In this document: piece by piece, positions 1 through 64,000 of the stretch
Layout of the letters: every line of letters starts with the position of its first letter
Numbering within the stretch: the stretch's first letter is position 1
Source: an uncultured Pseudomonadales bacterium
Lineage (GTDB): Bacteria > Patescibacteriota > Microgenomatia > UBA1400 > PJMF01
Direction of reading: 5' to 3'
Length of the DNA: 64,000 bases
NCBI GenBank assembly: GCA_964583625.1
Contig: CAZOVA010000001.1
Coordinates: 76,465-140,464 of the forward strand
Translations under genes and position numbers: made by a program
Notes under the pieces: model-generated
The model's database searches: none
What the model was told of the DNA's origin: nothing
The model's input: the letters and a program-made list of their open reading frames with translations, nothing else

Positions 1-2
1 AG

Positions 3-176
3 CAATTAAGCGGGCATTGGAAGATAAAAGATCCTAAAATGAGGGACTTAAACCAAGAGTGTCAAAAAATTCTTTCAACTCTCAACTTTTCCATAAACTT
101 TCACCACATTCCTAGAGAAGAGAATGCTCTTGCTGACGAACTAGTAAATTTAACTCTAGATCAGCAAGAAAAATAA
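3..176 (+). CDS. 3' end of an RNase H-like gene (partial, 5' end outside the window)
   Basis: Frame 3 translation ...HIPREENALADELVNLTLDQQEK* ends with TAA at 174-176. The REENxxADxLAN-like C-terminus is typical of RNase HI-family proteins, recalled from memory. Confidence 0.4.
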   Translation, partial: QLSGHWKIKDPKMRDLNQECQKILSTLNFSINFHHIPREENALADELVNLTLDQQEK

Positions 177-204
177 TTATTATTGCATAATTAGCGCATT
201 ATTC

Positions 205-3204
205 TTGCAAAGCCAAGTAAGCCCCCTTTTTGCCTTTTTGTTTTTTTTATGTCATAATAAAAAATTCATGACTCAATTTTTAATTACCCAGTTCAGCGAA
301 TCTTGGCCTAAAATTTTAGTCTTAGGACAGGAAGGAGTCTTTTCTCAAAAACTCCAAACTCTTTTGCAAGAAAAAGGTTTTCGAACTGAATTTGCTAATG
401 CTGGCCAATTTTCTACAGACGAGAGTCTACAAGAAGAAATTAGTAAAAAAAACTACTATAAAATTATCTGGCTTTTTGGTTGGCAGCCAGAAGCTGAGCC
501 CTTTAAAAAAGTTGTTCACTGGTTGAATGAGAGGCTTGAACCCACCTTAGTTATTGCTAGACTTGACACTATTCCAGATATTGATGATAAAGCTTTTTCC
601 TTAGAACGGCGACAATGGGACAAGCAAATCCGAGCAATCAATTATTTTGCTCAAAATCTTTCCAAAGCCTCTCTTTTAATTGGCCAAGACATTATTTCTT
701 CCGATTTCAACCACTTAGGCTTAAGCTTTCTTCTCCGCGGACACAAGGAAGGAAAAATATTTTCTCCAGAAATTGACTTTCGCTTTATTAATCTAGAAAG
801 GTTTTTACATCAAGTTTCTAATATCATTTTTGCGCCATACACCAATAAAAAAATGGTTTTTCAGTCAGATAAAATTCCTTATCGGCGTCTTGAAAAACAT
901 CTTCTTTCGTTAAGTCAGGCCCCCCTAGAAGTTATTTCTCGTCCCTCTTCTCCAGCAAAAGCAGAGCTAATTTTTCAACCTGAAATTTTGTTTGGATCAG
1001 GGAGTTTAGATTTTTTTAATGAAGATTTTTTTTATCGTCTACAGGAGAAGTTTTTAATAACACCCCCGTCATTTATTTCCCCTCCTGCTAAAATAAAAAC
1101 AAAAAAAGTTTTTTCCATTAAAGAAGAGAAAATAATTCTTCCTCTAAAACAGAACAAGTCTTTATTAAAGCCTCTACCTTCAGTTGCCTTCTTGACCGTA
1201 ATTGTTCCCAACTGCAATTTTTTAACTGATGGAGTTTTGGTTTGTCGCCCTGAAGTTAAGAGTAAAATTATCGTTCCTCCCCTACCAATTATTGGTTCAA
1301 AAGCTGACACCCATTTTTCCCCAGAGTATCAAAAATATTTAAATGGCTTAGTTCGTCAAGCTCCAACAAGAAAGCCCCAAAGAAAGCTTTCTCCAGTAGT
1401 TTCTCCACAAAAGCTTTTTAATCAAGCAAAAGAACGACCCCTAATTAAGAAAGAACAAAAGGTTGTTTATAAACAACAAAAAGCTCAACCAGTTCTGGTG
1501 AAAAAAAAGACTGCTTCTAAAATTGGTTGGCAGAAAATTGCCACCCCCTTTGTTCTGGCGCTTATTTGTTTATTTATCTATTTTGGTTTTTTACTCCCAA
1601 AACAAAGTGCTTATTCTCAGCAACCTATTCTTCAGAGTTTTTTTCAAGCCTGCCTGACTCCAGACTGTCTCAATGAACAGAATCAAGATTTGTGGCAAAA
1701 CTTAAAAACTCAAGCCCAGTCGACTAATCAGGAGGTGATGTTTATTAATCATTTCGAAAACTTTTTTACACAAAGAAATATTTTAAATCAACAAATGTCG
1801 CGTTTTTACCGAGTAATGATGAATTCCGAACCGGGGACGGCAACAGCAGAGGTGCAGCTAGTTCAAAATAGTCTTTTCACCACTCTTGAGAGTTTAGACC
1901 AGCTGCAAACAACCCTCACTCAAATTAAGGGTAGCTCAGTTAACAGCAGTCTTTTGCCAGATTTAGAAAGACTGTCGCAGCAACTAACCAAGATTAAGAA
2001 CAATTTCTTGCTTTGGCAAAAATATCAGGAAGTTTTCACTCTTTTAGCACAACAAGAAAAAACCAAGCTTTTAGTTTTATTATTAAATAACCAAACACTT
2101 TTAAGCCAAGGAGGAGAGCTTCTTGCTTTAAGTGAGATCGATGTTCAAGCAGGGACCTTTCAAAAAAGCCAACAAATACCGCTTTCTCGTCTTGCCCAAA
2201 ACCAAGCTGTCAAGGTTGAAGATAGTCGCTTTTTTTCTGCTTCTACTAGTAGTCTTCTCAGCCTACAACGACTTCCTTTGCAAGAAAATTTTTCTGCTTT
2301 AGCCAGTAAGACTCAAAAAATTCTCCAAGTTTCTCAAGATCTTCAGCTGGATCTAATTTTTAGCTTTAATTTAAATAGCTATGTGTCTCTTTTAGCTGTT
2401 TTAGAACAAAAAGAACCCGATCTTCTCTATCAGGAATTAAGCTTAGAGTTGAAAGAAAAAACTAGTCTTGAGCAAGAAAAAATTCTTTTAGACAAATATC
2501 AAGAGTTGGCTAAAAAGATGAAAGAAATCTCTCCTCAAAAAACCGCCAATTTAATTTTTACTTTCTTAGAAGAAATTGAGTCTCAAGAAATTCTTTTTTA
2601 TAGTGATCAGCCGGCTCTAAAACAACTTTTTGATAACCTTTCCCTTTCAGGGCAAGTTAATGCTCGTGCTTGTCCCTCTTTGCTGGGCGGAAGCGCTTGT
2701 TTTATCGATCATTTTGTTCAATTTCGCTCTAGTCTCAACGGTCAAGAGTCAAGCTTGCAAAACATTAATCACTCTATTGAGCTTGACAGTAAACAGACCA
2801 AACATGAAAGACAGATAGTCTTAGAAAACCCCTCTCAAGAGGAGAAAATAGAGTTTTGGCAGTTTGTCTTTCCTTCACTAGCTCAAGACATTATTGTGAC
2901 CATTGACGGGCAGAAAAGAACGGTTGATGAGCAAAACGGCTTTAAACTCACCTTGCCAGCTCAAAGCAAACAAATAATTAAGATTAGCTTTTATATTAAT
3001 AGGGTTTTGCCCGACGACAATTTTGTGTATAGTTTTTCTGAAAAAAAACAAAGCGGAGAAAGAAATCAAAGTTTCAATTTAAATATTAAAAATTCTCTCC
3101 CCTATTCTCCTAAAGTGATTGCTCCTTATGCCACTATTGATGGCAAGCAAATTAATTTTTCTTCAGTCAAGAACCAAAGCTTTTTGGGGGCCGTTGCTTT
3201 TTAG
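205..3204 (+). CDS. large hypothetical protein (999 aa) with a single internal TM segment; function unknown
   Basis: Long uninterrupted ORF with host-like codon usage and a hydrophobic segment (IATPFVLALICLFIYFGFLLP) mid-protein. The real start may be the internal Met at about 268. Confidence 0.6.
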   Translation: MQSQVSPLFAFLFFLCHNKKFMTQFLITQFSESWPKILVLGQEGVFSQKLQTLLQEKGFRTEFANAGQFSTDESLQEEISKKNYYKIIWLFGWQPEAEPFKKVVHWLNERLEPTLVIARLDTIPDIDDKAFSLERRQWDKQIRAINYFAQNLSKASLLIGQDIISSDFNHLGLSFLLRGHKEGKIFSPEIDFRFINLERFLHQVSNIIFAPYTNKKMVFQSDKIPYRRLEKHLLSLSQAPLEVISRPSSPAKAELIFQPEILFGSGSLDFFNEDFFYRLQEKFLITPPSFISPPAKIKTKKVFSIKEEKIILPLKQNKSLLKPLPSVAFLTVIVPNCNFLTDGVLVCRPEVKSKIIVPPLPIIGSKADTHFSPEYQKYLNGLVRQAPTRKPQRKLSPVVSPQKLFNQAKERPLIKKEQKVVYKQQKAQPVLVKKKTASKIGWQKIATPFVLALICLFIYFGFLLPKQSAYSQQPILQSFFQACLTPDCLNEQNQDLWQNLKTQAQSTNQEVMFINHFENFFTQRNILNQQMSRFYRVMMNSEPGTATAEVQLVQNSLFTTLESLDQLQTTLTQIKGSSVNSSLLPDLERLSQQLTKIKNNFLLWQKYQEVFTLLAQQEKTKLLVLLLNNQTLLSQGGELLALSEIDVQAGTFQKSQQIPLSRLAQNQAVKVEDSRFFSASTSSLLSLQRLPLQENFSALASKTQKILQVSQDLQLDLIFSFNLNSYVSLLAVLEQKEPDLLYQELSLELKEKTSLEQEKILLDKYQELAKKMKEISPQKTANLIFTFLEEIESQEILFYSDQPALKQLFDNLSLSGQVNARACPSLLGGSACFIDHFVQFRSSLNGQESSLQNINHSIELDSKQTKHERQIVLENPSQEEKIEFWQFVFPSLAQDIIVTIDGQKRTVDEQNGFKLTLPAQSKQIIKISFYINRVLPDDNFVYSFSEKKQSGERNQSFNLNIKNSLPYSPKVIAPYATIDGKQINFSSVKNQSFLGAVAF

Positions 3205-3237
3205 ACTAACCACAAAGATTCTTTAGTAGCTGGTCGT

Positions 3238-3248
3238 TATGGTATAAT
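3238..3248 (+). promoter_or_regulatory. extended -10 promoter element TATGGTATAAT upstream of the bL25 gene
   Basis: TGnTATAAT motif about 30 nt upstream of the ATG at 3279. The identical 11-mer recurs upstream of secY and the S10 operon. Confidence 0.4.
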
Positions 3249-3278
3249 AACCCTTCTTGAAAAAGAAAAGAAAGTTTT

Positions 3279-3941
3279 ATGACAGAAAAATATAAGCTCA
3301 AAGTCAAAAGAAGAGACACTCAAGTTAAGGGAAAAAAATATCAAAATGAAGGTTTTATCTTGGGAAACATTTTTGGTCTAGGAAAAAGTCAAGCGATTGC
3401 TCTTCCAGCTAAAGAAACAAGAAAACTTTTTCACGAGATTGGTGAATCCAGTGTTATTTATCTTACTTTAGATGAGGATAAAAAAGAAATTCCTGTCTTA
3501 TTAGATGAAACTCAGGCAGACCCCCTCAATGGTTCTTTAATTCATATTGCTTTAAAGAAAGTAGACCTGAAGGAAAAAGTCGAAGCCGCTGTTGCCTTTG
3601 AAGTCATTGGGGAATTTTCTGTTCCAGAAGCCCTTTATTTATTATTAAAACAAGAAGTAGAAGTGGAAGCTCTACCCACAGATTTGCCAGAATCTTTTAT
3701 TCTAGATGTAAGCAAATTTACCAAGATTGGTGAGCAGATAACTTTTGCCGATCTTGAATACGATCGAGAGAAAGTCACTCTTTTAGTTGAAGATCAAGAT
3801 GAGCCAGTCATTATTGTTTCTGAGGTCAAAGAAGAGATTGAGGAAGAGCCGGTAGTCGAAGAAGCTGCTCCAGCAGAAGGAGAAGCTGAGACGGTCGCCC
3901 AAGAAGAAACTGAGGAATCACCAACCGCAGAACAAAAATAA
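3279..3941 (+). CDS. rplY: 50S ribosomal protein bL25 / general stress protein Ctc form
   Basis: N-terminal L25 fold signature (KLKVKRRDTQVKGKK...ILGNIFG...ALP) plus Ctc-type C-terminal domain and acidic tail. Confidence 0.7.
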   Translation: MTEKYKLKVKRRDTQVKGKKYQNEGFILGNIFGLGKSQAIALPAKETRKLFHEIGESSVIYLTLDEDKKEIPVLLDETQADPLNGSLIHIALKKVDLKEKVEAAVAFEVIGEFSVPEALYLLLKQEVEVEALPTDLPESFILDVSKFTKIGEQITFADLEYDREKVTLLVEDQDEPVIIVSEVKEEIEEEPVVEEAAPAEGEAETVAQEETEESPTAEQK

Positions 3942-3947
3942 CTATTT

Positions 3948-4607
3948 TTAGTTGAAGAAAATTTCGTTGGGGTCCATTTTTTTAGCCTCATTCAGCCAGA
4001 AGTGATAGTTTTGCCAATCATTGAGATAAAAATGAGCTAGAGCAAGATTAACTTTCTCCGCTTGACTAAAATTCTCTGCAAAAAAAGACTCTGTTTTAGT
4101 GTAAAGGTTTTGAGTACGCCAATAACTCTCTGGTCTTTTAACCAAGGTTCTTGTCTGAGCGTTTATTTCTGTTGGCAAAGCTAATATTTCCACTTTCCGC
4201 TCAACTTTTAAATCGACTGTTTCTTTTTCTATCGACCGCGTTCTAATATTGACCAGTAAAAGAGGTAATTGAGCTAAAATCAAAAAAACAAGCGCTAGAA
4301 AAACCCAAGCTTCATTTCCTTGTGAAAAAAAACTAATTTTTTTAGGCCAAAAACTTGGTTTTTTGGCTTTCTTATGAGTTTGTTGGTATTTTATTAAAAC
4401 CAAGTTTTTGGGGCTTTTTAAGGTTTTCTTGAGCCATTTCTTTTTTAACCAAACTGACCATAAGAAAAAATAAATTAAGTCGCCAAAAATTAATAACCCC
4501 AAATTTAGAAAAACGAAAGGTAAGAAAAATCTTCGCCAAGTCTTTTTTACCTTAGTCTCTTGCCGGAAAATTTGTTGGCCAATTTTCGGTTGCCAATATA
4601 GTTTCAT
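3948..4607 (-). CDS. hypothetical membrane protein (219 aa)
   Basis: ORF with 2-3 hydrophobic helices. The 5' end overlaps the valS 3' end by about 56 nt, so the true start is uncertain. Confidence 0.4.
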   Translation of the reverse strand: MKLYWQPKIGQQIFRQETKVKKTWRRFFLPFVFLNLGLLIFGDLIYFFLWSVWLKKKWLKKTLKSPKNLVLIKYQQTHKKAKKPSFWPKKISFFSQGNEAWVFLALVFLILAQLPLLLVNIRTRSIEKETVDLKVERKVEILALPTEINAQTRTLVKRPESYWRTQNLYTKTESFFAENFSQAEKVNLALAHFYLNDWQNYHFWLNEAKKMDPNEIFFN

Positions 4608-6840
4608 GATTTTCTATTTTAGCAAATTCTTGCCAAATTTGCTCAGTCACGTAAGGAATAAAAGGGTGGAGTAATTTAAGAAAAACTAGTAAGCCCTCTT
4701 TTAGTGATGAGTATGATAGCTGACCGTTCTTATTTTTTTCAATTGCTTGATCACAAAAGAAGTGCCAAAACTGGTCGTATAAATAATCAGCGGCCAAACC
4801 AATTTTGTAATCTTGAAGCATTTTAGTACCAGTTTTAATTATTTCTTGCATTTTTACTGCAAAAGCCAGATTTTCTTTTTCCAATGACTCTTTTGTTTTT
4901 TCTTTAGTCTTTTTATCTGAAATAAGAATAAAGCGGGCAGCGTTCCAGACCTTATTGGTAAAATTTCTTGCCGCCTTAAAATCGCCCTCACTGATAGATT
5001 TATCTAGACCAGCGCTAGACCTGATTAGAAGAGCCATTCTTAAGGCATCAGCTCCATACTTTTCTACAATCTCCAAAGGATCGATCACATTTCCTTTGGA
5101 CTTGCTCATCTTTTGGCCCTTTTGGTCTCTTACCAGTCCATGAAGATAAATCCGAGAGAAGGGGAGACTGCCAGTTTCAAAAAAGCCAATCATCAGCATT
5201 CTCATCACCCAAAAAGGAAGAATGTCATAACCTGTCTCTAAAATACTATTAGGGTAAAACTTTTCAAAGTCTCCAGGTTGAGTGTTTTTCAAAGTAGCAA
5301 AAGGCCACTGACTAGAGGAAAACCAAGTATCAAAGGTGTCCGTCTCTTGGATGCATTCATCTTCATTGAGATGAGTTTTTTCAGTTTTGATAATAAATTT
5401 AGCCTCAATTGGGGCTTTAAGAGTTTGTAAACCAGACTTAATCAATCCAGGCTGATAGTCTTTTAAAATTTCTCCCAATTTGCCCTTAATTAAAAACCCA
5501 CCATTAGCTAAAGGTTTTAAATCATAATTACCGCTTTTCTCAGGAGAAGCTTTTTTTATAAGAGAAATAATATCAATATTAGGATTATCTTTAATACGAT
5601 AAAAAATTGGTATTCTGATCCCCCAGACTATTTGTCGAGAGATATTCCAATCTCTTAAATTAGTTAGCCAGTGTCGAAGAATTTTGTCATATCCTGGCCC
5701 GTCAATTTTAATTTTTCCTTCATCTAGTCTTTTTAAGATGGGCCTCACTAGGGGAGCGACTTTAATAAAAAATTGAGTTAAGGGGAGAGGTTCTAATACT
5801 CCGCTGCAACGATAGCAACAAGCTATTTGAGTTTCGTAATCATAGTCAATTTTCTCTATTAAGCCTAATTTGTCCAATCTATCCACTATTTTTTCACGAG
5901 CTACGGCCACTTTTTGTCCTGCAAACTCTCCAGCGAGCTCTGTCATTTTGCCGTCAAAACCAATCACTTGTTTGGGACCAGGAATGGCCTCTTTATGTCT
6001 TTTCCAGACCTCAAAATCATTATGGTCGTGAGCGGGAGTGATTTTTACTACTCCTGTCCCAAATTTGGGGTCAACATATTCATCAGCTATCACTTTGATT
6101 TTAAACAAACCATTGACGCCAAGAGCCTCGATTTCTTGATTAATATATTTTTGGTAGCGTTTATCTTGAGGATGAACCGCCACAGCTGTGTCTCCAAATT
6201 TAGTTTCTGGTCTGGTAGTGGCTAAAACGAAAGGACCGTATTTTAAATAATAAAGTGGAACTTTTTTTGTTAGATGTTTTGCCTCTAAATCAGAAAAAGC
6301 TGTCCCACATTTAGGGCAATAATTAACTAGCTTTAAATCGCGATACACCAATTCTTTTTCCGCTAAATGACAAAAAGTTTTTTCCACTGTTTTAACAATA
6401 TCTTGATCTAAAGTAAATTTTTTCCTGGACCAATCCAAAGAAAAACCAAGTTTTTTTAGTTGTGTTTGAGCAATAGTGGTGTTTTCTTGGACATAGTCCC
6501 AAATCAATTGAAAAAGCGTCTGACGATCAAACTGAAAGCGCGACTGACCTTGTTTTTGCAGTTTTTTTTCAAAAACGAACTGAGTTTCAATTCCCGCATG
6601 ATCAAAACCCGGCAGCCAAAGAGTGTCTTCTCCTAGAAGACGGTGAAAGCGAATAAGCACATCTTCAATTGCATACATGGCGTGGCCAATATGAAGGGGG
6701 TCATTAGCATTAGGAGGAGGCAAAACAATACAATAAGATTTTTTATTTGAGATTTTAGCTTCAGGAGTAAAAGCTTTTTTTCCTTCCCAAAAAGCAGTAA
6801 TTTTATCTTCGTATTGTTGATGTTGATATTTTGAGTCCAT
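4552..6840 (-). CDS. valS: valine--tRNA ligase (class I aaRS), short CPR-type form lacking the C-terminal coiled coil
   Basis: PPPNANDPLHIGHA (HIGH motif), LWLPGFDHAGIETQ and KMSKSKGNVIDP (KMSKS motif). Overall ValRS-like order of motifs. Confidence 0.9.
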   Translation of the reverse strand: MDSKYQHQQYEDKITAFWEGKKAFTPEAKISNKKSYCIVLPPPNANDPLHIGHAMYAIEDVLIRFHRLLGEDTLWLPGFDHAGIETQFVFEKKLQKQGQSRFQFDRQTLFQLIWDYVQENTTIAQTQLKKLGFSLDWSRKKFTLDQDIVKTVEKTFCHLAEKELVYRDLKLVNYCPKCGTAFSDLEAKHLTKKVPLYYLKYGPFVLATTRPETKFGDTAVAVHPQDKRYQKYINQEIEALGVNGLFKIKVIADEYVDPKFGTGVVKITPAHDHNDFEVWKRHKEAIPGPKQVIGFDGKMTELAGEFAGQKVAVAREKIVDRLDKLGLIEKIDYDYETQIACCYRCSGVLEPLPLTQFFIKVAPLVRPILKRLDEGKIKIDGPGYDKILRHWLTNLRDWNISRQIVWGIRIPIFYRIKDNPNIDIISLIKKASPEKSGNYDLKPLANGGFLIKGKLGEILKDYQPGLIKSGLQTLKAPIEAKFIIKTEKTHLNEDECIQETDTFDTWFSSSQWPFATLKNTQPGDFEKFYPNSILETGYDILPFWVMRMLMIGFFETGSLPFSRIYLHGLVRDQKGQKMSKSKGNVIDPLEIVEKYGADALRMALLIRSSAGLDKSISEGDFKAARNFTNKVWNAARFILISDKKTKEKTKESLEKENLAFAVKMQEIIKTGTKMLQDYKIGLAADYLYDQFWHFFCDQAIEKNKNGQLSYSSLKEGLLVFLKLLHPFIPYVTEQIWQEFAKIENHETILATENWPTNFPARD

Positions 6841-6902
6841 TGTTTTTATATTATAGCAGAGCTTTTATAAGAGATTCTCATTTTTTCTTGTTCTGTCAAA
6901 AT

Positions 6903-6932
6903 TTGACAAGCATTTTTTATTTATGCTATACT
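6903..6932 (+). promoter_or_regulatory. sigma70-like promoter (TTGACA-18-TATACT) for the Pro-rich gene, overlapping a 7-bp inverted repeat TGTCAAA-A-TTTGACA
   Basis: Direct reading of the divergent valS/Pro-rich intergenic region. Confidence 0.35.
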
Positions 6933-6967
6933 TAACAAATCACCGGCTAGCTAGAGGAAAAATTAAA

Positions 6968-7585
6968 ATGAATGATAAAATTAACTCCCTTTTGGAGCAA
7001 CTTAAAACAGAGGTAAAAAACTATATTGAGGAGGAGGTCTCCCGTCGGAGTGGAGAAGAAGTAACCGCCAACGACTCTCAACCAGAAAAAGAGCTTCCCG
7101 TCTCTGAAGTCAGTATTCCTCCTATGCCGGAGCCAACTCGATTAGAGAATAATCCAGTGACCGAGCAGACGGAAAAATTTCCTCTTGAGGGGCAAGAAAG
7201 TACTCAGCCATTTGTGTCTGAACCTCCCGTTCCCATGCCAAATTTTTCTGATTTGAGCAATCTGCCTGATTTACCAGGAATAACTCCAGTTGAGGAAAAT
7301 ATCGACAAATCAGACACTCTTAGCCCCCTTCAAACAACTGATCCTATCAATCCTGTTGATCCAGCTACTGATCAGACTGCAACCTCTCCAGAATTCAATA
7401 ATCCTCAGCCGGACTTTAATACCCCAGTATCAGATTTGCCAGAACCTCAGTTCCAGACGCCAGTGACCCAAGAAAATGGAGAACTAAACAATCAAAACTC
7501 TGTTCCTCAAGTGAGTCAAGAAAATCAAGGGTTTCCAGTAGCTAGAGGTCTTTTAGGTAAAGTTTTAAATAAAAAAAATCAATAA
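6968..7585 (+). CDS. hypothetical protein with N-terminal coiled-coil and long Pro/Gln/Thr-rich disordered region
   Basis: ORF 6923..7585, but AGAGGAAA lies 9 nt upstream of the ATG at 6968. Low-complexity P-rich C-terminal two thirds. Confidence 0.6.
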   Translation: MNDKINSLLEQLKTEVKNYIEEEVSRRSGEEVTANDSQPEKELPVSEVSIPPMPEPTRLENNPVTEQTEKFPLEGQESTQPFVSEPPVPMPNFSDLSNLPDLPGITPVEENIDKSDTLSPLQTTDPINPVDPATDQTATSPEFNNPQPDFNTPVSDLPEPQFQTPVTQENGELNNQNSVPQVSQENQGFPVARGLLGKVLNKKNQ

Positions 7586-7632
7586 ATAGCTTGTTTTTTG
7601 CTTTATCTTATGTCATAATCTTCTTATAGATT

Positions 7633-8310
7633 ATGAATGATGTTATTTTTCAAAAAAGCAATAGTTCAAACTCATCTGTTGTAGAAGAGAAAGTGCCAGT
7701 TTTAGATCAAAAATCATCTGCTCAATTAGTGAGCAAATATGGTATAGATATGATTTCTGAAGCGGAGAATTTAGCTGAGGCAGCTTATATTTCTTGGTTA
7801 GAAGCAATGATTGCTTATGAAGAACGGGACTGGCAAAAATCACTAGATATCTTTAATTTGTGCAATTTCTGGGATAAGAACTGGGTTTATGAGGGAATGA
7901 TGGGGATTACTTTATCTTTATTAGACAAATATGATTTAGCTATTAATTACCTAAGCTCAGCCATAAAAATGCAAAAAGGCAATCCTCTCTTATATCCAGA
8001 ACTACAAGCAAATATGGATCAAAAGCAAATCTTTTACGATTTAGTCAAATATCTAACTTTATCTTTGTTTGTTTCAGGGCAATATGAATTAGCCAATCAA
8101 TGGTTGGACTATTTTTCTAAGGAATTCTCTCCAGACCCCATGTTTCAAATACAAATAGCAGGTTTTCTTTCTGAATTAGGAAATTATAATGGTGCTACCT
8201 CTCTTATCCGTCAAGCTTTGCCAAAACTGGAGACGGAAGTTTCTTTTGAACAAAAAACACACTTTTTAAACCTAAGTAAGGAAATCTTAGAAAGTATTAA
8301 AAACAATTAG
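7633..8310 (+). CDS. hypothetical protein, TPR-like helical repeats
   Basis: Repeating A/Y/W/L spacing (AEAAYISWLEAMIAYEERDWQKSLDIF...) suggestive of tetratricopeptide repeats. Confidence 0.55.
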   Translation: MNDVIFQKSNSSNSSVVEEKVPVLDQKSSAQLVSKYGIDMISEAENLAEAAYISWLEAMIAYEERDWQKSLDIFNLCNFWDKNWVYEGMMGITLSLLDKYDLAINYLSSAIKMQKGNPLLYPELQANMDQKQIFYDLVKYLTLSLFVSGQYELANQWLDYFSKEFSPDPMFQIQIAGFLSELGNYNGATSLIRQALPKLETEVSFEQKTHFLNLSKEILESIKNN

Positions 8311-8363
8311 CCTCACATGATATAATAAGATGGCTTTGTTATACTTGTGAAAGAATAAATTTT

Positions 8364-11300
8364 ATGAACGAATTTTCTCCTTACAAATTTGACTCAGAAA
8401 AACTTGATAAACTCTCAAGAGCTTCAACTGAAGACAAGCAGGAGCAAAAGGACAAGCTTCGTTCTGAGTATATATTAAGGATTTTCTCCAAACAGGCCAG
8501 CAGCGAATATGCCTTTCAAGACGAAACTTTTACTCTGAGGCAAATTCGAGGAGAAATCCGTTCGTTGAGTGGTCAAAAGGATACCAAAGAAAAACTTCAA
8601 AAAATAAATGAGTTGGTAAAAAAAATTCAAACCAAAATTGATAGTATGGATGTTCTTATTAATACTGAAAAATTAGATATTCAAGATTCTACAGAGCTAG
8701 ATCCCTCTATGCAAGAACTGGAGAAAGATGATCCTGATTGGAAAAAAAACTATTCTAAAAAAGTTTCCCCTTTGGTAGAAGAGCAAATGGCTTGGAGATA
8801 TTTATTAGAAGAAATTGATAAAATAAAAACGAGAGACAAACCCACTGAAGAGAGAGAAGGAGAAGATGAAGCTAGTGAGGAAAGTAGGTCTAGATCGAGA
8901 GAAGAAACGAGGAGAGAAGAGGGAGTTGACTTTTCCGAGGTAGAAAGAAAAGCTTTGGCGTTTCTTGAGAATCAAGACGAAAAAAACAAAGACTTAGATA
9001 TAGAGGATGCCAAAATTGTAGAGCTAATAAAAGAGCTTAGAAAAGAAATTCCTAAACAAGAATTAATTCTTGAAACTAGAAAAAAACAATATGAAAGAGC
9101 ATCAGAAGGTAAAGATAAGAGCAAGAGTGAGATAAGAGAGGCTTTGGATGCATTTGTCGAGGAAAAAGAAAGACTGCGTCTTTTTGTTGAAACTGTCGCT
9201 AAATATGAAAGACTAAAACAACAAAAAGAAGGGAGGATTACCCCAGCTGATAAAAAGAATTATGTAGAAGAAATAGACTTTGAAAGTAGAGGGTACAATG
9301 GCTTAGAGCTTAAAGAAAAAATTGTAAATGAGTGTTTAGAGCAAGGGGAAAATAAGTTAAGAAATTTAACTAGTATTATTTATTTAGTTAAAAAATTAAA
9401 CTCAGAAAACTTAGTCTCAGGAACTGAGGACTTGATAAAGATTCTTGAAGATTTGAGCGAAAGAGAAGAAAATAAGGGCAAGCTTGCCGATTATTTAGAT
9501 AGTCAAGAACCGGAAGGACTATTTGAAAAAACAGGCAGTGCGATAAAAAATCTTGAACTTGGTCCGAAGATCACAGTGAACGTTGATTATCCTGAAGGAC
9601 TAGACGATGAGGAAAAAAATCGGTATAAAACAGCGGCAAGAAATAACATCAGCGAAGAATACAGAGATTTAATAAAAGACACCGTTTATTCTTGTCTTGC
9701 AAAAATGATCGTCGATTTAGAGATTTCTTTTGAGGGAGCAGACATGATTAGCTCAAAAGCAAGAGAGTTTGATAACAAATTTCTTACAATTGATCAGATT
9801 CTAGGAGTGATGAACTCTTATAAGGGCTTTTTTGAAGTAACAGACACTTCAAATATGGCTATTACTAAAGTTCTAGAAAAAAGAAAAGAACAGCTTTTGC
9901 AGAGCATGGAAGCAAGGGGGGTAGACAAAGATTTTATAGCGGGCTTTATGAGTCAAATTGACAATATTAAAGATGCTCTAGATTTTGGTTTTTTAAGAAA
10001 TGATGTTCTCAACTACCGTTATTTAGGTGCCAGGTGGACCAAAGATGCTGAAGGAAACAGAATTCCACAGGTGGTGGAAAGAATGTCTTCAGTTATTAGT
10101 ATTGGTAAAAAAGGCATCGATGCTCAAAGAGTTAATACCAACATTAATGGCGAACAACAAACAATGAAAATAGGGGAGTATTTTGATAACCGTTTGGAGT
10201 GGTCAGATGAAATGGGCATCTTACAACAAATACTATGTGTAGTGAAGCAAGAATTAATGAAACAACCGATAGGAAGTGGTCTAAGATCTAAAAACGGAGC
10301 TGATGAAAGCAAGTACTCTATGGCCAACCTTTTTAATTCTCAGGAAAAAGTTAATGACCTAATTGGAGATGTGATTGAAGGAAGAGTACAGTATACGTTT
10401 TTTAACGGAGAACCAATTAAATGCAAAAATAAAGAAGGAAGATTTGAGGAGATAAATATTGCCAAAACCATCAAAGAGATGAACTTAGGCTCAGAAGAGA
10501 AAGCTATCCTAATGCAAATGGCGATGATGTTAGCATCGGCTCGTGACTTTGGTGGCGATGCTACCAGCTATCATATGGCTTATAACCTTACAGCCAGTAA
10601 ACTTCCTCCAGAGGCTACCGATCCTCGAACTTTTGATAAGCCTGCAGCTGGTATTTATTATGAAAGTAGAAATAATCAAGAGAAAATTCCTTCCTGCTTT
10701 TTTGTTTTAACTAATTTAGAAGCTGGCTCTCTCTTTAACAGAGAAGACGCTGACTCTCCAGGATTTATCGAAAAATATGAAATCGCTGCTAAGGCAACAA
10801 CCGCCTGGGCCCGCTTGATGGCAGAATTTCCTCAATTGCAGAACATACAGTTCCTTGAGGGGACTAGAAGTGATAACAAAGAAGCGAATACTGATGAGCG
10901 CTATGTTCTAAAACCAGCAGAGCTATCTCCTGAAGATAATGAGGGAAGACAAACATATAAAGATTACTGTGTTTGTCATAGCTTCGATGGCAGAGTTCTT
11001 CCTTCAATTGGGCATTTCGTTTCTCAAAGAGAAAGAAAGCTTGAACAAAAAACTGGTGATGAGAAAAAACAAATTGACGCTTCCACTTATCCCCCAGACG
11101 CTTATCTTAAGTTATTTGCTGCTCATCAAAGACTTTTCGAAAGAGGGGATTTGGCCACTAACTTGGAAGAAGTAAAGAGAAAGTTCTTTACTCCAGAGGG
11201 AGAAATAAAACATGATGACATTGTTCAAGAGATATCAAGCTGTAATACAGACATTGCCATATTAATGTCTTATTTAGGTCCTTGGAAAGAAAAAACCAAG

Positions 11301-11903
11301 CTTTGTCTTTCTTCTGATGTATTAGGAGAAATTAAAGGAACAGAAGCTTTGAAAAATTTTTCAGTTGATGATTCTGACATGAGCAGGTTTCATGAGGCAC
11401 ACAAAGCTGCCTATATGACTTTTGTAATGGCTTTGCGACTCTCTGTTCCTGGGGAAATTGATTATATTAAAAATCGTCTTATGAGTGGTGAGGCTTCTCG
11501 AAATCTTCTAAATAATAGAAGATATAAAATGAAAATTATCGCTATGAGAGAAGCGATTCTCCAGGGAGTCAATGATCCTGATAGAAAAGGAGGGTTGAAA
11601 GAAGAGTTTCGTCGTCACCTAATTGATGGAATGAAAGTAGATCTGAGAACTAGGGGAGGCTATGATCGAATGTTTGTTGGAGCAGTCAAATTTAATGATT
11701 GGTTAATTGAATTAGCCAATAGTAACAAGGAGTACCTGCGACCAGTCTCTAAAATTTTACCAGGATATCTAGAAGTGAGAGAGGGAGGGAAATTGGTTAG
11801 ATTAGAGGTTCCCAAAGAAGGCTGGATGAGGCGCAAATGGTTTCAGGAGGACCGTCTCAGAATGCCCTCAAGTCCTTTTTTAAGAAGAGTCCCAGAAAAA
11901 TAA
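8364..11903 (+). CDS. giant acidic, K/E-rich cytoplasmic hypothetical protein (1179 aa); no TM, no signal peptide, no Walker motifs seen
   Basis: Single uninterrupted ORF with coiled-coil-like N-terminal third. Confidence 0.7.
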   Translation: MNEFSPYKFDSEKLDKLSRASTEDKQEQKDKLRSEYILRIFSKQASSEYAFQDETFTLRQIRGEIRSLSGQKDTKEKLQKINELVKKIQTKIDSMDVLINTEKLDIQDSTELDPSMQELEKDDPDWKKNYSKKVSPLVEEQMAWRYLLEEIDKIKTRDKPTEEREGEDEASEESRSRSREETRREEGVDFSEVERKALAFLENQDEKNKDLDIEDAKIVELIKELRKEIPKQELILETRKKQYERASEGKDKSKSEIREALDAFVEEKERLRLFVETVAKYERLKQQKEGRITPADKKNYVEEIDFESRGYNGLELKEKIVNECLEQGENKLRNLTSIIYLVKKLNSENLVSGTEDLIKILEDLSEREENKGKLADYLDSQEPEGLFEKTGSAIKNLELGPKITVNVDYPEGLDDEEKNRYKTAARNNISEEYRDLIKDTVYSCLAKMIVDLEISFEGADMISSKAREFDNKFLTIDQILGVMNSYKGFFEVTDTSNMAITKVLEKRKEQLLQSMEARGVDKDFIAGFMSQIDNIKDALDFGFLRNDVLNYRYLGARWTKDAEGNRIPQVVERMSSVISIGKKGIDAQRVNTNINGEQQTMKIGEYFDNRLEWSDEMGILQQILCVVKQELMKQPIGSGLRSKNGADESKYSMANLFNSQEKVNDLIGDVIEGRVQYTFFNGEPIKCKNKEGRFEEINIAKTIKEMNLGSEEKAILMQMAMMLASARDFGGDATSYHMAYNLTASKLPPEATDPRTFDKPAAGIYYESRNNQEKIPSCFFVLTNLEAGSLFNREDADSPGFIEKYEIAAKATTAWARLMAEFPQLQNIQFLEGTRSDNKEANTDERYVLKPAELSPEDNEGRQTYKDYCVCHSFDGRVLPSIGHFVSQRERKLEQKTGDEKKQIDASTYPPDAYLKLFAAHQRLFERGDLATNLEEVKRKFFTPEGEIKHDDIVQEISSCNTDIAILMSYLGPWKEKTKLCLSSDVLGEIKGTEALKNFSVDDSDMSRFHEAHKAAYMTFVMALRLSVPGEIDYIKNRLMSGEASRNLLNNRRYKMKIIAMREAILQGVNDPDRKGGLKEEFRRHLIDGMKVDLRTRGGYDRMFVGAVKFNDWLIELANSNKEYLRPVSKILPGYLEVREGGKLVRLEVPKEGWMRRKWFQEDRLRMPSSPFLRRVPEK

Positions 11904-12008
11904 TATCAGCGACTATCTATTTTTTAGTATGAAGCTTTAGTTTTAGAGTTTATCAGAAAGCACCCTATTTTTCTGTAAGTTTTGCAGAAAATCGAGGATT
12001 TTTAAATA

Positions 12009-14087
12009 TTACTTTTCTGCCAAATCATCACTTGGGAGTTTTGTTCTTGCTGGATTGTTCGCTTCCTCTCCCGCTTTAGCTCCATCAAATGAGCCAGTAG
12101 CCCCGTCAGCGGTAAAGCTTTTCTTTTTAAACAAGTAGCTTGGATATTTAGCCCCATTATCGAGCCAACTCTTAAAGCTTTTGTTTTCATTCAACCATTT
12201 GTCTACTTCTCCTGTGTCTCTTCTCGCACTAGTTAAATGATCCTTTAATTTTTCAGCCCTTTGGACAATTTTTTTATATTTATCTATATGCCATTTTGAA
12301 GGTTCCACAGAGGGTTTAAAAACCGATTTTGCCACATTGATAAAATTTCCAGAGCCGAGATCTCTTCCTATTACTGAATATTTTATAGTGCTTGATCTGC
12401 CTTTTCTATAAGCACTTTTTCCATAATCTATTAATCCTCTACGAAAACTAGCATCTGGATCTATTCCCATTCCTTTTCGGAAAGCACCTCGGGACCCTTC
12501 ATAGGAGTCTCTTATACTTAAACCAGATCTCTTTAGGTCTGAAAAACTTTTAGCCTTTTCTTTTATTCCTGAACCAAGAGGCCTTAATAGCCCTCCGCCA
12601 ACTGCTCCAGCTGTACCAACCGCTATTGAGGCCCCCAGAGGAGCTTGTTTTCTGAAGTTTTGCCCAGCTGCAGTGGCAATTTCACCAAAGAAGCCCTCGT
12701 TGCCACCGCCCAATTTTTTCTTGATATTATTAACAATCTCTGGCATAGCCAATAAAATGCCCAAAGAGACAATTGTTCCCACCGAGCCAGTTACTTTATC
12801 TCCAGAATAATCTCCATTATTAAAAATCAAATAGGGGGCTAAAAACCCTCTAGGTCTTTCACTCTCTTGAGCAATAGCTCTTCCTAGTGGAGCTTCACTG
12901 ACAGTTTGAGCTTGAAAAAAATTATTGACGGTGGAATTAATTACCAACATAAAAAAAGTAATTACAAAAGGAGACAGATTGGCAATAATAGACATAATCC
13001 ACCTTTGAAAACTCTTACTTCCAGGGATAGCAGTCAACATGAGACTAAAGGGGGCAAAAATAATATTCATGATGACTATAGCATATGATCTCAAGAGTAA
13101 AAACAAAAGACGAAAGAGATTAACAGCAATGGCGATAATAATAATTGCCGTCGCTAGAACACCAGTAAGAGTTGAAAGCACACCTTTAAAGATGCCCACT
13201 ATACCACCTATACTTGCAAATAAGCCTTCAGATATAGTATTAACAGATCCAAAGACATTTCCTAAATCTCCAATCAACACCATGTTCATGACCGTACCGA
13301 AATTACCATTAACCAAACTATTAGCACTAGTATTGCCACTGAAATTTAAAAAAGTGGTGAAGGCATACATGATCCAATACATTAAATCGATTAAGAAGCC
13401 AGCAATCGCATAAGAGAAGGTGACAGCAATTAAAGCTAAGACAATTCTTGGCAGCGCTTGTTGAGCCGTGACCGCTGCTTGCCCACCAATTTTTTGACGG
13501 AAAAGAATCATAAAACTGATAGCGATAATCACAACTGTAAAGAAAATGTAGGCAATATTGCGGAACATTCGCCAGAGTTGCAAATAAGGAGTAAGAGAAT
13601 AATAGCCAAAACCCTGGGCATAAGCAGGTGAAATAACACCTAGATTTTTGAGCGATTCAGCCACAAAATAAGTTCCGCTGGCTGGGGGTTGATAAGTCCA
13701 AGCAAAAATTTTCCCCATTTGACCCATTAAACCACCAGTATTAGTGGTCCCGCCACCAACGGTGGCTGAGGGAGTCCCGATTAGTAGGCCAGTATAGCCT
13801 AAAACTTGAGAAGTCTGCATGGAAGAGGTAAAACAGTCTAGATTGGCGACATTACATTTAGCTCCCTCGAAAAAATCTAGAGTTCTTGTCTCAGACTCCA
13901 CATATTCAGTATTGAGTTGAGTAATTTTAACTTGAGAAGGGCTAGCAAGACTAGGATCGGAGATAGTAATAACCTGATTGTCGTTTTGGGCAAAAATTCT
14001 TCCCCCAATAAGAACTATTACAGCTAAACCAACCAAAATAAAGGAAACATTAGTAACCAATCGCCCCAATTTTTTCGGCATCTTCAT
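12009..14087 (-). CDS. polytopic membrane protein (692 aa) with signal peptide, about 6-7 TM helices and a Gly-rich hydrophilic C-terminal tail; VirB6/TrbL-like topology (tentative)
   Basis: N-terminal signal (LVGLAVIVLIGG), a cluster of TM helices at residues about 180-400, Gly-rich stretches (GGGTTNTGG, GTAGAVGGGLL). Assignment rests on topology resemblance only. Confidence 0.6.
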   Translation of the reverse strand: MKMPKKLGRLVTNVSFILVGLAVIVLIGGRIFAQNDNQVITISDPSLASPSQVKITQLNTEYVESETRTLDFFEGAKCNVANLDCFTSSMQTSQVLGYTGLLIGTPSATVGGGTTNTGGLMGQMGKIFAWTYQPPASGTYFVAESLKNLGVISPAYAQGFGYYSLTPYLQLWRMFRNIAYIFFTVVIIAISFMILFRQKIGGQAAVTAQQALPRIVLALIAVTFSYAIAGFLIDLMYWIMYAFTTFLNFSGNTSANSLVNGNFGTVMNMVLIGDLGNVFGSVNTISEGLFASIGGIVGIFKGVLSTLTGVLATAIIIIAIAVNLFRLLFLLLRSYAIVIMNIIFAPFSLMLTAIPGSKSFQRWIMSIIANLSPFVITFFMLVINSTVNNFFQAQTVSEAPLGRAIAQESERPRGFLAPYLIFNNGDYSGDKVTGSVGTIVSLGILLAMPEIVNNIKKKLGGGNEGFFGEIATAAGQNFRKQAPLGASIAVGTAGAVGGGLLRPLGSGIKEKAKSFSDLKRSGLSIRDSYEGSRGAFRKGMGIDPDASFRRGLIDYGKSAYRKGRSSTIKYSVIGRDLGSGNFINVAKSVFKPSVEPSKWHIDKYKKIVQRAEKLKDHLTSARRDTGEVDKWLNENKSFKSWLDNGAKYPSYLFKKKSFTADGATGSFDGAKAGEEANNPARTKLPSDDLAEK

Positions 14088-14144
14088 AAACTGTTAGTCA
14101 TTATAGCGCAACTTCTATTTTCATGCAAGACTATTTTACTGTTA

Positions 14145-15245
14145 TTATTCCAAAAAATCTTGTAACTTTTTTCTACGGCTAGGATTACGCAAATTTCTCA
14201 ATGCTTTGCTTTCAATTTGGCGAATTCTTTCTCTGGTGACGCCAAACTCTTTCCCCACCTCTTCCAAAGTCATCATTCGACTATTGGATAAACCAAATCT
14301 CATCCGCAACACTTTTGCCTCGCGATCATTAAGGCCCTCAAGGATATCTTCAATATTTTCAGCTAACATTTGTCGGCTAGCACTATCATAAGGGGTAGCC
14401 ATGCGATTGTCGGCCACAAAATCGCCCAAAACGCTATCTTCTTCACCGTCATCGCCCACGGGAGATTCTAAAGAAACGGTATTTTGCGAGATTTTATAAA
14501 TTTCTCTTACTCTATCTGGGGTAAGGTTCATTTCTCTAGCAATCTCATCAATTGTGGGCTCGCGCCCCAATTCTTGCATAATCTTGCGACTGGTACGCAT
14601 AAGAGCATTAATGGTTTCAACCATATGAACGGGGACGCGGATAGTTCTCGCTTGGTCAGCAATTGAGCGAGTGATAGCTTGTCTAATCCACCAAGTAGCA
14701 TAAGTAGAAAACTTAAAACCCTTAGTCCAATCATACTTATCGACTGCTCGAATCAAACCCTTATTGCCTTCTTGAATTAAGTCTAAGAAACTCATTCCTC
14801 GACCAATATACTTTTTTGCAATCGCTACCACTAGCCTTAAATTGGCATTGATTATTTTTTGTTTAGCTCTCTCGCTTCCTTTTTCTACCTGCTGAGCCAG
14901 ACGGATTTCCTCTTCACGAGAAAGAAGAGAGACTCGACCAATTTCTTTTAAATACATCCTGACCGGATCAGAAACAGTGCTATTATTAAAATTGGCAATA
15001 GTTTCCAATTCGCTTTTGAGCAAATCGGCTGTTTCTTGTCCACATTCTTCTTTGGCTACAGACTCGCAAATGGTGATACTAGCTCTTTCCGCTCGATCAT
15101 AAAAACTATCCAAAGCTTCAATATACAGTTCTGGCTCAATGAAGGTCTGTAGAATATCTTCTTGAGAAATATTACCGTTTTCTCGACCTTTGGCGAAGAG
15201 TTTTTCGATGTCGACAGCTAGAGCTTTGGGAAGTTTTTTACTCAT
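14145..15245 (-). CDS. rpoD: RNA polymerase primary sigma factor (sigma-70 family)
   Basis: Region 1.2/2 ([26 protein letters not shown]), region 2.4 ([28 protein letters not shown]), region 4 ([29 protein letters not shown]). Confidence 0.9.
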
Positions 15246-15334
15246 ATTATAAAGATGCGATATTATAACATAAGATAGAGTCTTTTTATGCTACAATAAA
15301 TCTGAAAAATCAAATCAAAATTAGAAAAACCTTC

Positions 15335-16465
15335 ATGTCTTACAAAGTAGCTTTAGTCCATGATTTTTTGGCAGAATATGGTGGGGCGGAAAGAGTAGTG
15401 GAAGCGCTGCATCAGCTTTTTCCCAAAGCTCCCCTTTATGTCGCTTTTGCTGACCTAAGTTCTTTTGGCAGTCAGCGGAAAAATTTTTCCAAAATGGACA
15501 TTCGTTTTACTTGGCTACAATATATTCCCTTCGTTAGTCGCTGGCGCTCACCTTTGCGTCTTTTAGCACCAGGCGCTTTCGCCAAATTAAACTTATCAAC
15601 TTATGATGTAGTGGTTTCTTCCAGCAATGCCTACCACGCCAAGTCCGTTAAAGTCCCCAAAGGAATTCATTTATGTTATTGTCACACTCCGCCACGATCA
15701 CTTTATGGCTTTGACGCCTCTAGTAATTGGCAAAAAAACCCCTTAGTTAAATTGGGTGGACAGTTAATAAATCATTTTTTAAGACAAAAAGATTTTCTCG
15801 CCGCACAAAAAATTGATCAGATTATAGTTAACTCGCAAACAGTGGCTCAGAGAGTTAAAAAATACTGGCGACGGGAGAGTGTAGTCATTTATCCGCCCGT
15901 AGCTTTGGTGGAAAAGGCTCCTAAAATCTCTCCCTTAAAAAAAAGAAATTACTATCTTTTTGTCAATCGCTTAAATTATGCGAAACATCCAGAAATCGCC
16001 ATTCAAGCTTGTTTAGATTTACATCTGCCTTTAAAAATAGTTGGAGTTGGTCCCTTAAGGTCTAGTTTGGAGCAGCTCAGTCAAAAAGATCGGACCTCTC
16101 AGATTGAATTTTTGGGAGGAGTAGGGGATGAAGAACTAGTCAAGCTTTATAGTGGAGCTAAAGCGGTACTTTATCCAGTTATCGACGAGGATTTTGGCAT
16201 TGTCCCGATTGAGGCCATGGCTTTTGGCACCCCAGTTATTGCTCATCGTTCTGGTGGACCAACGGAAACTATTATTGAAAATAAAACTGGAGTCTTTTTT
16301 GATGATTTAAAAGTAGCCAGTCTTAAAGAGGCGATACAAAGAGCTGAGCAAATAAGTTTTGACTTCCAAACCCTCCATCGCCAAGCTTTAAAATTTAGCC
16401 AAAAAAACTTTCAGGATAAAATTCTCAATTTAGTGGAAAAAACAATTGCCAATAAACGAAAATAA
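15335..16465 (+). CDS. glycosyltransferase family 4 (GT-B, GT1/GT4 clan)
   Basis: MSYKVALVHDFLAEYGGAERVVEAL N-terminus and C-terminal EDFGIVPIEAMAFGTPVIA motif (EX7E-like). Confidence 0.8.
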   Translation: MSYKVALVHDFLAEYGGAERVVEALHQLFPKAPLYVAFADLSSFGSQRKNFSKMDIRFTWLQYIPFVSRWRSPLRLLAPGAFAKLNLSTYDVVVSSSNAYHAKSVKVPKGIHLCYCHTPPRSLYGFDASSNWQKNPLVKLGGQLINHFLRQKDFLAAQKIDQIIVNSQTVAQRVKKYWRRESVVIYPPVALVEKAPKISPLKKRNYYLFVNRLNYAKHPEIAIQACLDLHLPLKIVGVGPLRSSLEQLSQKDRTSQIEFLGGVGDEELVKLYSGAKAVLYPVIDEDFGIVPIEAMAFGTPVIAHRSGGPTETIIENKTGVFFDDLKVASLKEAIQRAEQISFDFQTLHRQALKFSQKNFQDKILNLVEKTIANKRK

Positions 16466-16469
16466 GTCC

Positions 16470-17165
16470 CTAAAAGTCCCGATCAATTAATCGGGCGATT
16501 TCTAGATCAAAAGGAAAAGTAACCTTCAAATTTTTGTGGTCGTTTTCCACCACTCGAACTTTTTTTTGCAAAAATTTTGTAACCAGTTCGCTTTCATCAG
16601 TCATTTTTTGATAATTAGCTTCCAAAGCTCGATCATAGGCTTGCAAAATTAGTTTTCTTTTAAAAACTTGAGGTGTTTGCGCTTGCCAAATTTGCTCCCG
16701 ATTGGCGGCATCATAATTATCTTTTTTTTGATCAACAATTTTGATACTATCAGTTGCTCGTGCCGCGACTAAGGCAGCCCCTGTCTTTTCAGCCACCTTG
16801 AAACTTTCAACAATCGTCTTTTTTTTAATCAATGGGCGAGCTCCATCATGAATAGCCACAATTTCTCCTTTGCTAGCCTTGATGCCCGCGAGTGAAGACT
16901 GCCAACGCTCTTTTCCTTGTCCATCAATAATTCTAATCCTTTTCTCTTGAGGAAATTTTTCTTTGAGCAGTTTTTCATAAAGGCTTAATTTGGTGGCATT
17001 AGCTACCACAACAATTTCGTCAACAATCGGCAAGAGAAAAGCCTCAATGCTTTTTTCCAAAATTTTTTTACCATTAATCTCCATCAACAACTTATCAGTG
17101 CCAAACCTAGTGCCATTGCCAGCGGCAGTGATTACAACGCTATTTTTTATTTTTTTCTTAGGCAT
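16470..17165 (-). CDS. IspD/TarI-family cytidylyltransferase (2-C-methylerythritol-4-P or ribitol-5-P cytidylyltransferase-like)
   Basis: VITAAGNGTRFG nucleotide-binding loop and IHDGARPL motif. The glycosyltransferase context favours a CDP-alditol (TarI-like) role, which is inference. Confidence 0.65.
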   Translation of the reverse strand: MPKKKIKNSVVITAAGNGTRFGTDKLLMEINGKKILEKSIEAFLLPIVDEIVVVANATKLSLYEKLLKEKFPQEKRIRIIDGQGKERWQSSLAGIKASKGEIVAIHDGARPLIKKKTIVESFKVAEKTGAALVAARATDSIKIVDQKKDNYDAANREQIWQAQTPQVFKRKLILQAYDRALEANYQKMTDESELVTKFLQKKVRVVENDHKNLKVTFPFDLEIARLIDRDF

Positions 17166-17227
17166 AACTTATAATTAGTCGTGAAAGCAATTGCAAATCA
17201 TGCAAAAAGATCGCTTATAATAACTCT

Positions 17228-18073
17228 ATGTCGCCAAAATTTTCACTCATCGTTGTTAATTATAATAGCGCGACTCAAACTTTGGCTATGATTAATTCTT
17301 TTTTGAAGAATCATACAAAGAGCTCCGTTAAGTTTGAAATTGTTATTGTTGACAATCATTCAAAGCCAGCAGATAAAAATTTATTAAAAGATAATTTAAA
17401 AAAAATAGACTTTGGAGCAATAAAAACCTTTTTTTTACCCACCAATATTGGCTTTGGCCAAGCAAACAATTTAGCCGTTAAGCACAGTAGAGGAGAGTTT
17501 TTACTTTTTCTTAATCCAGATACTATTTGTCTTGAGAGCCTAGCGCCACTTTTTACCATGCTCGAAAAAGAAGAGATAGGAATAGTTGCTCCACAATTAG
17601 TTTTGAGTGACGGTAGACAACAAGCGGAAGCACAAGGAGATTTTCCCAATCTTTTGACTATTTTTAAAAAGAAGCTCTTTTTTTTGTCAATAAAAAAAGC
17701 AACTCAGCCTAAATTTAATAATGAAAAAAAGAAAAAAATTATTAGGTGTGATTGGTTATCTGCTGGCTGTTTTGCTTGTCGAAAGAACCTTTTTGAGTTA
17801 TTAGGCGGATTTGACCCACAATTTTTTATGTATTTTGAAGATATTGACTTATGTCGGCGCGCTAGCAACTTGCAAAAGCAAAACTATTTATTGCCGTCAT
17901 TGTCAGTTATTCATTTAGGAGGAGAAAGAAAAACAATGACTAGAGCGCGCCGGCGCGCTTATTTTTCTTCGCAAAAAAAATACTTTCAATCTTGGCATCC
18001 TTGGCAATTACCTTTATTGCTTTTTTTTCGCTTCCCGTATCAAGTTTTTTGTTTTTTAACCGACTCGCCATGA
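17228..18073 (+). CDS. glycosyltransferase family 2
   Basis: FSLIVVNYNSATQT N-terminus and DxD-containing GT-A core. 4-nt ATGA overlap with the next gene. Confidence 0.8.
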   Translation: MSPKFSLIVVNYNSATQTLAMINSFLKNHTKSSVKFEIVIVDNHSKPADKNLLKDNLKKIDFGAIKTFFLPTNIGFGQANNLAVKHSRGEFLLFLNPDTICLESLAPLFTMLEKEEIGIVAPQLVLSDGRQQAEAQGDFPNLLTIFKKKLFFLSIKKATQPKFNNEKKKKIIRCDWLSAGCFACRKNLFELLGGFDPQFFMYFEDIDLCRRASNLQKQNYLLPSLSVIHLGGERKTMTRARRRAYFSSQKKYFQSWHPWQLPLLLFFRFPYQVFCFLTDSP

Positions 18074-19347
18074 AAAAATTTTCTCGTCTTCTAGTATTAA
18101 CAATTTTAGGCTCTCTTGCATTAGGACAGCTTACTCGCTGGCAAATCAATCCTACCACTGCTTTTTATTTTCATGACTTTTTGCTGGTTATTTTTCTTCT
18201 TTTTCATTTACCGAGTCTGTATAAACAAGTGATTAGTTTAAGTAAAAGCATTTTTTCTCAACTAAAAAATTTTACTATAGTAAAAAAGTTAAACTTAGCC
18301 CTTTTAACTATTTTTTTGTTAGTTTTTTTATATCAAACCTTTAGCTATTTACTGCCCGCTTTATACTTTTTACGCTTTTTTGCCTATATTATTTTTTTGC
18401 TCCAAGTTTATCAACAAAGACTTTTTACGCAAAAGGAATGGCAAAAAATTTTCACCTGTTTTTTCTTTAGTTTGGCACTGATCGGTTTAGGACAGTATCT
18501 TTTTTTACCAGATACCAGTTATTTGGAAAATTGGGGTTGGGACGATCATCGTTATCGCTTAATTGGTAGTTGGTTTGATCCCTCTTTTCAAGGCTTAGCT
18601 TATGTTTTCGGTCTTGTGTTTACTTTTGCTTTAGGGAAAAATAAGAAAACTAAAAATTGGTTTTTGTTTTTATTACTTTTTGCCGTTCTACTTTTAACTT
18701 ATTCCCGTTCTTCTTTTTTAGCGCTTTTGCTTATTTTTCTAGCTTATCTATTGAGTTGCCGACTTTTAATTTTAAAAGAAAAGAAGTTGGCTTTTAATAA
18801 AAATATTTTACTGTTTATTTTTACTCTCGGCTTCTTTTTTTTATTAAGCTACTTTCTTTTTGTCTACCAAGCAAGAAACTATTTATCGGATTCTACTAAT
18901 TTATTGCGGACCAATTCTTTAGTCCTTCGTTATCAAAATTTTTATCAACAACTTCAAAGTTTTACAGTCAAAACCTGGTTTTTTGGCGATGGTTTTTTAG
19001 GTATTGGCCAAAAAGAACCTTTTTCTTTTAGTAATAATGATCTTTTTTGGTCGAAATGGCTTTTGGCAAAAGAAAATCTGACAGTAGCTAAAAAAACTTT
19101 ACCGATAGCTGATAATTTTCTCATTCTTTTGATTAAAAGTTTTGGTTTGCCAATAGCGATTTTTGTTCTCTGGCAATTATGGAGACTATTCCTTTGCTGG
19201 TGGAAACAAAAATCGCCAGTTTTTTACTTAAGTCTGGCTCTTTTTATTCATGCTCAATTTAATCAAGCTGTTTTTCAGCCCTTTGTGCTTTTAACTTTTG
19301 GCTTGCTAATGATTTATTTTCTCCACCAAAAGCAAGGCAGTAAATAA
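18070..19347 (+). CDS. polytopic membrane protein, O-antigen ligase / Wzy-like polymerase family (tentative)
   Basis: About 10-12 TM helices with a large loop. Start chosen at MKKFSRLLV (ATG 18070), which overlaps the GT2 stop codon. Confidence 0.5.
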   Translation: MKKFSRLLVLTILGSLALGQLTRWQINPTTAFYFHDFLLVIFLLFHLPSLYKQVISLSKSIFSQLKNFTIVKKLNLALLTIFLLVFLYQTFSYLLPALYFLRFFAYIIFLLQVYQQRLFTQKEWQKIFTCFFFSLALIGLGQYLFLPDTSYLENWGWDDHRYRLIGSWFDPSFQGLAYVFGLVFTFALGKNKKTKNWFLFLLLFAVLLLTYSRSSFLALLLIFLAYLLSCRLLILKEKKLAFNKNILLFIFTLGFFFLLSYFLFVYQARNYLSDSTNLLRTNSLVLRYQNFYQQLQSFTVKTWFFGDGFLGIGQKEPFSFSNNDLFWSKWLLAKENLTVAKKTLPIADNFLILLIKSFGLPIAIFVLWQLWRLFLCWWKQKSPVFYLSLALFIHAQFNQAVFQPFVLLTFGLLMIYFLHQKQGSK

Positions 19348-19500
19348 AAATTTTAATCTTTAGTAAAATTTTTGGTGATTGAATAATTAGCAAATCTATT
19401 AATTGTTTTAGTTCAAAAATTGAATTTTTAAGTGGACGTTTTCTTAAAAAATTGCTTTTGAAGTAAGGTATAATAACCTTGCTTGAGTTTTTTAAAATTT

Positions 19501-19574
19501 CGGAGTGTAGCTCAGATGGCTAGAGTGCGCGCTTTGGGAGCGTGAGGTCGCAGGTTCGAATCCTGTCACTCCGA
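19501..19574 (+). tRNA. tRNA-Pro (anticodon UGG)
   Basis: Manual fold: 7-bp acceptor CGGAGTG/CACTCCG, D-arm GCTC/GAGT, anticodon stem CGCGC/GCGTG with loop TTTGGGA, 5-nt variable loop, T-arm GCAGG-TTCGAAT-CCTGT, discriminator A, no encoded CCA. Strong resemblance to E. coli tRNA-Pro 3' half. Confidence 0.85.
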
Positions 19575-19704
19575 CATTTGCCTTTTTGAAAATAGAACTT
19601 AGATTTTAGTTTTCCTCTTTTCCAGTTTAATTTTTCAATTTCGTTTAGTATTGTCGTTGATTTCTAATACTTGATGTTTTTTTCTCCACTCAACATTTTA
19701 TTCC

Positions 19705-19733
19705 TTGACAAATCTTATCTGGTAAAATATAAT
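19705..19733 (+). promoter_or_regulatory. perfect consensus sigma70 promoter TTGACA-17-TATAAT
   Basis: ttccTTGACAaatcttatctggtaaaaTATAATttg, about 160 nt upstream of the GTG start of the radical-SAM gene. Confidence 0.55.
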
Positions 19734-19748
19734 TTGTCTATGTTTGTG

Positions 19749-19860
19749 CTACTAATAAGAGGTAATTTTGTCTTATAGTAGTACATCAGTTCTTTCACAT
19801 GATGATTTAAAGATGGCTTTAAATTGGTGGGTATCTTGCCCGCCAGCTTAAAGCCATCTT
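19749..19860 (+). promoter_or_regulatory. structured 5' leader: hairpin 1 (19749-19781, 11 bp with 1-nt bulge) and extended hairpin 2 (19810-19860; 13-bp perfect outer stem AAGATGGCTTTAA/TTAAAGCCATCTT, inner 7-bp stem TGGTGGG/CCCGCCA, 7-nt loop)
   Basis: Base-pairing read directly from the sequence. Ends about 12 nt before the SD AAAGGAGGAG. No U-tract, so not an intrinsic terminator. Confidence 0.35.
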
Positions 19861-19892
19861 GAGATAGTTGGCTAAAAAGGAGGAGAGTAAAA

Positions 19893-20840
19893 GTGGCAAT
19901 TCAATCACTTAGCATTAATCTGACAAAAATGACTAATTATGGAACACTTATTTGTGATGGAAAATGTCCGCAGTGTATTGCCAAAGCAACTTGGAAAACT
20001 GGCGTTCCAAACAATGATCTGATTTCACTCAATCTAAGCAAAGCCCTTAACTATGCCAAACTTCACGGGGTAGATACGGTCGTTTTTACTGGCTCTGTTG
20101 AGCCCTGCATTTGTTCTGAACTCATTTCGCTGGTTTGCCGCGTCAAAGACGCTGGCATTCCATCCATTGAAATTCAAACAAATGGTTACAAAATTTCGCA
20201 GGACAACTATGATCTGCTAAAAAAACTAAAACAGGCAGGACTCACAACAGTGGCGATTTCGGTCAACCACATTGATCCGATTGAGAACAATCGACGCATG
20301 GGCTTCAAAGATAATAGTTACAATTACAAAAACCTTCTTACTAAAATCAAATCTCTCGGTGGGATTTTAGGAAGAGTTTCCTTCAACTTAACTAAGGGAA
20401 GCTTTTTCGAAGACAGACTGAGCATGCTCGGTCTTGAAGAGGGAATGTCTTTCCCAGAACAATTCGTAGAACAACATTTTGTTCCCTGGGCTAAAGAAAT
20501 GAGCGCTATCGGCGCTCATCAGTTGACATTAAGAACAATGGGGAAAGCACTTAATCCGCTCAACACTGATGAAGCGCGAGCGGTTGGGCAGTGGGTCGAC
20601 GACAATCCATTTCCCGAAGATTACAGACTTGCCATTTTTAATTATATTCAAAACGGCAAGTTTCCTCGATTGCGTCGTCTTTACTATGGTCCTTATGTTT
20701 ATAGTTTTTTTGGTATGACTATTGTAGGGACCACCTGTAAACAAGAAGAAACAGTAAACGAAAACGAAATTCGTGGTATCATACTCCAGCCAGATGGGAA
20801 TGTCCATCATAGCTGGGATTATCCAAGCATCATCATTTGA
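19893..20840 (+). CDS. radical SAM protein, NrdG/QueE-like activase subclass with about 150-aa C-terminal extension; orphan (no nrdD or que genes nearby)
   Basis: GTG start with strong SD. CDGKCPQCIAKATW matches the CxxxCPxCxxKxTW cluster of class III RNR activase NrdG and the CDYSCSWCDSAFTW of QueE (from memory). Downstream TVVFTGSVEP and IQTNGYKI resemble the GG-EP and TNG radical-SAM core motifs. Confidence 0.6.
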   Translation: MAIQSLSINLTKMTNYGTLICDGKCPQCIAKATWKTGVPNNDLISLNLSKALNYAKLHGVDTVVFTGSVEPCICSELISLVCRVKDAGIPSIEIQTNGYKISQDNYDLLKKLKQAGLTTVAISVNHIDPIENNRRMGFKDNSYNYKNLLTKIKSLGGILGRVSFNLTKGSFFEDRLSMLGLEEGMSFPEQFVEQHFVPWAKEMSAIGAHQLTLRTMGKALNPLNTDEARAVGQWVDDNPFPEDYRLAIFNYIQNGKFPRLRRLYYGPYVYSFFGMTIVGTTCKQEETVNENEIRGIILQPDGNVHHSWDYPSIII

Positions 20841-20846
20841 AAAATT

Positions 20847-20881
20847 ACCCCGTATTGCTTAGGCGACACGGGGTATTTTAT
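20847..20881 (+). terminator. rho-independent terminator (ACCCCGT-N14-ACGGGGT + ATTTTATT), possibly bidirectional for the convergent KamA-like gene
   Basis: 7-bp GC-rich stem followed by T-tract, 6 nt after the stop codon. Confidence 0.55.
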
Positions 20882-20950
20882 TGGACTTAGGTCTAAAACT
20901 TTTCAGTTGCATATTTTTTTCAATATCTATTCATCATTTTCATAAATTTC

Positions 20951-21913
20951 TTATATTAAATCATCATAAACTATTTCTTCAGAGTGATGATTTAGAGCCA
21001 AATATTTATTCTCCCCAATTTTTTTTAAGCTAGCAACCGGAACTTTCCCTTTCCCCGCTGGTAAATCTAAGTAATAAGTAAAAAGGTCTTTTTTAGGTAG
21101 TTGTTTTTGTAATTGCTGGTAAAGTTTTAGTCCTTCTTCAATTGAAAGGCGAAAGTGGGAAATTCCTGGGGCTTGATCCAAGTGGTAAAGGCGATAAGGT
21201 TCAATTTTTAATTCGACTAGTCGTTTACACAAATCTGCCAAAGTCTTTGCTTCATCATTAACTCCCTTCAACAAAACAGTTTGCGTTTTGAGCTGTACCT
21301 GGGGAAAATTTTTCTGAACTTTCTTTATTAGTTGAATAAAAGCTGGTGAAATTTCTTTTGGATGATTTAAATGAATTACTAAAATTACTTTTTTATCAGC
21401 AAAAGAGAAAAATTTTGTCAGCTGATTGACTGTTAAACTTTCTGGCGCAAAAACTGGCAGGCGAGAGTGATAGCGAATGGTTAGTAGTTGTTTTTGCGCC
21501 ACAACCATTTCCTTTAAAGCAGCAATTTTTTGTTGACCAGCTAAGAGTGGATCACCACCAGATAAAATTAACTCATTAATCTCTTGATGTTTTTGCAGAT
21601 ATAAACCAATTTTTTTCCACTGAAGGGCTGTTTCTTTGTGAAGCAAGTCACTTTCTCTTCGGAAGCAAAAACGACAATGTCCAGCGCAGGTATGATTAAA
21701 AATAAGTAAAGCTTTGGTTGGATAACGATGAATTAATCCTGGTAAAACTTCGTCTACTTTGTCTCCAATCGGATCAGTTTTTTCTTCTTTTAGAACATTT
21801 TTTTCCTTTTCACTAATAAGGATCATTTTAGCTAAGGGGCAATTTTCTAAATTTTGCCAGTCTATTAATTGGCGATAAAAAGGAGAAATTTGTTCAGAAA
21901 AAAGATTGGTCAT
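20951..21913 (-). CDS. KamA-family radical SAM protein (lysine 2,3-aminomutase / EpmB-like)
   Basis: NHTCAGHCRFCFRRES matches the KamA/EpmB CxxxCRFCFRR cluster (E. coli EpmB has CRYCFRRHF). Confidence 0.6.
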   Translation of the reverse strand: MTNLFSEQISPFYRQLIDWQNLENCPLAKMILISEKEKNVLKEEKTDPIGDKVDEVLPGLIHRYPTKALLIFNHTCAGHCRFCFRRESDLLHKETALQWKKIGLYLQKHQEINELILSGGDPLLAGQQKIAALKEMVVAQKQLLTIRYHSRLPVFAPESLTVNQLTKFFSFADKKVILVIHLNHPKEISPAFIQLIKKVQKNFPQVQLKTQTVLLKGVNDEAKTLADLCKRLVELKIEPYRLYHLDQAPGISHFRLSIEEGLKLYQQLQKQLPKKDLFTYYLDLPAGKGKVPVASLKKIGENKYLALNHHSEEIVYDDLI

Positions 21914-21930
21914 TTTTAGTGAAAATATGA

Positions 21931-23766
21931 CTAACTATATTGACTAGCCACCTGTAAGTCTCTTTTACGCAAACGCAAAGATTTAGGGGTGACCTCCAAA
22001 AGTTCATCTTCGGCTAAGTAAGAAAGCGACTGCTCCAAAGACATCACTTTAGCGGGGGACAAACGGATTAGGACATCGGCATTGGAACGTACATTGGTCA
22101 TTTTTTTACCTTTGCACAAATTAATGGCGATATCCTCCTTTTTGGAGTTTTCTCCCACAATCATGCCCGCATAAATTGGCGTTCCAGGAGTAACAAAGGC
22201 AACACCGCGGTCTTCTAGTCTTGCTAAATCATAGCTTAAAGCATTACCTGTCTGCGAGGCAATCAAAACACCATTTCTCTGCCAGGTCATTTTTTCTCCG
22301 ACTGGCCGGTAACCCAAAAATAAAGAATTAACTATTCCTAAACCTGAGGTTTGAGTTTGAAAATCACTTCTAAAACCAATTAAGTTGGCGCTACTGATTT
22401 CATATTCGCAACGCACTCCGTTTTTTAAATTGCGTAAATTGTGAAAAATAGCTTTTCTCTCTCCCATGCTACTAGTAATAACACCCATATATTCTTCTGG
22501 CGCTTCAATAGTCAAAAGTTCCCAAGGTTCCGTTTGTTGTCCAGACTCGTTTTTATAGATAACTTCAGGTCTGCCAACGCTAAACTCATAACCTTCACGG
22601 CGCATATTTTCAATCAAAATCGCCAAATGCAATTCTCCTCGACCAGAAACAAGGAAAGATTCACTTGTTTCTCCCAAAGCTAGGCGCAAACCAACATTAC
22701 GTTCAAGTTCTTTCTCCAAACGAGCCTTGAGTTGTCTGGAGGTATTAAATTCTCCTTCTTGTCCGACGAAGGGAGAGGTAGAAACTAAAAATTGCATCTG
22801 GATGGTCGGCTCACTAATCGCTAGAGCAGGTAAGGGCTCAAGAACTTGGGGATCGCAAAGAGTGTCGGAAATTTTTGCTTGTTCAAAACCAGTCAGAGCG
22901 ACAATGTCTCCACTACTAGCCTTTTCAATTGGTTTCTTATTTAAGCCAAAAAATTCAAATAAAAACTCCACTTTGCCTGTCTGACTTCTTTCTTTTTCCT
23001 GATGATGAACCAAAGTCAGCTGTTGACCTTTAGTGATAGTACCGCGATTGATTTTTCCAATAATATATTGGCCTTTATATTCGTCAAAATCAATATTACT
23101 AACTTGCATTCTCGTTGGTCCTGTTAAAATTTCTGGAGCAGGAATATATTTCAAAATACCCGCAAAAAGAGGTTGGAGATCCTGACTGTCAGTAATTTTC
23201 ATTGAATTATCCGCTAAAGTTTCCACTTGTTGTCCAGCAATTCCTTCTCGTCCAATAGCATAATAAATCGGAAAGTCCAATTGAGACTCATCAATAGCTA
23301 AGTCCAAAAATAAATCATTAATTTCATTAATAACTTCACCCGCCCTTTGATCTTTACGATCTACTTTATTGATAATAACGATTGGTTTAAGTCCCAATTT
23401 AAGAGCCAAGCTCAAAACAAAACGAGTTTGTGAGAGCACCCCTTCAGAGGAATCAACCAAAAGGATACAGCCTTCGGCCATATTAAGAACTCTTTCAACT
23501 TCTCCTGAAAAGTCAGCGTGGCCGGGAGTATCAATAATATTAATTTTATAGTCTTGCCAATGAACAGCCGTGTTTTTGGCCAAAATGGTAACTCCCCTCT
23601 CTCTTTCAATCGCATCACGATCGAGAATAGTGGTTTGTTGCATTTCTGCCTGATGAGCAGCAAAAGTATGGGCTTGTTTTAGCAAACCGTCTACAAGAGT
23701 AGTCTTACCATGGTCGACATGCGCAATAATCGCAATATTGCGAATTTTGGCGCTTTTTTCATTCAT
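21931..23766 (-). CDS. typA: translational GTPase TypA/BipA
   Basis: [23 protein letters not shown]1 motif, DTPGHADF, NKVDR; about 610 aa with BipA-specific C-terminal domain. Confidence 0.85.
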   Translation of the reverse strand: MNEKSAKIRNIAIIAHVDHGKTTLVDGLLKQAHTFAAHQAEMQQTTILDRDAIERERGVTILAKNTAVHWQDYKINIIDTPGHADFSGEVERVLNMAEGCILLVDSSEGVLSQTRFVLSLALKLGLKPIVIINKVDRKDQRAGEVINEINDLFLDLAIDESQLDFPIYYAIGREGIAGQQVETLADNSMKITDSQDLQPLFAGILKYIPAPEILTGPTRMQVSNIDFDEYKGQYIIGKINRGTITKGQQLTLVHHQEKERSQTGKVEFLFEFFGLNKKPIEKASSGDIVALTGFEQAKISDTLCDPQVLEPLPALAISEPTIQMQFLVSTSPFVGQEGEFNTSRQLKARLEKELERNVGLRLALGETSESFLVSGRGELHLAILIENMRREGYEFSVGRPEVIYKNESGQQTEPWELLTIEAPEEYMGVITSSMGERKAIFHNLRNLKNGVRCEYEISSANLIGFRSDFQTQTSGLGIVNSLFLGYRPVGEKMTWQRNGVLIASQTGNALSYDLARLEDRGVAFVTPGTPIYAGMIVGENSKKEDIAINLCKGKKMTNVRSNADVLIRLSPAKVMSLEQSLSYLAEDELLEVTPKSLRLRKRDLQVASQYS

Positions 23767-23779
23767 AAATTATGTAAAA

Positions 23780-24037
23780 TTATTTACCTGAACTTAATTT
23801 ATCATGCATCCGAGCAATAATGTCAGGAGAAATATTTTTCATCTTTTTTAAGCCACGTAAACGGCGACGAAGTCGACGATTGTCATTGACATTATTTTTA
23901 CGTACTTGAGAAGGTTTGAGATGATATTGTCGATCACGAACCAAAGTGTTGACATCCAAAGAAACACTAATTTTTTTAAAGCGTTTGATCAAGTCATTAA
24001 CTGATTCATTTCCACGGTTTTTAACCACAATAGTCAT
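23780..24037 (-). CDS. rpsU: 30S ribosomal protein bS21
   Basis: Small basic protein with (I/V)VVKxxxxESxDxLIKRFKK N-terminus and Arg-rich C-terminus typical of S21. SD GGAGGTGA upstream. A putative TGTTATAAT extended -10 on the minus strand at about 24081-24089. Confidence 0.65.
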   Translation of the reverse strand: MTIVVKNRGNESVNDLIKRFKKISVSLDVNTLVRDRQYHLKPSQVRKNNVNDNRRLRRRLRGLKKMKNISPDIIARMHDKLSSGK

Positions 24038-24253
24038 AGATTCTCACCTCCCTTCCAGATTAAAAAATTATTTAAGACTTGCTATTATAACACAAGACAA
24101 CAATTTTATTTCGCTCTCTTTTTAAAAAGTATTATTAATTAAATCAAATTATGATATAATGGGTCAATTTTCATCTCTCCCATCAGGAGCAGATGAAGAG
24201 GTTCTTCAACATCAAAGGTTAAAAAAGACGAGAAAAAGGAAGGAGGAAGAAAG

Positions 24254-24748
24254 ATGTCTTACGTTACCATTCTCTATAAAAAACGATTTCCCAATCTCCG
24301 ATTCTGTTTGCAAGAGCTGATGGACATTTATCCCAATGGTATCTTTTCACTTCTGAAAGACCATGAGACTTTTCGTAGTCCAGATGTTCAGCTGAGTCTA
24401 ACGGCTGTTAGTTCTTGGTTGAACAAAGCGATCAAAAAAAACCATCGAGATTTTCGTCTCCCTAAAAAGTCTGTTAAAACCAATAAATCCAAACAAGACC
24501 CACGAGAGACTGGCGATTCGAGCGCAGATCTGAGCCAGTTTCTAAATAAAGTGACTATCAGTCTGACCGCTCACGGCAAAGTCCTAACTTGTACGACTCT
24601 CAGTCGCAAAGTGATTATCTCTCACGAGCGCATGAAATGTTTCTATAGCTGTAAGGTTTTTCTAAAATCCCATACCAGTTACCAGCCAAACGATCCGAGT
24701 GTTGGCTCTGAGTGGACCAGCAGAGGATGGGAGAAGATTATTTCTTAA
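24254..24748 (+). CDS. hypothetical basic protein (164 aa), Cys/His-containing (HERMKCFYSC), compositionally atypical (GC roughly 45-47%)
   Basis: Has its own extended -10 (TGATATAAT at about 24156-24164) and a strong SD AAGGAGGA 7 nt before the ATG. Amino-acid composition (C,H,W,S,T-rich) differs from neighbouring genes. Confidence 0.45.
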   Translation: MSYVTILYKKRFPNLRFCLQELMDIYPNGIFSLLKDHETFRSPDVQLSLTAVSSWLNKAIKKNHRDFRLPKKSVKTNKSKQDPRETGDSSADLSQFLNKVTISLTAHGKVLTCTTLSRKVIISHERMKCFYSCKVFLKSHTSYQPNDPSVGSEWTSRGWEKIIS

Positions 24749-24840
24749 TGTTCTCGTCGACATTTGAACCATTGATATTCCGCCACCCTAAGAGCTTTTT
24801 GCTTGAAGGGTGGCATTTCTCATGTTATAATACCGACCTT

Positions 24841-25077
24841 ATGCCAATTTTAAAAAATGCTAAAAAGGCTTTGCGAGCTAGCAAAAAAAAGCGCGCTATT
24901 AACCAAATGGTTAAATCCAAGTTAAAAACCAATTTTGATAAAGTCTTGAAAGGTAAGAAAATAGAGGATTTACCCGCGGCTTATAGTGCGATTGATAAGG
25001 CAGTTAAAAAAAACCTAATTCACAAACACAAAGCTGCCCGACTTAAGTCTAGAGCAACTAAAGCAACAGCGGTTTAA
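24841..25077 (+). CDS. rpsT: 30S ribosomal protein bS20
   Basis: MPILKNAKKALRASKKKRAINQ...LIHKHKAARLKSR matches S20. The ORF-track N-terminal extension was rejected. TGTTATAAT extended -10 at 24823-24831 lies only about 3 nt from the ATG, giving a near-leaderless mRNA. Confidence 0.75.
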   Translation: MPILKNAKKALRASKKKRAINQMVKSKLKTNFDKVLKGKKIEDLPAAYSAIDKAVKKNLIHKHKAARLKSRATKATAV

Positions 25078-25173
25078 TTCTCCTTAAATTTTTAAAGTAT
25101 AATTTTAGGTACTATAACTTTTGTCACTTTTTTAGGGTGGGGCAATAGTCTTAGTTTTTAAAATTTTTTTAAA

Positions 25174-26952
25174 ATGAATAAAATTCGTAATTTTTCTATC
25201 ATCGCTCACATTGATCACGGTAAAACCACTCTTACAGACCGTCTTTTAGAAATAACAGGTGGCGCTGGTCGAGAAAAAGTGGAGCGGGTGATGGATAGCA
25301 ATCCTATTGAAAAGGAAAGAGGGATCACTATCAAACTTGCGCCTGTTCGTTTGGAATATCAGGGATACCAATTAAACCTGATTGATACTCCTGGTCATGT
25401 CGATTTTAATTATGAGGTCAGTCGCTCCTTAGCTGCCTGCGAGGGAGCTGTTTTAATTGTTGATGCCACTCAAGGAGTGCAAGCTCAAACTCTTTCTAAC
25501 TATTACAAAGCGCAAAAATTGGGTTTAAAAATTATTCCTGTCATTAACAAAATTGACTTACCAATAGCCGATGTTGATAAAACTATTTTAGAATTAATGG
25601 AAGCTTTTAACTTTTCCCAAGAGGAAATTATCACTATTTCAGCAAAAACTGGAGTAAATGTTGAAAAAGTGCTCGATAGAATTATTGAGGTTGTACCTCC
25701 TCCGCGCCAAGATTTGAGTTTGCCAGCGCGAGCCTTGATTATGACAGCAGTTTTTGATCGTCATCGTGGGGCAGTGGCTTATATTAGAATGATAGACGGA
25801 CGGATTAGAAATGATGAAAGATTGTTTTTTTTAGCCACACAAAAAGACTTTCGTCCTTTAGAAATTGGTTGTTTTAGACCCCAGATGCAGTCTCTGACAG
25901 AATTGCAAGCAGGCGAAGTGGGCTATGTTTGTACAGGCTTAAAAGATATTCGTCTTTTAGCTATCGGCGATACTATCACCTTAGCTCCTCCTTCTGCTCA
26001 AGTTAAGCCTTTAGCTGGCTTTAAAAAAGTTCAAGCAGTAGTTTTTATGGAAATTTATCCCGTGGACGCTGATCTTTTTCCTGACTTACAAGATGCAGTA
26101 ACCAAATTGTCTTATCACGATGCTGCTTTAGATTTTAGCAACACTTACTCTCCTGCTTTAGGTTCAGGGATCAAAATTGGCTTTTTAGGAATTTTGCATG
26201 CTGAGATTGTTTTAGAAAGACTTAATCAAGAGTTTGGTTTGGAATTGATCGCCACGGCTCCCACAGTTGATTATAAAGTGACTCTTAAAAGCGGAGAGAT
26301 TAAGCATGTTTTTGTTCCCGCCGACTTACCCAGTCCAGAACAAATTGCTCAGATTGAAGAGCCTTTGGCTCATTTGGAGATTTTTACGCCAGAAGTTTAT
26401 GCTAGTGATATTCTTCAATTCTGTCGTAGCCGAAGAGGCGAGCTTTTAGCGAGTGAATTTACCAGTGGTAATTTAAAACTAAATATTCATTTACCCTTAT
26501 CAGAGCTGATTACAGATTTTCACGATCAATTAAAATCTTTAAGCTCAGGTTTTGCTTCTTTGGAATATGAGGTGGGCGGTTACTTGCCAGTAGAGGCAGT
26601 CAAAGTAGACATTTTACTTAATGGAGAAGTGGTGGAAGCTTTAAGTTTTATTACGATTGCTAGTGAGGCGGAACATAGAGCTAGAATAATGGTGGAAAAA
26701 TTAAAAGAAGCCGTGCCAAGACAAATGTTTGAAATTCCCGTTCAAGCAGCTCTCGGAGGAAGAATCATTGCTCGAGAAACAATCAAAGCCTATCGCAAGG
26801 ATGTGACGGCCAAACTCTATGGTGGAGATGTCACCAGGAGACAGAAACTATTAAAAAAACAAGCTAAAGGGAAGAAAAGAATGAAACAATTTGGTCAAGT
26901 AGAGCTCAATCAGGATGTTTTTCTTACCTTATTGAAGTCTAAGTTGAATTAA
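25174..26952 (+). CDS. lepA: elongation factor 4 (LepA)
   Basis: [36 protein letters not shown], and LepA-specific C-terminus (LYGGDVTRRQKLLKKQAKGKKRMKQFG). Confidence 0.9.
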   Translation: MNKIRNFSIIAHIDHGKTTLTDRLLEITGGAGREKVERVMDSNPIEKERGITIKLAPVRLEYQGYQLNLIDTPGHVDFNYEVSRSLAACEGAVLIVDATQGVQAQTLSNYYKAQKLGLKIIPVINKIDLPIADVDKTILELMEAFNFSQEEIITISAKTGVNVEKVLDRIIEVVPPPRQDLSLPARALIMTAVFDRHRGAVAYIRMIDGRIRNDERLFFLATQKDFRPLEIGCFRPQMQSLTELQAGEVGYVCTGLKDIRLLAIGDTITLAPPSAQVKPLAGFKKVQAVVFMEIYPVDADLFPDLQDAVTKLSYHDAALDFSNTYSPALGSGIKIGFLGILHAEIVLERLNQEFGLELIATAPTVDYKVTLKSGEIKHVFVPADLPSPEQIAQIEEPLAHLEIFTPEVYASDILQFCRSRRGELLASEFTSGNLKLNIHLPLSELITDFHDQLKSLSSGFASLEYEVGGYLPVEAVKVDILLNGEVVEALSFITIASEAEHRARIMVEKLKEAVPRQMFEIPVQAALGGRIIARETIKAYRKDVTAKLYGGDVTRRQKLLKKQAKGKKRMKQFGQVELNQDVFLTLLKSKLN

Positions 26953-26969
26953 CATAAAATATTAATATT

Positions 26970-27809
26970 ATGAAAATTAATTTGCCAGCTGGTTCAAAAC
27001 ACAAAGGACAAAATGGCAAAATTTTGATTGTTGGTGGCTCGAATCTTTTTCATAGTGCTTCTTTGTGGAGTGCTAAGACAGCCGCTCATATAGTTGACAT
27101 GGTTTTTTATGCCAGTGTTAAACAAAATAATGAAATTGTCAAAAAAAATAAAGAACTTTTTTCTGATGGGATAGTAATTGATCGAGAGCAAATTTTTGCT
27201 TATGCAGCAGAAGCAGACGTAATTTTACTTGGACCAGGACTGGAGAGAGGAGAGACCAATCTTTCTCGTTTGGAAAACCTGATTAAAAATCATAAAAGCT
27301 TAACTGCTAGCGAATGGGAAAACGATACCTATCTCATAACCAATTTTATTCTAGCTTCCTTTCCAGAAAAAAAATTTGTATTAGATGCTGGCGCCTTGCA
27401 AATGTTGGAGCTAAAGTTTTTGCCTCCTCAGTCTCTTTTGACTCCTCATCAGTTAGAATGGGAAGGCTTGCAAAAGAAAGCTTCCACCAAAGAATTGGAA
27501 GCCAAACTTCAAGCAGCAACTATTTTGAGAAAAAATATTATTGATGAAGTTTGGCAAGACAATCAACTTTTAGCTACTATTAAAGGTGGCAATGCTGGCC
27601 TTACCAAGGGGGGAAGCGGCGATGTCTTAGCTGGTCTGGCGGCTGGCCTCTATGTTTTAAATGAGGCACCAGTGGCGGCCATTTTGGCTAGTCAGGCAGT
27701 CAAAAAGACAGCAGAGGAACTTTTCTCGCAAGTAGGCCCTTTTTTTACTACTACCCAACTGCTAATGTCTTTGCCCGCAGTTCTTTGGGCTTTGGCGCAG
27801 AAGAGTTAA
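26970..27809 (+). CDS. NAD(P)H-hydrate dehydratase (YjeF C-terminal / Nnr family carbohydrate-kinase fold)
   Basis: KGQNGKILIVGGS and GGNAGLTKGGSGDVLAGLAAGL motifs. Confidence 0.65.
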   Translation: MKINLPAGSKHKGQNGKILIVGGSNLFHSASLWSAKTAAHIVDMVFYASVKQNNEIVKKNKELFSDGIVIDREQIFAYAAEADVILLGPGLERGETNLSRLENLIKNHKSLTASEWENDTYLITNFILASFPEKKFVLDAGALQMLELKFLPPQSLLTPHQLEWEGLQKKASTKELEAKLQAATILRKNIIDEVWQDNQLLATIKGGNAGLTKGGSGDVLAGLAAGLYVLNEAPVAAILASQAVKKTAEELFSQVGPFFTTTQLLMSLPAVLWALAQKS

Positions 27810-28601
27810 TTGTCAATGACAAAAAGACAATTTTTACCGTGGGAAAAAAATTTTTTACACCGTCATGGTTGGGAACATGATACTATAGAGGCTTTTGAGT
27901 TATTAGGCGATGAAACTCCAGTCGAATATTTAATTGGTCAAGCTGATTTTTTAGACTTTAGTTTAATGGTCAATAGTGATGTTTTAATTCCTCGTTTGGA
28001 GACAGAAAAATTAGTTAATTTATTTGTAGAGCAATTACCACCTGAAACTTTCAAGGAAAAACTTCATATTTTAGAGCTTGGAGTGGGGAGTGGAGCGATT
28101 AGTTTGGGCTTAGCGCGCGCTTTGCAAAAAAAAAGTTTAGATTTTAATATTATAGCGACCGATATTTCTGCTGCCGCTTTAGCTGTAGCAAAGAAAAACA
28201 TTGCCAACTTTCATTTAACAGACAAAATTAGTTTATATCAAGCCGATCTTTTACATGGCTTAGAAAATCTTCTTATTAATAAAAAATGGTTTCTAATTGC
28301 TAATTTACCCTATATTCCTCTTTCCAGAAAAAACCAACTTGATATTGGCGTGATCGAATTTGAACCTCATCAAGCTCTTTTTGCTCAAAAAAAAGGTCTG
28401 TCTTTAATTTTTCAACTTTTAGATCAAATAGCTCAAATTACGAAAAAAAATATTTCTATTGAAAAAATTTATTTGGAAATAGATGAAAGCCATCAGTTGA
28501 CAGATTTTAGTTCTTGGACAAACTTTACTTGGGATCTTTTTCAAGATGAAAATGGTAAAAATCGCTATCTTGTGGGCAGCAAACTGCAAAAAGAGATTTA
28601 A
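27810..28601 (+). CDS. prmC: release-factor glutamine N5-methyltransferase PrmC (HemK)
   Basis: VLIPRLETEKLV, SAM-binding LELGVGSGAISLGLA, catalytic NLPYIP (NPPY variant). Confidence 0.7.
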   Translation: MSMTKRQFLPWEKNFLHRHGWEHDTIEAFELLGDETPVEYLIGQADFLDFSLMVNSDVLIPRLETEKLVNLFVEQLPPETFKEKLHILELGVGSGAISLGLARALQKKSLDFNIIATDISAAALAVAKKNIANFHLTDKISLYQADLLHGLENLLINKKWFLIANLPYIPLSRKNQLDIGVIEFEPHQALFAQKKGLSLIFQLLDQIAQITKKNISIEKIYLEIDESHQLTDFSSWTNFTWDLFQDENGKNRYLVGSKLQKEI

Positions 28602-28602
28602 T

Positions 28603-30024
28603 TTATTTTCTAGTTAGGTCTGAGCTTCTCACAAACCATAGGAAAATTGCTGGCGGATCATCAAGTAAGGCTTGCTGAAATGACTGATAGAGGGTCTGTC
28701 TTTCTTGCTGATCAATCGTCTTTCTCCCTCTCTCCAATAAACTATCCACCCTGGTATTTTTATATTTAGTAAAATTACTAGCTAAATCAGAGTGCCAAAG
28801 AGAATATTGGTCTGGATCAAGAGAAACTTCTTGCCCTAAAAGTAAGGTTTGAAAGTTTTGTGTATTGGGAAAGTTTTGAATTTGAATTTTGACTTGAAGA
28901 CGTAAATACTCACAGGGTTTTTTATCGGTAATTTCTTTGCTTTCCAAGCAGGCATCAACCGCCCTCTCACCTAGTTCCTCCCAATCTTTTTTAATATCAC
29001 TGGCCAAATTGAAATAAGTGGTTGTTGTAATTAACTCTATTTCAAGAGGCTTAGTGGGCAATTCAGTCAAAAGTCTTTCTACAGCTGTCTCAAAATTTTG
29101 ATCATAAGTCTTTAAACCCTTGAGATAGGCCCAAGAATCTTTCGGAATCGGACCCAAAGCTCTTTGGAAACCACTTCTTTCTTTATTAACGGCATAACTT
29201 AAAGCCAAGCGCATATTCTTTGTCAAAACTGGATCTTGATTATTGAAAAAAACCGCCAGGTATTGATCGGCGATCACTCTTTCATTGGTCGCGACTGTGG
29301 GCCAACCAGCAATTTCTTCAATATTAGTAACATCAAAAAGATAATCAATTTGTCCCATTTTGAAAGCCTCAATCGCTTGATCTTGAGTATAGTAGAAACG
29401 ATAAACATAACGTTTTCTTTCCGCTAAATCATCCAAAACAATTTCAGCTAGGTCAGTTTTAGTTCGGTCTTTATAAATTGTTTTTCTTATCTTAACTGGT
29501 TTGAGTCCAATCAAAGTGTCTGTTTGGAAAAACCTTCCAAAACTTTCTGTTTTTGGTTTTAAAAGAGGAGCAGTTAAGTATTGAGGAAAAGAAGCAAATG
29601 GTTCTGGCAATTCATAAACAATCTCTTGGTTTTCATAAATTATCGTTGTGTCACGCAAAGGATAATTTATATTGGAAATTTGTAATTTTTCACCATCCTG
29701 CCAATAAATATTTTCTGGTAAAATCACACGATACTTTTTACCTTCGTCCTCGATGATAACTTTTTCAGCTAGGTCGGGAATAAAACTTCCATCAGCATCA
29801 GCCTTGAGTAAGCCACGACTGAGTTGTTCAGTGATCATTGAGGGTAGGTTTGGCAACTGATATTCACCAATAATACCAATGAAATAAGTATTTTTTCTAG
29901 TAACCGTTTCGATTAAATAAGGGATAAGAAAGTAGAAAAGAAGCACACTGACACCACTAGCTAAAAGAAGTTGCCAGCCCCGTTTGCGCAAGTAGGCGGT
30001 GATATACCAATAGATTTTACGCAT
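28603..30024 (-). CDS. ABC-type substrate-binding protein, family 5 (peptide/nickel type), anchored by N-terminal TM; orphan (no permease or ATPase nearby)
   Basis: C-terminal half matches the SBP_bac_5 pattern (…FNNQDPVLTKNMRLALSYAVNKE…, …RVDSLLERGRKTIDQQERQTLYQSFQQALLDDPPAIFLW). Confidence 0.5.
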   Translation of the reverse strand: MRKIYWYITAYLRKRGWQLLLASGVSVLLFYFLIPYLIETVTRKNTYFIGIIGEYQLPNLPSMITEQLSRGLLKADADGSFIPDLAEKVIIEDEGKKYRVILPENIYWQDGEKLQISNINYPLRDTTIIYENQEIVYELPEPFASFPQYLTAPLLKPKTESFGRFFQTDTLIGLKPVKIRKTIYKDRTKTDLAEIVLDDLAERKRYVYRFYYTQDQAIEAFKMGQIDYLFDVTNIEEIAGWPTVATNERVIADQYLAVFFNNQDPVLTKNMRLALSYAVNKERSGFQRALGPIPKDSWAYLKGLKTYDQNFETAVERLLTELPTKPLEIELITTTTYFNLASDIKKDWEELGERAVDACLESKEITDKKPCEYLRLQVKIQIQNFPNTQNFQTLLLGQEVSLDPDQYSLWHSDLASNFTKYKNTRVDSLLERGRKTIDQQERQTLYQSFQQALLDDPPAIFLWFVRSSDLTRK

Positions 30025-30027
30025 AGA

Positions 30028-30234
30028 TTATAACGCGAGATCTAGGAGTGAGAGAAAAACAAAACCCGCGATAGAAATAATCGTAACATAAAAAATAGCC
30101 TTTTCCAAACCACGCTTGGTCGTGTAAGAGTTATTATTTCCCTCGCCCCACAAACCTAGTCCCGCGTCTTGCGTTTGCAATAAAATACAAGCAATAATAA
30201 TAATGCCCAAAAAAATTTGTAAGGTCAAAATCAT
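30028..30234 (-). CDS. secG: preprotein translocase subunit SecG
   Basis: 68 aa with two TM helices and the LLQTQDAGLG…G…YTTKRGLEKA…I SecG-like loop. Confidence 0.6.
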   Translation of the reverse strand: MILTLQIFLGIIIIACILLQTQDAGLGLWGEGNNNSYTTKRGLEKAIFYVTIISIAGFVFLSLLDLAL

Positions 30235-30248
30235 AAAACTCCTTTATA

Positions 30249-31850
30249 TTATTTTGCTACCGCCTGACTTCTAGTTTCTCTAATAACGGTCACGGTCACT
30301 GTACCTGGATAAGTCAATTTTTCTTTAATTTCATCACGAATTTTACCACTGAGAACGGCCACATCATCATCTTTGGACTTCTCTGGTTCAAGAATGATGC
30401 GCACTTCGCGGCCAGCAGCAATGGCATAAGATTTAGCGACCTCAGGATAAGCATTGGCAATTTCCTCCAGCTTTTGCAATCTCTGAACATATTCATCATA
30501 GTTTTCATATCTAGCTCCTGGTCTTGCTCCAGAAATAGCGTCAGCGATATAAACCGCTACTTGTTCTGGCCCAGAAAAATGGTCGTCTTCATGGTGTTGA
30601 GCGATAGCATCAATCACCCCTTGAGGGAGATTATATTTTTTAGCGATTTTAACGCCCAACTCTACATGACTGCCTTCTACCTCATCAGAGACTTTACCAA
30701 TATCATGAAGTAAACAACCCAATTTAACAATATTAACATTCAGTCCTAATTCATGAGCAATTTTAATACCGATTCTTGTTTCTTCCAAAGTGTGAGCAAT
30801 TAAATTTTGACCATAAGAAAAACGATATTTAAAACGACCTAAAAGCTGCATCAACTCATTAGGTAAATTGTAAATACCCAATTGATGACAAAGATTCTTA
30901 CCTTCCTCAAACATTACTTTATCAATTTCTTTTTTGGTTTTAGCCACAATTTCTTCAATTCTTGCTGGCTGCACACGACCATCCTTAATTAGTTTTTCCA
31001 AAGAAATTTTGGCAATCTCTCGACGAACTGGATCAAAACAAGAAAGTTTGACTTCAGTTGGTGAAGCATCTAAATCGACGTCAACGCCGGTAATTCTTTC
31101 AAAAGCGTGAATATTACGACCGTTTTTACCAATAATTTTGCCTTTGGCGTCTTCACTGGGAAGGGTAACTGTTGACATGGTATATTCTGGCACATAATCA
31201 GTGGCCCCATATTTCATTGCTTCAATCAAAATCTCCTTGACTTTGCTATCAGCTTCCGCTCGGGCCTCTTCTTCCTTTTGATGAATGATTTGCGCCATGT
31301 CTTTAACGGCCCGTTTTTTTGTTTGGTCGATTAAATACTCCTGAGCTTGAGTTTTAGTCATGCCAGCCAATTCTTCCAAACGAGCTAAGACCTTCTTTTT
31401 GGTTTCTTCCACTTGGGTTTGTAAGTCACGCAGTTTCTCTTTTTCTTTTTCTAAGTATTCTTCTTTCTGATCCATTTGGGACAAACGCGCATCAATGCGG
31501 TCTAGCTTCAAAGTGAGGGTCCTTTGTTGCTCCTCTACTTGACGCAAAACGGCCTGCGCTTCTTTTTCTGCCTGACTACGCAAACTCAAAGCTTCAGACT
31601 TAGCTTCGACAATAATTTCTTTGGCCTGAGCTTGTGCCTCTCTTTTGAGGCTTTGTACTTCCAGCAAAGTTTTAGCGTCTGGTTGACTAATTACTGGTTT
31701 TACAGTTTGGGGCAAATGCCCCCTTTTGTCTATTTGTCCAGCTGTCTTTTTTTTGACTGGTGGACTTATTTTTTTGACTCCTGCGGGAGCCTTTACATTA
31801 CTTTTGCCTTTGGAGGCAAAAAGAGTTGATAAATTATTAAAAAATGCCAT
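30249..31850 (-). CDS. rny: ribonuclease Y
   Basis: N-terminal TM plus coiled coil, KH domain (IIGKNGRNIHAFERITGVDVDLD), HD domain (HTLEETRIGIKIAHELG…LLHDIGK). Confidence 0.85.
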   Translation of the reverse strand: MAFFNNLSTLFASKGKSNVKAPAGVKKISPPVKKKTAGQIDKRGHLPQTVKPVISQPDAKTLLEVQSLKREAQAQAKEIIVEAKSEALSLRSQAEKEAQAVLRQVEEQQRTLTLKLDRIDARLSQMDQKEEYLEKEKEKLRDLQTQVEETKKKVLARLEELAGMTKTQAQEYLIDQTKKRAVKDMAQIIHQKEEEARAEADSKVKEILIEAMKYGATDYVPEYTMSTVTLPSEDAKGKIIGKNGRNIHAFERITGVDVDLDASPTEVKLSCFDPVRREIAKISLEKLIKDGRVQPARIEEIVAKTKKEIDKVMFEEGKNLCHQLGIYNLPNELMQLLGRFKYRFSYGQNLIAHTLEETRIGIKIAHELGLNVNIVKLGCLLHDIGKVSDEVEGSHVELGVKIAKKYNLPQGVIDAIAQHHEDDHFSGPEQVAVYIADAISGARPGARYENYDEYVQRLQKLEEIANAYPEVAKSYAIAAGREVRIILEPEKSKDDDVAVLSGKIRDEIKEKLTYPGTVTVTVIRETRSQAVAK

Positions 31851-32321
31851 ATCTCTCCTTATTCTATTTATTTTAGAGAGAAGCTATTTTTTTGATAAGA
31901 AAAAACTTTAGGCTCGAAAAAAATAATGATGAGCCCCAAAGGGAAATGGTTTTACACTAAATTTTTTTAGTAAGTTTAGTAAATAAAAACTCATATTTTC
32001 AAATTAATATCTTAATTAGCTTCTCAGAATAAGTCGATTATAACAAAAAAAGCCCCTTTTGTCAATGTGCCGACTGGTTATTACCAGATAAACGCAGAGT
32101 AAAATAGCTGTCTTTTAAATAAAAGTTACTTTTAGTGATTTAGCGTCGGAGATTTTCAGCTCGCAGTCAATAATCAGATTATTAAAATAATTACTTCTTT
32201 TAAGCTTGAATAAATCAGGTAACAAACTGCTAAAGCCTCCAGAGCAAGACAAAGAATAAAAATTTTGATTTTTTATTATTTGAGAAATGAAAGAAAAATT
32301 CTTAGTCTTTTTCTCTAATCA

Positions 32322-32332
32322 TATGGTATAAT
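32322..32332 (+). promoter_or_regulatory. extended -10 element TATGGTATAAT immediately upstream of secY (very short leader)
   Basis: Same 11-mer as upstream of rplY and rpsJ. Only about 15 nt to the secY ATG at 32348 and no SD. Confidence 0.35.
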
Positions 32333-32347
32333 AATCGCTTGTTGTTT

Positions 32348-33634
32348 ATGAATCAAGTTAAACAATTCTTCCAAAAAATCATCAATTCTCCAGAACTTAA
32401 ACGCAAAGCTTTATTTACGCTACTGATTTTTATTGTCGCTCGTTTTCTTGCTCAAGTCCCTTTACCCACGATTGACATTGCCCGTTTGCAGATGATTTTT
32501 AGCAATAGCGACTTTCTTAGTTTTCTTAATATTATTTCTGGGGGAACTTTATCCTCTTTTTCCATTGTCGCTATTGGAATCAGTCCTTATATTACCTCTT
32601 CCATTGTGTTTCAGTTGCTAGCGATGATTTGGCCCAAGTTCAAAGAAATGCAAAAAGATGGAGAGAAGGGTAGAGCCAAACTCAATCAATATACCAGATT
32701 GCTATCTTTACCTTTGGCTATTTTCCAATCTTTTTCCATTATTGCTATTTTAAGAAGTCAGAGTTTGCTTTTGAGTAATAACTGGCAAGCAATTATGGTT
32801 TTAATTTTGTTTTTAACGGTTGGTTCCTTTATTATGCTTTGGCTGGGAGAATTAATTACTGCCAAAGGTTTAGGAAATGGTATTTCTATGATTATGTTGC
32901 TGGGTATTTTAGGACAATTGCCGACAACTTTCGCTCAAGGAATTCAATTGTCAAAAACTGGCCAATGGTTTCTGCTTTTGGCAGTCAGTGCTGGTATTGT
33001 TGCTATTGTTGGCATTGTTGTTTTTGTTAATCAAGCGGTACGCAAAGTGCCGATTCATTATGCCAAAAGAATTCAAGGGAACCGACAAATTGGAGGACAA
33101 ACAACTTTTTTCCCGATCAAACTTAATTCTGTTGGCGTTATGCCTATTATTTTTTCTGTCACCTTAATGACTATCCCCGCCGTCATCGGTCGTGCTTTGA
33201 CTAGTTTGGAAAGTCCTTTTTGGCAGAATTTTGGTGAAAAATTACAAGTCCTTTTCTCTCAGAACAATTCTTTTTATATCGTCCTTTATTTTGGCATTGT
33301 TTTTGTTCTTTCATATTTTTCTGCTTTGCTTTTTTTCAATGCTCGAGATATCAGTGAGGAATTAAAAAAATCAGGTGCCTTTATTGCGGGAGTAAGACCT
33401 GGACAACAAACCCAGACTTTTTTTGAAAGAGTGATTAAACGTCTAACATTCGTTGACGGTCTTTTTCTTGGTTCAGTAGCTGTTCTGCCTTTTATTTTGC
33501 AAAAAATTACTGGTTTAAACTCTTTGGCGATTGGCGGGACAAGCCTTTTGATTGCTGTTTCTGTTATTTTAGAAGTTAATAAAATCGTGGATGGTGCCGC
33601 TGTCGGGCAGGATTACGATAAATATTTATCATAA
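32348..33634 (+). CDS. secY: preprotein translocase subunit SecY
   Basis: 10-TM SecY with characteristic N-terminus (…ELKRKALFTLLIFIVARFLAQVPLP…). ATG at 32348 preferred over the track's TTG at 32339. Confidence 0.9.
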   Translation: MNQVKQFFQKIINSPELKRKALFTLLIFIVARFLAQVPLPTIDIARLQMIFSNSDFLSFLNIISGGTLSSFSIVAIGISPYITSSIVFQLLAMIWPKFKEMQKDGEKGRAKLNQYTRLLSLPLAIFQSFSIIAILRSQSLLLSNNWQAIMVLILFLTVGSFIMLWLGELITAKGLGNGISMIMLLGILGQLPTTFAQGIQLSKTGQWFLLLAVSAGIVAIVGIVVFVNQAVRKVPIHYAKRIQGNRQIGGQTTFFPIKLNSVGVMPIIFSVTLMTIPAVIGRALTSLESPFWQNFGEKLQVLFSQNNSFYIVLYFGIVFVLSYFSALLFFNARDISEELKKSGAFIAGVRPGQQTQTFFERVIKRLTFVDGLFLGSVAVLPFILQKITGLNSLAIGGTSLLIAVSVILEVNKIVDGAAVGQDYDKYLS

Positions 33635-33652
33635 AAAAGGAAAGTAAAAAGC

Positions 33653-34207
33653 ATGAGAATTGTTTTAATTGGAATTCAAGGGGCTGGTAAGTCAACTCAG
33701 GGAAATTTATTGTCTGAAAAAATTAACGTACCCTATCTTTCTTCTGGTCATATTTTTCGACAAATGGCCAAAGCTAAGACTCCCACTGGCAGAATGCTCA
33801 AAGAAACCCTTAATTCTGGTTCTTTAGTTTCTGACGAAATGACGATCAATGTGGTTTTGGAATATCTAGCTAAACCAGAATATGCTAATGGCTATGTTTT
33901 GGACGGCTTTCCTCGGACTCAGGCCCAAGCGGAGGTTTTTAATGGGGGAGTGGATAGAGTGGTTTTTTTGGATGTTTCTGATCGCGAGGCGCTTTGGCGG
34001 ATTTCTGGACGTGTTTCTGATCGCGAAGACGAGACCTTGCAAGCGATTCGCAAAAGAATAGAACTTTTCCATGCTTGGACACAACCAGTTTTAGATTATT
34101 ATGCTGCTCAGAGAAAATTAATCACTATTGACGGAGAACAGACAGTGGAAGAAGTTTTCGCTGATATTTGCCGTCATCTAAACATCAATTTAGAAAATGA
34201 TAAATAA
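33653..34207 (+). CDS. adk: adenylate kinase (short form, no Zn-lid)
   Basis: MRIVLIGIQGAGKSTQG P-loop, GYVLDGFPRTQAQA. Confidence 0.9.
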   Translation: MRIVLIGIQGAGKSTQGNLLSEKINVPYLSSGHIFRQMAKAKTPTGRMLKETLNSGSLVSDEMTINVVLEYLAKPEYANGYVLDGFPRTQAQAEVFNGGVDRVVFLDVSDREALWRISGRVSDREDETLQAIRKRIELFHAWTQPVLDYYAAQRKLITIDGEQTVEEVFADICRHLNINLENDK

Positions 34208-34925
34208 ATTCAGCGCCATGCGTGAAGGTGGCGCCAAATTAAATAAGATAAAAAAACAATTAATCGATTTTGCTGTTATTGGTAGAAGTTTTTTAGAAAT
34301 TGAAAATCAAGCTCAAAAGTTAATTAGGGAAGAGGGAGCTGTTCCCAATTTTTCTTTGGTCCCTGGATATAAATGGGCTATTTGTATCAATAAAAATGAG
34401 GGCATTGTTCACGGTATTCCTAATGAAACCATCATCAATGACGGTGATTTAATTTCTATTGATCTAGGTTTACTTTGGCAAGGATGGAACCTTGACACCT
34501 CAATTAGTTTTATCGCTGGCAAAAGTAATAGCCAGCTTGACTATTTTTTACAAATCGGACAAAAAGCCCTCCGTAAAACTATTGCTCTCGCTCAAGCAGG
34601 CAATAGTGTTTACGATTTATCAATGATGATTGAAAAAACTATCCAAAGAGCTGGTTTTTCTCCTAGCTATCAATTAGCTGGTCATTTTATTGGTAAAAAA
34701 CTTCATGAAGATCCATTAATCCCTTGCGTCGGGCGCAAAGTAGATAGAAAAAAACTTCTAAAAGTGGGGGACTCCTTAGCCATCGAAGTAATGTATGCTG
34801 CTGGTGAATGTGATTTAGTTTTAGCTGCTGATGGTTGGACTTATGAAACCGCTGACAAAAGTCTAACAGCTCTATTTGAAGAAACTGTTTTTATCACAGC
34901 AAAGGGACCACAAATTTTAACTTAA
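34197..34925 (+). CDS. map: methionine aminopeptidase type I
   Basis: Pita-bread fold motifs (…IVHGIPNETIINDGDLISIDLG…, …HFIGKKLHEDP…EVMYAAGE). Confidence 0.85.
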   Translation: MINKFSAMREGGAKLNKIKKQLIDFAVIGRSFLEIENQAQKLIREEGAVPNFSLVPGYKWAICINKNEGIVHGIPNETIINDGDLISIDLGLLWQGWNLDTSISFIAGKSNSQLDYFLQIGQKALRKTIALAQAGNSVYDLSMMIEKTIQRAGFSPSYQLAGHFIGKKLHEDPLIPCVGRKVDRKKLLKVGDSLAIEVMYAAGECDLVLAADGWTYETADKSLTALFEETVFITAKGPQILT

Positions 34926-35032
34926 TAAGATTTTATAAAAATTTGTCTAATCAGCGTTTTTCAGTTATTAGGCAAAATAGTTGTCCCAGTTATTGAAGAA
35001 AACTTTAACAGAATTGTCTATCTCTAAAATAA

Positions 35033-38000
35033 TTATCCAAAAAGAGTGCGAACGATTTGTCGTAAATTTCTCTTTTCTTTTTTCCTGTCTTGCCAAAAAA
35101 GATAGCCGAAGCCAGCAAGGGTGCCTAGCCACAAAATCATTCCTCCATAAGCCCAAATTTGAGGCCAATAATAAATTTTAACTAGCCATTGACCTCTGTC
35201 TACAGTCCAAGCATTGGCCCAACCGTTAAAAACCTGTGGTTTTTTAACTATTTTTTCCCCAGTTTCCTGATTGATAAACTTAGCCCGCCAAAGAGGATCA
35301 TAGCTTTGATGAAAAACTAATAAGTTGTTTTCGCTCTGACCAGCAAAAGTTAATTCATAACTAGCACTATTGTTTTTATGATATGCTCCTATCTGCGCCA
35401 CACTACTCACTTTTGCCAAATTTCTCTGTTGAGCGTAGATTTTACCTAGTCTTTGAATATTGACAGGAATAAAAATGAGCTCTGTCAAAGTATTTTCACT
35501 TTTCTGTCCAAAGGAATTAGTTTCAAAATTAAAAAATAATTCTTGGTAATTTTTTTTGTTCTGACTCATGAGATTATAAGTGATATCAAAATCACCTTCT
35601 GGCAAGAGTGTTTCTAAAAATCTTTGACCATTACTATCTTGAATGACGGCCATTTTCCAACTTCTTCCAGCCAAATTTTGTCCCTTCATTCTGAGCAAAT
35701 AATCGCTTCCATTATTAAAGTTTTCTGCCCTTATAGTTAGACAAGCATTACCCATTTTTTCAGCCCGCAACCAAAGTTTAGCTTCATTTTTTGCATTAAG
35801 ATTTTCGACTTCTCCTTCCTGAGAACAATTACCAATTTCCATTTTTTGCTTCAAATCAACTGCCTGTTCAAAACTTCGGTCAATTACTAATTCTAAATTT
35901 TTATTAGCTTCTTCTAAAACAAGAGAGGTGGTTTTTTTTAATGGTTCCAAGTAATTAGGGGTAAAAGTATAAGAAAAGGCGTTTTGGTAATTAATAATAT
36001 AAGAAATTTTCTCTGTTCTTTCTTGCGCATTAATTTTTCGATCATCGACAACAGTGATTTTCTGATTTTTATTTGGTAAAAATTGAAAAACGGCCACTTT
36101 ACTTTCTCCTTGAGCTAGAAAAACCACTTCTTGATTAAATTCCACCATAACTCTTTCAGCGCCCACCGAACTAATATCAATCTCCATATTTTGCAATTGA
36201 GGAATTTCAATTTTTTGTTTTCCATTATTAATATAGGTGCGAGGATAATCTAATAATAAATTCCCTCCCTCAAAACTTAGACGAACGGGAGTAATATAAG
36301 TCTCATTGTCTGCCAAAGCGGGCAGAGTCAGAGTCATGTTTTCCTGAGTAATTTTTTCACCTTTTAGAACTACTGTTTGGTCATGCCAACGGACCAGATC
36401 TTCGTTTTGTTCGGTGGTCAAAAAGGCAAAAGGATAAGTCAAGTCAGCTGTCTTTGAGAGTAAATAATCGCCACTATTTTCATAAAGAAAGTCTCTTTGT
36501 CCAGCAATAATATTTTTATTATTAACCAGTGAATATTTATCTGCTGCTTTGAAAAGAGCAGCTTCAGGATAAAACTGATACAGACTAAGAAAATCTTTTT
36601 GCCAGATCAGTTGACCACCACTAGCGCTTAAAAAGTCCTTTATTTCTTGATATTGCGCTCCTTTACCTTCATTAATAAAAGCACTTTCATCAAGTAAAAA
36701 TAAGCTTAAATTATATTGTTGCAAAACTTGAGAAAAAAGACTTTCGTTTTCTTGATTAAGAGCCAGATTCAACTGTCGATAAACTGTTTCATTAGTATTA
36801 ACCCAACGATCAAATTCTCTATCCAATAAAGCTTGAGGTAAACCGAACCACAGCCAGCCAGCTCCTTGATAACCACTCGTTTGCCAATCATGATAGGTCC
36901 AGCCGCTATAACTGAGCATTGGCAGTTTAACGACTACTTGTTCCTGATTGAGAAAGGTCAAAAAACTATAGAGTTCGTCATATTGTTTTGGAAAAGTGAC
37001 CTTCATTTTGTCACTCATTAAATGACCTGTCAAAGCCGGTAAATGAGCTAGCAATAAAAGCGTTATCGCCAATAGATTGACGGTAGTTGTTATTGTTCTT
37101 TTAGTTTCCCATTTTTTGGTTAATAATTCTTGAATAAAAACTAAGCCATTGGCAAAAAATACTACCAAAGCGAAAAGATAAATAATAGAAAACTTGGTAA
37201 AAGGAAAACGAATAGCTTCTTTTAGCAGAGGGAGTGAGCGAATTAATTGATATAGCCACTTGAGAGGAAAATTAAGATTGATTAAGAAAAAAAGACTTCC
37301 CAGAAAAACAGCCAGCAGAGCCAATGTTTGCCAAGTTTGTTTTTTCCAAGATTTATAAATACCAGCAAAAGCAATAATGACAAAAACATATTGTAAGAAA
37401 AATAAATGCGTTTTCTGATAATAAGAATTCCATTCGTCAAAAAGTGGGACAAATTCTCCTTTTTGCCAGTCTAAATCCTTCCAGTTAAAAAGGAAGTTTT
37501 TTCCTGTCAAAACTTGAGGTAACCAACCATAAGCTTGATTATTCCAAAAAGCCTCAGGAGAAAAATTTTGACTAATTTTTGCTTTACTAACATAATGAGA
37601 ATGAAAAATACTGTAATAAAAATTTGGCAATAACCAATAGCTATTGGCGGCTAAAACTAGAAAAATAAGAATTAAGATAGCTTTGATTTTTTTACGCCAG
37701 CCACCTCTTTTAGCCCAAAGCAGGAAAAACGTGTAAAGAAAAACAAAAGGCAGATACATATAGAAAAGGGTGGCGGTATGCGCGGCCGGCGCTGCCAAAG
37801 TTAAAACCACGAAAAACCAAAAATATTCCTGCAATCTGCCTCTTTCCACCGCTTTTTGCAAAGTGAGAAAAACCCAGGGTAAAGTCGCAAAGTGGACGGC
37901 GAACATTTCTAAAGGAACATAAAATTGTTGCAGAGTAATTAAGTTTAGTAGATAAAAAACTGCCGCCGCCGCTGCTGGCCAGGTAGTAAATTTTGTCTGG

Positions 38001-38362
38001 CGTAAAAAACAGAGAGTGAGAAAATAGTAGACGCCGATTCCACCTGTCACATAACAGATGAAAAAGAAAAGATAGCGATTAAGATTATTAGGAAATATTT
38101 GTAAAAGCCAAACTATTGGCAGTCTGACGATTTCCGCCAAGTGAGCTTGAGAAGCAGGAGCACCTAAACCCTGATGCGGTTGCCAAGCCCCCCAAAAAGT
38201 CCTTTGAAAGTATTGCGTTAAATTAAGTTCTGGCTGAAGAGTATCCCAACCGCTCAAAGTGGTTCCTGGTTTGATATTAATAATAGTGACCCAAAGAGCT
38301 ACTAAAACAATCGTTAGTAAAGGAAGATAAAGTTTAATTTTGGACCACCAAGAAGAGATCAT
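35033..38362 (-). CDS. large integral membrane protein (1109 aa): N-terminal roughly 450-aa polytopic domain plus large extracytoplasmic C-terminal domain; GT-C/Emb/YfhO-like architecture (tentative)
   Basis: At least 10 predicted TM helices followed by a long beta-rich soluble region. 4-nt overlap with the upstream GT-C gene. Confidence 0.5.
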   Translation of the reverse strand: MISSWWSKIKLYLPLLTIVLVALWVTIINIKPGTTLSGWDTLQPELNLTQYFQRTFWGAWQPHQGLGAPASQAHLAEIVRLPIVWLLQIFPNNLNRYLFFFICYVTGGIGVYYFLTLCFLRQTKFTTWPAAAAAVFYLLNLITLQQFYVPLEMFAVHFATLPWVFLTLQKAVERGRLQEYFWFFVVLTLAAPAAHTATLFYMYLPFVFLYTFFLLWAKRGGWRKKIKAILILIFLVLAANSYWLLPNFYYSIFHSHYVSKAKISQNFSPEAFWNNQAYGWLPQVLTGKNFLFNWKDLDWQKGEFVPLFDEWNSYYQKTHLFFLQYVFVIIAFAGIYKSWKKQTWQTLALLAVFLGSLFFLINLNFPLKWLYQLIRSLPLLKEAIRFPFTKFSIIYLFALVVFFANGLVFIQELLTKKWETKRTITTTVNLLAITLLLLAHLPALTGHLMSDKMKVTFPKQYDELYSFLTFLNQEQVVVKLPMLSYSGWTYHDWQTSGYQGAGWLWFGLPQALLDREFDRWVNTNETVYRQLNLALNQENESLFSQVLQQYNLSLFLLDESAFINEGKGAQYQEIKDFLSASGGQLIWQKDFLSLYQFYPEAALFKAADKYSLVNNKNIIAGQRDFLYENSGDYLLSKTADLTYPFAFLTTEQNEDLVRWHDQTVVLKGEKITQENMTLTLPALADNETYITPVRLSFEGGNLLLDYPRTYINNGKQKIEIPQLQNMEIDISSVGAERVMVEFNQEVVFLAQGESKVAVFQFLPNKNQKITVVDDRKINAQERTEKISYIINYQNAFSYTFTPNYLEPLKKTTSLVLEEANKNLELVIDRSFEQAVDLKQKMEIGNCSQEGEVENLNAKNEAKLWLRAEKMGNACLTIRAENFNNGSDYLLRMKGQNLAGRSWKMAVIQDSNGQRFLETLLPEGDFDITYNLMSQNKKNYQELFFNFETNSFGQKSENTLTELIFIPVNIQRLGKIYAQQRNLAKVSSVAQIGAYHKNNSASYELTFAGQSENNLLVFHQSYDPLWRAKFINQETGEKIVKKPQVFNGWANAWTVDRGQWLVKIYYWPQIWAYGGMILWLGTLAGFGYLFWQDRKKEKRNLRQIVRTLFG

Positions 38363-39957
38363 TTTACCCTCCTCATCAGTAATAACGGTCCATCACCACT
38401 TTGGTATTCAAAAACCTTTTCAAAGCGCGCGCTTTGGAGTAAGTAACTTTGCGCGAGACCAAGATTGGCCAAAGCGCGCGAGGCAGTCACGCCAGTTACT
38501 TGTGGTGAAACAATAAAATAAGCAAAATTATCCAAGTAGCTTTGCAAAACTGCCTCATTGTTAAAGTCAAGATCTCCTGGCACAGAAATAAAGGTAAAAT
38601 TGGGGATTTTTTTCTTGACCGTCAAGTAATGGAGGGTAGAAGCAGAGAGGTGAGGTTGATCTACTTGCAAAAGGACCTGAGATTTTTTGCCTCCAGCTAG
38701 TTTGACTAAATCTTCCAAAAGGAGGTGATTGGCTGAAGCATCTGGCTGCGGATAAGCGACAACAGTGTCACCAGTATTGATAATATCAATCCAGCCCAGA
38801 GGGCCAAAATTGAAAGCTCTTTGATAAGTGGGCAATAAGTGAAAGCTCAAAATAAAATAGAAAATGATCAACCAAGACAAAGCTAAACCACCCAAGAATT
38901 TTTTCCATTTTGCCCCATTCACTATTTCTACTGCCGCCGCCATCATCAAAGGGACCAATAGTGGCAAGTCGTAACGAATGTCTTTATTTGATAACAAGCT
39001 AAAAAAGATATAAATAAAAATCAAATAGGTAGCTAGAAGTTTTTTATATTTATTTTTCTTTTGATAAAAATAACTACCATTGAGAACTAAGAGAATGACG
39101 CCAGGAATAAGTCCAACCTGGAACCCTAAAAACTCCCATAAATAAAACCGCCAATTTTCTATAGACCACAAAACTTGAGGATCATCAATTTCGCCAGTAG
39201 TAGAAATTCTTGCTTGTTCTAAAATTGACTGCCAATTAGCTAGATACCAGGGAACAATCAAAACTAAGACAATAGCTATGAGCAAGAGAACCTGCCGCCA
39301 GACCTTACTCCAAAGTTTGTTTTTATATATTTTGTAAAGAACAAAAATTGCTGGTATAAAAAGAAAGACTAGTCCTGTCCATTTAGTTAAAAACACTCCG
39401 GCAACACTCAAAGCAAGAAAAATTGTTTCTCTTTTTTTGCTTAAAAATTGACTTTGCCACAAAAAATACCAACTCCAAACAACAAAAGCAAGCAAAGGAA
39501 TGTCAAGAAGAAACCAACGGGAATTGGTATAAATTACTGGTGAAAAAAGTAAAAAGGCGGCACTTAAAAGACCGATCCAGCGATTCCCCCACAATTTATT
39601 GCTCAACTTATAAATAGCAGTGGCTGTCAATAAAAGATAGAGAGTAATTAGAATAGCTCCCACTTGAACTTCACGCCCAAAAAACCTCATGCCAATTGCC
39701 ACTTGCCAATGAATGAGGGGAGGGTAGTAACTAGATATCTGCCAAAAACTTTTTTTAACTTTTGCTGGTTGAGCCCATTTATCAACAAATTCCATGCTTA
39801 GACGAGTATGTCCAGCTTGATCCCAAGAAGGAATTTGTCGGTCTAAGCTAATCCAGATAAGATTGACTAAAAGATGCAGACTCAAAAGCAATAAAAAAAG
39901 TCTCTGTGGCCAATCCAGATTGCGCCAAAATTTTATTATCACTCTTAAATTATACAA
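38359..39957 (-). CDS. GT-C fold glycosyltransferase, ArnT/PMT-like (GT39/GT83-like)
   Basis: Polytopic membrane protein with a first-loop acidic motif (IPSWDQAGHTRLSMEF) resembling the DE motif of PMT/ArnT-family transferases. Confidence 0.5.
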   Translation of the reverse strand: MYNLRVIIKFWRNLDWPQRLFLLLLSLHLLVNLIWISLDRQIPSWDQAGHTRLSMEFVDKWAQPAKVKKSFWQISSYYPPLIHWQVAIGMRFFGREVQVGAILITLYLLLTATAIYKLSNKLWGNRWIGLLSAAFLLFSPVIYTNSRWFLLDIPLLAFVVWSWYFLWQSQFLSKKRETIFLALSVAGVFLTKWTGLVFLFIPAIFVLYKIYKNKLWSKVWRQVLLLIAIVLVLIVPWYLANWQSILEQARISTTGEIDDPQVLWSIENWRFYLWEFLGFQVGLIPGVILLVLNGSYFYQKKNKYKKLLATYLIFIYIFFSLLSNKDIRYDLPLLVPLMMAAAVEIVNGAKWKKFLGGLALSWLIIFYFILSFHLLPTYQRAFNFGPLGWIDIINTGDTVVAYPQPDASANHLLLEDLVKLAGGKKSQVLLQVDQPHLSASTLHYLTVKKKIPNFTFISVPGDLDFNNEAVLQSYLDNFAYFIVSPQVTGVTASRALANLGLAQSYLLQSARFEKVFEYQSGDGPLLLMRRVK

Positions 39958-39983
39958 ATAAAAAAGTTTTTAAGCAAGAAAAA

Positions 39984-40002
39984 CCCTGGACGTAGTCCAG
40001 GG
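39984..40002 (-). terminator. hairpin CCCTGGAC-gta-GTCCAGGG flanked by T/A tracts; terminator for the 555-aa gene (bidirectional geometry)
   Basis: 8-bp perfect stem. The minus-strand reading is followed by TTTTTCTTGC. Confidence 0.5.
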
Positions 40003-40024
40003 TTTGATCTTTTGATTTTATTGC

Positions 40025-41692
40025 TTAATTGTTTGGTAGACCAATGACTTCGGTGGGATTAAAAACCACCTTATTACTCTCCCGATCGAGGGTAAAAGTG
40101 CCAGCCACTTTGGTTTTAATTGAGCCGTCCTGATCATACTCAGCAAAGACAGCCGTCAAACCTTGATAGGGCTGCATATCCAAATGATGTTGACCCTCAG
40201 TCAGTTGGCGGAAAATATCACCCACCTCGGAGATTTGAGAAAGCTTTCCCTCTTGTCCAGTTATCTCAATCAATTGTCCAGCGGGGATGTTTCCCTTGCC
40301 ATTGGTAATTGTTTCTAAGTGGGCAGGGATTTTGGCAAAACTAAGAGTGTTCCACCATTTGGCGTCCTGTCTCTCTTCTGGCGTTATTAAATTACCATTA
40401 ATACTAATTGAGCCATCCCCGGAAATCTTCAAAACTTGTTCCTTGATAGAGGCGGGGATGGTGACGTCCACTCGATCAATCAACCGCAAATCATTTTCGC
40501 CTGCAACATTGGCATTGGAATAACGAAACTCTTGCTCGTCAACACTTGGATCCCAGAAAGAAGTAACGAATTTTTCAATAACTTGTCCTTGCGGGCTAGA
40601 AAATTCAATTTTACTTTGTAAATCCATCTCTGAACGACGAGGATCAATATAGTTGTTTTCGGCAGTTCCTCCAATTGGTAAAGCATCAATAAAGGTCTGC
40701 CGGGCAAGTGATTCTTCGCCGGCCATTACTTCTTGTGCCATTGAAGAGGCTTCTTGCTCTGTTGTGGGGAGCTTGTCGACACCAATAACTTCGGTGGGAT
40801 TGAAAACAATTTTTCCTTGTTCATTGGCCATAAATGTCCCTTTTACTTGCTGGGCAATCTCACCATTCTCTGCAAAAACAGTAAAAGCAGCATTAATTCC
40901 TGTATAAGGTCTTTTTTCTCCGTCTTCCAGCAAATGTTCTTGTCCTTCTTGCAGTTGAAAAGAGATATCTCTTCTTTCGGCCTCTAGTGAAGGTCTCTCA
41001 CCATTAATAAATAGTTGACCAGAAGGGCGATTACCATGACCATCGGTCATCACTTCTACTCCAGCAGGGAACACGCCGATATTAAGATTGTTCCAATAGC
41101 CACTATCTTGTTGTTGATCGGAACGGACCAAACCCTCTTGTGTGCCCAAAGAACCATCACCAGATATTTTTAAGGTTTGTTCCTGACTAGAAGCAGGAAT
41201 AAAATTAATAATTTTATCTACCAAATACTGACCCTCAGATTCTCTATTGGAAGAGAGGAAGGGGACACTTTCTGCCTGAGCATCAAATAAGGAAAGAATA
41301 AACTGTTTGACTTCTGGACCTTGTTCACCTACCACCTCAATATTATTGATAAAGTCGGCTTTGGCTTTCTCAGGATCAAGAAATTGTTTCTCCTGTGGTC
41401 CATCAGCCACTAATTCATTGAGAAAAGCTTGTCTTTGCTCTGTTTCTCCGGCGAGACCTTCTTCCAGCCAAGCTAAGTTTTCTTGCGAAGGCATAGTGCC
41501 AGCCGTTTCCAATTTTGTTTTTGTATCTGTTTTGCTATTAGGGTCGCTAGCTGCCTCAGCTTTTTGTCCACCGCCACCACTAAAAGCTAGACCAATAGCT
41601 GTTACAATGGCGGCCGCTCCCCTGGCAAGTTTCTTTTTCTCTTTTTTCTTAAACTCTTCTTCCGTCCCCGGATATCCTTGTTCTAAGGCCAT
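40025..41692 (-). CDS. secreted/anchored hypothetical protein built from two homologous roughly 235-aa repeats
   Basis: N-terminal basic + hydrophobic + AEA signal. Internal duplication visible (…KISGDGSLGTQEGLV…KIVFNPTEVIGVDKLP… versus …KISGDGSISINGNLI…KVVFNPTEVIGLPNN). Confidence 0.6.
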   Translation of the reverse strand: MALEQGYPGTEEEFKKKEKKKLARGAAAIVTAIGLAFSGGGGQKAEAASDPNSKTDTKTKLETAGTMPSQENLAWLEEGLAGETEQRQAFLNELVADGPQEKQFLDPEKAKADFINNIEVVGEQGPEVKQFILSLFDAQAESVPFLSSNRESEGQYLVDKIINFIPASSQEQTLKISGDGSLGTQEGLVRSDQQQDSGYWNNLNIGVFPAGVEVMTDGHGNRPSGQLFINGERPSLEAERRDISFQLQEGQEHLLEDGEKRPYTGINAAFTVFAENGEIAQQVKGTFMANEQGKIVFNPTEVIGVDKLPTTEQEASSMAQEVMAGEESLARQTFIDALPIGGTAENNYIDPRRSEMDLQSKIEFSSPQGQVIEKFVTSFWDPSVDEQEFRYSNANVAGENDLRLIDRVDVTIPASIKEQVLKISGDGSISINGNLITPEERQDAKWWNTLSFAKIPAHLETITNGKGNIPAGQLIEITGQEGKLSQISEVGDIFRQLTEGQHHLDMQPYQGLTAVFAEYDQDGSIKTKVAGTFTLDRESNKVVFNPTEVIGLPNN

Positions 41693-41817
41693 AAGAACTC
41701 CTTTATTTGCTAGTCGATAATAATTTCATTATATCATAAGATACTTTTAGAGAGAAAATTTGCTTTTATTTAATTAAATAATTTAGTTAAATAGTTTGAT
41801 GTTTTCTTAAAAAGAAA

Positions 41818-41863
41818 GACCCCCGTTTTAAGGCGGGGGTCAGTCGAGAGCAACGCGCTCTCA
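41818..41863 (-). terminator. two tandem stem-loops (GACCCCCG-N8-CGGGGGTC and GAGAGC-N5-GCTCTC) immediately 3' of the GC-rich gene; the first is followed on the minus strand by a T-rich tract
   Basis: Read directly; positions approximate to about 1 nt. Confidence 0.5.
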
Positions 41864-41870
41864 GAAGTAC

Positions 41871-42590
41871 TTACCTGATCGGGTTGAGGGCGACGGTGTC
41901 GCCCATCTTAACGATCACAAAGTCATAGGTGCCGTCGTTGGCCAGGATGCGCACATCCAGGCCGTCGTACGGCTTGTTCTTCAGGTGCTCCACGGGAAGG
42001 AGAACCTGGATCCCAAGATCCCGGTATTCAGCCCAAGCATAGGGCTTAACACCGGCATCGAAGAGCTGGATGCTAGGCACCCAGCCCTTGCTGAAAACGA
42101 GCATCAGCTCGCCGTCAGCCGGGATGGTCATGAAGAACAAGGTATTCCTGCTGGGGTCTCCACCTTGGAGAGTCTCACCCAGCTTCTGTCCGTTCAAGAA
42201 CACCTCAACGAACGAACCGCTGATCTTGAGGACCTGTCCCGCTTTCACGGGGGTCCTCGCCACCTTGAGACCGTTTTCCTCAACGACGGTCAAGCCGTCG
42301 TTGAGCCACACAAAGTGTGGATTTTGATTCTCAATCTGGAAATATTGCCCCCAAGTAATGCGTTCAGCATCACTCAGGTTGACAATCCAGCCAGGCCCAT
42401 CATAGGTCTGAGTAGCTTGCTGCTGGAGATCCAAGGTCGCCAACAACTGCGCCACTTGCTCAGGGGTGCCGTAGAATACGGCCCCGCTGGGTAAGGTGAC
42501 AGGCACGAGTCCCGCGCCTTCCGCGAGGACGGTATTGGCGCCCAGCGCCAGGAGGATCAGGACAACAACGAGGATCATCAGTTTTTTCAT
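41871..42590 (-). CDS. secreted hypothetical protein encoded on a high-GC (about 57%) insert. Signal peptide MKKLMILVVVLILLALGANTVLA. An alternative in-frame upstream start at 42680 also carries an SD
   Basis: Codon usage (CTG, GCC, GGC, GTC) and GC content are sharply different from flanking genes. AAGGAGGG lies 7 nt before the ATG at 42590, and AAGGAGGT 7 nt before the ATG at 42680. Confidence 0.7.
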   Translation of the reverse strand: MKKLMILVVVLILLALGANTVLAEGAGLVPVTLPSGAVFYGTPEQVAQLLATLDLQQQATQTYDGPGWIVNLSDAERITWGQYFQIENQNPHFVWLNDGLTVVEENGLKVARTPVKAGQVLKISGSFVEVFLNGQKLGETLQGGDPSRNTLFFMTIPADGELMLVFSKGWVPSIQLFDAGVKPYAWAEYRDLGIQVLLPVEHLKNKPYDGLDVRILANDGTYDFVIVKMGDTVALNPIR

Positions 42591-42730
42591 GGGGTTTCCC
42601 TCCTTCTTAGCGCCTTGAGCGCTCTTTGTGGGGTTGATCCCCACCGTGGGTTCCTTGGTGTGCACGAACAGCTTCTTCATGATTTTTACCTCCTTCGGTG
42701 GGGATCATGGACCCCGTTTAGTCAGACCTT

Positions 42731-42795
42731 GCTATCGCGAATAGCTAAGATCTGCCACTCAAAACTCAAGTCTTAAGTTCTCAGTGGCAGATCCT
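42731..42795 (-). promoter_or_regulatory. pair of palindromes upstream of the GC-rich gene: GCTATCGCGAATAGC-like and an 11-bp inverted repeat GATCTGCCACT-N23-AGTGGCAGATC
   Basis: Read directly; coordinates approximate. Located about 50-110 nt upstream of the longer start codon. Confidence 0.3.
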
Positions 42796-43063
42796 ATACT
42801 AGGTTCAAGCAAGAAATAACTACACCAAAGTGGTTTCACTATTTTGACTTTGTTATAAGTATCTTCTGTTAAAAAGCGTGTTTAAGAAATATTGCTATTT
42901 CTTTTCACTCCCGCTTCAACTCTAAGAGTTTTTCGCCTTACCAAGCGAAATGCTTGAGAGGCAAGACCTTTCTTATGTTAAAGCGAACACATTATAGCAT
43001 AAGATATCTATTTTGTCAATAGTCAATTATTATAAGTCTAATTATTGAAGAAATAAGAAAATA

Positions 43064-43549
43064 TTAGCCCACTTTTACTTTGGCCACCTGGAGCACTTGT
43101 CCATGGAGCAGGTATCCTGGAGTAATCACTTCGGTCACAACTTCATTTTCACCTGTTTTTTCTACCGCCTCCATTTTTTCTGGATCAAACTTTCCGCCCT
43201 CAAGCTCCATTTTTTGCAGACCTTGATCCTTGAGAGTTTGCCAAAATTGTTCCACTACCAAATTGAGTCCTTGGTCTTGCAAGTTTTCCGCTGCTAAACT
43301 CAGATGAGTTAAAGGCTGTAAAAGGCTAGAGAAGACCAAAACTTGTGCAGCCTTGATCAGCTGAGTTTGATCTTCTTTTTGTCGGCGAACAAGATTTTGA
43401 TAATCGGCCAAAGCTCGAGCTGTTTGCTCTTTACATGCTGCTATTTGCTTTTTGAGTTGAGAGTTCTCTTCAGCGAGATTATTTTTTTTATCAAATTTTC
43501 CTTGGAAATCATTTTTTTTAACAGAAACTCCTTTTTTATCTTGTAACAT
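43064..43549 (-). CDS. grpE: nucleotide exchange factor GrpE (short)
   Basis: Coiled-coil N-terminus (…ALADYQNLVRRQKED…) and C-terminal beta-domain (…FDPEKMEAVEK…ITPGYLLHGQVLQVAKVKV). Confidence 0.7.
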   Translation of the reverse strand: MLQDKKGVSVKKNDFQGKFDKKNNLAEENSQLKKQIAACKEQTARALADYQNLVRRQKEDQTQLIKAAQVLVFSSLLQPLTHLSLAAENLQDQGLNLVVEQFWQTLKDQGLQKMELEGGKFDPEKMEAVEKTGENEVVTEVITPGYLLHGQVLQVAKVKVG

Positions 43550-43560
43550 AAGCTATTTTT

Positions 43561-44280
43561 CTAAATCATACTTTCCATCAATTGCTTGATATAGCGCATC
43601 ATCGGGATAACATAAGGATAGTCAAAACGACTAGAACCTAAAACGCCAAACTGATATTCGTCTTCACCAAGCATCACTTTGGAAAAAATCAAGCTGATAG
43701 GCTCTAGGTCGCGATTGCCTAATTCTTGACCATAGACGACTTGGACAGAATTTTCACTATTACCGAATTTGAAGATATCCTGCAAAACAGAGACCTCTTC
43801 AATTAAAGTCAAAACTTGACGCATCAGCGTAATATCATAAAATTCTGGCATTTGTAGTAAATTGGCATAGCCAGCGTGATAAACTTTGCACCCATTAATG
43901 ACGACGAAGCCCAAGGCGTGAGTTTGTTTGGCTAAACCTCTAGCGATTGCCCAAGCTAATTCTTCATGTTCATTGCGATTGAGCCAAATTTTTTCTTTTA
44001 CACCCACCTCATCGGCTACTGTCAAATCTTTTTCCTTCATCAGTTCATTGACATAGAGCTTGAGAGCTGAGCTGGTAGGCAAGCGACCAGAGCTAGAATG
44101 GTCTTTGGACAAATAACCTTGTTTTTCTAAAAAAACCATTTCATTACGAATAGTTGCTGGAGAAACTCCGAGATTGTATTTTTTATCCAAAGTTTCTGAA
44201 CCCACCGGCTTGGCCTCACGAATAAACTCCTCAACGATTAATTTGAGAATTTGTACTTGACGGGCTGTTAATCCGATCAT
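43561..44280 (-). CDS. hrcA: heat-inducible transcription repressor HrcA
   Basis: LTARQVQILKLIVEEFIREAKPVGSETL…SPATIRNEMVFLEKQGYLSKDHSSSGRLPT matches the HrcA N-terminal wHTH region. Confidence 0.75.
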   Translation of the reverse strand: MIGLTARQVQILKLIVEEFIREAKPVGSETLDKKYNLGVSPATIRNEMVFLEKQGYLSKDHSSSGRLPTSSALKLYVNELMKEKDLTVADEVGVKEKIWLNRNEHEELAWAIARGLAKQTHALGFVVINGCKVYHAGYANLLQMPEFYDITLMRQVLTLIEEVSVLQDIFKFGNSENSVQVVYGQELGNRDLEPISLIFSKVMLGEDEYQFGVLGSSRFDYPYVIPMMRYIKQLMESMI

Positions 44281-44384
44281 AATTATCTTTCTCTCACAAT
44301 TTCAAGTAGCAATTATATAGCAAGACTGCCAGTTTGTCAATTTTAAGCCTGATTTTGATTTTTTCATTTAGTTTTTGCTCATCA

Positions 44385-44414
44385 CTTGACAAAAGAGTTT
44401 TATTAATGATAGAA
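44385..44414 (+). promoter_or_regulatory. sigma70-like promoter TTGACA-18-TAGAAT driving the pilin-like gene array
   Basis: cacTTGACAaaagagttttattaatgaTAGAATg about 60 nt upstream of the ATG at 44474. Confidence 0.5.
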
Positions 44415-44473
44415 TGCAAGACATAACTTGCAAAAGTTACATTAGTTATTAATTGAAAGAAAGGTTTCTTTAT

Positions 44474-44893
44474 ATGAAGAAAGTCTTGAATAAGATCAGC
44501 ACAGCTGCTTCTTTGGGAGTGATTGCTTTGAGCAATGCTGGTATGGCTTTTGCTCAAGGGGGAAGAGCTGGAGTTAACATGGGCACTAATACCATTTTTC
44601 AAACTGGCGGTACAGCTGTAACTTCTGACCCCACGGTTTTGATTAAAAATGTAGTTAATCTGATTTTAATTTTGGCAGGCGCCTTAGTGTTTGCCTATTT
44701 AATCTGGGGAGCGATTAAATGGATTACTTCTGGTGGTGATAAATCCAAAGTGGAAGAAGCTAGAAATAAAATTACTTCAGCTATCGTCGGTCTTTTGATT
44801 TTAGCCGCTGTTTGGGCCATCTTCAACTTGGTCCTCACCATTGCTTTCGGAGCTGGAGACATGACGATCAAGTCATTAAACACTGCCACCTAA
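44474..44893 (+). CDS. pilin-like small membrane protein 1 (signal peptide plus two-TM hairpin); TrbC/VirB2-like T4SS pilin architecture
   Basis: MKKVLNKISTAASLGVIALSNAGMAFA-QG signal. Hairpin VLIKNVVNLILILAGALVFAYLIWGAI-KWITSGGDKSKVEEARNK-ITSAIVGLLILAAVWAIFNLVLTIAFG. No G/FTLIE type IV prepilin motif. Confidence 0.55.
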   Translation: MKKVLNKISTAASLGVIALSNAGMAFAQGGRAGVNMGTNTIFQTGGTAVTSDPTVLIKNVVNLILILAGALVFAYLIWGAIKWITSGGDKSKVEEARNKITSAIVGLLILAAVWAIFNLVLTIAFGAGDMTIKSLNTAT

Positions 44894-44926
44894 TTTGCTA
44901 ATTTTTAAAATATAAAAATTCTCAAA

Positions 44927-44951
44927 CCCCTCTTAAAAAAGAGGGGTTTTT
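44927..44951 (+). terminator. rho-independent terminator CCCCTCTT-aaaa-AAGAGGGG + TTTTTG
   Basis: 8-bp stem plus U-tract directly after pilin-like gene 1. A second promoter (TTGACA-17-TACACT, about 44954-44982) follows. Confidence 0.6.
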
Positions 44952-45004
44952 GTTTGACAAAGAGCCTCTTGTTTGATACACTCATCCTCATGAACTTTAA
45001 ATTT

Positions 45005-45448
45005 ATGAAAAAATTTCACTTAAAATCACCAATGGTCTTATTTTTGTCGGTCATTTTGTTTTTTGGACAAATACAGGCGGCGAGTCCAAATCCGAGTCCA
45101 AATCCGAGTCCAAATCCTAATACTGCTTATGCAATTGACTCTTTTAAACCTCAAAATATGAATGTAGCAACTGATGCCTCTAGTTTGATTGTTAATATTG
45201 TCAATACAGTAATTATGGTGGCTGTTATTTTAGCTTTTGTTTATTTACTCTACGGAGGTTTGTCGATGATCACCTCTGAAGGTGATGCGGCCAAAAAAGC
45301 CACCGCCAGACAAAGAATGACTTGGGCAGCGATTGGATTATTGATTTTTGCTGGTTCTTGGGCAATATTCAATTTAATCACCACCGTCGCTTTTGGCGGC
45401 ACAGACGTAGAATTGCCAGTATTTACTGACGAACAAGCTAATACTTAG
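45005..45448 (+). CDS. pilin-like small membrane protein 2 (paralog), with (SPNP)3 linker
   Basis: Start at MKKFHLKSPMVLFLSVILFFGQIQA-AS. Same TM1-loop(SEGDAAK)-TM2 core. The track's upstream extension was rejected because the promoter lies inside it. Confidence 0.55.
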   Translation: MKKFHLKSPMVLFLSVILFFGQIQAASPNPSPNPSPNPNTAYAIDSFKPQNMNVATDASSLIVNIVNTVIMVAVILAFVYLLYGGLSMITSEGDAAKKATARQRMTWAAIGLLIFAGSWAIFNLITTVAFGGTDVELPVFTDEQANT

Positions 45449-45469
45449 TGTAATAAAGAAAGATACTAT

Positions 45470-46430
45470 TAAAATTATGAAAAAAGGTTTCTTAAAAATT
45501 GGTAAAAGTCTTTTACTAAGTTTTTCTCTTTTAGCTTTGGCTTTTGTTCCAGTAGCGGCTCAAACCGACGAGAAAATCAAGGTGAGCACCTTTACTCAAT
45601 CAGCTGGTGATAAAGTGCCTACTAGTTCTACTGTTTTAATCACCAATATCGTCAATACTGTCTTAATTGTGGCTGCCGCTTTAGTTTTTGCCTATTTAAT
45701 CTATGGAGCTATTAGCTGGATTACTTCAGGTGGTGATAAATCCAAAGTAGAAACAGCCAGAAATAGAATTACCTCTGCCGCTTTAGGAATTCTCATTCTT
45801 GCTTCTGTTTGGGCCATCTACAATCTAGTTTTAACAATTGCTTTTGGCGGTCAAGATTTGCAAATTAAGAATTTGAATGAAGGAGTGGCAAACAGAATAA
45901 ATCAAGGAACCAGAAAAGACGAAACGGATAAAAGAGAAAAAGAAAGAGCTATATAAACTAGCCGTAACGAGGTAAAACTTTGAAAGTAAAAAAGGTAAAG
46001 AAAGGTATTAAAATAAAATTATGAAAAAAGGTTTCTTAAAAATTGGTAAAAGTCTTTTACTAAGTTTTTCTCTTTTAGCTTTGGCTTTTGTTCCAGTAGC
46101 GGCTCAAACCGACGAGAAAATCAAGGTGAGCACCTTTACTCAATCAGCTGGTGATAAAGTGCCTACTAGTTCTACTGTTTTAATCACCAATATCGTCAAT
46201 ACTGTCTTAATTGTGGCTGCCGCTTTAGTTTTTGCCTATTTAATCTATGGAGCTATTAGCTGGATTACTTCAGGTGGTGATAAATCCAAAGTAGAAACAG
46301 CCAGAAATAGAATTACCTCTGCCGCTTTAGGAATTCTCATTCTTGCTTCTGTTTGGGCCATCTACAATCTAGTTTTAACAATTGCTTTTGGCGGTCAAGA
46401 TTTGCAAATTAAGAATTTGAATGAAGGAGT
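45470..46430 (+). repeat. 417-bp perfect tandem duplication (45470-45886 = 46014-46430, period 544 bp) spanning 7 nt of 5' UTR plus the first 137 codons of pilin-like genes 3 and 4
   Basis: Sequences identical by eye over the whole interval. They diverge exactly at the C-terminal tail. Confidence 0.8.
45477..45956 (+). CDS. pilin-like small membrane protein 3 (paralog), charged C-terminal tail
   Basis: MKKGFLKIGKSLLLSFSLLALAFVPVAA-QT signal. Conserved hairpin core. Tail …NRINQGTRKDETDKREKERAI. Confidence 0.55.
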   Translation: MKKGFLKIGKSLLLSFSLLALAFVPVAAQTDEKIKVSTFTQSAGDKVPTSSTVLITNIVNTVLIVAAALVFAYLIYGAISWITSGGDKSKVETARNRITSAALGILILASVWAIYNLVLTIAFGGQDLQIKNLNEGVANRINQGTRKDETDKREKERAI

Positions 46431-46533
46431 AGCGGAAAATGCTGCTCCCCTTGGCGGCGGCGTTGGAGGTGGCGCCCTTGGCGGCGGCGTTGGAGGTGGC
46501 GCAGGTTCTGTTGTCATGACTGCTGCTGAATAG
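46021..46533 (+). CDS. pilin-like small membrane protein 4 (paralog), Gly-rich C-terminal tail (GGGVGGGALGGGVGGGAGS) encoded by a 27-bp x2 tandem repeat
   Basis: Identical to gene 3 through residue about 137, then …ENAAPLGGGVGGGALGGGVGGGAGSVVMTAAE. Confidence 0.55.
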   Translation: MKKGFLKIGKSLLLSFSLLALAFVPVAAQTDEKIKVSTFTQSAGDKVPTSSTVLITNIVNTVLIVAAALVFAYLIYGAISWITSGGDKSKVETARNRITSAALGILILASVWAIYNLVLTIAFGGQDLQIKNLNEGVAENAAPLGGGVGGGALGGGVGGGAGSVVMTAAE

Positions 46534-46570
46534 TAATATTTAAAAAGAAAGTAAGGCTTAAAAAATAACT

Positions 46571-46597
46571 CCCTCACTTGTAAAAGTGAGGGTTTTT
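46571..46597 (+). terminator. rho-independent terminator CCCTCACTT-gtaa-AAGTGAGGG + TTTTT (end of pilin array; bidirectional with respect to recO)
   Basis: 9-bp perfect stem plus U-tract. Confidence 0.6.
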
Positions 46598-46610
46598 AGT
46601 TTGCTAATAA

Positions 46611-47147
46611 TCAAGCTCGTAAATATTCAAAACTGTGCAAAGTTCGCCCAGTCAATTCACTCACTAGAGAACTAACAGAGCACTGCATTTCTTTTTGTTG
46701 ATCCCAATAACCTAGTTCTGCCAATAAGGCTTGGAAAGACTCTTTTATTTTTTGATTGTTCATGTTTTGTAAGAGTAGTTCCCTCAAACTCAGCACTTGC
46801 TGAAAGAGATGAGGAGAAAGCTCTTCTTCAGTCAATAATAAATCAATAATCTCCAAATAAAGCAGAAAACGACGCAAACGACTTAAAGAGAAGCGAGTTT
46901 CGCCGATAGTGCCCACGAGGCAGGCTTGAGTTAAAATAGGCCAAGATTTGGTTTTAACAAGTTGCACTTGAACCAAATTGCCTGGTTCAAGATAGGGTCT
47001 TTTTTTGGAGTTTAACTTGCAAGTGCCTTTGGCAACAGTAATAATTTTTCCCAGCTCGCAAGTGAGAAGAGTGACCAATAGGTCACTCTCTCTACTTTTT
47101 TTCACTTTGATCACAATCGCTAAAAGATTGCGACTTTTATATTTCAC
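46611..47147 (-). CDS. recO: DNA repair protein RecO, truncated form lacking the C-terminal zinc-finger region
   Basis: N-terminal OB-fold pattern (LLAIVIKVKKSRESDLLVTLLTCELGKIITVAKGTCKLNSKKRPYLEPGNLVQVQL) and helical domain (RFLLYLEIIDLL…). Confidence 0.5.
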   Translation of the reverse strand: MKYKSRNLLAIVIKVKKSRESDLLVTLLTCELGKIITVAKGTCKLNSKKRPYLEPGNLVQVQLVKTKSWPILTQACLVGTIGETRFSLSRLRRFLLYLEIIDLLLTEEELSPHLFQQVLSLRELLLQNMNNQKIKESFQALLAELGYWDQQKEMQCSVSSLVSELTGRTLHSFEYLRA

Positions 47148-47152
47148 CGTTT

Positions 47153-48184
47153 TTATTCTTCGTCTTCTTGACGGGCTTTCTTCAATTTCTCATCTAATTT
47201 GTTCAGCTTTTCTTCTTCTAGATCGAGCATTTTGGCATATTTTTTACGAGTAGTAACGCTGACGATGATAATTAAAATAATTACTAATAAGATGGCTAAG
47301 ATAGTGCGAACGGGCACAATCCAAAACCGAGCTTCTACTGGTACTAGCTCTTTACCGCTGCTTGCCCCATAAATACCACTCAAGTGGGCAGTGTAGCGAC
47401 CGAAACCCCAATGAGCATTCCATTCGCCCTTCATCTCTCTTTCACTATCAGGAAAGATATTTTTTTGTTCTGGAGCTAAGGTAGCCATTTCTTTGCCAAA
47501 CATATTTTTAATGACAATTTTTGTTTCTGGACGAATATGTAAGCTAGAATTATTTTCTATTTTGTAACTATAAGCAACTGGGCCAAATTCGCTAAATTTT
47601 TTGAAAGCAAAATCTTTTATTTCAGCTTCTTCGGCGATTTCTCCATCAACTACGACATAGAGAAGTGTTCCTACTTGAGCAGTAATTTTAGCCCCAGTAG
47701 TTTCTGTTTCTCCTGTTCCCATTGCTGGTTTGTGTAAAACCATAGCATAACGTCCCCCTGGAAGAGCATCTTCTGGCACATTAATAGTGACCATTAAAGC
47801 AGCTGAGCCATAAGGCTTCAAAGCTACATTATTGGGAGTGACTGTCAGCCATTGAGCCAAGCTCCATTTACTACTCACTTCATCCTCAACAGCAATCGGC
47901 GTTTCTCCGTCTGGAGCGATAATAAAATCACGAGCAAAAGTTTCCACGGTGGCGGGATAAGCTGAAGGATTGCGAACTTCAATAGTAGTTTGAGTTTTTT
48001 GTCCTGGCTTAACCACTAAGCTGTAATCATCACCTAAGCGGGGAGGAACGGCAGTCAGAGCAATTTCTCCAGGGTTGGCCACAGGAGGAGTGTCTGTTTG
48101 GGCCCAAATTTGACTGGAGAAAAGACCTAAAAATCCCCCAACTATTAGTAGGGTGAGAGAGGAGATTTTATTAATTGATTTCAT
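47153..48184 (-). CDS. cell-surface protein with signal peptide, about 280-aa ectodomain, C-terminal TM anchor and charged tail; resembles the DUF916/CscA-type anchored surface protein architecture
   Basis: MKSINKISSLTLLIVGGFLGLFSSQIWA-QT signal. C-terminal ILAILLVIILIIIV TM plus KK/EE-rich tail. Confidence 0.55.
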   Translation of the reverse strand: MKSINKISSLTLLIVGGFLGLFSSQIWAQTDTPPVANPGEIALTAVPPRLGDDYSLVVKPGQKTQTTIEVRNPSAYPATVETFARDFIIAPDGETPIAVEDEVSSKWSLAQWLTVTPNNVALKPYGSAALMVTINVPEDALPGGRYAMVLHKPAMGTGETETTGAKITAQVGTLLYVVVDGEIAEEAEIKDFAFKKFSEFGPVAYSYKIENNSSLHIRPETKIVIKNMFGKEMATLAPEQKNIFPDSEREMKGEWNAHWGFGRYTAHLSGIYGASSGKELVPVEARFWIVPVRTILAILLVIILIIIVSVTTRKKYAKMLDLEEEKLNKLDEKLKKARQEDEE

Positions 48185-48203
48185 AAAGTTTTATTTCCCT
48201 TTC

Positions 48204-49631
48204 TTAAAAAGATGCTGTTACTGTATAAGTGACACTGGTATTATATTTTCCAGGAATATTTGTATTGGAAGAATTAATTTTATAACAAAGATTAACAATG
48301 TCGCCATTGGTAGAACGAAGGTTATTAATAATTTGCAAAGTAGTTTCTCCGTCAGCTTTGTCAGCAAAACTGCTCCAACCGCTAGCTCCGCCAGCAGCAT
48401 TAACACCATTGTAAGTAAAATTGGGAGTAACATTAGGAATATTACCGTTCAAGTATTTATCTCCATCTACCACTTCCATAGAGAAACCAAAGTTTCCTGT
48501 AGTCGCTGGGGCGGTCCAGGCTGTCGCAGTTCCTGGAGTACCAAAATTAGGAATACAAATATCATTACCTAAACCATTTCCTGGGCAACCATCACCATCC
48601 AAACTCATCTGGTCACTGCCAATAGCGGTCACTACATAGCCATTAGCAGCATTAGTAGTGACAGTTAGCTTTTGTGCTGCCTGGGAAAACTGAAGATTGC
48701 TAATCGAACCAAAAGGAACGAGTGATCCCGTAGTGCTAGCAGAAGTGCTAGCTCCACAAGCAGCAACACTATTACCTACACCCTCAATTTTGAAACTTAA
48801 CTGCGGAGCTACTCTGACAACCATTTTGACAGCATTAGCAAAACCGACAGCTGTTGTTTCAGTAAAAACATTTACTCCGGCCCTTTCTTGTTTTAAAGAG
48901 ATCAACATGGAATTAAAGTCACCGACAGTGTCTCCGATTTTAGCCGTCGGATTAATCAAGCCTGTAACGACGAACTCCAATTGCTGATTGGCGGAGGCGG
49001 TCGCCTCAGTGTATTGACAACTAAAAAGATGATTGGGATTGGTTGTCCCGCCTGTTCCCACTGGGGCAGAGGTGGCCGTATAACCAGCTGGGCAAGTGAT
49101 GCTGGCATTGGTATTGAAATCAAAACCATCAATATCTGGTAAACCATCATTAGCAATTGCGGCACTAGCAGTAGCTGCTGGAAAATTAATAGTCAAAATA
49201 TCATTTTGTTGGAGATTGGTAACAGTCGCTTTAATTTTGATAGGACCGCTAGCTCGATGATAAACAGGCGTACCAGCAGCAATATTAGCTGTGGCTAGCA
49301 AACCGTCAAGGGGAATTTCATTATTCTTCAAAAGAGCACTACTAGTAGCTACCTTATAAATAATATTCCCAATTAAGACACTGTCACCATTAATTAATTG
49401 TTGACTAGAAACTGAATAGATCCCCTGAGCTTCATTAGCCACTGTTTCTATCAAAGCTAAGGAAGTATAGGCAACATTACCGCTAGCTAGTTTTCCTCTA
49501 AATGAAAGTCTAGAATTACTTGGAAAAATTTCTACTTGGTTTTGAGCAGCCGCTCTTTCGGGAATAAATAAGATAAGAGAGATAAGAATAAATACGGTCA
49601 ATTTAATCGAAAAATTCTTAAATAATTTCAT
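48204..49631 (-). CDS. secreted Thr/Asn/Gly/Ala-rich beta-rich surface protein (475 aa); possible partner of the anchored protein (WxL/Csc-like arrangement, tentative)
   Basis: Signal peptide MKLFKNFSIKLTVFILISLILFIPERAAA-QN. Low-complexity T/G/N-rich body. No LPXTG motif. Confidence 0.55.
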   Translation of the reverse strand: MKLFKNFSIKLTVFILISLILFIPERAAAQNQVEIFPSNSRLSFRGKLASGNVAYTSLALIETVANEAQGIYSVSSQQLINGDSVLIGNIIYKVATSSALLKNNEIPLDGLLATANIAAGTPVYHRASGPIKIKATVTNLQQNDILTINFPAATASAAIANDGLPDIDGFDFNTNASITCPAGYTATSAPVGTGGTTNPNHLFSCQYTEATASANQQLEFVVTGLINPTAKIGDTVGDFNSMLISLKQERAGVNVFTETTAVGFANAVKMVVRVAPQLSFKIEGVGNSVAACGASTSASTTGSLVPFGSISNLQFSQAAQKLTVTTNAANGYVVTAIGSDQMSLDGDGCPGNGLGNDICIPNFGTPGTATAWTAPATTGNFGFSMEVVDGDKYLNGNIPNVTPNFTYNGVNAAGGASGWSSFADKADGETTLQIINNLRSTNGDIVNLCYKINSSNTNIPGKYNTSVTYTVTASF

Positions 49632-49782
49632 AGTATTTACTTACTAAATTTTCTTTTTCCAACACAAAACTACTTTTTCAAAAGTACTCCATTCCATTTT
49701 ATCTCAATTTTTTAAAAAAGGCAAGACCTATTTTATTTTTGGGCTTTTTTAGTAAGAAAAAAATGATTTTTATTTAAAACGG

Positions 49783-49815
49783 TCAACAAAAACCCCCACT
49801 AATATTTAGTGGGGG
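49783..49815 (-). terminator. rho-independent terminator of the tuf/str operon (TAGTGGGGG/CCCCCACTA stem followed by TTTTTGTTG on the minus strand)
   Basis: 9-bp stem plus T-tract 25 nt after the tuf stop. Confidence 0.6.
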
Positions 49816-49838
49816 TTTAAAATTTATAAATAATTTTT

Positions 49839-51029
49839 TTATTTAATAATTTTGGTGATAGCTCCCGCACCCACGGTGTGACCTCCTTCGCGGATAGCAA
49901 AGCGCAAACCGTCGGCCATCGCCACCGGAGCGATCAGTTTAACGGTAATAGCAGCATTGTCTCCTGGCATAACCATTTCTAAACCATCAGCCAATTTGAT
50001 TTCACCAGTGACATCAGTGGTTCGAATATAAAACTGCGGTCGATAGCCATTGGTGAAGGGTTTGTGGCGTCCACCTTCTTCTTTGGTCAAAATATAAACC
50101 TGCGCTTCAAACTCAGTATGAGCAGTGACACTGTTTGGTTTGGCTAAAACCTGACCACGCTCAACGTCATCTTTTTCAATACCGCGCAAGAGAATACCAA
50201 CATTATCACCAGCTTCACCAGTATCCAAAAGTTTGTGGAACATTTCCACTCCAGTAACGACTGACTTTTTCTTTTCTTTTAGACCAATGATTTCTACTTC
50301 TTCGCCGACTTTAACTACACCAGACTCAATTCTACCAGTAACGACTGTTCCACGGCCAGAGATAGAGAAGACATCCTCAATTGGCATCAAAAAAGGTTTA
50401 TCAAGATCTCTTTTAGGATCGGGGATATATTCGTCGACTGTCTTCATTAATTCCATGATTTTGTCTTGGGCAGCAGCGTCTCCCTCCAAAGCTTTCAAAG
50501 CAGAAACACGGACGATAGGAGTCTTTTCTCCATCATAACCGTATTTTGTTAACAAATCACGCACTTCCATTTCCACCAAATCTAAAAGTTCAGCATCGTC
50601 AACCATATCACATTTGTTCAATGCCACCACAATTTTTGGTACGTTCACTTGTTTAGCCAAAAGAATATGTTCTCTAGTCTGAGGCATGGGACCATCGGTG
50701 GCTGCGACCACTAAGATTGCGCCATCCATTTGAGCGGCGCCAGTGATCATATTTTTAATATAGTCAGCGTGTCCAGGAGCATCGATGTGAGCATAATGAC
50801 GCTTTTCAGTTTCATATTCTAGATGGGAGATATTAATAGTCACTCCTCTTTTAGCTTCTTCTGGAGCATTATCAATATCCAAATAACCCATAGCCTTGTT
50901 GATATCTGTGGGTAATTTTGCTGCTAAAGTGGTAGTAATTGCTGCCGATAGGGTGGTTTTTCCATGATCGACGTGACCAATAGTACCAACATTCACATGA
51001 GTTTTTTTGCGTTCATATTTCTCCGCCAT
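49839..51029 (-). CDS. tuf: elongation factor Tu
   Basis: Canonical EF-Tu sequence ([10 protein letters not shown]…[26 protein letters not shown]…). Confidence 0.95.
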
Positions 51030-51146
51030 AAAAACCTTTCTTTATTATTATTGTTTTCTAATTATTAATTTTTATTACTTCAATTTTAAAATCCGAACTT
51101 GTCGATTATAACATAATTTAAGGGCTATTTTCATTTTTTCACCATT

Positions 51147-53303
51147 TTAATCATCAGCCCGTCCACGACTACGCCAATCACCTCTCTCTTCAACAATTTT
51201 TTGCGTCATGGCCTGAGGAACCTCATCATAATGAGAGGGGAGCATTACGCTAGTGGCTCGTCCTTGAGTTAAGCCACGCAAAGTGGTGACATAACCCTGC
51301 ATTTGCGAGAGGGGGACCAAAGCTCGAATAATGGTGACGGGACCTCTGCTTGTACTACCTTGGATTTGGGCTCGTCTTCCACCCAAATCACCAATTACAT
51401 CACCCATAAATTCTTCAGGAGTACTAACTTCTAGATTCATAATTGGCTCAATCAAAACCATATCAGCATTTTTTACCGCTTCCCTCATTCCTAGCGATCC
51501 AGCCATTTTAAAAGCCAATTCGCTTGAGTCAACATCATGGTAGGAACCGTCGTACAAAGTGACTTTGATATCTGTCATAGGATAGCCAGCTAAAAAGCCA
51601 CGACTGAGAGCTTCTTGCACTCCTTTGTTGGTCGGTTCGATAAACTCTCTTGGAACTCGACCCCCAGTAATTTCATTGACAAACTCATAACCAGTGCCTC
51701 GATCTTTAGGTTCAATTTTCAAGAGGACATGACCATACTGACCGTGACCACCAGTTTGTTTGATATATTTTCCTTCTCCCTTAGACTCTTGACGAATAGT
51801 TTCTCGATAAGCTACTTGAGGGCTACCGACATTACAGTCTACTTTAAACTCTCTTTTCATTCTATCAACCAAAACATCCAAATGGAGTTCTCCCATTCCT
51901 CCGATGACTGTCTGTCCCGTTTCTTTGTTAATTTCAATAGAGAAGGTGGGATCTTCTTCAGAAAGTTTGGCCAAAGCTAAACCCATTTTTTCTTGATCAG
52001 ATTTAGTCTTTGGTTCGATCGCTAAAGAAATAACTGGTTCGGCAAAGGTAATTCCTTCCAGCACAATGGGTTTGTTTTCATCAGCCAAGGTGTCTCCAGT
52101 TTTGGTGGCTTTGAGACCAACGATTGCCACAATTTCTCCAGCTCTTGCCTCATCAATTTCTTCTCTTTGATTGGCATGCATCAAAAGTAATCGTCCCACT
52201 CTTTCCTTTTCTCGGCGGAAGGGATTATAAACATAACTTCCAGCCTTGAGAGTACCAGAATAAATTCTAAAATAAGTCAAACGTCCCACGTGAGGATCGG
52301 TTTGAATTTTAAAAGCCAAACCGCAGAAATTTTCTTCTGGAGTTAATTGGCGCACTTCCTCTTCTTCAGTTTTAGGATTAATCCCTTTGATATGATCAAT
52401 GTCTGCTGGCGCAGGTAAGTATTCCACTACTCCGTCGAGCAACATTTGTACACCGGTATTTTTAAGAGAAGAACCAGCAAAAATCGGTACCAATTTATAA
52501 GCAATAACCGCCTTACGCAAAGCCGCTTTTAATTCATTGACAGCAATTTCTTTGCCTTCTAGATATTTTTCCATCAAATCATCATCGGTTTCTGCAATTG
52601 CCTCTACCAAACCCAAACGGACCTCTTCTAATTTATCTTTTAGTTCAGCGGGGATCTCAATTTCTTCTGGTTCGTCTTCAGCTTTTTGATCAAAAGCCCA
52701 AGCCTTCCTTTCCAAAATTTGAATTATTCCGCGAAAATCATTTTCCGCGCCAATAGGCAAGACCATAATTGCTGGCTTAACGCCAAATTTATTTTTAATG
52801 TCATCAATAGTTGCAAAAAAATCTGCTCCCAACTTATCCATCTTATTAATGAAGCAAACTCTAGGCACATTATATTTATCGGCTTGACGCCAGACTGTTT
52901 CCGATTGTGACTGAACGCCTTCGGAAGCGTCCAAAACGGTAATGCCTCCATCCAAGACTCGCAGAGATCTTTCTACCTCAGCTGTGAAGTCGACGTGGCC
53001 AGGAGTATCAATAATATTAAAACGGTATTTTTCTTTGGGTAGGTTACTTTCAAAATGAGGGGTCCAAAAAGTGGTGGTCGCCGCCGAAACAATAGTGATC
53101 CCTCTTTCTTGTTCCTGAGCCATCCAATCCATAGTGGCCGTTCCCTCATGAGTTTCACCAATTTTATAAGTCCGACCAGTGTAAAAAAGAATTCTCTCAG
53201 TTGTAGTCGTTTTTCCCGCATCAATATGCGCAATTACTCCAATATTACGGATTCTATCTAATGAGACATGATCATTGGTTTTTACGGTTTGTTGTTGAGC
53301 CAT
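51147..53303 (-). CDS. fusA: elongation factor G
   Basis: [34 protein letters not shown], and full five-domain EF-G length. Confidence 0.95.
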
Positions 53304-53337
53304 AACTTAGTTTTTCTGTAATTCTTATTTTTATAAT

Positions 53338-53814
53338 TTACCAACGGAAGTGAGCAAAAGCGCGATTGGCCTCAGCTGCCTTATGAGCGGCTTCTTTTTT
53401 GGCAATTGCTCCGCCTTCATTATTAAGAGCATCTAGCATCTCTGCCGCCAGCTTATCTTCAAATGAAGTAAATTGCTTATTGGGTCTTTTATTAGCTTCT
53501 TGTACCAACCAACGCAAAGCCAAAGAAAAACCTCTTTGACTTTTAACTGGCATAGGAACTTGATAAGCCGCTCCACCAACTCTACGAGAACGGACTTCCA
53601 TTTCTGGAGTTAGGGCGGTCACCACTTCTTCAAAAACTTCGATTGGTTTTTTGCCAGTTTTTTTAACAACTTGGTCCAAGGCTTGGTAAACCAAACCTTC
53701 AGCAATATTTTTTTTGCCATCCACCATCACATAATTGATTAATTTGGCAATTTTAATACTATTAAACTTTTTATCTGGAATGATAGTTCTGAAATTTGTT
53801 TTTTTAGTTCTCAT
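53338..53814 (-). CDS. rpsG: 30S ribosomal protein uS7
   Basis: S7 signature including …EVRSRRVGGAAYQVP…AHFRW C-terminus. Confidence 0.9.
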   Translation of the reverse strand: MRTKKTNFRTIIPDKKFNSIKIAKLINYVMVDGKKNIAEGLVYQALDQVVKKTGKKPIEVFEEVVTALTPEMEVRSRRVGGAAYQVPMPVKSQRGFSLALRWLVQEANKRPNKQFTSFEDKLAAEMLDALNNEGGAIAKKEAAHKAAEANRAFAHFRW

Positions 53815-53852
53815 ATTTTTCTTCTCCTTGATGTTTTCAAGAATACTTTAAT

Positions 53853-54266
53853 TTATTTTTTTTGTTTTTTAACTCCATACTTGCTACGGGAAGTCATGCG
53901 TTTTTCTACTCCCGCGCAATCAAATTTCCCTCTGACAATATGATATTTGACACCAGGTAAATCTTTGACTCTACCACCACGCACCAAAACGATGCTGTGT
54001 TCAGAAAGATTATGACCTTCTCCTTGAATATAGGCGGTTACTTCCACTTTATTTGAGAGACGCACTCTAGCTACTTTACGCAAAGCTGAGTTTGGTTTTT
54101 TTGGAGTCATGGTTTTTACCAAAGTACAAACTCCCCGTTTTTGAGGACTAGAAGTGCTCACCATTTTACTGGTGACATTATTATAGCTTTTGCGCAGGGC
54201 AGTTCCTTTGATTCTTTTTGGTTTGTCTGTCCGCCCCTTACGAATTAATTGATTAATTGTTGGCAT
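53853..54266 (-). CDS. rpsL: 30S ribosomal protein uS12 (with about 13-aa N-terminal insertion)
   Basis: [11 protein letters not shown]…[10 protein letters not shown]…[12 protein letters not shown]…[17 protein letters not shown]. Confidence 0.9.
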
Positions 54267-54282
54267 TTTTATAAATCCTCTA

Positions 54283-54552
54283 TTATTTGCTCAATTTTAA
54301 TTTCTTCATTAGTTTTTCTTGCCTCTCTGGACTAACTCTGGCTAAGAAATTTAATAGACGACGTCTTTTGGCCACTTGTTTGAGTAGTCCCAAGCGCGAA
54401 TGATTGTCTTTTTTGTGAGACTTTAAGTGTTGAGTTAATTGTTCAATCGAAGCCGTCAAAAGAGCAATTTGCACTTCTGGAGAGCCAGTATCATGTTCGT
54501 CTTGACGAAACTTCTCAATAATAGAGAGTTTCTCTTCTTTATTTAGAGACAT
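54283..54552 (-). CDS. rpsO: 30S ribosomal protein uS15, placed immediately upstream of rpsL
   Basis: [49 protein letters not shown]. Confidence 0.85.
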
Positions 54553-54562
54553 GGTATCCTTT

Positions 54563-54604
54563 CTTTTTCCTGGTTGACAACAGTTTTTTAAAAACCGTCA
54601 TTGT
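54563..54604 (-). promoter_or_regulatory. imperfect palindrome/hairpin in the rpsO 5' leader (GTTGACAA-N20-TTGTCAAC with internal GTTTTTTAAAAAC), ending about 10 nt before the start codon and SD; candidate S15 autoregulatory structure
   Basis: Read directly from the sequence. S15 autoregulates by binding a structured leader in other bacteria. Confidence 0.3.
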
Positions 54605-54661
54605 CAACTAGTAACCATATTTTTATTAAATAATATTCACTTTTGCAAGTGAAGAAGGTGA

Positions 54662-54689
54662 ATTATAACACATCTTGAAAGAGCGTCAA
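54662..54689 (-). promoter_or_regulatory. minus-strand promoter for the rpsO-str unit (TTGACG-16-TGtTATAAT)
   Basis: Reverse complement of 54662-54689 reads ttgacgctctttcaagatgtgttataat. Confidence 0.4.
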
Positions 54690-54782
54690 GTCCTGAAAAT
54701 AGTAAAGACAATCAATTTTTATTGATAATTTAAATATAATAAGGACAGGAATTTTTATCTTATCTTAATTAAACATTAACTC

Positions 54783-54812
54783 TTGTAAGAAAAAGAACCC
54801 TTGTGCTATAAT
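54783..54812 (+). promoter_or_regulatory. promoter TTGTAA-18-TGcTATAAT for the beta-propeller-repeat gene
   Basis: Read directly from the sequence. Confidence 0.4.
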
Positions 54813-54855
54813 TATTTCCAGTTTTTGTCAAGATTTTTTTAAATAAAAACTTTGA

Positions 54856-56625
54856 TTGTTTATGTTTACTAAAAATTTACCTATAAAGGTTCGGTCTTTG
54901 TTCTATGACGGTATTTTTACTCAGTTAACGAAGTTTACTTTTATTTTCCTTATTCTTTGTTTCTTTTTAAGGAGTGATGCTAGGGCGCAAACCACAGTTG
55001 AGCAACAATGGGTGAAAAGTTTTGGCGGAGGCAGTGAAGACCTCTTTCTTTCTTTAGTTACTACTAATGATGGTGGTTATTTAGTCGCCGGGCAAAGCAA
55101 ATCTACTAATGCCGGTTTTACCAATCAAGGAGGATTTGATGCCATCATTGTTAAATACGATAGTGCTGATAATCAAGAGTGGGTAAAGAACTTTGGCGGC
55201 AGCGGTAATGATTATTTTACTTACATTGTTAAGGCCAATGATGGTGGCTATTTAGCTGCCGGAATAAGTAGCTCTACTAATGCCGGTTTTACCAATCAAG
55301 GAGGATTTGATGCCATCATTGTTAAATATGATAGTAATTACGTCCAACAATGGGTGAAAAATTTTGGGGGTGGCAATATTGATGCTTTTAAATTCCTTAA
55401 TGCCACCAATGATGGTGGTTATTTGGCTGTTGGTTATAGTTATTCCACCAATGCTAGTTTTGTTAATAAAGGAAGTTCTGATGCCATCATTATTAAATAC
55501 GACAGCGCTGGTAATCAAGAGTGGGCAAAGAACTTTGGTGGAGGCAGTGATGATTATTTTTTTGCCTCTATTTCTAACTCTGAGAATGGTTATTTGGCTG
55601 TTGGTTATAGTTATTCCACCAATGCCGGCTTCACTAATAAAGGGGGGATTGATGCTGTTTTAGTTAAATACGACAGTGCTGGCAATCAGCAATGGGTGAA
55701 AAATTTTGGGGGAAGTGGTAGTGATGATTTTTACTCTCTGATTAATACCGGTGATGGTGGCTATTTAGCTAGTGGTGATAGCAGTTCCACCAATGCCGGC
55801 TTCACTAATAAAGGGGGGATTGATGCTGTTTTAGTTAAATACGACAGTGCTGGCAATCAGCAATGGGTGAAAAATTTTGGGGGTGGAGGCAGTGATCACT
55901 TTTTTTCTCCTATTAATACCAGCGATGGCGGGTATTTGGTAACTGGCAATAGCGGTTCCACCAATGCTGGCTTCACTAATAAAGGGGGAATTGATACTAT
56001 TTTAGTTAAATACGACAGTGCTGGCAATCAGCAATGGGTGAAAAATTTTGGTGGGGGCAGTGATGACGGCTCTGCTTGCCTCATTGCCAATAGCAGCGGT
56101 GATTATTTGCTGGTTGGTGATAGCCGTTCCACCAATGCCGGATTCACTAATAAAGGAATGAATGACGGCGTTTTAATCAAGTACAAAACCTATCTGCTCT
56201 CGGCCTATCCTCAAGCTCAATTAGATTACCAAGCACCTGACCCTCAACTTCCCTTTAATATCAAAGAACTAAGTCCCAAAGACCAAGAAACCAGTATTAG
56301 TGGTCAATTAATAGCCAATAAAGAAACTAAAACTTATAATTTAAGTTTAGAACTGAAAGATGGTAATACTTTAATTAAAACCTATACTTTAAATAACTTT
56401 CAAGTACCTGCTAATAATACTAAAACCTTTAACTTTACCATTCCCACCATTGATTTTAATCCTTCAGTCTCCAACTTTACCTTTCAAGGTCCACATGTTC
56501 TTAAAATTACCGATACTAGTAATAATCTAACCACTACCCTTAACTGGAATCTTACCTTTTCTTTTCCTGCCTATAATATCTTGCATCAAATCAATGGTGG
56601 GAATTATATTAGGGTGTATAGATAG
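54856..56625 (+). CDS. secreted beta-propeller repeat protein (about 13 tandem roughly 46-aa SBBP-like repeats) plus C-terminal beta-sandwich-like domain
   Basis: Repeat unit WVKNFGGGSDD…DGGYL..G.S.STNAGFTNKGGIDA.LVKYDSAGNQQ recurs about 13 times. Several copies are near-identical at the DNA level (for example about 55617-55710 versus 55782-55875). Confidence 0.65.
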   Translation: MFMFTKNLPIKVRSLFYDGIFTQLTKFTFIFLILCFFLRSDARAQTTVEQQWVKSFGGGSEDLFLSLVTTNDGGYLVAGQSKSTNAGFTNQGGFDAIIVKYDSADNQEWVKNFGGSGNDYFTYIVKANDGGYLAAGISSSTNAGFTNQGGFDAIIVKYDSNYVQQWVKNFGGGNIDAFKFLNATNDGGYLAVGYSYSTNASFVNKGSSDAIIIKYDSAGNQEWAKNFGGGSDDYFFASISNSENGYLAVGYSYSTNAGFTNKGGIDAVLVKYDSAGNQQWVKNFGGSGSDDFYSLINTGDGGYLASGDSSSTNAGFTNKGGIDAVLVKYDSAGNQQWVKNFGGGGSDHFFSPINTSDGGYLVTGNSGSTNAGFTNKGGIDTILVKYDSAGNQQWVKNFGGGSDDGSACLIANSSGDYLLVGDSRSTNAGFTNKGMNDGVLIKYKTYLLSAYPQAQLDYQAPDPQLPFNIKELSPKDQETSISGQLIANKETKTYNLSLELKDGNTLIKTYTLNNFQVPANNTKTFNFTIPTIDFNPSVSNFTFQGPHVLKITDTSNNLTTTLNWNLTFSFPAYNILHQINGGNYIRVYR

Positions 56626-56731
56626 CTTTTGCTTTTTTAGTTTCATATTTTAGCCAAAAAAACAACAGAGCCTATTTCTAGTTAAAACAAAAAAAGTATT
56701 TCTATACTGTTTGAAGAAAAAAGTTTTTAGC

Positions 56732-57205
56732 TTATCGGGCTGGCGATTTTGTTGCCGCCTTGGTGGCCACCTTTGCTTCACTAGAGGCTGACAAAATCGC
56801 CTGAACTAAACCTTCAATAAAATGAACATTGAGTTGTCCTTCGGTAGTAGCTTCAGTCTCCACTTCTATCTCTTTGATAGAAGGGGCAAGGGAAGAAGTA
56901 ATTTGTGCTTTATTCTTTTCTTCTTGCACCGCTTGCCACTGTTGATCCGAGTAAGTTCTGACAGTTAGCATAATTCTTTCCCATTCTGGTCGAAAAACAT
57001 TCAAGAGGAGGAAAATGGCCGTGACCCAGATAAAAAACCAAACAATACACATAATAATCAATTTTTTAACTGGTGATTTTGATTCAGCTTCTTTGGTTAA
57101 GCCATTATTATTATTGCCTGTTTGACTCACGAGAGGAGCCGTGCTTTTTGTTGGTTTTTTTACTTCTTTGGTGGGCAAACGAAACTTAAGCTTATCTTTT
57201 TTCAT
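56732..57205 (-). CDS. hypothetical bitopic membrane protein (157 aa)
   Basis: Basic N-terminus, one TM (LIIMCIVWFFIWVTAIFLLLNVF), A/K-rich C-terminus. Confidence 0.5.
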   Translation of the reverse strand: MKKDKLKFRLPTKEVKKPTKSTAPLVSQTGNNNNGLTKEAESKSPVKKLIIMCIVWFFIWVTAIFLLLNVFRPEWERIMLTVRTYSDQQWQAVQEEKNKAQITSSLAPSIKEIEVETEATTEGQLNVHFIEGLVQAILSASSEAKVATKAATKSPAR

Positions 57206-57363
57206 AAAAATTATTTACCCATTATAACAATATTTCCTTAGAAAAGAAAAATTTTAATTTATTTAAGCTTAATTCCTCTTGAAAAGAGAAGAATTATATT
57301 TTCATTTTACTCAATAAGACAACTAAAATCAGGCAGACAGCGATTTTTCTTGAAAATTACCTC

Positions 57364-57391
57364 TTGACGATCTATTCAACTATGGTATAAT
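57364..57391 (+). promoter_or_regulatory. S10 operon promoter TTGACG-16-TGgTATAAT (contains the recurring TATGGTATAAT 11-mer)
   Basis: ctcTTGACGatctattcaactaTGGTATAATcc about 110 nt upstream of rpsJ. Confidence 0.5.
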
Positions 57392-57499
57392 CCCCATTCT
57401 TATTAACAAATTTAGCAAGGCTTCGTCAACTGTTACAAATCTCAACAGATTGTATATAAGGATGGGCGAATATCGGTTGCCAAACCGGAAAAGGAAATC

Positions 57500-57829
57500 A
57501 TGGCTAGTAAAAACGATAAAAAAAGCGCTTACAAAATTCGAGTGCGTCTCAAATCATACGATCATCGGGTGATTGATGAGGCCGCCAATAAAGTTTTGGA
57601 TACTGCTTTGACTACTGGTGCTCAGGTAATCGGCCCAGTTCCTTTGCCCACAGAAAAAAAATGGTTTACGGTTCTAACTTCCCCGCATACAGACAAAGAT
57701 GCGCAGGAGCACTATGTGATTAGAACTCACAAAAGAGTTATTGACATCGTGGAACCAACCAATAAAACTATAGATAATTTAATTCATCTCGAATTACCAT
57801 CTGGAGTTGATATTCAAGTAAAAATGTAA
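57500..57829 (+). CDS. rpsJ: 30S ribosomal protein uS10
   Basis: [15 protein letters not shown]…[16 protein letters not shown]…; SD AAAGGAAA. Confidence 0.9.
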
Positions 57830-57847
57830 GAGATTTGGAAAAATTTT

Positions 57848-58708
57848 ATGATTCAGACTTTTTTTGCCACTAAAAAATCTATGACCCAAGCTTGGGATAA
57901 GCAAGGACGTCGAGTGGCGATTACCAAATTAATTGTTGAACCAAATCTCGTTGTTGGTGAAAGAATGACTCAAGTAAAAACCGACAAAACTCTGGCTTCT
58001 TCCTGGAAAGAACAGAAAATTTTGGAAATCGGTTATGGACAGAAAAAATTGAAAAATCAAACCAAACCTTTGCGCTCACGCCTCCAAAAACTTAATTTTA
58101 CTACTGGAGTCCGACAAATTGTCGGCGTTCGCGTGGACGGGAATGATACCTTGTCTCCTGGACAAGCTTTACCAGTAGAACAAATCCTCAAAGTAGGCAG
58201 TTTGGTCAAAGTTCGTGGCACGACCAAGGGTCGTGGCTTTGCGGGCGCAGTGAAGCGTTATGGTTTTGCTGGTGGTCCAAAAACTCACGGTCAGTCAGAT
58301 CGTTTGCGAGCAGTGGGATCTATTGGTAATCGTACTACTCCTGGTAGAGTGTGGTTGGGAAAGAGAATGCCAGGTCATTACGGTGATGAAAAACAGACCG
58401 TTAGTGGTTTAGTGATTGCCCACTTTGATCAAGACAAACAGGAACTGTGGGTGACAGGAACTATTCCTGGGGCCTTCAATTCATTGGTACAAATCACTTT
58501 GACTGGTAAAAACAAGAAAAATTTTGCTCTAAATTTATCTTCCTCTCAAAATGAGGAAAAAGCAGAAGAGGAAAAAGGAGAAAAAGAAATAGCAGTTGAA
58601 ACTAAAACAGAGCCAAGTGAAAAAACTAAAACCGAAGTTTCCGCGGAAAGTCAAGATCAGGTAAAAACTGAAGAAAAAAAAGAAACTCAAGAGGAGAAAG
58701 AAGCTTAA
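57848..58708 (+). CDS. rplC: 50S ribosomal protein uL3 with about 75-aa K/E-rich C-terminal extension
   Basis: L3 core (…GTTKGRGFAGAVKRYGFAGGPKTHGQS…) then a low-complexity EEK-rich tail. Confidence 0.9.
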   Translation: MIQTFFATKKSMTQAWDKQGRRVAITKLIVEPNLVVGERMTQVKTDKTLASSWKEQKILEIGYGQKKLKNQTKPLRSRLQKLNFTTGVRQIVGVRVDGNDTLSPGQALPVEQILKVGSLVKVRGTTKGRGFAGAVKRYGFAGGPKTHGQSDRLRAVGSIGNRTTPGRVWLGKRMPGHYGDEKQTVSGLVIAHFDQDKQELWVTGTIPGAFNSLVQITLTGKNKKNFALNLSSSQNEEKAEEEKGEKEIAVETKTEPSEKTKTEVSAESQDQVKTEEKKETQEEKEA

Positions 58709-58711
58709 GTC

Positions 58712-59311
58712 ATGCAAAAAAGTCAAGAATTTGATAAAAAACTTTTCGCTGGTGAGATTAAAGAAGAGCTGATTGCTCAAGCAGCCCAAGTATTCTTAAG
58801 TAATCAGAGACAAGTAACAGCCAAAACCAAAACTCGGAGCGAAGTGCGTTTTACCAAGAAAAAATGGTATCGCCAAAAAGGAACAGGCAATGCTCGTCAC
58901 GGAGCTCGCACACCAGCTATTTTTGTTGGGGGCGGAGTTTCTCATGGACCCAATGGTCAGCAAAATTATCAACGACAGCTTAATAGCAAAATGAAGAAAA
59001 AAGCTCTTTTAAGCGCTTTGGCTTTGCAGGCAGATAAGATTTTTATTGATGATGTTTTTACCAAAGTAGACGGCAAAACTAAGTCAGCAGTCAAGGCTTT
59101 GGCCGACAATTTAAAAAATAATCAACGTTTGCTTTTGGTAGTGGAAGAAAAAACTCCTGATCTTTTGCGTAGTTACAATAATTTGGAACAGGTATTTTTG
59201 GTCACTAGTCGTTATTTAAATCTTATGCATATTCTCAATGCTGACCAAATTATTATTAATCCCAATGGCGCTAAAGCTTTAGCGGCAAGGTTATTAGAGG
59301 AGGGTAAATAA
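58712..59311 (+). CDS. rplD: 50S ribosomal protein uL4
   Basis: …KGTGNARHGARTPAIFVGGGVSHGP…. Confidence 0.9.
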   Translation: MQKSQEFDKKLFAGEIKEELIAQAAQVFLSNQRQVTAKTKTRSEVRFTKKKWYRQKGTGNARHGARTPAIFVGGGVSHGPNGQQNYQRQLNSKMKKKALLSALALQADKIFIDDVFTKVDGKTKSAVKALADNLKNNQRLLLVVEEKTPDLLRSYNNLEQVFLVTSRYLNLMHILNADQIIINPNGAKALAARLLEEGK

Positions 59312-59616
59312 TGAGTAGTCCTTTTATTATCAAAAGCCCTTTGGTAACCGAAAAAACTTTGCAGTTGGCAGAAAAAGAAAATACTTATGTCTTTTTTGTA
59401 TCTCCAGATGCAGAAAAAAATCAAATTAAAAAAATGATTCGTGATTTATTTAAAGTAGAAGTAAAGTCAGTCAATACTGTTTTAGGTTATCGGGGCAATA
59501 AAAAAACTGGTCGTAAACGTCTAACAGTTAGTTGTCAAAGACATAAAAAAGCTTTGGTTAAACTCAAATCAGGACAAAAAATCGAGCTTTTTGATGTGGA
59601 AGGTAAAGCGGAGTAA
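59311..59616 (+). CDS. rplW: 50S ribosomal protein uL23
   Basis: IIKSPLVTEKT…YVFFVSPDAEKNQIKKMIRDLFKVEV. Confidence 0.85.
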   Translation: MSSPFIIKSPLVTEKTLQLAEKENTYVFFVSPDAEKNQIKKMIRDLFKVEVKSVNTVLGYRGNKKTGRKRLTVSCQRHKKALVKLKSGQKIELFDVEGKAE

Positions 59617-59622
59617 AAGATT

Positions 59623-60453
59623 ATGTTAAAAAAAGTTAAACCAACTAGCAGCGGTCGACGCAACCGAGTCGATATAAAAACTCCTGGCCTTTCTAGTACC
59701 AAGCCAGAAAAGTCATTATTGAAAAAAGGTCACTCCAAACGTCAAGGGCGTGGTTATAAGGGCAGAATTACAGTCAGACATCGTGGTGGTGGCGTGAAGC
59801 GTCTTTATCGAAAAGTTGATTTCAAACGTAATAAAATTGGAGTAGAGGGAGTGGTCAAACAAATCGAATACGATCCACATCGTTCTGCTCATATTGCTTT
59901 GGTTTATTATCTCGATGGTGAAAAGCGCTATGTTTTGGCCACTGAGGGAATGAAAGCTGGCGATCGGATTTTACATCAAGAAAAAGCTGAAGTAAAAGCT
60001 GGTAATACTATGCCTTTGCAACACATTCCTCTTGGTATGCCAATTCACAATTTAGAATTAGAACCAGGAAGAGGAGCTAAATTGGTGCGTAGTGCTGGCG
60101 CAGGAGCGATTATTCAGTCCAAAGATGAGAAATTTGCGACTGTTCTACTACCTTCTAAAGAAATTCGTTTATTCAAACTCGACTGTTTAGCGACTATTGG
60201 TCAGATCGGTAATAGCGATCATAAAAATGAAAAACTCGGCAAAGCTGGTCGTCGTCGCTTGATGGGCATTCGTCCTGGAGTGCGTGGCACAGCTCAACAT
60301 CCAGGATCTCATCCTCATGGTGGTGGTGAGGGTCGAACAGGAATTGGTATGCCTCATCCCAAGACTCCTTGGGGCAAACCCGCTCTAGGTTTTAAAACCC
60401 GTAAAAAAAGTAAATCACGCAAAATGATTGTCAGAGACAGAAGGATAAAATAA
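59623..60453 (+). CDS. rplB: 50S ribosomal protein uL2
   Basis: …[18 protein letters not shown]…[25 protein letters not shown]…. Confidence 0.95.
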
Positions 60454-60454
60454 T

Positions 60455-60739
60455 ATGAGTCGCAGTATCAAAAAAGGTCCATTTATTGATGAAAAATTGC
60501 TCAAGAAAGTTTTGGCTCAAAAAGCTGATGGTGGTAAGGTAGCGATCAAGACTTGGTCTCGTACCTGTGTCATTCCACCAGAATTTGTCGGTCACACTTT
60601 TAGCATTCATCAAGGAAAAAAATTCATTGATGTTTTTATTACAGAAACTATGGTCGGCCATAAATTGGGAGAATTCGCTCCCACCAGAACCTTCAAAGGT
60701 CATGGTCGGATTGTTAAACGGGTATTGACCAAAACTTAA
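60455..60739 (+). CDS. rpsS: 30S ribosomal protein uS19
   Basis: [18 protein letters not shown]…[34 protein letters not shown]. Confidence 0.9.
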
Positions 60740-60760
60740 ACTTGATGGGAAAAGAATTTT

Positions 60761-61270
60761 ATGACAATTATTATTGCTGAACAAAAAAATCTTCGCCAGT
60801 CGTCACGTAAAGTGCGTCTGGTGGCCAATCAAGTAAAAAAACTTACCTTGAGTCAAGCGGTGGAACAATTAGCTCTGATACAAAGAAAAAGTTCTTTGGC
60901 AATTCTGAAAGTTTGTCGTCAAGCGCTAGCCAATGCTTCACACAATTATCAACTAGAGGCTGAGCAATTATTCTTAAAAGACATTGTTATTAGTGATGGA
61001 CCAATCTTGAAAAGAATGCGAGCTGTCAGTCGTGGAAGAGGCCACTCCATTCAAAAAAGAACTTGCCACGTCAAAGTTATCTTGATAACTGCTGATGAAA
61101 AAACAAAACCAACTTTGAAAAAAGTTACTCAAAAACCAGCAAAAGCAGTAGTTAAGCAAAATACTTCAACCAAAAGTGAAAAACAAACCAAGGTTGAAAA
61201 AACTAAGCTTCAAAAAACTTCTATTAAGCCAGCAAAAGATAAAAAAGCGAAGGTAAAGGAAAATAAATAA
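60761..61270 (+). CDS. rplV: 50S ribosomal protein uL22 with about 55-aa Lys-rich C-terminal extension
   Basis: L22 core (…RKVRLVANQVKKLTLSQAVEQLALIQRKSSLAI…) plus K-rich tail. Confidence 0.9.
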   Translation: MTIIIAEQKNLRQSSRKVRLVANQVKKLTLSQAVEQLALIQRKSSLAILKVCRQALANASHNYQLEAEQLFLKDIVISDGPILKRMRAVSRGRGHSIQKRTCHVKVILITADEKTKPTLKKVTQKPAKAVVKQNTSTKSEKQTKVEKTKLQKTSIKPAKDKKAKVKENK

Positions 61271-61271
61271 T

Positions 61272-61916
61272 ATGGGACAAAAAGTAAATCCAATCGGCTA
61301 TCGTGTGGGGGTAACCCAAAAAGCGAAATCTAAATGGTTTGCGCCAAAAGGGGACTATGGTGCCCTTTTATTGCAAGATAAAAAATTGCGCCTTCTCCTC
61401 AATCGAGAATTGAAGAATGCTGGTCTAGTGAAGTCTGAAATTGAGCGCTCAGTCAATTCTTTACGTTTGACTATTTTTGTTTCACGCCCCGGAGTTGTTA
61501 TTGGTAAGGGAGGATCTAGTTTGGAAATTTTACGTAAAAAAATTGATAAATTGATTATAGATAAAAAAGGTGAAAAAACCAAAGTTGATATTAAAGTCGA
61601 AGAAGTTAAAAGACCAGACTTATCAGCCAAATTGGTGGCAGAAAGAATTGCTGATCAAATTATCAAGCGCTTTCCTCATCGACGAGCGATTTCTCAAGCT
61701 TTGGAAAAAGCTATGGCTGCTGGAGCTAAAGGTATTAAAATCCAATTGGCTGGCAGAATTGGAGGAGCGGAAATTTCTCGAACAGAGAAATATTTTGAAG
61801 GGAGCATTCCCACTCAAACTTTGAGAGCTAATATTGATTATTTTGAAATGCCAATCCACACTAAATCTGGCTATGTCGGAGTTAAGGTCTGGATTTACAA
61901 AGGACAACTTTTTTAA
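61272..61916 (+). CDS. rpsC: 30S ribosomal protein uS3
   Basis: MGQKVNPIGYRVGVTQ…; KH domain. Confidence 0.95.
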   Translation: MGQKVNPIGYRVGVTQKAKSKWFAPKGDYGALLLQDKKLRLLLNRELKNAGLVKSEIERSVNSLRLTIFVSRPGVVIGKGGSSLEILRKKIDKLIIDKKGEKTKVDIKVEEVKRPDLSAKLVAERIADQIIKRFPHRRAISQALEKAMAAGAKGIKIQLAGRIGGAEISRTEKYFEGSIPTQTLRANIDYFEMPIHTKSGYVGVKVWIYKGQLF

Positions 61917-61928
61917 GGATTAAAATTT

Positions 61929-62339
61929 ATGTTACAACCCAAGAAAAGAAAATATCGTAAAAGTTTTCGAGGTAAAACCCGCGGTTTAGCCATGCGTGGC
62001 AATACAATTGCTTTTGGTGATTTTGGGTTGAAAGTTTTGGAAGCTGGCCGTTTAAGTGACCGTGAAATTGAAGCCGCTCGTAAAAAAATCACTTTTGCTA
62101 CTAAAAAGGCAGGCAAATATTGGATTCGCGTTTTTCCTCACCGTCCAGTGACAAAAAAACCAGTGGGAGTAAAAATGGGGAGCGGTAAGGGAGATATTGA
62201 TCATTATGTCGCTATAGTGAAACCAGGAGCAATCATTTTTGAACTCGGTGGCGTCAATTTATTAACAGCCAAAGAGGCTTTTATTAAAGCGGGACGCAAA
62301 CTCTCAGTCAAAACTACGCTAGTAAGCAAGGAAAATTAA
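61929..62339 (+). CDS. rplP: 50S ribosomal protein uL16
   Basis: MLQPKKRKYRKSFRGKTRG…. Confidence 0.95.
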   Translation: MLQPKKRKYRKSFRGKTRGLAMRGNTIAFGDFGLKVLEAGRLSDREIEAARKKITFATKKAGKYWIRVFPHRPVTKKPVGVKMGSGKGDIDHYVAIVKPGAIIFELGGVNLLTAKEAFIKAGRKLSVKTTLVSKEN

Positions 62340-62343
62340 ACCT

Positions 62344-62550
62344 ATGAAACATCAAGAATTAAAAAACTGGCGGGAAAAAGACGAGACAGCAATCAAGGCA
62401 GAAATTAAGTCTTTATCAGAAAAATTAACTAGTGCTTATTTAGCCAAAAGCGCTCGCAAACTGAACAATGTTGGTCTGATTAAAACTTTTAAAACTGATA
62501 TCGCTCGATTGAAAACTATTTTACGTGAGCGGGAAATGGAAAGAACTTAA
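62344..62550 (+). CDS. rpmC: 50S ribosomal protein uL29
   Basis: MKHQELKNWREKDETAIKAEIKSL… coiled-coil L29. Confidence 0.85.
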   Translation: MKHQELKNWREKDETAIKAEIKSLSEKLTSAYLAKSARKLNNVGLIKTFKTDIARLKTILREREMERT

Positions 62551-62554
62551 ATTT

Positions 62555-62785
62555 ATGAAAACTTTGACCGGAACTATAGTTTCTTTGAAAAACACCGATA
62601 CAGCCTTGGTAGAAGTAGAAAATCGCTATCAACACCCACTTTATAAAAAATTTCTACGCAAAACCAAGAGATACGCTTGTCAAGTAGATAAGGGCTCCAA
62701 ATTAACTTTGGGACAAAAAGTAACAATTGTCTCTTGCCGACCGATCAGTAAAACTAAAACTTTTAAGGTTGTTAAGGAAAAATAA
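62555..62785 (+). CDS. rpsQ: 30S ribosomal protein uS17
   Basis: [45 protein letters not shown]… Start moved to the ATG at 62555, just after the L29 stop. Confidence 0.85.
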
Positions 62786-62787
62786 TT

Positions 62788-63162
62788 ATGATTCAACTTC
62801 GTTCTGTTTTACAAGTCGCCGATAATTCTGGAGCTAAAAACTTGCGTGTTATCTGTGTCCATGGTGGCTCCAAACGTCGTTTTGGTTATCTAGCAAATAA
62901 AATTACTGCTTCAGTGATCAAAGCCGACCCCAATGGCACCGTTAAAAAAGGAGAAAAGGTCAAGGCAGTTGTCGTCCGCACCCGCAAAGAATATCAACGT
63001 CCAGGCGGAGAGCTGGTTCGTTTTAGCGACAATGCCGCCGTGATTATTACTTCTTTGGAAAATTTAGATCCAGTTGGCACTAGAGTTTTTGGCCCAGTGG
63101 CTCGTGAGGTGAAAAACGCTGGTTTTACAAAAATTGCCAATTTAGCAGCGGAGGTACTCTAA
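62788..63162 (+). CDS. rplN: 50S ribosomal protein uL14
   Basis: [27 protein letters not shown]…. Confidence 0.95.
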
Positions 63163-63163
63163 T

Positions 63164-63478
63164 ATGAAATTTAAAATTAATGATCAAGTAATTGTGACCG
63201 CAGGCAAAGACAAAGGTAAAAAAGCTAAAATTACCAAAGTTTTGCCAAAGGTTGATAAAGTGATCGTCGCTGGCGCTAATCTTTACACCAAGCATTTACG
63301 TAAAATGCCAGGAAAAGCTGGAGAAATAGTCAAAAAAGAAAGACCCTTGTCAGTTGCTAAGATCGCGATCTTAAATGAAAAGGGTCAACCAGACAGAATC
63401 GGTTATTTGCTCAAAGATGGTAAAAAAGTGCGAATTTTTAGAAAAACCAAAACTATTATTGATGAGAAAAAAAGATAA
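63164..63478 (+). CDS. rplX: 50S ribosomal protein uL24
   Basis: KFKINDQVIVTAGKDKGKKAKITKV… KOW motif. Confidence 0.9.
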   Translation: MKFKINDQVIVTAGKDKGKKAKITKVLPKVDKVIVAGANLYTKHLRKMPGKAGEIVKKERPLSVAKIAILNEKGQPDRIGYLLKDGKKVRIFRKTKTIIDEKKR

Positions 63479-63484
63479 GCTTAT

Positions 63485-64000
63485 ATGAATAGACTTAAAG
63501 AAAGATATCAAAAAGAAATTGTTGCTACTTTACAAAAAGAGCTCAATTATAAAAGCAGCTTTCAAGTGCCTCGATTGAAAAAGATCGTGGTCAATATGGG
63601 TGTGACCGATCCCGCTGATCCTCGAGCTCGCAGTCAGATTATGCCCAATCTCAAAGCTCAAATTGCTTTAATTTCTGGCCAAGAACCACAAATCACCAAA
63701 GCCAAGAAAGCAATTTCCAACTTTAAGTTGCGTCAAGGAGATCCGATGGGAGTCATGGTGACTTTGCGCGGAGAAAGAATGTGGGAGTTTTTGGATAAAC
63801 TAATTGCTATTGTCTTGCCGAGAGTCAAAGATTTTCGTGGAGTCAGTCGCACCGCTTTTGATGGTCAGGGAAACTATAGTTTGGGGATTGAAGAACAAAT
63901 TATTTTTCCTGAAATAGCTTATGATCAAATTGATCGAGTACGAAGCTTGCAGGTAAATTTTATTACCAATAGTAGCGACCAAGAAGCTTACCGTCTATTG
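63485..64000 (+). CDS. rplE: 50S ribosomal protein uL5 (3' end beyond the window)
   Basis: MNRLKERYQKEIVATLQKELNYKSSFQVPRLKKIVVNMGV… continues in frame to the window edge. Confidence 0.85.
   Translation, partial: MNRLKERYQKEIVATLQKELNYKSSFQVPRLKKIVVNMGVTDPADPRARSQIMPNLKAQIALISGQEPQITKAKKAISNFKLRQGDPMGVMVTLRGERMWEFLDKLIAIVLPRVKDFRGVSRTAFDGQGNYSLGIEEQIIFPEIAYDQIDRVRSLQVNFITNSSDQEAYRLL

Follow-up and report, generated by a model that had tools for sequence, protein, structure and literature searches.

Four tandem genes for probable VirB2-like pilins of a Patescibacteria type IV secretion system

Four neighbouring genes in the window, by which we mean the whole 64,000-nucleotide stretch of DNA analysed here, each specify a secreted, pilin-like protein with two helices; the proteins belong to a known family linked to type IV secretion systems (T4SSs). 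We consider it likely that these proteins, g1 to g4, are paralogous VirB2-like pilin subunits (PF18895) of a chromosomal, origin-proximal Patescibacteria T4SS. The host is an ultra-small Patescibacteria (CPR) bacterium, probably one of the Microgenomatia. The label "pilin" rests on architecture and gene neighbourhood. Arrays of this sort were published between 2023 and 2025, and the locus is a typical further example of them, not a new kind of system.

The four genes are co-oriented on the plus strand, encode proteins of 139, 147–152, 159 and 170 amino acids and are separated by spacers of 28–111 nt, with hrcA-grpE flanking the array on one side and recO on the other:

44474–44893, plus strand: g1, putative A-type VirB2-like pilin, 139 aa
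44990–45448 (or start 45005), plus strand: g2, putative B-type pilin, 152 aa from the ATG at 44990 or 147 aa from the ATG at 45005
45477–45956, plus strand: g3, putative A-type pilin, 159 aa, with a Lys/Glu-rich C-terminal tail
46021–46533, plus strand: g4, putative A-type pilin, 170 aa, with the core of g3 and a Gly-rich repeat tail
46611–47147, minus strand: RecO_N (recO), convergent with the array

The B-type protein g2 has the loop SEGDAAK and a linker of SPNP repeats and clusters with two relatives (L009b and L010c); g1 has an ortholog (L009a) at 64% identity. The A-type/B-type gene pair is ancestral. Minus-strand ORFs that overlap g1–g4 (44294–44602, 44695–44889, 45250–45402 and 46395–46577) were taken as shadows of the coding strand, and searches for RNA elements with Rfam and ARAGORN returned a tRNA-Pro (19501–19575) alone.

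All four proteins belong to PF18895 (T4SS_pilin) by score and architecture. They score 47.8 (g1), 32.4 (g2), 33.0 (g3) and 32.0 (g4) bits over model positions 4–71 of 71, against a gathering threshold of 26.6 bits that all 72 of 72 aligned relatives also exceed. The pilin family comprises 46,045 representatives at 50% identity (E ≤ 1e-3). Among GTDB species representatives the best pilin match to this array is 64%. A first-pass annotation of this DNA had offered an undescribed family as one alternative, which the Pfam model and the published surveys show to be wrong. Direct sequence homology to TrbC/VirB2 (PF04956) is not shown: g2 alone matches this model, at 15.5 bits (E = 0.02) against a gathering threshold of 27.9 bits, matches at E ≤ 0.1 are found in 4 of 72 relatives, and hhalign of the pilin family against eight MPF_T VirB2/TrbC proteins from annotated plasmids gave a probability of 37.6% over 13 columns, with 2.3% for a control against the unrelated membrane family A3. 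Here, no homology to classical VirB2/TrbC can be demonstrated from sequence. Sub-threshold Pfam matches to TrbC and CagC were discounted, composition-driven matches to unrelated membrane families being commoner; WLS-like_TM, one such family, is weakly matched by 58 of the 72 relatives.

The sole specific NCBIfam match is NF045849, with scores of 28.5, 36.8 (E = 2.3e-9), 22.8 and 22.7 bits for g1 to g4 under a curated cutoff of 40 bits, and with 69 of the 72 relatives matching at E ≤ 1e-3 (best 2.2e-9). Judged by these profile scores, g1–g4 are related to NF045849 yet are not members of it. The similarity to the Mycoplasma ICE proteins of this family, Mbov_0395 and MMCAP2_0565, is significant but below cutoff and spans the whole 80-residue hairpin model. 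Those proteins belong to a monoderm MPF_FATA-type T4SS; unlike g1–g4 each is the product of a single-copy ICE gene and serves DNA transfer, and reviews call them VirB3-like, not pilins. Searching the PDB with profiles built from the pilin and the VirB6-like alignments returned nothing meaningful and no pilin or T4SS match, fold searches were non-discriminating, and tblastn of g2 against 72,556 plasmids gave no match.

The weak, sub-threshold matches to many unrelated membrane families point to a strong composition bias, and they count for an explanation in which g1–g4 are small secreted membrane proteins that work independently of a T4SS (holin-, bacteriocin-immunity- or membrane-stress-like proteins, or effectors inserted into host membranes), the T4SS link being coincidental. 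The location of the array between hrcA-grpE and recO, with no T4SS gene within 30 kb, also fits such a role. However, there was no PHROG match to a holin or phage family and no bacteriocin or immunity family reached threshold. A specific co-location argues against coincidence: the VirB6-like gene accompanies the pilin genes at 31 of 80 related loci, and VirB4 clusters do so at L092 and L032. So do a pilin gene near virB4 in 1,135 of 1,948 assemblies (PMC12102498) and the essentiality of the Southlakia array within its T4SS cluster (PMC10633639). We regard T4SS-independent proteins as very improbable, and return to subunits of a T4SS.

The architecture of the proteins is that of a secreted membrane hairpin. 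Read by eye, each of g1–g4 begins with a basic n-region, followed by a hydrophobic core that leads to an AxA-type site (AFA|Q, IQA|A or VAA|Q), and the alanine at –1 is at least 90% conserved among 72 family members. AlphaFold2, run on the 72-sequence alignment, predicts a signal helix at residues 2–25, a disordered stretch at 27–46 (pLDDT <50) and a hairpin of two helices, 53–85 and 90–125 (pLDDT >90), in agreement with hydropathy segments that correspond to a signal peptide and two hydrophobic helices with a short polar loop between them. Conservation, scored by how large a share of the sequences has the majority residue, is 0.94 in the loop, 0.73 in helix 2, 0.61 in helix 1, 0.28 in the tail and 0.23 in the linker. 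The first-pass description of four co-oriented paralogs, each with a signal peptide, linker, two-helix hydrophobic hairpin and variable tail, thus agrees with four ORFs that all fall in PF18895 and with the confidently modelled hairpin; its linker of 30–60 residues was too long, the length being about 20–32.

Patescibacteria also have essential type IV pili (PMC10633639), and small secreted hydrophobic proteins such as g1–g4 might be type IV (T4P/T2SS-type) pilins or pseudopilins. This identity is refuted by the sequences and we give it next to no credence. A regular-expression search of all four proteins found no class III signal and no G|FTLIE-type or G|[FM]xxxE site, as the first-pass annotation had said; there is no T4P Pfam match, and two hydrophobic helices take the place of one N-terminal helix with a globular beta domain. 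LPXTG motifs and cysteines are likewise absent from g1–g4.

For the VirB2-like subunits that we favor, we envision a scenario in which Sec exports each precursor and signal peptidase I cuts after the AxA site. The mature protein would lodge in the membrane as a hairpin; its N-terminal linker and C-terminal tail would lie outside, and the conserved, net-positive loop (SGGDKSKVEEARNK) would point toward the cytoplasm, which fits the positive-inside rule. A machinery of VirB4, PrgI(VirB3)-like, TraC-like and VirB6-like proteins would then extract and polymerise the subunits into a surface filament or conduit for host-cell contact. On the model of F- and T-pili, the lumen would be lined by the conserved loop, with the variable ends exposed at the surface, which would explain why the ends alone diverge. 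g1–g4 resemble VirB2/TrbC/TraA (PF04956) of the T-pilus, RP4 and the F-pilus. Those pilins, too, are small proteins that lose a long leader by cleavage, mature to a hydrophobic two-helix hairpin with a short charged loop and have both termini on the outer side; they also depend on a VirB4-type machine, which for g1–g4 is conjectural. Unlike those pilins, g1–g4 have no significant sequence similarity to the group, come from a monoderm host, show no sign of cyclisation or acetylation functions, and occur as several paralogues with longer and more variable N- and C-terminal extensions.

To our knowledge, no organism has been seen to make a filament of PF18895 proteins, and the lack of an observed pilus counts for a model in which the hairpins serve the T4SS without an extracellular pilus, as a membrane- or cell-wall-spanning channel, a stalk or a VirB3-like anchor that stays with the machine. 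Gram-positive-type T4SSs, to which Patescibacteria VirB4 is kin, normally lack pili (PMC12102498; PMC10633639), and the related small two-TM proteins of Mycoplasma ICEs have been described as VirB3-like (PMC12857230). The pilin family also includes proteins with six to eight fused hairpin modules in a single chain, an unusual form for a pilus subunit that counts against pilins and for a channel or anchor. On the other side, g1–g4 have a predicted Sec signal peptide for cleavage and would keep both termini outside, as VirB2 does, whereas VirB3 lacks a signal peptide; a PrgI/VirB3-like gene in its own right adjoins virB4; and multi-copy arrays with fast-evolving exposed ends fit a surface polymer better than a channel part of fixed stoichiometry. 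On balance we judge a pilus-free role unlikely and favor polymerising VirB2-like subunits.

The array is punctuated by regulatory signals, and the first-pass annotation was right to place a promoter ahead of it, a terminator and second promoter between the first two genes, and a terminator at its end:

44386–44415, plus strand: P1, predicted promoter of g1, TTGACA-18-TAGAAT with a TG-extended –10, 11 of 12 consensus positions
44924–44955, plus strand: T1, predicted intrinsic terminator after g1, loop AAAA, 11-bp stem and T-run at 44924–44949
44954–44982, plus strand: P2, predicted promoter for g2-g3-g4, TTGACA-17-TACACT, TG-extended
46571–46598, both strands: T2, predicted bidirectional terminator common to the array and the convergent recO, 9-bp stem with T-runs on each strand, 46571–46592 in the site search

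Promoter-like sites number 14, compared with 5.9 ± 2.6 in shuffled sequences, and terminator-like sites 7, compared with 2.3 ± 1.7. The upstream promoter and the terminator-then-promoter junction recur among relatives: a –35 TTGACA with an extended –10 lies at the equivalent place before the first pilin gene in L009, L010 and L011, while L009, L010 and L013 have a hairpin and T-run at the g1/g2-type junction, with stems that differ yet still pair, and keep a TTGACA right behind the terminator. The regulatory layout is thus kept across four lineages though the surrounding sequence has diverged. This conservation supports a division into two transcription units (g1; g2–g4). With a strong promoter and a terminator to itself, and a ribosome-binding site (a Shine-Dalgarno-like AAAGG lies 5' of the gene), g1 is probably the major, separately transcribed subunit, whereas g2–g4 would be read from the second promoter as alternative or minor subunits. 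The –10 of P2 ends 7 nt ahead of the ATG at 44990, and we infer that g2 may be leaderless.

Within the second unit, 417 nt are repeated with 100% identity (45470–45886 and 46014–46430), giving g3 and g4 the same core with different C-terminal tails. The tail of g4 is encoded by two identical 27-nt direct repeats (46448–46474 and 46475–46501). The first-pass reader overlooked this near-exact duplication. An assembly artefact was rejected because the four-gene layout recurs in two independent ENA assemblies and Logan short-read contigs end precisely at the g3/g4 repeat; a protein identical to g3 (P0006) is present in the NCBI and ENA assemblies. The array here is small, with four genes, and young, and local duplication with tail replacement would account for its growth.

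Probable components of the T4SS itself are as follows:

12009–14087, minus strand: VirB6-like protein of 692 aa, putatively a polytopic membrane protein and a candidate T4SS channel subunit
ending 5,069 bp to the left of window position 1: VirB4 (P0241), 689 aa, with DUF87, AAA_10 and P-loop_TraG

The virB4 gene is on the contig of the array (and on the same Logan contigs), adjoins dnaA and lies 49.5 kb from g1; TraC-like and PrgI/VirB3-like genes precede it, and an M23-like hydrolase is also encoded on that contig near dnaA. The T4SS ATPase whose absence the first-pass annotation would have counted against its proposal is therefore present, and the dispersed T4SS that it suspected is borne out by these genes. 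Some points tell against T4SS pilins: a coupling protein or relaxase was found neither in the window nor in about 17 kb of the contig to its left, the array lies about 50 kb away from virB4, and at 78 of 80 related loci there is no VirB4 within 10 kb. With four adjacent pilin genes, where two in tandem or one gene apart suffice, and a Patescibacteria-T4SS VirB4 in its genome, the locus is a Patescibacteria VirB2 array in the sense of PMC12102498. The 80 related loci hold arrays of 2–11 pilin genes, 6–11 being the norm in related genomes.

The VirB6-like gene lies 17 kb from virB4 and belongs to a family without a Pfam model. Its homologues are found within 10 kb of pilin arrays in 31 of the 80 related loci. 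At L092 the homologue clusters with PrgI-like, TraC-like and VirB4 genes, and both L092 and L093 combine these with pilin and VirB6-like genes in one cluster. The VirB6-like guess of the first-pass annotation is backed by this linkage to pilin arrays and, at L092, to VirB4. BLAST of the 1179-aa protein encoded at 8364–11903 found no relative in the T4SS clusters L092 and L093.

The locus shares with the Patescibacteria arrays of Southlakia epibionticum ML1 and Nanosynbacter lyticus TM7x (the latter Sec-secreted) its PF18895 proteins with signal peptide and hairpin, its tandem, co-oriented chromosomal genes and a genome with a Patescibacteria-clade VirB4 by dnaA. A survey recorded 441 VirB2 arrays of 2–11 genes each in 383 Patescibacteria assemblies (PMC12102498). 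Compared with the published arrays, whose members share a mean of 25% and a maximum of 54% identity, the four genes here are 42–57% identical (99% for g3/g4). The array also differs from those of the Southlakia type in lying outside the T4SS cluster (virB4 is about 50 kb away, the VirB6-like gene about 30 kb) and in being split into two transcription units. Local amplification and diversification of a pilin gene is also seen among the tandem virB2 paralogues of Bartonella, Anaplasma and Ehrlichia, which are thought to vary the exposed surface in host range or immune evasion (PMC12102498). Unlike g1–g4, those pilins are PF04956 proteins of diderm intracellular pathogens, and they have no sequence relation to the array.

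These comparisons can be joined in a reading that we put forward tentatively. A Microgenomatia-type T4SS may consist of an ATPase module by dnaA (PrgI-like, TraC-like and VirB4) and a second module of pilin array and VirB6-like gene. VirB6 has been reported as scarce in Microgenomatia and absent in Gracilibacteria (PMC12102498, a 2025 survey), and the Pfam-less family at 12009–14087 would be this missing component. The identical cores and swapped tails of g3 and g4, one tail built from 27-nt repeats, would then represent diversification of pilin ends by duplication and tail replacement. Finally, a hairpin similar to that of Mycoplasma ICE proteins would point to a pilin that arrived together with the monoderm MPF_FATA-type system and was not taken over from diderm T4SSs.

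Few machines have been shown to be essential to a cultivated Patescibacterium living as an epibiont. The T4SS with its pilin array is one of them, since Tn-seq finds both the T4SS and the array of six pilin genes essential in Southlakia epibionticum (PMC10633639; PMC12857230). The locus described here is a clean and compact example: a probable major subunit has a promoter and a terminator to itself, the A/B pair is ancestral, a very recent duplicate is set apart solely by its exposed tail, and the core T4SS genes all share one origin-proximal contig. The locus also offers a candidate for VirB6, a component found scarce in Microgenomatia by profile searches. These features could help in choosing a subunit to seek in filaments and the ends to consider as relevant to host specificity.

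The interval 44385-46600 contains four ORFs, all on the plus strand, that share one layout: a signal peptide, a linker, a two-helix hydrophobic hairpin and a variable tail. The ORFs are listed here together with promoters and terminators located by consensus scan and compared with shuffled sequence and with relatives.

Genes and regulatory signals of the array
44386-44415: promoter upstream of g1 (TTGACA-18-TAGAAT, TG extension)
44474-44893, plus strand: g1, 139 aa
44924-44949: terminator after g1 (11-bp GC-rich hairpin and T-run)
44954-44982: promoter before g2, directly after the terminator (TTGACA-17-TACACT, TG extension)
45005-45448, plus strand: g2, 147 aa (152 aa if started at the in-frame ATG 44990)
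45477-45956, plus strand: g3, 159 aa
46021-46533, plus strand: g4, 170 aa
46571-46592, both strands: terminator after g4, common to the convergent recO (9-bp hairpin, T-runs on each side)

The N-termini have a Lys-rich n-region, a hydrophobic core and, read by eye, AxA-type sites (AFA/Q, IQA/A, VAA/Q) whose -1 Ala is at least 90% conserved among 72 aligned relatives. The helices are joined by SGGDKSK in g1, g3 and g4 and by SEGDAAK in g2, and the tails run to 10-45 residues. AlphaFold2, given the 72-sequence alignment, predicts a signal helix (residues 2-25), a disordered linker (27-46, pLDDT <50) and the expected helical hairpin (H53-85 and H90-125, pLDDT >90). In the family the majority-residue fraction is 0.94 in the almost invariant loop, 0.61 and 0.73 in the helices, 0.23 in the linker and 0.28 in the tail. 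ORFs, structure prediction and conservation thus bear out the first-pass annotation of four co-oriented paralogs with signal peptide and hairpin; the variable linker is present and of low complexity, at 20-32 residues rather than the 30-60 aa claimed. Prepilin-peptidase motif, LPXTG and cysteine are absent from the four proteins, in keeping with the view that these are not type IV pilins.

All four proteins belong to the Pfam family PF18895, "Type IV secretion system pilin" (g1 47.8, g2 32.4, g3 33.0 and g4 32.0 bits), whose gathering score of 26.6 bits is also exceeded by 72 of 72 relatives. The alternative that they form an undescribed family of hairpin proteins falls, since PF18895 covers all four and such arrays are already published. 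The family comprises 46,045 representatives of 50%-identity clusters (E<=1e-3), and its homologues belong to Patescibacteria MAGs, among them Woesebacteria, Pacebacteria, Collierbacteria and the "Microgenomates group".

Homology to classical VirB2/TrbC, by comparison, could not be demonstrated at the sequence level with Pfam or hhalign. PF04956, proposed earlier as a check, was matched only by g2 among the four (E=0.02) and by 4 of the 72 relatives, among which composition-driven matches to unrelated membrane families were commoner. Against a VirB2/TrbC alignment built from annotated plasmid genes, hhalign aligned 13 columns only (37.6% probability; 2.3% for an unrelated membrane family as control); these correspond to TDPxxLIxNI, which opens helix 1 and occupies the equivalent position in VirB2. 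Fold searches with the bare hairpin were uninformative. The only specific NCBIfam match was NF045849, "Mbov_0395 family pilin-like conjugal transfer protein", found in 69 of 72 relatives (E<=1e-3); g2 scored 36.8 bits (E 2.3e-9), just under the 40-bit cutoff. NF045849 proteins of Mycoplasma ICEs, which have a similar hairpin, serve a conjugative system of wall-less monoderms. Judged from sequence, these matches therefore link the hairpin with a genuine conjugative apparatus of MPF_FATA type, the class to which Patescibacteria VirB4 is related (PMC12102498).

The first-pass annotation missed that g3 and g4 are a near-exact duplication. Positions 45470-45886 and 46014-46430 are identical over 417 nt (100%), from 7 nt upstream of the ATG through codon 137, past which the tails are unrelated: NRINQGTRKDETDKREKERAI in g3 and a Gly-rich ENAAPLGGGVGGGALGGGVGGGAGSVVMTAAE in g4, coded by two identical 27-nt repeats. 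The duplication is real, because two independent ENA assemblies carry the order hrcA-g1-g2-g3-g4-recO (L005, L006) and Logan short-read contigs stop exactly where the repeat begins. Pairwise identities are 42% for g1-g2, 57% for g1-g3 and 99% for g3-g4. A neighbour-joining tree splits an A type (g1, g3, g4 and the related-locus genes L009a and L010a/b) from a B type (g2, L009b, L010c), so the A-then-B pair is older than these species, and extra A copies arose independently. Tandem arrays of 6-11 members are the rule among 80 related loci, so the four-gene array is small, and no further copies were found elsewhere in the window. Copy number varies at this conserved locus: in a close relative (L091, GCA_030539095.1; EF-Tu 90% identical) just one pilin gene occupies the position, upstream of the series recO, WxLIP-like gene, 475-aa gene and tuf, and recO also adjoins the pilin locus in L009, L010 and L024.

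The predicted promoter, internal terminator with second promoter, and end terminator were all recovered. Promoter- and terminator-like sites were commoner than in shuffles; comparison with relatives is more telling. The first pilin gene in L009, L010 and L011 is also preceded by a -35 TTGACA and extended -10, and L009, L010 and L013 likewise have a terminator followed by a promoter between their first and second genes, with stems of different sequence that keep their pairing. From this recurrence, g1 very probably forms a transcription unit separate from g2-g3-g4. AAAGG upstream of g1 makes a good ribosome-binding site; g2 may be leaderless, since its -10 ends only 7 nt ahead of ATG 44990.

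Housekeeping genes flank the array, with hrcA and grpE on its upstream side and recO, tuf, fusA and genes for ribosomal proteins beyond it, and a Pfam scan of window ORFs found no T4SS ATPase. Logan contigs SRR27449283_2913 (101,449 bp) and SRR36594267_81 extend the left flank, where L096 position 17139 is the first base of the window. Walking left, the order is VanW-like, 1146 aa, 284 aa, 322 aa, 442 aa, TraC-like, VirB4, dnaA, dnaN.

Proteins encoded left of the window
284 aa: N-terminally anchored
322 aa: secreted; M23-like HxxxD and HxH motifs, by eye
442 aa: PrgI/VirB3-like, two-TM; 35% identity with the L092 PrgI-like protein
689 aa: VirB4 (P0241); DUF87, AAA_10, P-loop_TraG

The ATPase sought in the genome is thus on the same contig, with TraC-like and PrgI/VirB3-like genes. 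It lies to the left of the window, its end 5,069 bp from position 1 and 49.5 kb from g1. VirB4 is 65-87% identical among many Patescibacteria, and its placement agrees with the report that their T4SS genes often adjoin dnaA (PMC12102498). The core module occupies L096 1-13661, directly upstream of dnaA-dnaN; the window begins ~3.5 kb past dnaA.

The 692-aa protein at 12009-14087 (minus strand) has a signal/anchor, a ~140-residue extracellular region and, after ~six hydrophobic helices, a basic tail at its C-terminus. It has no Pfam match even at E=5 and no PDB sequence relative was found; none of its 335 homologues has precomputed Pfam domains, and all those bearing source names are from Patescibacteria MAGs. 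AF2 models its membrane core well (pLDDT 80-93). In 31 of 80 loci a pilin array has a homologue of it within 10 kb, generally 5-7 kb downstream, as after the six-gene array of L093, and the L092 homologue clusters with pilin-like, PrgI-like, TraC-like and VirB4 genes; this linkage supports the VirB6/TrbL-like guess. Recognisable VirB6 is scarce in Microgenomatia, and extreme divergence has been suggested (PMC12102498); the present family is a good candidate for this component. The family (P0121-P0240) is large, polytopic and Patescibacteria-wide, with VirB6 (TrwI) as best structural match. Convergent with the gene lies one for a 1179-aa highly charged cytoplasmic protein without family match (8364-11903, plus strand); L092 and L093 have large convergent genes (748 and 1272 aa) at the equivalent position, with no BLAST similarity to it.

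Several other genes were observed. Adjacent minus-strand genes encode a secreted protein anchored at its C-terminus and weakly similar to WxLIP_PGBD (47153-48184) and a secreted 475-aa protein without known family (48204-49631), a pair kept next to recO in L091 (66% and 52% identity). A secreted 589-aa protein (54856-56625, plus strand) has ~nine tandem ~45-aa repeats, GGxDAxxVKYDSxGNQQWVKNFGG, and faint Pfam matches only (RicinB_lectin_2, DUF5669). The 40000-44000 patch (G+C 0.43-0.44 against 0.35-0.39 nearby) encodes two uncharacterised secreted proteins (40025-41692 and 41871-42680, minus strand), the 555-aa one with an internal duplication, beside grpE-hrcA, where dnaK is absent after grpE. 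A PMT-family protein mannosyltransferase-like gene (38359-39957, minus strand) lies beside one for a 1109-aa polytopic protein (region 35033-39957, minus strand); it is pure speculation that the pair glycosylates Ser/Thr/Pro-rich secreted proteins such as the g2 SPNP-repeat linker. A 999-aa single-TM protein (205-3204, plus strand), without direct Pfam match, shares 24% identity across 470 aa with a DUF4012 protein encoded on a Woesebacteria contig (L089).

Elsewhere in the family, P0364, P0490 and P0362 of the representative library start with one signal peptide and continue with 2, 6 or 8 tandem hairpin modules, in single chains of 264, 552 and 820 aa that resemble fused whole arrays. Such chains are odd for a pilus subunit and may inform subunit packing. 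Larger proteins with a pilin-like hairpin occur beside arrays (L090 13833-17138; L092 4610-6173), and such ORFs lie 5-8 kb upstream of arrays in L034, L039, L042, L046, L048, L052, L054, L076 and L085; one has 1,101 aa with VWA and Fib_succ_major domains, others are paired (~400 and ~200 aa). Such proteins may be analogues of tip subunits or of minor pilins/adhesins; the window and the virB4 locus of the genome studied contain none.

The first-pass reading of the raw sequence was correct, and the array belongs to a type already known from papers of 2023-2025. Predicted pilin subunits within the Southlakia T4SS cluster are essential (Wang et al. 2023, PMC10633639); a survey with PF18895 and PF04956 listed 441 VirB2 arrays, each of 2-11 genes, across 383 assemblies, with particular frequency in Microgenomatia and Saccharimonadia (Quinonero-Coronel et al. 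2025, PMC12102498); and a 2025 review highlights them (PMC12857230). Published work describes the system only as essential for epibiotic growth, its role unknown (PMC10633639; PMC11665869; PMC12857230). Some features here extend this literature slightly. They are the swapped tails of g3 and g4, a terminator-promoter partition kept in relatives, an array that stands apart from virB4 and VirB6-like loci alike, the family proposed as VirB6 candidate, the likeness to a Mycoplasma ICE protein and an intra-array identity well above the published maximum of 54%.

We envision a scenario in which the precursors would be exported by Sec and cut by signal peptidase I, leaving the hairpin in the membrane with its two ends outside and its net-positive loop inside (K90, K92, R97 and K99 in g1). 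A VirB4/VirB3-like/VirB6-like machine would then pull subunits out and polymerise them into a filament or conduit. If F- and T-pilus structures are a guide, the variable ends would make up its exposed surface. g1 would be the major subunit, with g2-g4 as alternatives that alter surface properties.

Follow-up and report, generated by a model that had tools for sequence, protein, structure and literature searches.

A predicted type IV secretion pilin array in which two neighbouring genes share an identical core and carry alternative tails

In an ultra-small bacterium of the Patescibacteria (CPR), a chromosomal array of four genes between hrcA and recO encodes predicted type IV secretion pilins, and its third and fourth genes, pil3A and pil3B, share an exact 417-nt direct repeat and end in different C-terminal tails. 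The array lies in the window, by which we mean the whole 64-kb stretch of DNA that was analyzed. We consider it probable, if by no means certain, that concerted evolution keeps a common polymerisation core in this type IV secretion system (T4SS) pilin array while the exposed ends diversify into alternative tails. The four-gene array containing pil3A and pil3B is of an already published kind (PMC12102498), which the preliminary description of this DNA had overlooked. What sets it apart is an identical signal peptide and two-helix core paired with alternative tails that are predicted to be extracytoplasmic.

Results

Genes and signals of the array

The features described here lie on the forward strand (+) unless stated otherwise. 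A promoter-like site with the sequence TTGACA-18-TAGAAT and a TG extension (44386..44415) is found upstream of pil1 and divergent from hrcA, its 11/12 matches being a consensus match only. It is followed by pil1 (44474..44893), which encodes a VirB2-like T4SS pilin of 139 aa from an ATG, the same start as called in L001, a scaffold from another sample, and by an intrinsic-terminator-like hairpin 3' of pil1 with an 11-bp stem and a T run (44924..44949). A second promoter-like site (44954..44982, TTGACA-17-TACACT with TG) precedes pil2, pil3A and pil3B. The VirB2-like pilin encoded by pil2 (45005..45448) has 147 aa from an MKK start with the conserved start motif, whereas gene callers place this start at 45032. 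The third gene, pil3A (45477..45956), encodes a pilin of 159 aa with a charged tail, and exactly this protein is present in other assemblies. It is followed by a unique spacer (45957..46013) that holds the purine-rich leader of pil3B (46021..46533), which encodes a pilin of 170 aa with a Gly-rich tail. Between pil3B and the convergent recO lies a bidirectional terminator-like hairpin (46571..46592, strand (.)). We found no promoter-like or terminator-like sites between pil2, pil3A and pil3B, and one weak terminator-like hairpin inside the pil3B tail (46487-46502). The three genes thus lie between a single promoter-like site and a single strong terminator-like hairpin, and pil3A and pil3B appear to be co-transcribed with pil2 from one promoter.

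Family and predicted fold

Each of the four genes exceeds the gathering cutoff that Pfam sets for PF18895 (T4SS_pilin, 26.6 bits), with 47.7 bits for pil1, 32.4 for pil2, 33.0 for pil3A and 32.0 for pil3B. By this profile evidence, the products are predicted VirB2/TrbC-like type IV secretion pilins and not type IV pilus pilins; the pilin-like identity first given to them stands. The canonical TrbC/VirB2 profile PF04956 picked up pil2 only, at 15.4 bits where 27.9 is the cutoff (E = 0.021), and gave no match in pil3A or pil3B. The products are built from a Sec-type signal peptide, a short N-terminal segment and two long hydrophobic helices with a short basic loop, WITSGGDKSKVETARNR, and the predicted topology would place the N-terminal segment and the C-terminus of each product outside. 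In the family alignment, W81, I82, T83, S84, G85, G86, D87, K90, V91, E92, A94 and R95 are invariant or near-invariant. The AF2 model of the pil3B product has helices at residues 3-22, 51-83 and 88-123, where the hairpin 51-83/88-123 reaches a pLDDT of ~85 and the tail stays below ~55. A profile search against PDB sequences gave only matches with E >= 0.46 to unrelated TM hairpins, and the best Foldseek match against the PDB had E = 0.86, a bare two-helix hairpin being too simple for such searches. No solved VirB2/TraA structure was recovered in this way, so it is Pfam and published work that connect these proteins with pilus-forming VirB2.

The 80 loci that we retrieved from other species contain 1-10 tandem PF18895-type genes each, most often 6-9, and the relatives are nearly all Patescibacteria MAGs among the records whose titles are informative. 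In published work, 441 Patescibacteria arrays of 2-11 VirB2-like pilin genes have been reported, and a pilin gene lies near virB4 in 1135/1948 assemblies (PMC12102498). Pfam searches with the scanned ORFs of the 64 kb (120 aa or longer) found no VirB4, VirB6 or VirD4 genes; the array is without adjoining T4SS machinery genes in this scope, as are many published Patescibacteria cases.

The 417-nt repeat and its edges

Self-comparison of the sequence showed an exact direct repeat of 417 nt at an offset of 544 nt. Copy 1 (45470..45886) holds 7 nt of leader, the signal peptide, the N-terminal segment and the two-helix core, and is separated from copy 2 (46014..46430, 417 nt) by 127 unrelated nt that consist of tail A and the intergenic stretch. 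The match cannot be extended by a single base on either side, and the 60-nt flanks have ungapped identities of 28% on the left and 23% on the right. There are no other long perfect repeats in the 64-kb window, and chance is therefore excluded. The identity at DNA level spans the 7-nt leader and a further 136 codons plus 2 bases. The differences at codons 137 (GTG/GTA, Val) and 138 (GCA/GCG, Ala) are synonymous only, so that the two proteins are identical as far as residue 138 and part ways at residue 139. The preliminary description had reported a tandem duplication of 7 nt of 5' UTR and 137 codons in two genes that differ only in their C-terminal tails, one charged and one Gly-rich. The repeat, its exact identity, the leader and both tails are as it described them, but the copies form a direct repeat with a spacer and not a head-to-tail tandem, and the codon count was slightly too high.

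The left edge of the repeat sits in a start-site motif that is common to pil2, and the right edge lies at most 3 residues from the point where the closest homologue, P0002, diverges, with the NLNEG motif in common. If one gap is allowed, weaker similarity reaches ~17 nt further upstream (435 aligned nt, 98.85%), and apart from this ~17-nt leader the upstream sequences of the two copies are unrelated. The synonymous-only codons just past the block point, if weakly, to older homology beyond the limits of a conversion tract.

A plain tandem duplication of 544 nt was considered and rejected, since the 127 nt 3' of copy 1 are unrelated to the 127 nt 3' of copy 2. Alignment of tail A and the spacer with tail B and its downstream sequence scored 22, where shuffled sequences scored 15.3 +/- 2.3 with a maximum of 28; this is no significant similarity and excludes a simple tandem duplication with a 544-nt unit. 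A search of the rest of the 64-kb window for sequence from which either tail could derive found none, the best being a 16-nt match at chance level.

The two tails

Tail A (residues 139-159, 45891..45953) is a charged stretch of 21 residues, NRINQGTRKDETDKREKERAI, and tail B (residues 139-170, 46435..46530) a Gly-rich stretch of 32 residues, ENAAPLGGGVGGGALGGGVGGGAGSVVMTAAE. Among the 41 long tails surveyed (tails of at least 30 aa), tail A is the only one with at least 40% K/R/E/D; this survey of tail length used a broader profile than the strict core HMM, which had captured 38 ORFs. The DNA of tail A is 80% purine, more than in any 70-nt stretch of 22 bona fide genes (maximum 75.7%). However, K/E-rich and purine-rich 3' ends are also found in the L3, L22 and WxL-like genes of this genome, so the composition of tail A is not decisive, and we did not rely on it to regard tail A as formerly non-coding DNA.

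Tail B has 64% GC compared to 37.6% in the window, and GGC accounts for 8/13 of its Gly codons versus 21% in other genes (P = 0.002). Within it lies a perfect in-frame tandem duplication of 27 nt (46448..46501, 9 aa x 2), which by its sequence appears to be fresh. Inspection of tail B by eye found no LPXTG or C-terminal TM-type sorting signal.

Family members mostly end 11-18 residues past the second helix (median 15), and the identity block of pil3A and pil3B ends about where these ordinary members end. Some members carry folded-looking, Cys-rich C-terminal domains, and one pilin-like protein, below the Pfam threshold for PF18895, continues into a VWA domain. These add-ons argue that C-terminal extensions can be retained.

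The locus in other assemblies

Scaffold L001 is 100% identical to positions 41952-47786 of the window, both copies included. L004 spans pil2, copy 1, tail A, the spacer and the start of copy 2, while L003 spans tail A, the spacer, copy 2 and recO. All other contigs of the locus are 99.96-100% identical, and the protein search returned no sequence with an identity in the range of 60% to 99%. In other runs, at least 16 k=31 contigs break off inside the repeat, exactly k-1 = 30 nt from its start; the Logan contigs L086, L087 (with 12 similar places), L089 and L090 end in this way at 45499. A stop at this position is the signature of a graph that branches at the left edge of the repeat. In the assemblies examined, the next element after tail A is always a core, and a linear path in which each unique segment occurs once can only run pil2 - core - tail A - core - tail B.

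A single core copy is found in L002 (SRR21295121), from which the tail-A unit is absent as in an exact one-unit deletion, and L091 likewise crosses the left boundary unbranched. Both are short contigs (3.1 and 1.0 kb) that end where coverage drops out. This single-copy picture could also arise from tip-clipping in a k=31 graph, and the single copy of L002 may be a low-coverage collapse. Deletion and amplification through the repeat, as originally proposed, are plausible and L002 has the corresponding deletion, but copy-number polymorphism itself is only suggested by this contig. L005 was set aside as evidence of three copies, as its 643 nt equal 544 + 99 nt and its identical 99-nt ends are those of a k=99 graph loop.

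Core-identical pairs elsewhere

Core-identical pairs with different termini number six in all, namely the pair in the window and those of five other species, in L093, L060, L082, L028 and L025. L093 is from a related species and occupies the same syntenic site as the array in the window, where the array size ranges from 1 to 4 genes across related species. Its pair differs at 8 synonymous and 0 nonsynonymous positions over 105 core codons (dS ~0.12, P ~1e-5 under neutrality), and the ends that distinguish the two genes are a plain and a Cys-rich N-terminal head, located after the signal peptide. The L060 pair is perfectly identical from -20 to codon 71, after which dS is 0.28 and dN 0.01, followed by a saturated tail. 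This gradient of divergence indicates that a conversion tract overlies an older duplication, both members of which are under selection, and L060 is the one pair in which such a tract is clear. The L082 pair is perfectly identical from -17 to codon 128, and continues with ISGGGPGSGTAGRGT in one gene and IGG in the other. For two pairs, L093 and L060, measurements showed both copies to be under purifying selection (dN/dS ~0.03), while the pair in the window has zero differences. The initial suggestion of a very recent duplication or gene conversion is supported by the perfect identity of pil3A and pil3B, and conversion is statistically shown in the analogous L060 pair. Because short-read MAGs systematically split or collapse core-identical pairs, the number of such pairs is probably underestimated.

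Discussion

The interpretation we favor is that gene conversion between neighbouring paralogs copied the stretch from the start-site motif through the end of the conserved core, while the older, unrelated 3' ends of pil3A and pil3B would have stayed in place. We infer such homology-dependent conversion as the origin of the identity, and partial-gene duplication is less likely. The regions of subunit-subunit and membrane contact would then be identical in the two products, so both should join one T4SS-associated assembly interchangeably, and a joint assembly would display two different tails on its surface. Judged from the sequence, co-assembly, surface display of the tails and a role in host interaction are what we would expect of this pair, and the effect would be a diversified host-contact surface rather than immune evasion. 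As a side effect, the 417-nt repeat might be lost or amplified through recombination or replication slippage, and its loss would always take out the tail-A gene.

It is unlikely, though deserving of consideration, that pil3A is instead a neutral and transient duplicate, i.e., a very recent partial copy that reads into a purine-rich former leader, has a functionless tail and is about to disappear through recombination between the repeats. With zero substitutions between the copies there would have been no time for selection, and the purine content and singular charge of tail A fit this explanation, as does the L002 contig that lacks exactly the tail-A unit. The variation from 1 to 4 genes at the syntenic site is also a birth-and-death pattern. 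However, a simple duplication gives another layout than the one observed, in which the 127 nt of tail A and spacer have no source in the window and are unlike the sequence 3' of copy 2. In addition, the analogous L093 and L060 pairs have lasted, with both of their copies under strong purifying selection, the duplicated state is found in at least 16 runs, and K/E-rich C-termini are nothing unusual among the other genes of this genome.

RP4 TrbC and Agrobacterium VirB2 undergo C-terminal cleavage and head-to-tail cyclisation. If the tails were likewise propeptides that are removed in maturation, pil3A and pil3B would yield the same mature pilin and the second gene would contribute to gene dosage only. 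The usual length of the family members is in line with this, as the identity block ends near their ends and leaves both tails outside the usual mature length. Nevertheless, folded-looking Cys-rich modules and a VWA domain would make little sense as discarded propeptides, the variable module of L093 is N-terminal after the signal peptide and is itself no obvious propeptide, and no gene for a TraF-like or other peptidase was found among the scanned ORFs (at least 120 aa, 64 kb). We therefore find a pure dosage effect quite improbable.

The preliminary description proposed that RecA-mediated recombination changes the copy number or exchanges the tails, with antigenic or functional variation of the exposed pilin tip as the outcome. 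Taken as a programmed switch, such recombination between the cores would occur at a useful frequency and give phase or antigenic variation. A perfect direct repeat of 417 nt with a gap of only 127 nt is indeed recombinogenic, and the exact one-unit deletion in L002 and the unbranched left boundary in L091 would agree with this, although these contigs are short and coverage-limited and k=31 tip-clipping could give the same picture. Tail swapping, on the other hand, is not possible because recombination between direct repeats only deletes or amplifies the tail-A unit. There are no silent cassettes, and the inverted repeats in 44000-48000 are weak ones of 21-25 nt, none of which flank the alternative tails. 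The scanned ORFs of the 64 kb (120 aa or longer) gave no Pfam match to a recombinase or integrase, and L005 represents a graph loop and not three copies. Antigenic variation is also the wrong frame, as these organisms have other bacteria as their known partners (PMC11665869), and the usual VirB2 topology would put the tail on every subunit along the filament rather than at a tip. Taken together, we judge such a switch to be highly improbable. An assembly artefact, which the preliminary description had itself raised, deserves almost no credence: a mis-joined or falsely duplicated repeat is conceivable for a metagenome-assembled contig with a 417-nt repeat that exceeds a typical short read, but both copies and both junction orders are reproduced in the independent assemblies L001, L003 and L004, tail A always precedes a core, the k=31 breaks 30 nt into the repeat recur in at least 16 runs, and no other linear path uses each unique segment once.

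The pair in the window has partial parallels in known systems. In Neisseria, gene conversion between the pilin paralogs pilE and pilS combines a constant assembly region with variable, exposed C-terminal parts, and the silent cassettes are promoterless and without the constant 5' region. The combination of a constant region with variable C-terminal ends is shared with pil3A and pil3B, as gene conversion would be in the reading we favor, while the pilin family is unrelated. Both copies in the window are complete genes whose start codon, leader and signal peptide are the same, and neither is a silent cassette; whereas the constant region is missing from the Neisseria cassettes, it is here itself duplicated within one apparent transcription unit. 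In the R64 shufflon, the PilV adhesin changes its C-terminal segment when Rci inverts the DNA between sfx repeats, and one end is expressed at a time. The likeness lies in a constant N-terminal pilin body with alternative C-terminal ends, which in R64 set partner specificity. In contrast, the window has no inverted repeats flanking the ends and no recombinase match among the scanned ORFs, and its ends belong to separate genes that could be expressed simultaneously. The R64 thin pilus is mentioned in PMC12102498. The canonical VirB2/TrbC pilins (RP4 TrbC, Ti VirB2 and F TraA) share the small size, the signal peptide, the helix-loop-helix with a basic loop and residues past helix 2, but have no significant sequence or Foldseek match to the pilins in the window, whose host is a monoderm.

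Tandem copies of the major T4SS pilin are likewise found as virB2 paralogs in Bartonella, Anaplasma and Rickettsia, and their variation has been proposed to alter surface properties or host interaction (PMC12102498, PMC3556328, PMC2653234). These are diderm intracellular pathogens of animals in which immune evasion is the proposed driver, and the organism in the window differs in this respect. The variation there is spread along the protein, whereas pil3A and pil3B combine an identical core with alternative termini.

Among the closest systems are also the Patescibacteria arrays, which have the same PF18895 family, signal peptide and two-helix hairpin, the same tandem layout and a small CPR chromosome (Quinonero-Coronel et al. 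2025, PMC12102498; Wang et al. 2023, PMC10633639; reviewed in PMC12857230), and Southlakia epibionticum carries an essential pilin array (PMC10633639). The published arrays are described as sequence-divergent, with a mean within-array amino-acid identity of 25% and a maximum of 54% (PMC12102498), while pil3A and pil3B are 100% identical over 138 residues and have different tails.

A wider reading, which we offer only tentatively and hold to be more doubtful than the account of this single pair, is that Patescibacteria VirB2-like pilins are modular, with a core kept identical in neighbouring genes by conversion and strong purifying selection and interchangeable, exposed N- or C-terminal modules that diversify or broaden host recognition. 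Such modules could be charged, Gly-rich or Cys-rich, possibly VWA, and several of them might decorate one T4SS-associated filament or channel. The pair in the window would then be the youngest example of a general host-recognition mechanism in obligate epibionts.

In the only Patescibacterium that is genetically tractable, growth as an epibiont requires both the T4SS and its pilin array (PMC11665869, PMC10633639). An identical and strongly selected core together with a variable exposed terminus suggests a division into a part that builds the structure and a part that faces the partner cell, and the core/tail split of pil3A and pil3B offers a testable handle on the role of the pilin array.

The repeat and its two tails

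The sequence at 45470-45886 is identical to that at 46014-46430 across 417 nt, as the preliminary description had stated. This identity ends sharply, with no extra matching base on either side and an ungapped identity of 28% (left) and 23% (right) over the 60 nt flanking each block, and the repeat is the sole long perfect one in the 64-kb window. Since 127 unique nt lie between the copies, it is a direct repeat and not a strict tandem duplication as first described. Each copy holds 7 nt of leader, 136 codons and 2 bases, i.e., slightly less than the 137 identical codons originally counted, and begins one of two plus-strand ORFs, pil3A (45477-45956, 159 aa) and pil3B (46021-46533, 170 aa). Codons 137 (GTG/GTA) and 138 (GCA/GCG) differ only synonymously, so the proteins share their sequence up to and including residue 138 and part at 139; the two pilin-like genes do differ just in their C-terminal tails. 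Tail A of pil3A is NRINQGTRKDETDKREKERAI (charged, 21 aa) and tail B of pil3B is ENAAPLGGGVGGGALGGGVGGGAGSVVMTAAE (Gly-rich, 32 aa). Tail B shows apparent signs of recent remodelling: its GC content is 64% (37.6% for the window), GGC makes up 8 of 13 Gly codons (21% in other genes; P = 0.002), and it holds a 27-nt tandem duplication that is perfect and in frame. The DNA of tail A is 80% purine, and K/E-rich 3' ends are present in other genes of the window too.

The repeat across assemblies

Exact-protein look-ups in public assemblies retrieved the same DNA many times, and these records make it very unlikely that the repeat is an assembly artefact. The scaffold L001, from a different sample, matches 41952-47786 at 100% with both copies included. 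The junctions are covered by contig L004, which runs from pil2 through copy 1, tail A and the spacer to the beginning of copy 2, and by L003, which runs from tail A through the spacer and copy 2 to recO. Logan contigs are assembled at k=31 without repeat resolution, and L086, L087 (with 12 further similar places), L089 and L090 all end at 45499, exactly 30 nt (k-1) inside the repeat; de Bruijn graph contigs break this way if a repeat has two different left neighbours. The 643-nt contig L005 equals 544 + 99 nt and has identical 99-nt ends, which makes it a graph loop of core, tail A and core. Only one linear path uses every unique segment once, and that is the arrangement in the window.

Two short contigs, L002 (SRR21295121) and L091 (SRR12132972), are unbroken across the left repeat boundary. 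L002 joins 45886 straight to 46431, leaving one core with the Gly tail, exactly what recombination between the repeats would yield. This is the copy-number change that had been proposed; however, both contigs appear to be of low coverage, and tip-clipping of such contigs could give the same picture. Copy-number polymorphism is thus a lead and not a finding. Recombination could plausibly remove the tail-A gene, although this is unproven; the tail-swapping also proposed is not plausible. At least 20 sequencing runs, drawn from several projects and with MUNK22 ENA assemblies among them, contain the locus at 99.96-100% identity (38474-47786 compared with L001-L005 and L086-L092). The protein search found no relatives at 60-99% identity, and EF-Tu has no partner at ≥90% identity. 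The population looks widespread and nearly clonal, in an otherwise isolated lineage.

A VirB2-like pilin array

All four genes of the array, pil1 (44474-44893, +), pil2 (45005-45448, +), pil3A and pil3B, score above the Pfam gathering cutoff for PF18895 ('type IV secretion system pilin'), while the canonical TrbC/VirB2 family matches only pil2, and faintly. Gene callers in public assemblies begin pil2 at 45032 (138 aa), with no Pfam family recorded. Read from the ATG at 45005, pil2 has an MKK... signal peptide, starts in a motif shared with pil3 and passes PF18895; the shorter call is probably wrong. Homologues share a near-invariant WITSGGDKSKVE...AR loop joining two hydrophobic helices. In the AlphaFold model, residues 3-22 form the signal-peptide helix, and 51-83 and 88-123 pair up as a hairpin (pLDDT ~85), with pLDDT <50 for the N-terminal segment and ~48-54 for the C-terminal tail. 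The positive-inside rule would place the basic loop in the cytoplasm and both termini outside. VirB2 and TraA were recovered neither by Foldseek nor by searching PDB sequences with a profile, which is unsurprising for a bare hairpin, so the tie to pilus-forming VirB2 depends on Pfam and the literature.

A consensus scan suggests two transcription units, one from a predicted promoter at 44386-44415 through pil1 to a terminator at 44924-44949, and one from a promoter at 44954-44982 through pil2-pil3A-pil3B to a terminator at 46571-46592. The array is set in the core chromosome, downstream of grpE and hrcA and upstream of recO, a WxL-interacting-protein-like gene, a gene for a 475-aa secreted-looking protein, tuf, fusA, rpsG and rpsL, with secY, rpoD and ribosomal protein genes elsewhere. 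Among scanned ORFs of ≥120 aa in the 64 kb, none matched VirB4, VirB6, VirD4, a peptidase or a recombinase. On the minus strand (46611-49631), recO, the 343-aa membrane-anchored WxL-like protein and the 475-aa protein (no Pfam match) form a trio that adjoins the array in L006, L007, L008 and L093 as well (42-66% identity); a functional link is possible. Elsewhere, the 589-aa ORF at 54856-56625 (+) is mostly occupied by seven head-to-tail copies of a 171-nt (57-aa) unit (55003-56199; 61-75% identical to the first copy). It has only weak ricin-B-lectin-like and DUF5669 matches and probably encodes a repetitive surface protein. Five large ORFs (555-1179 aa; 205-3204, 8364-11903, 12009-14087, 35033-38362 and 40025-41692) have no Pfam match at E ≤ 0.001.

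Relatives of the pilins come nearly all from Patescibacteria MAGs, and the best-matching species representative reaches just 61% identity. The 80 loci from other species hold 1-10 pilin genes each, 6-9 in tandem being the commonest number. At the site that corresponds to the window's, ahead of recO, the WxL-like gene and the 475-aa gene, related species have one (L008), two (L007) or three (L006 and L093) pilin genes. Dozens of the MAG records (L006-L085) have typical Patescibacteria arrays under the title 'uncultured Pseudomonadales' or 'Gammaproteobacteria'; the taxonomy in these TPA submissions is presumably a placeholder or an error. Quinonero-Coronel et al. counted 441 VirB2 arrays, each of 2-11 genes, across 383 Patescibacteria assemblies and suggested that their variety may aid adaptation to differing hosts (PMC12102498). 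The T4SS cluster and predicted pilins are essential in Southlakia epibionticum (Wang et al.; PMC10633639). In reviews, what this T4SS does is described as 'completely unknown', and the prospect of a monoderm with a pilus as 'remarkable' (PMC11665869, PMC12857230). The earlier observation is real and was correctly described, but its interpretation is re-framed here as a VirB2-like secretion-pilin array of a Patescibacterium. A four-gene array is an already known kind of thing; however, identity inside published arrays averages 25% and reaches at most 54% (PMC12102498), and the 100% identical core of pil3A and pil3B lies outside that range.

Identical cores and exposed ends in other species

When the 80 related loci were compared with themselves, adjacent pilin genes proved to share long blocks of near-identity in four unrelated species, and the look-up of one close homologue brought in a fifth. 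In L082, identity is perfect from -17 to codon 128, followed by ISGGGPGSGTAGRGT versus IGG. In L060, it is perfect from -20 to codon 71 (dS 0), codons 72-117 have dS 0.28 and dN 0.01, and the tail beyond is saturated, a gradient that indicates gene conversion over older duplicates. The core is identical in L028, where both flanks are diverged yet alignable, and in L025, where one N-terminal head is Cys-rich and the other plain. L093 (3463-4528; GCA_053526315.1, JAIVMM010000008.1), at the syntenic site of the window, has adjacent 140-aa and 175-aa pilins with identical cores; their 105 core codons hold 8 synonymous and 0 nonsynonymous differences (P ~1e-5 if neutral), and identity extends 61 nt beyond the stop. 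One of these pilins carries a 40-aa Cys-rich head after the signal peptide, while the other head is plain, and the pattern recurs in the proteins P0010, P0011 and P0013, which come from other samples. Selection can be measured in two pairs, L093 and L060, whose copies differ enough; in each, both copies are under strong purifying selection (dN/dS ~0.03), and one exposed terminus is wholly different. Because repeats of this kind are prone to breakage or collapse in short-read assemblies, the number of pairs is a lower bound.

The stretch past the second helix has a median of 15 aa in 493 pilin ORFs and reaches ≥30 aa in just 41 of them, the long extensions being Cys-rich modules or Ser/Thr/Pro/Gly-rich linkers. 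One protein (L010 8734-10317) continues after its two-helix core for ~260 aa, within which a von Willebrand factor A domain is confirmed (PF13519, 37.7 bits). Its pilin-like part aligns to pil2 by tblastn (37%, E = 1e-10) and falls below the Pfam threshold for PF18895, and the protein may be a pilin-adhesin fusion. Three single ORFs (L042 4345-5226, L047 4275-5234 and L030 4440-5234) carry two complete pilin cores in series, with two PF18895 stretches confirmed in L042. Collectively, these architectures favour extensions that are kept and exposed over discarded propeptides, which is not proven for tails A and B.

Origin and meaning of the pair

Concerted evolution of the common assembly core, through gene conversion, best accounts for the pair and its alternative exposed tails. 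The left edge of the repeat falls in the start-site motif common to pil2, and the right edge lies ≤3 residues from the divergence point of the closest homologue, P0002, past the shared NLNEG motif. Together with the synonymous codons 137-138, these edges are suggestive, and only suggestive, of a homology-dependent conversion tract over older paralogs. Partial duplication is a less likely alternative. The sequences 5' of the two cores are unrelated save for ~17 nt of leader. Those 3' of the cores are likewise unrelated (local alignment score 22; shuffles 15.3 ± 2.3), which rules out that a 544-nt unit was simply duplicated. One structure is likely to come in two surface variants as a consequence of the pair, and most of the interest of the finding lies in the recurrence of the pattern of an identical core with a different exposed end.

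Follow-up and report, generated by a model that had tools for sequence, protein, structure and literature searches.

Gene Arrangement and Transcription

The locus lies between tuf and recO in the window, i.e., the whole 64-kb stretch of DNA that was analysed, and consists of two genes on the minus strand, both with an ATG start. The upstream gene (48204..49631) encodes a two-domain secreted protein of 475 aa with a signal peptide at aa 1–29, annotated here as a Pam-type pilin. The downstream gene (47153..48184), separated from it by a gap of 19 nt, encodes a membrane-anchored, PapD/WxLIP-like protein of 343 aa, annotated as its chaperone. An earlier note on this DNA had claimed two co-directional ORFs here, and both were found with exactly these coordinates and lengths.

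The same note had placed a tuf terminator upstream of the pair. An intrinsic terminator 3' of tuf is indeed present on the minus strand at 49785..49815, both as read in the sequence and as a hairpin in the MFE and centroid folds. It has the form CCCCCACTAA-ATA-TTAGTGGGGG followed by TTTTTGTT, with a 10-bp G+C-rich stem and a 3-nt loop; a simple terminator scanner missed it. This terminator separates tuf from the pilin gene. Inside the 207-nt spacer between tuf and the pilin gene, a consensus scan gave a sigma-70-like promoter candidate, TTGCCT-17-TAAAAT (49696..49724, minus strand), with 9/12 matches, which is a pattern match only.

The recO gene (46611..47147, minus strand; RecO_N with E 1e-14 and TIGR00613 with E 1e-17) starts 5 nt past the chaperone gene. 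The first clear terminator beyond the chaperone gene is located after recO, at 46592..46571, where the terminator scan identified a bidirectional terminator-like hairpin (46571..46592, both strands) between recO on the minus strand and an array of T4SS_pilin genes on the plus strand. Because recO starts only 5 nt on and the next clear terminator is past it, the transcription unit is probably pilin–chaperone–recO rather than the two genes alone. recO is probably co-transcribed with the pair, although functionally it is outside the module. The order tuf–pilin–chaperone–recO is kept in the related loci L001, L008, L013, L014, and L017.

The 475-aa Secreted Protein

The pilin has a hydrophobic N-terminus ending ...ERAAA|QNQ, in agreement with the signal peptide ascribed to it previously. 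The mature protein contains 11.4% A, 10.5% T, 9.9% N, 9.9% G, and 8.7% S. It had been described as low-complexity, which has to be withdrawn: the AlphaFold2 model is instead well ordered and all-beta, with two domains and a mean pLDDT of 87.8. The protein ends with ...TVTASF, without a C-terminal anchor. No [LIV]Px[TSA][GAS] motif was found in the pilin or in the chaperone, so the statement that the pilin has no sortase motif is correct. A sortase-assembled Gram-positive pilus was rejected for lack of an LPXTG-type sorting signal.

The N-terminal beta-sandwich domain (aa ~30–265; 48837..49544, minus strand) was delimited by DSSP strands at aa 32–265, by conservation over 83 homologues, and by invariant residues. 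Its first strand, at aa 32–48 (SNSRLSFRG), is highly conserved, and the domain carries an Asp-rich motif NDGLPDxDGFDF at aa 161–172 as well as conserved Cys180 and Cys205, candidate disulfide residues. An inter-domain linker follows at aa 266–285 (AVKMVVRVAPQLSFKIEGVG; 48777..48836, minus strand), with a strand at aa 278–284 in the model. Its mean conservation in the 83 homologues is 0.71, compared with 0.57–0.58 in the domains. By analogy with PamA and PamB, this linker is a candidate donor strand. The C-terminal Ig-like domain (aa 286–475; 48207..48776, minus strand) was recognized by a match to NF058581 and by conservation. It contains conserved Cys292, Cys349, Cys359, and Cys449, which makes six conserved Cys in the pilin in total (candidate disulfide pairs), a conserved segment QKLTVTTNAANGYVVTA, and an invariant end ...TYTxTAxF. 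Conservation in this domain peaks at aa 318–340 (0.78) and in the last 21 aa (0.72). These peaks, i.e., the linker, a strand of the C-terminal domain, and the C-terminal strand, agree with those reported for Pam pilins.

NF058581 (CPR_Pam_pilin_C, 'Pam pilus system pilin subunit') aligned colinearly at positions 2–148 of 148 with aa 301–475 of the pilin, with 22.6 bits and E 8.8e-5, where the curated cut-off is 55. The same model matched 19 of 23 close relatives (best E 1.9e-9) and 43 of 77 diverse relatives (best E 2.8e-8), in both sets below the cut-off. It is the sole family matched by more than one pilin relative, and the others are single-member matches with weak E-values. When the pilin model was used for fold searches, only Ig-like adhesin and pilin domains of a generic kind came back. 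Nothing useful was obtained when the sequence and the profile were compared with all PDB chains, in a copy without the PamA/PamB entries 25PZ and 25QA. The pilin family is large, with 1,956 clusters at 50% identity according to an exhaustive HMMER search.

The protein was also compared with WxL proteins. PF13731 had no match in it or in 22 relatives even at E ≤ 10, and no W-x-L motif is present in it. When the 83-sequence alignment of pilin C-terminal domains and the alignment of small pilins were compared in hhalign with a 13-sequence WxL alignment, the probability was 0.2%, and global hhalign was no better. The classification of the 475-aa protein as a WxL protein is not supported.

The 343-aa Membrane-Anchored Protein

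The architecture claimed previously for the chaperone was recovered in all its parts. The N-terminal signal-like segment (aa 1–28) ends ...QIWA|QTD and precedes an ectodomain of about 260 aa with two Ig-like domains (aa ~44–181 and ~187–290). The hydropathy profile has a single strongly hydrophobic segment at aa ~294–312, which represents the TM helix, and a K/E-rich cytoplasmic tail, RKKYAKMLDLEEEKLNKLDEKLKKARQEDEE, occupies aa 313–343. The AF2 model has a pLDDT of 87.8 and a pTM of 0.74.

In Foldseek, the top matches of this model were the WxLIP structures 9i1y and 9i25 of E. faecium (E 8e-13), followed by CfaA, CupB2, CsuC, DraB, FimC, Caf1M, and SafB with E 1e-10 to 5e-8. PF06030 (WxLIP_PGBD), the DUF916 family suggested for checking, matched the protein with 20.9 bits and E 4e-4, which is below the gathering score of 27.3 bits. 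It was found in 47 of 52 chaperone relatives at E ≤ 0.01, and several of them have a precomputed PF06030 assignment. The family profile compared with PDB sequences had EfmWxLIP1 as the best match (E 0.002), and hhalign of the chaperone family with three plasmid-borne WxLIPs gave 96.2% probability and E 2.3e-9 over 261 columns, covering both Ig domains and the TM helix. PF11797 (DUF3324/WxLIP_HBD), which had also been suggested, was not detected in the protein at E ≤ 1 and is not one of the 23 families with a match at E ≤ 0.01 in the 52 relatives. No Pam chaperone model of NCBIfam matched the chaperone family, and only noise from the TM helix and the tail was obtained. An indexed search recognized 262 relatives of the protein, among only 5,199 candidates.

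The segment at aa 155–181 (47642..47722, minus strand) starts with a variable and poorly ordered loop at aa ~155–170, and a conserved strand, VGTLLYVVVDG, follows, in which G172, L174, and Y176 are conserved. The pLDDT drops to 77 and 63 within blocks 151–170 and then reaches 96. In the light of the WxLIP study PMC10599100 and of knowledge on chaperone–usher systems, this segment is a candidate complementing strand, corresponding to the F1–G1 loop and G1 strand in PapD and to the hairpin in WxLIP.

Related Loci and Neighboring Genes

The pilin gene is directly upstream of the chaperone gene in every related locus with upstream sequence (80 loci from GTDB plus 8 more distinct ones from metagenomes or MAGs, L095 among them). 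Order and adjacency do not vary in over 80 loci, in which pilin identity goes as low as ~25–30%, and a Kaiserbacteria contig likewise has a PamB-sized pilin of 371 aa upstream of a chaperone. Both are conserved, real genes. All named relatives are from Patescibacteria, Pacebacteria, Woesebacteria, or Microgenomates, and this distribution agrees with that reported for Pam pilins. The pair could be two envelope proteins without relation to each other except their location, e.g., a surface-layer or wall protein and a membrane protein with another role, as neither of them reaches the threshold of a curated family and the fold matches of the pilin are generic. This is very improbable given the invariant pairing at such low identity and the specific fold match of the chaperone.

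Most Microgenomatia loci have a longer arrangement of a small PamT-like pilin, chaperone-1, pilin, and chaperone-2, usually followed by a multi-Ig protein of ~690 aa. The small single-domain pilin of the relatives matched NF058579 (CPR_pilus_PamT) over its whole length with E 1.7e-10 and 40.7 bits (cut-off 240). The clade of the window keeps the pilin–chaperone pair alone between tuf and recO, and a search of the 64-kb window gave neither a further pilin (a tip pilin included) nor a further chaperone, a PamR-like anchor, or a ~690-aa multi-Ig protein. The conserved unit across Microgenomatia and Paceibacteria is simply a pilin plus a membrane-anchored chaperone.

The T4SS_pilin array (44453–46533, plus strand; Pfam) consists of four VirB2-like genes convergent to the pair, with recO between. 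The earlier note had placed the pair directly beside this array and had suggested that it could be an adhesin or anchor partner of that appendage. The array is near, and it also physically adjoins the pair in L008, L013, L014, and L017, but it is on the opposite strand, with recO and the bidirectional terminator between. The adjacency is absent in 87 of the 91 related loci scanned (L001–L091), including L001 of the same clade, and the window ORFs that were scanned include no T4SS ATPase or channel gene. VirB2-like T4SS pilins of Patescibacteria (PF18895; PMC12102498) are, like the proteins of the pair, subunits of a surface appendage, and their genes are neighbors here and in the closest relatives. 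They have an unrelated fold (small two-helix membrane pilins), however, and do not co-occur with the pair outside the clade; the pair is always linked to Pam-type genes instead. A role of the pair as accessory to the VirB2-like appendage is thus extremely improbable, with the strand, the terminator, and the lack of co-occurrence as the reasons for rejecting a functional link. The link between array and pair is clade-specific synteny only.

Relationship to Pam Pili

The Pam pilus of Candidatus Mycosynbacter amalyticus includes the pilins PamA and PamB, PamC and PamD as chaperones anchored in the membrane, and PamT, PamE, and PamR (Troman et al., bioRxiv 10.64898/2026.03.03.709456). A C-terminal TM helix is the distinguishing feature of PamC and PamD, and Microgenomatia homologues, at ~21% identity, needed a language model to be found (bioRxiv 10.64898/2026.03.03.709456).

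The pair of the window has much in common with this system: a CPR host, no usher, no sortase signal, a pilin C-terminal domain that matches the Pam pilin model of NCBIfam, and, in the relatives, the PamT-like small pilin. Set against the published description, the architecture of the pilin equals that of PamA and PamB, with a Sec signal, an N-terminal beta-sandwich domain, a linker strand, an Ig-like C-terminal domain, and conserved Cys. The adjacent PapD-like chaperone with its C-terminal TM helix resembles PamC and PamD as they are described. Differences are that the sequences are only remotely related, with every NCBIfam match below the curated cut-off, and that one pilin and one chaperone lie between tuf and recO, without the multi-gene pam operon, PamT/PamE/PamR, or the ATP-synthase neighborhood. 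The chaperone also differs by its kinship to DUF916/WxLIP, a link that the Pam preprint does not mention. Taken together, there is good reason to consider the pair the core of a Pam-type, usher-less, chaperone-assisted donor-strand pilus of CPR bacteria. Most likely it is an ordinary member of this newly described system, with a chaperone that is additionally a relative of WxLIP.

Relationship to WxL/Csc Clusters

The pairing had been compared earlier with the Csc/WxL clusters of Gram-positive bacteria. The comparison is right for the anchored protein, which is of the DUF916 type according to PF06030, Foldseek, hhalign, and the family profile, and for the strictly conserved pairing, but it does not extend to the partner, which is without a WxL domain. 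In these clusters, known from Lactobacillales and Listeria, WxLIP consists of DUF916, DUF3324, and a TM helix. The anchored protein there likewise has a signal peptide, two Ig-like domains, a C-terminal TM helix, and a length of ~340–380 aa, and it is homologous to the chaperone of the window by profile and fold. The partners in both systems are secreted and beta-rich, without sortase signals, and a small and a large WxL protein occur together much as a small and a large pilin do in Microgenomatia operons. On the other hand, in the place of the WxLIP signature NQIDKxxxYFDLK, the chaperone of the window has PPRLGDDYSLVVKP, and the window has no WxL partner (Pfam, hhalign), no DUF3324 match, and no LPXTG CscD-like protein. 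Csc/WxL systems are described as peptidoglycan-bound complexes, not as fibres.

It has to be considered, then, whether the pair forms a non-polymeric complex of the WxL/Csc type, in which the anchored protein would bind the 475-aa protein 1:1 by strand insertion and display it as an adhesin, with no fibre. In structure, profile, and Pfam comparisons alike, the 343-aa protein is matched best by WxLIP/DUF916, and WxLIP, the closest solved structure, is known only in complex with WxL and not as a fibre: a complex of WxLIP with a long WxL protein has been solved (9i25), and AF2 predicts that WxLIP donates a strand completing the sandwich of its WxL partner (PMC10599100). The single secreted partner in the clade of the window, with no tip or anchor genes nearby, is consistent with such a complex. 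Against it, neither a WxL domain nor WxL motifs can be detected in the partner, whose C-terminal domain corresponds instead to the Pam pilin model; the linker strand ranks with the best-conserved parts of the partner, as expected of a donated strand. Moreover, the related operons with a PamT-like tip subunit and two chaperones have the layout of a fibre system, and the homologous proteins of M. amalyticus are proven filaments. The non-polymeric complex is therefore regarded as unlikely, and the Pam-type pilus is preferred.

A wider relationship can be proposed tentatively, namely that Pam pili of CPR bacteria and Csc/WxL clusters of Firmicutes are two branches of one ancient family of usher-less, single-membrane, anchored-chaperone donor-strand systems; this is possible, though rather doubtful. 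Its chaperone half is supported, as the chaperone family of the window is homologous to WxLIP. For the other half, the WxL domain may be a diverged counterpart of the C-terminal domain of Pam pilins. Should the common family prove true, WxL proteins would be able to polymerise, or else the module of the window would be a 'display' form that does not polymerise and is intermediate between both systems. The finding joins the brand-new work on Pam pili to the older, mechanistically unresolved work on WxL/DUF916 proteins in Enterococcus, Listeria, and Lactobacillus. It makes testable whether WxLIP is a PapD-like assembly chaperone, and also what the origin of chaperone–usher-type assembly is.

Proposed Assembly and Function

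The following model of strand complementation, polymerisation, and function draws on the PamA/PamB structures, on the AlphaFold predictions of PamC and PamD complexes in the Pam preprint, and on the work on WxLIP and WxL. Both proteins would be exported by Sec, and the C-terminal helix would tether the 343-aa protein in the cytoplasmic membrane. The first Ig-like domain of the chaperone would capture the newly exported pilin, and the chaperone strand at aa ~171–179, with the flexible loop before it, would insert into the pilin's incomplete Ig-like domain at the C-terminus. The pilins would then polymerise by donor-strand exchange, with the linker at aa 266–285 taking the place of the chaperone strand in the next subunit's C-terminal domain, while the large N-terminal domain of the pilin may contribute lateral contacts. 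That the linker and the C-terminal strands are highly conserved lends such polymerisation indirect support. The product would be a thin extracellular fibre for host-cell or surface contact in an episymbiotic organism of the Microgenomatia type. The earlier suggestion of a host-attachment module of an episymbiont is thus plausible, as a pilus in its own right.

Chaperone–usher pili of Gram-negative bacteria (PapD/FimC, CfaA, CsuC, Caf1M) have in common with this system the two-domain Ig-like fold of the chaperone and, presumably, the mechanism of donor-strand complementation and exchange. In PapD, Arg8 anchors the carboxylate of the subunit, and the invariant C-terminus of the pilin together with the invariant Arg R49 in the first strand of the chaperone may recall this arrangement. 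The system of the window differs in having no outer membrane or usher and a membrane-tethered, not soluble, chaperone. In addition, its pilin has an extra large N-terminal domain, and the donor strand is thought to be the internal linker, not an N-terminal extension. The flanking and the large window ORFs that were scanned contained no usher domain, and a classical chaperone–usher pilus was rejected for this reason and for the TM anchor of the chaperone.

With this assignment, a very large family of CPR surface proteins labelled 'hypothetical' receives a concrete annotation, with ~2,000 pilin clusters at 50% identity and the cognate chaperone always adjacent. The module is a strong candidate for a host-cell-contacting fibre and is located right behind tuf in this genome; in M. 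amalyticus, no other proteins are as abundant as EF-Tu and PamA.

As a side observation, three motifs of the C-terminal domain of Pam pilins resemble motifs of WxL in colinear order, namely xFG close to where the domain begins, G-[WY]-x-V-x-A, and the C-terminal Y-x3-[IV]-T-[WY]-x-[LV/TA].

Gene Pair and Transcription Unit

The pair consists of a pilin gene (48204..49631, reverse strand, ORF of 475 aa) and a chaperone gene (47153..48184, reverse strand, ORF of 343 aa) separated by 19 nt, and most probably it is a remote member of the Pam pilus system and works alike. Cryo-EM of filaments of the CPR bacterium Ca. Mycosynbacter amalyticus revealed two pilins, PamA and PamB; the pam operon also encodes the chaperones PamC and PamD, which are PapD/FimC-like with an unusual C-terminal transmembrane helix, the single-domain tip pilin PamT, a further pilin PamE, and the anchor PamR, and remote PamA homologues of Microgenomatia were detectable by language-model search only (10.64898/2026.03.03.709456). 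Curated NCBIfam cut-offs are not reached by the window module, so membership is argued from consistent sub-threshold homology, architecture, and context. The window differs from the Pam system by its minimal two-gene layout right behind tuf, and the recently described pilus kind would thereby gain a member with such a layout.

Both ORFs, their span, shared direction, and position behind the tuf terminator are as the earlier note had them, according to ORF calls and the predicted fold. The genes rpsO-rpsL-rpsG-fusA-tuf lie 5' of the pair, with a tuf-pilin spacer of 207 nt. The intrinsic terminator after tuf (about 49815-49785, reverse strand) reads CCCCCACTAA-ATA-TTAGTGGGGG, then TTTTTGTT; it is visible by eye and in the predicted fold and was unlisted by the pattern scanner. 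Pattern scanning placed a promoter-like TTGCCT-17-TAAAAT in the spacer (49724..49696, reverse strand). As recO starts 5 nt behind the chaperone gene and a terminator, a hairpin bidirectional on both strands at 46592..46571, comes only 3' of recO, the transcription unit is probably pilin-chaperone-recO. The pilin gene stands directly behind tuf (49632-51029, reverse strand), with the terminator alone intervening. In M. amalyticus, EF-Tu is first and PamA second in protein abundance (10.64898/2026.03.03.709456, supplementary Table S1). Read-through of the tuf terminator could boost pilin expression in the window.

Probable Pilin

The pilin has a hydrophobic secretion leader ending AAA|Q and no LPxTG-like sortase motif, as hydropathy and the motif scan agree with the earlier note; A, T, N, G, and S are abundant in the mature protein, whose description as low-complexity did not hold. 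No Pfam domain was matched. The C-terminal 175 residues match the whole NCBIfam model NF058581 (CPR_Pam_pilin_C, Pam pilus system pilin subunit) at E 8.8e-5 and 22.6 bits, below the curated cut-off of 55 bits. Of 23 close homologues, 19 match the same model (best E 1.9e-9), as do 43 of 77 diverse family representatives (best E 2.8e-8), and no other family is matched by more than one member, the remaining matches being single-member and weak in E-value. The pilin family is large, as an exhaustive HMMER search with the pilin profile returned 1,956 clusters at E<=1e-3, of which 1,140 pass E<=1e-10.

The AlphaFold2 model, computed from a 23-sequence alignment, is all-beta with mean pLDDT of 87.8. 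In it, aa ~30-265 form the N-terminal domain and aa ~286-475 the C-terminal one, joined by a linker that contains a strand. The pTM of 0.58 would fit a pair of domains loosely oriented to each other. Across 83 non-identical homologues, six Cys are conserved, and mean conservation is 0.77 in the first mature strand (aa 32-48), 0.71 in the linker (aa 266-285), 0.78 in the C-terminal domain segment QKLTVTTNAANGYVVTA (aa 318-340), and 0.72 in the last 21 residues, which end with an invariant Phe; the domain averages are 0.57-0.58, versus 0.71-0.78 in these top segments. This pattern equals that reported for Pam pilins (10.64898/2026.03.03.709456). An Asp-rich motif N-D-G-[LI]-P-D-x-D-G-F-D-F in the N-terminal domain (aa 161-173; 49113-49151, reverse strand) is nearly invariant family-wide and resembles the calcium-binding DxDxDG loop.

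Probable Anchored Chaperone and WxL Proteins

Hydropathy bore out the earlier outline of the 343-aa protein. Its leader ends WA|Q, the ectodomain measures about 260 aa, and one strongly hydrophobic segment (aa ~294-312) precedes a tail rich in K/E. Its AlphaFold2 model (pLDDT 87.8, pTM 0.74) has beta-sandwich domains at aa 44-181 and 187-290 with a long helix behind them; domain 1 contains a poorly ordered loop (aa ~155-170) and then the conserved strand VGTLLYVVVDG. In Foldseek against PDB, the best matches are the Enterococcus faecium WxLIP structures 9i1y and 9i25 (E 8e-13 to 4e-12), the latter in complex with a long WxL protein, followed by the chaperone-usher chaperones CfaA, CupB2, CsuC, DraB, FimC, Caf1M, and SafB (E 4e-10 to 5e-8); RbmA is also among the matches.

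The earlier note likened the pair to Csc/WxL clusters, and this analogy stood for the anchored protein and failed for its partner, in which no WxL domain was found. The proposed DUF916 search gave a sub-threshold match: Pfam PF06030 (WxLIP_PGBD, formerly DUF916) matches the chaperone at E 4e-4, under the gathering score, and also 47 of 52 relatives. The chaperone-family profile has EfmWxLIP1 as top match among PDB sequences (E 0.002). When the family was aligned by hhalign with three plasmid-borne WxLIPs (of Enterococcus, Lactococcus, and Lactiplantibacillus), probability was 96.2% (E 2.3e-9), and the 261 aligned columns span both domains plus the transmembrane helix. By these PF06030, Foldseek, profile, and hhalign matches, the anchored protein is a remote WxLIP homologue with PapD-like fold and membrane anchor. 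The DUF916 and WxL domains are unmentioned in the Pam preprint (10.64898/2026.03.03.709456), and the homology of a CPR chaperone to WxLIPs is thus a useful cross-link between the Pam and the WxL literature.

The reading of the 475-aa partner as a WxL protein found no support: the PF13731-type search by Pfam was empty at E<=10, hhalign gave 0.2%, and the W-x-L motif is absent. WxL domains and the C-terminal domain of the pilin share three colinear motif resemblances, which lack statistical support.

In architecture, the chaperone agrees with the published description of PamC and PamD. Scans of the window protein and its family yielded no match to an NCBIfam Pam chaperone model, and the identity of the window protein with PamC/PamD, compared by description and not by sequence, rests on architecture and context.

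Proposed Assembly

We infer a scheme in which pilin and chaperone would be exported by Sec, the chaperone would stay in the membrane, and its flexible loop and strand at aa ~155-179 would complement the incomplete Ig-like C-terminal domain of the pilin. Then the conserved linker of an incoming pilin would oust the chaperone strand, giving a linear fibre like that of PamA/PamB. The C-terminal Phe of the pilin and Arg49 in the first strand of the chaperone are invariant. In chaperone-usher systems, Arg8 of PapD anchors the subunit carboxylate, to which the Phe and Arg49 may be analogous. The complementing strand has parallels in the G1 strand of PapD and in the WxLIP hairpin, which completes the WxL sandwich according to AlphaFold2 prediction (PMC10599100). 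PamT- or PamR-like genes for capping or anchoring such a fibre are absent from the window region.

Related Loci

As a unit, pilin and chaperone are strictly conserved. Eight further distinct metagenome/MAG loci carry pilin homologues (identity ~27-46% in the seven with full-length pilins), and in each of them the next gene belongs to the chaperone family; the window's own pilin sequence is also carried by four further contigs. A chaperone-alignment scan of the GTDB species representatives gave 80 loci, and a family pilin of 450-576 aa is directly upstream of the chaperone wherever upstream sequence is present. A PamB-sized pilin (371 aa) is likewise directly upstream on a Kaiserbacteria contig.

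About three quarters of the 80 loci have a larger operon of small pilin (~255 aa), chaperone-1 (~330 aa), major pilin, chaperone-2 of the window type, and, as a rule, a multi-Ig protein of ~690 aa in which CarboxypepD_reg or Big domains are faintly recognisable. The small pilin of locus L002 matches NF058579 (CPR_pilus_PamT) full-length at E 1.7e-10, as well as NF058581. The first gene of the larger Microgenomatia operon, 5' of the PamT-like pilin, encodes a conserved polytopic membrane protein of ~230 aa with a coiled-coil tail (L002 4438-5142 and L007 3665-4345), for which no family match was found in these two loci.

The window clade (L001/L018, L008, L012-L017, and L019; chaperone identity at least 51%) carries the pilin-chaperone pair only, mostly between tuf and recO, and the 64-kb window shows neither a second or tip pilin nor a second chaperone or accessory gene. 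L001 (683-1861) and L009 (12849-14033) encode a second, PamB-sized pilin paralogue of 392-394 aa without the first ~115 positions of the profile; in both loci, two CarboxypepD_reg-like proteins come next (873 and 359 aa in L001, 780 and 472 aa in L009).

The named relatives belong to Patescibacteria, Pacebacteria, Woesebacteria, or Microgenomates. Among the relatives' records, many with the same operon and G+C content of 35-53% are labelled e.g. uncultured Pseudomonadales bacterium, apparently a labelling artefact. Records that contain all four genes of the operon bear the titles candidate division TM6, Methylococcaceae, Limisphaerales, Vitreimonas sp., or Pseudomonadales (G+C 35-47%); L086 (CP011212.1), L033, L042, and L055 are among them. 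Because the operon is the same and G+C is 35-47%, the odd labels are probably wrong; if any were right, the system would not be limited to CPR.

Neighbouring Genes

Four tandem T4SS_pilin (PF18895, VirB2-like) genes lie at 44453-46533 on the forward strand. The earlier note proposed the pair as partner of this array, which was not borne out: the array is opposite in strand and convergent with recO, with the bidirectional terminator between, and with an HMM of the four genes, copies near the pair turned up in the window, L008, L013, L014, and L017, but in no other locus scanned. The adjacency is thus clade-specific synteny, and strand, terminator, and co-occurrence gave no evidence of functional coupling. 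The last two array genes (45477-45956 and 46021-46533) are identical over the first ~133 residues, which suggests recent duplication, and the last protein ends with the Gly-rich tail APLGGGVGGGALGGGVGGGAGS. The window ORFs scanned showed no T4SS ATPase or channel gene.

A PMT-family protein O-mannosyltransferase-like glycosyltransferase (PF02366, E 2e-12; 38359-39957, reverse strand) overlaps by 4 nt a 1,109-aa ORF (35033-38362, reverse strand) without Pfam domain; it may be relevant, since in M. amalyticus Ser356 of PamA is modified with an O-linked sugar. Two secreted proteins are encoded at 40025-42680 (reverse strand), where G+C is raised (0.43-0.44 vs 0.35-0.39 nearby): one of 555 aa with obvious internal duplication and a ...VFNPTEVIG... 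segment at the end of both repeats, the other of 269 aa ending ...VALNPIR, with no Pfam matches and a faint CshA-fibril-repeat match only. In the otherwise housekeeping region, large ORFs of 999, 1,179, 692, and 451 aa (205-3204, 8364-11903, 12009-14087, and 17992-19347) have no Pfam domain at E<=1e-5. A 589-aa secreted protein of SBBP-type beta-propeller repeats (54856-56625, forward strand) matches NF047494 (LipL53 family) at E 2e-28, far under the cut-off.
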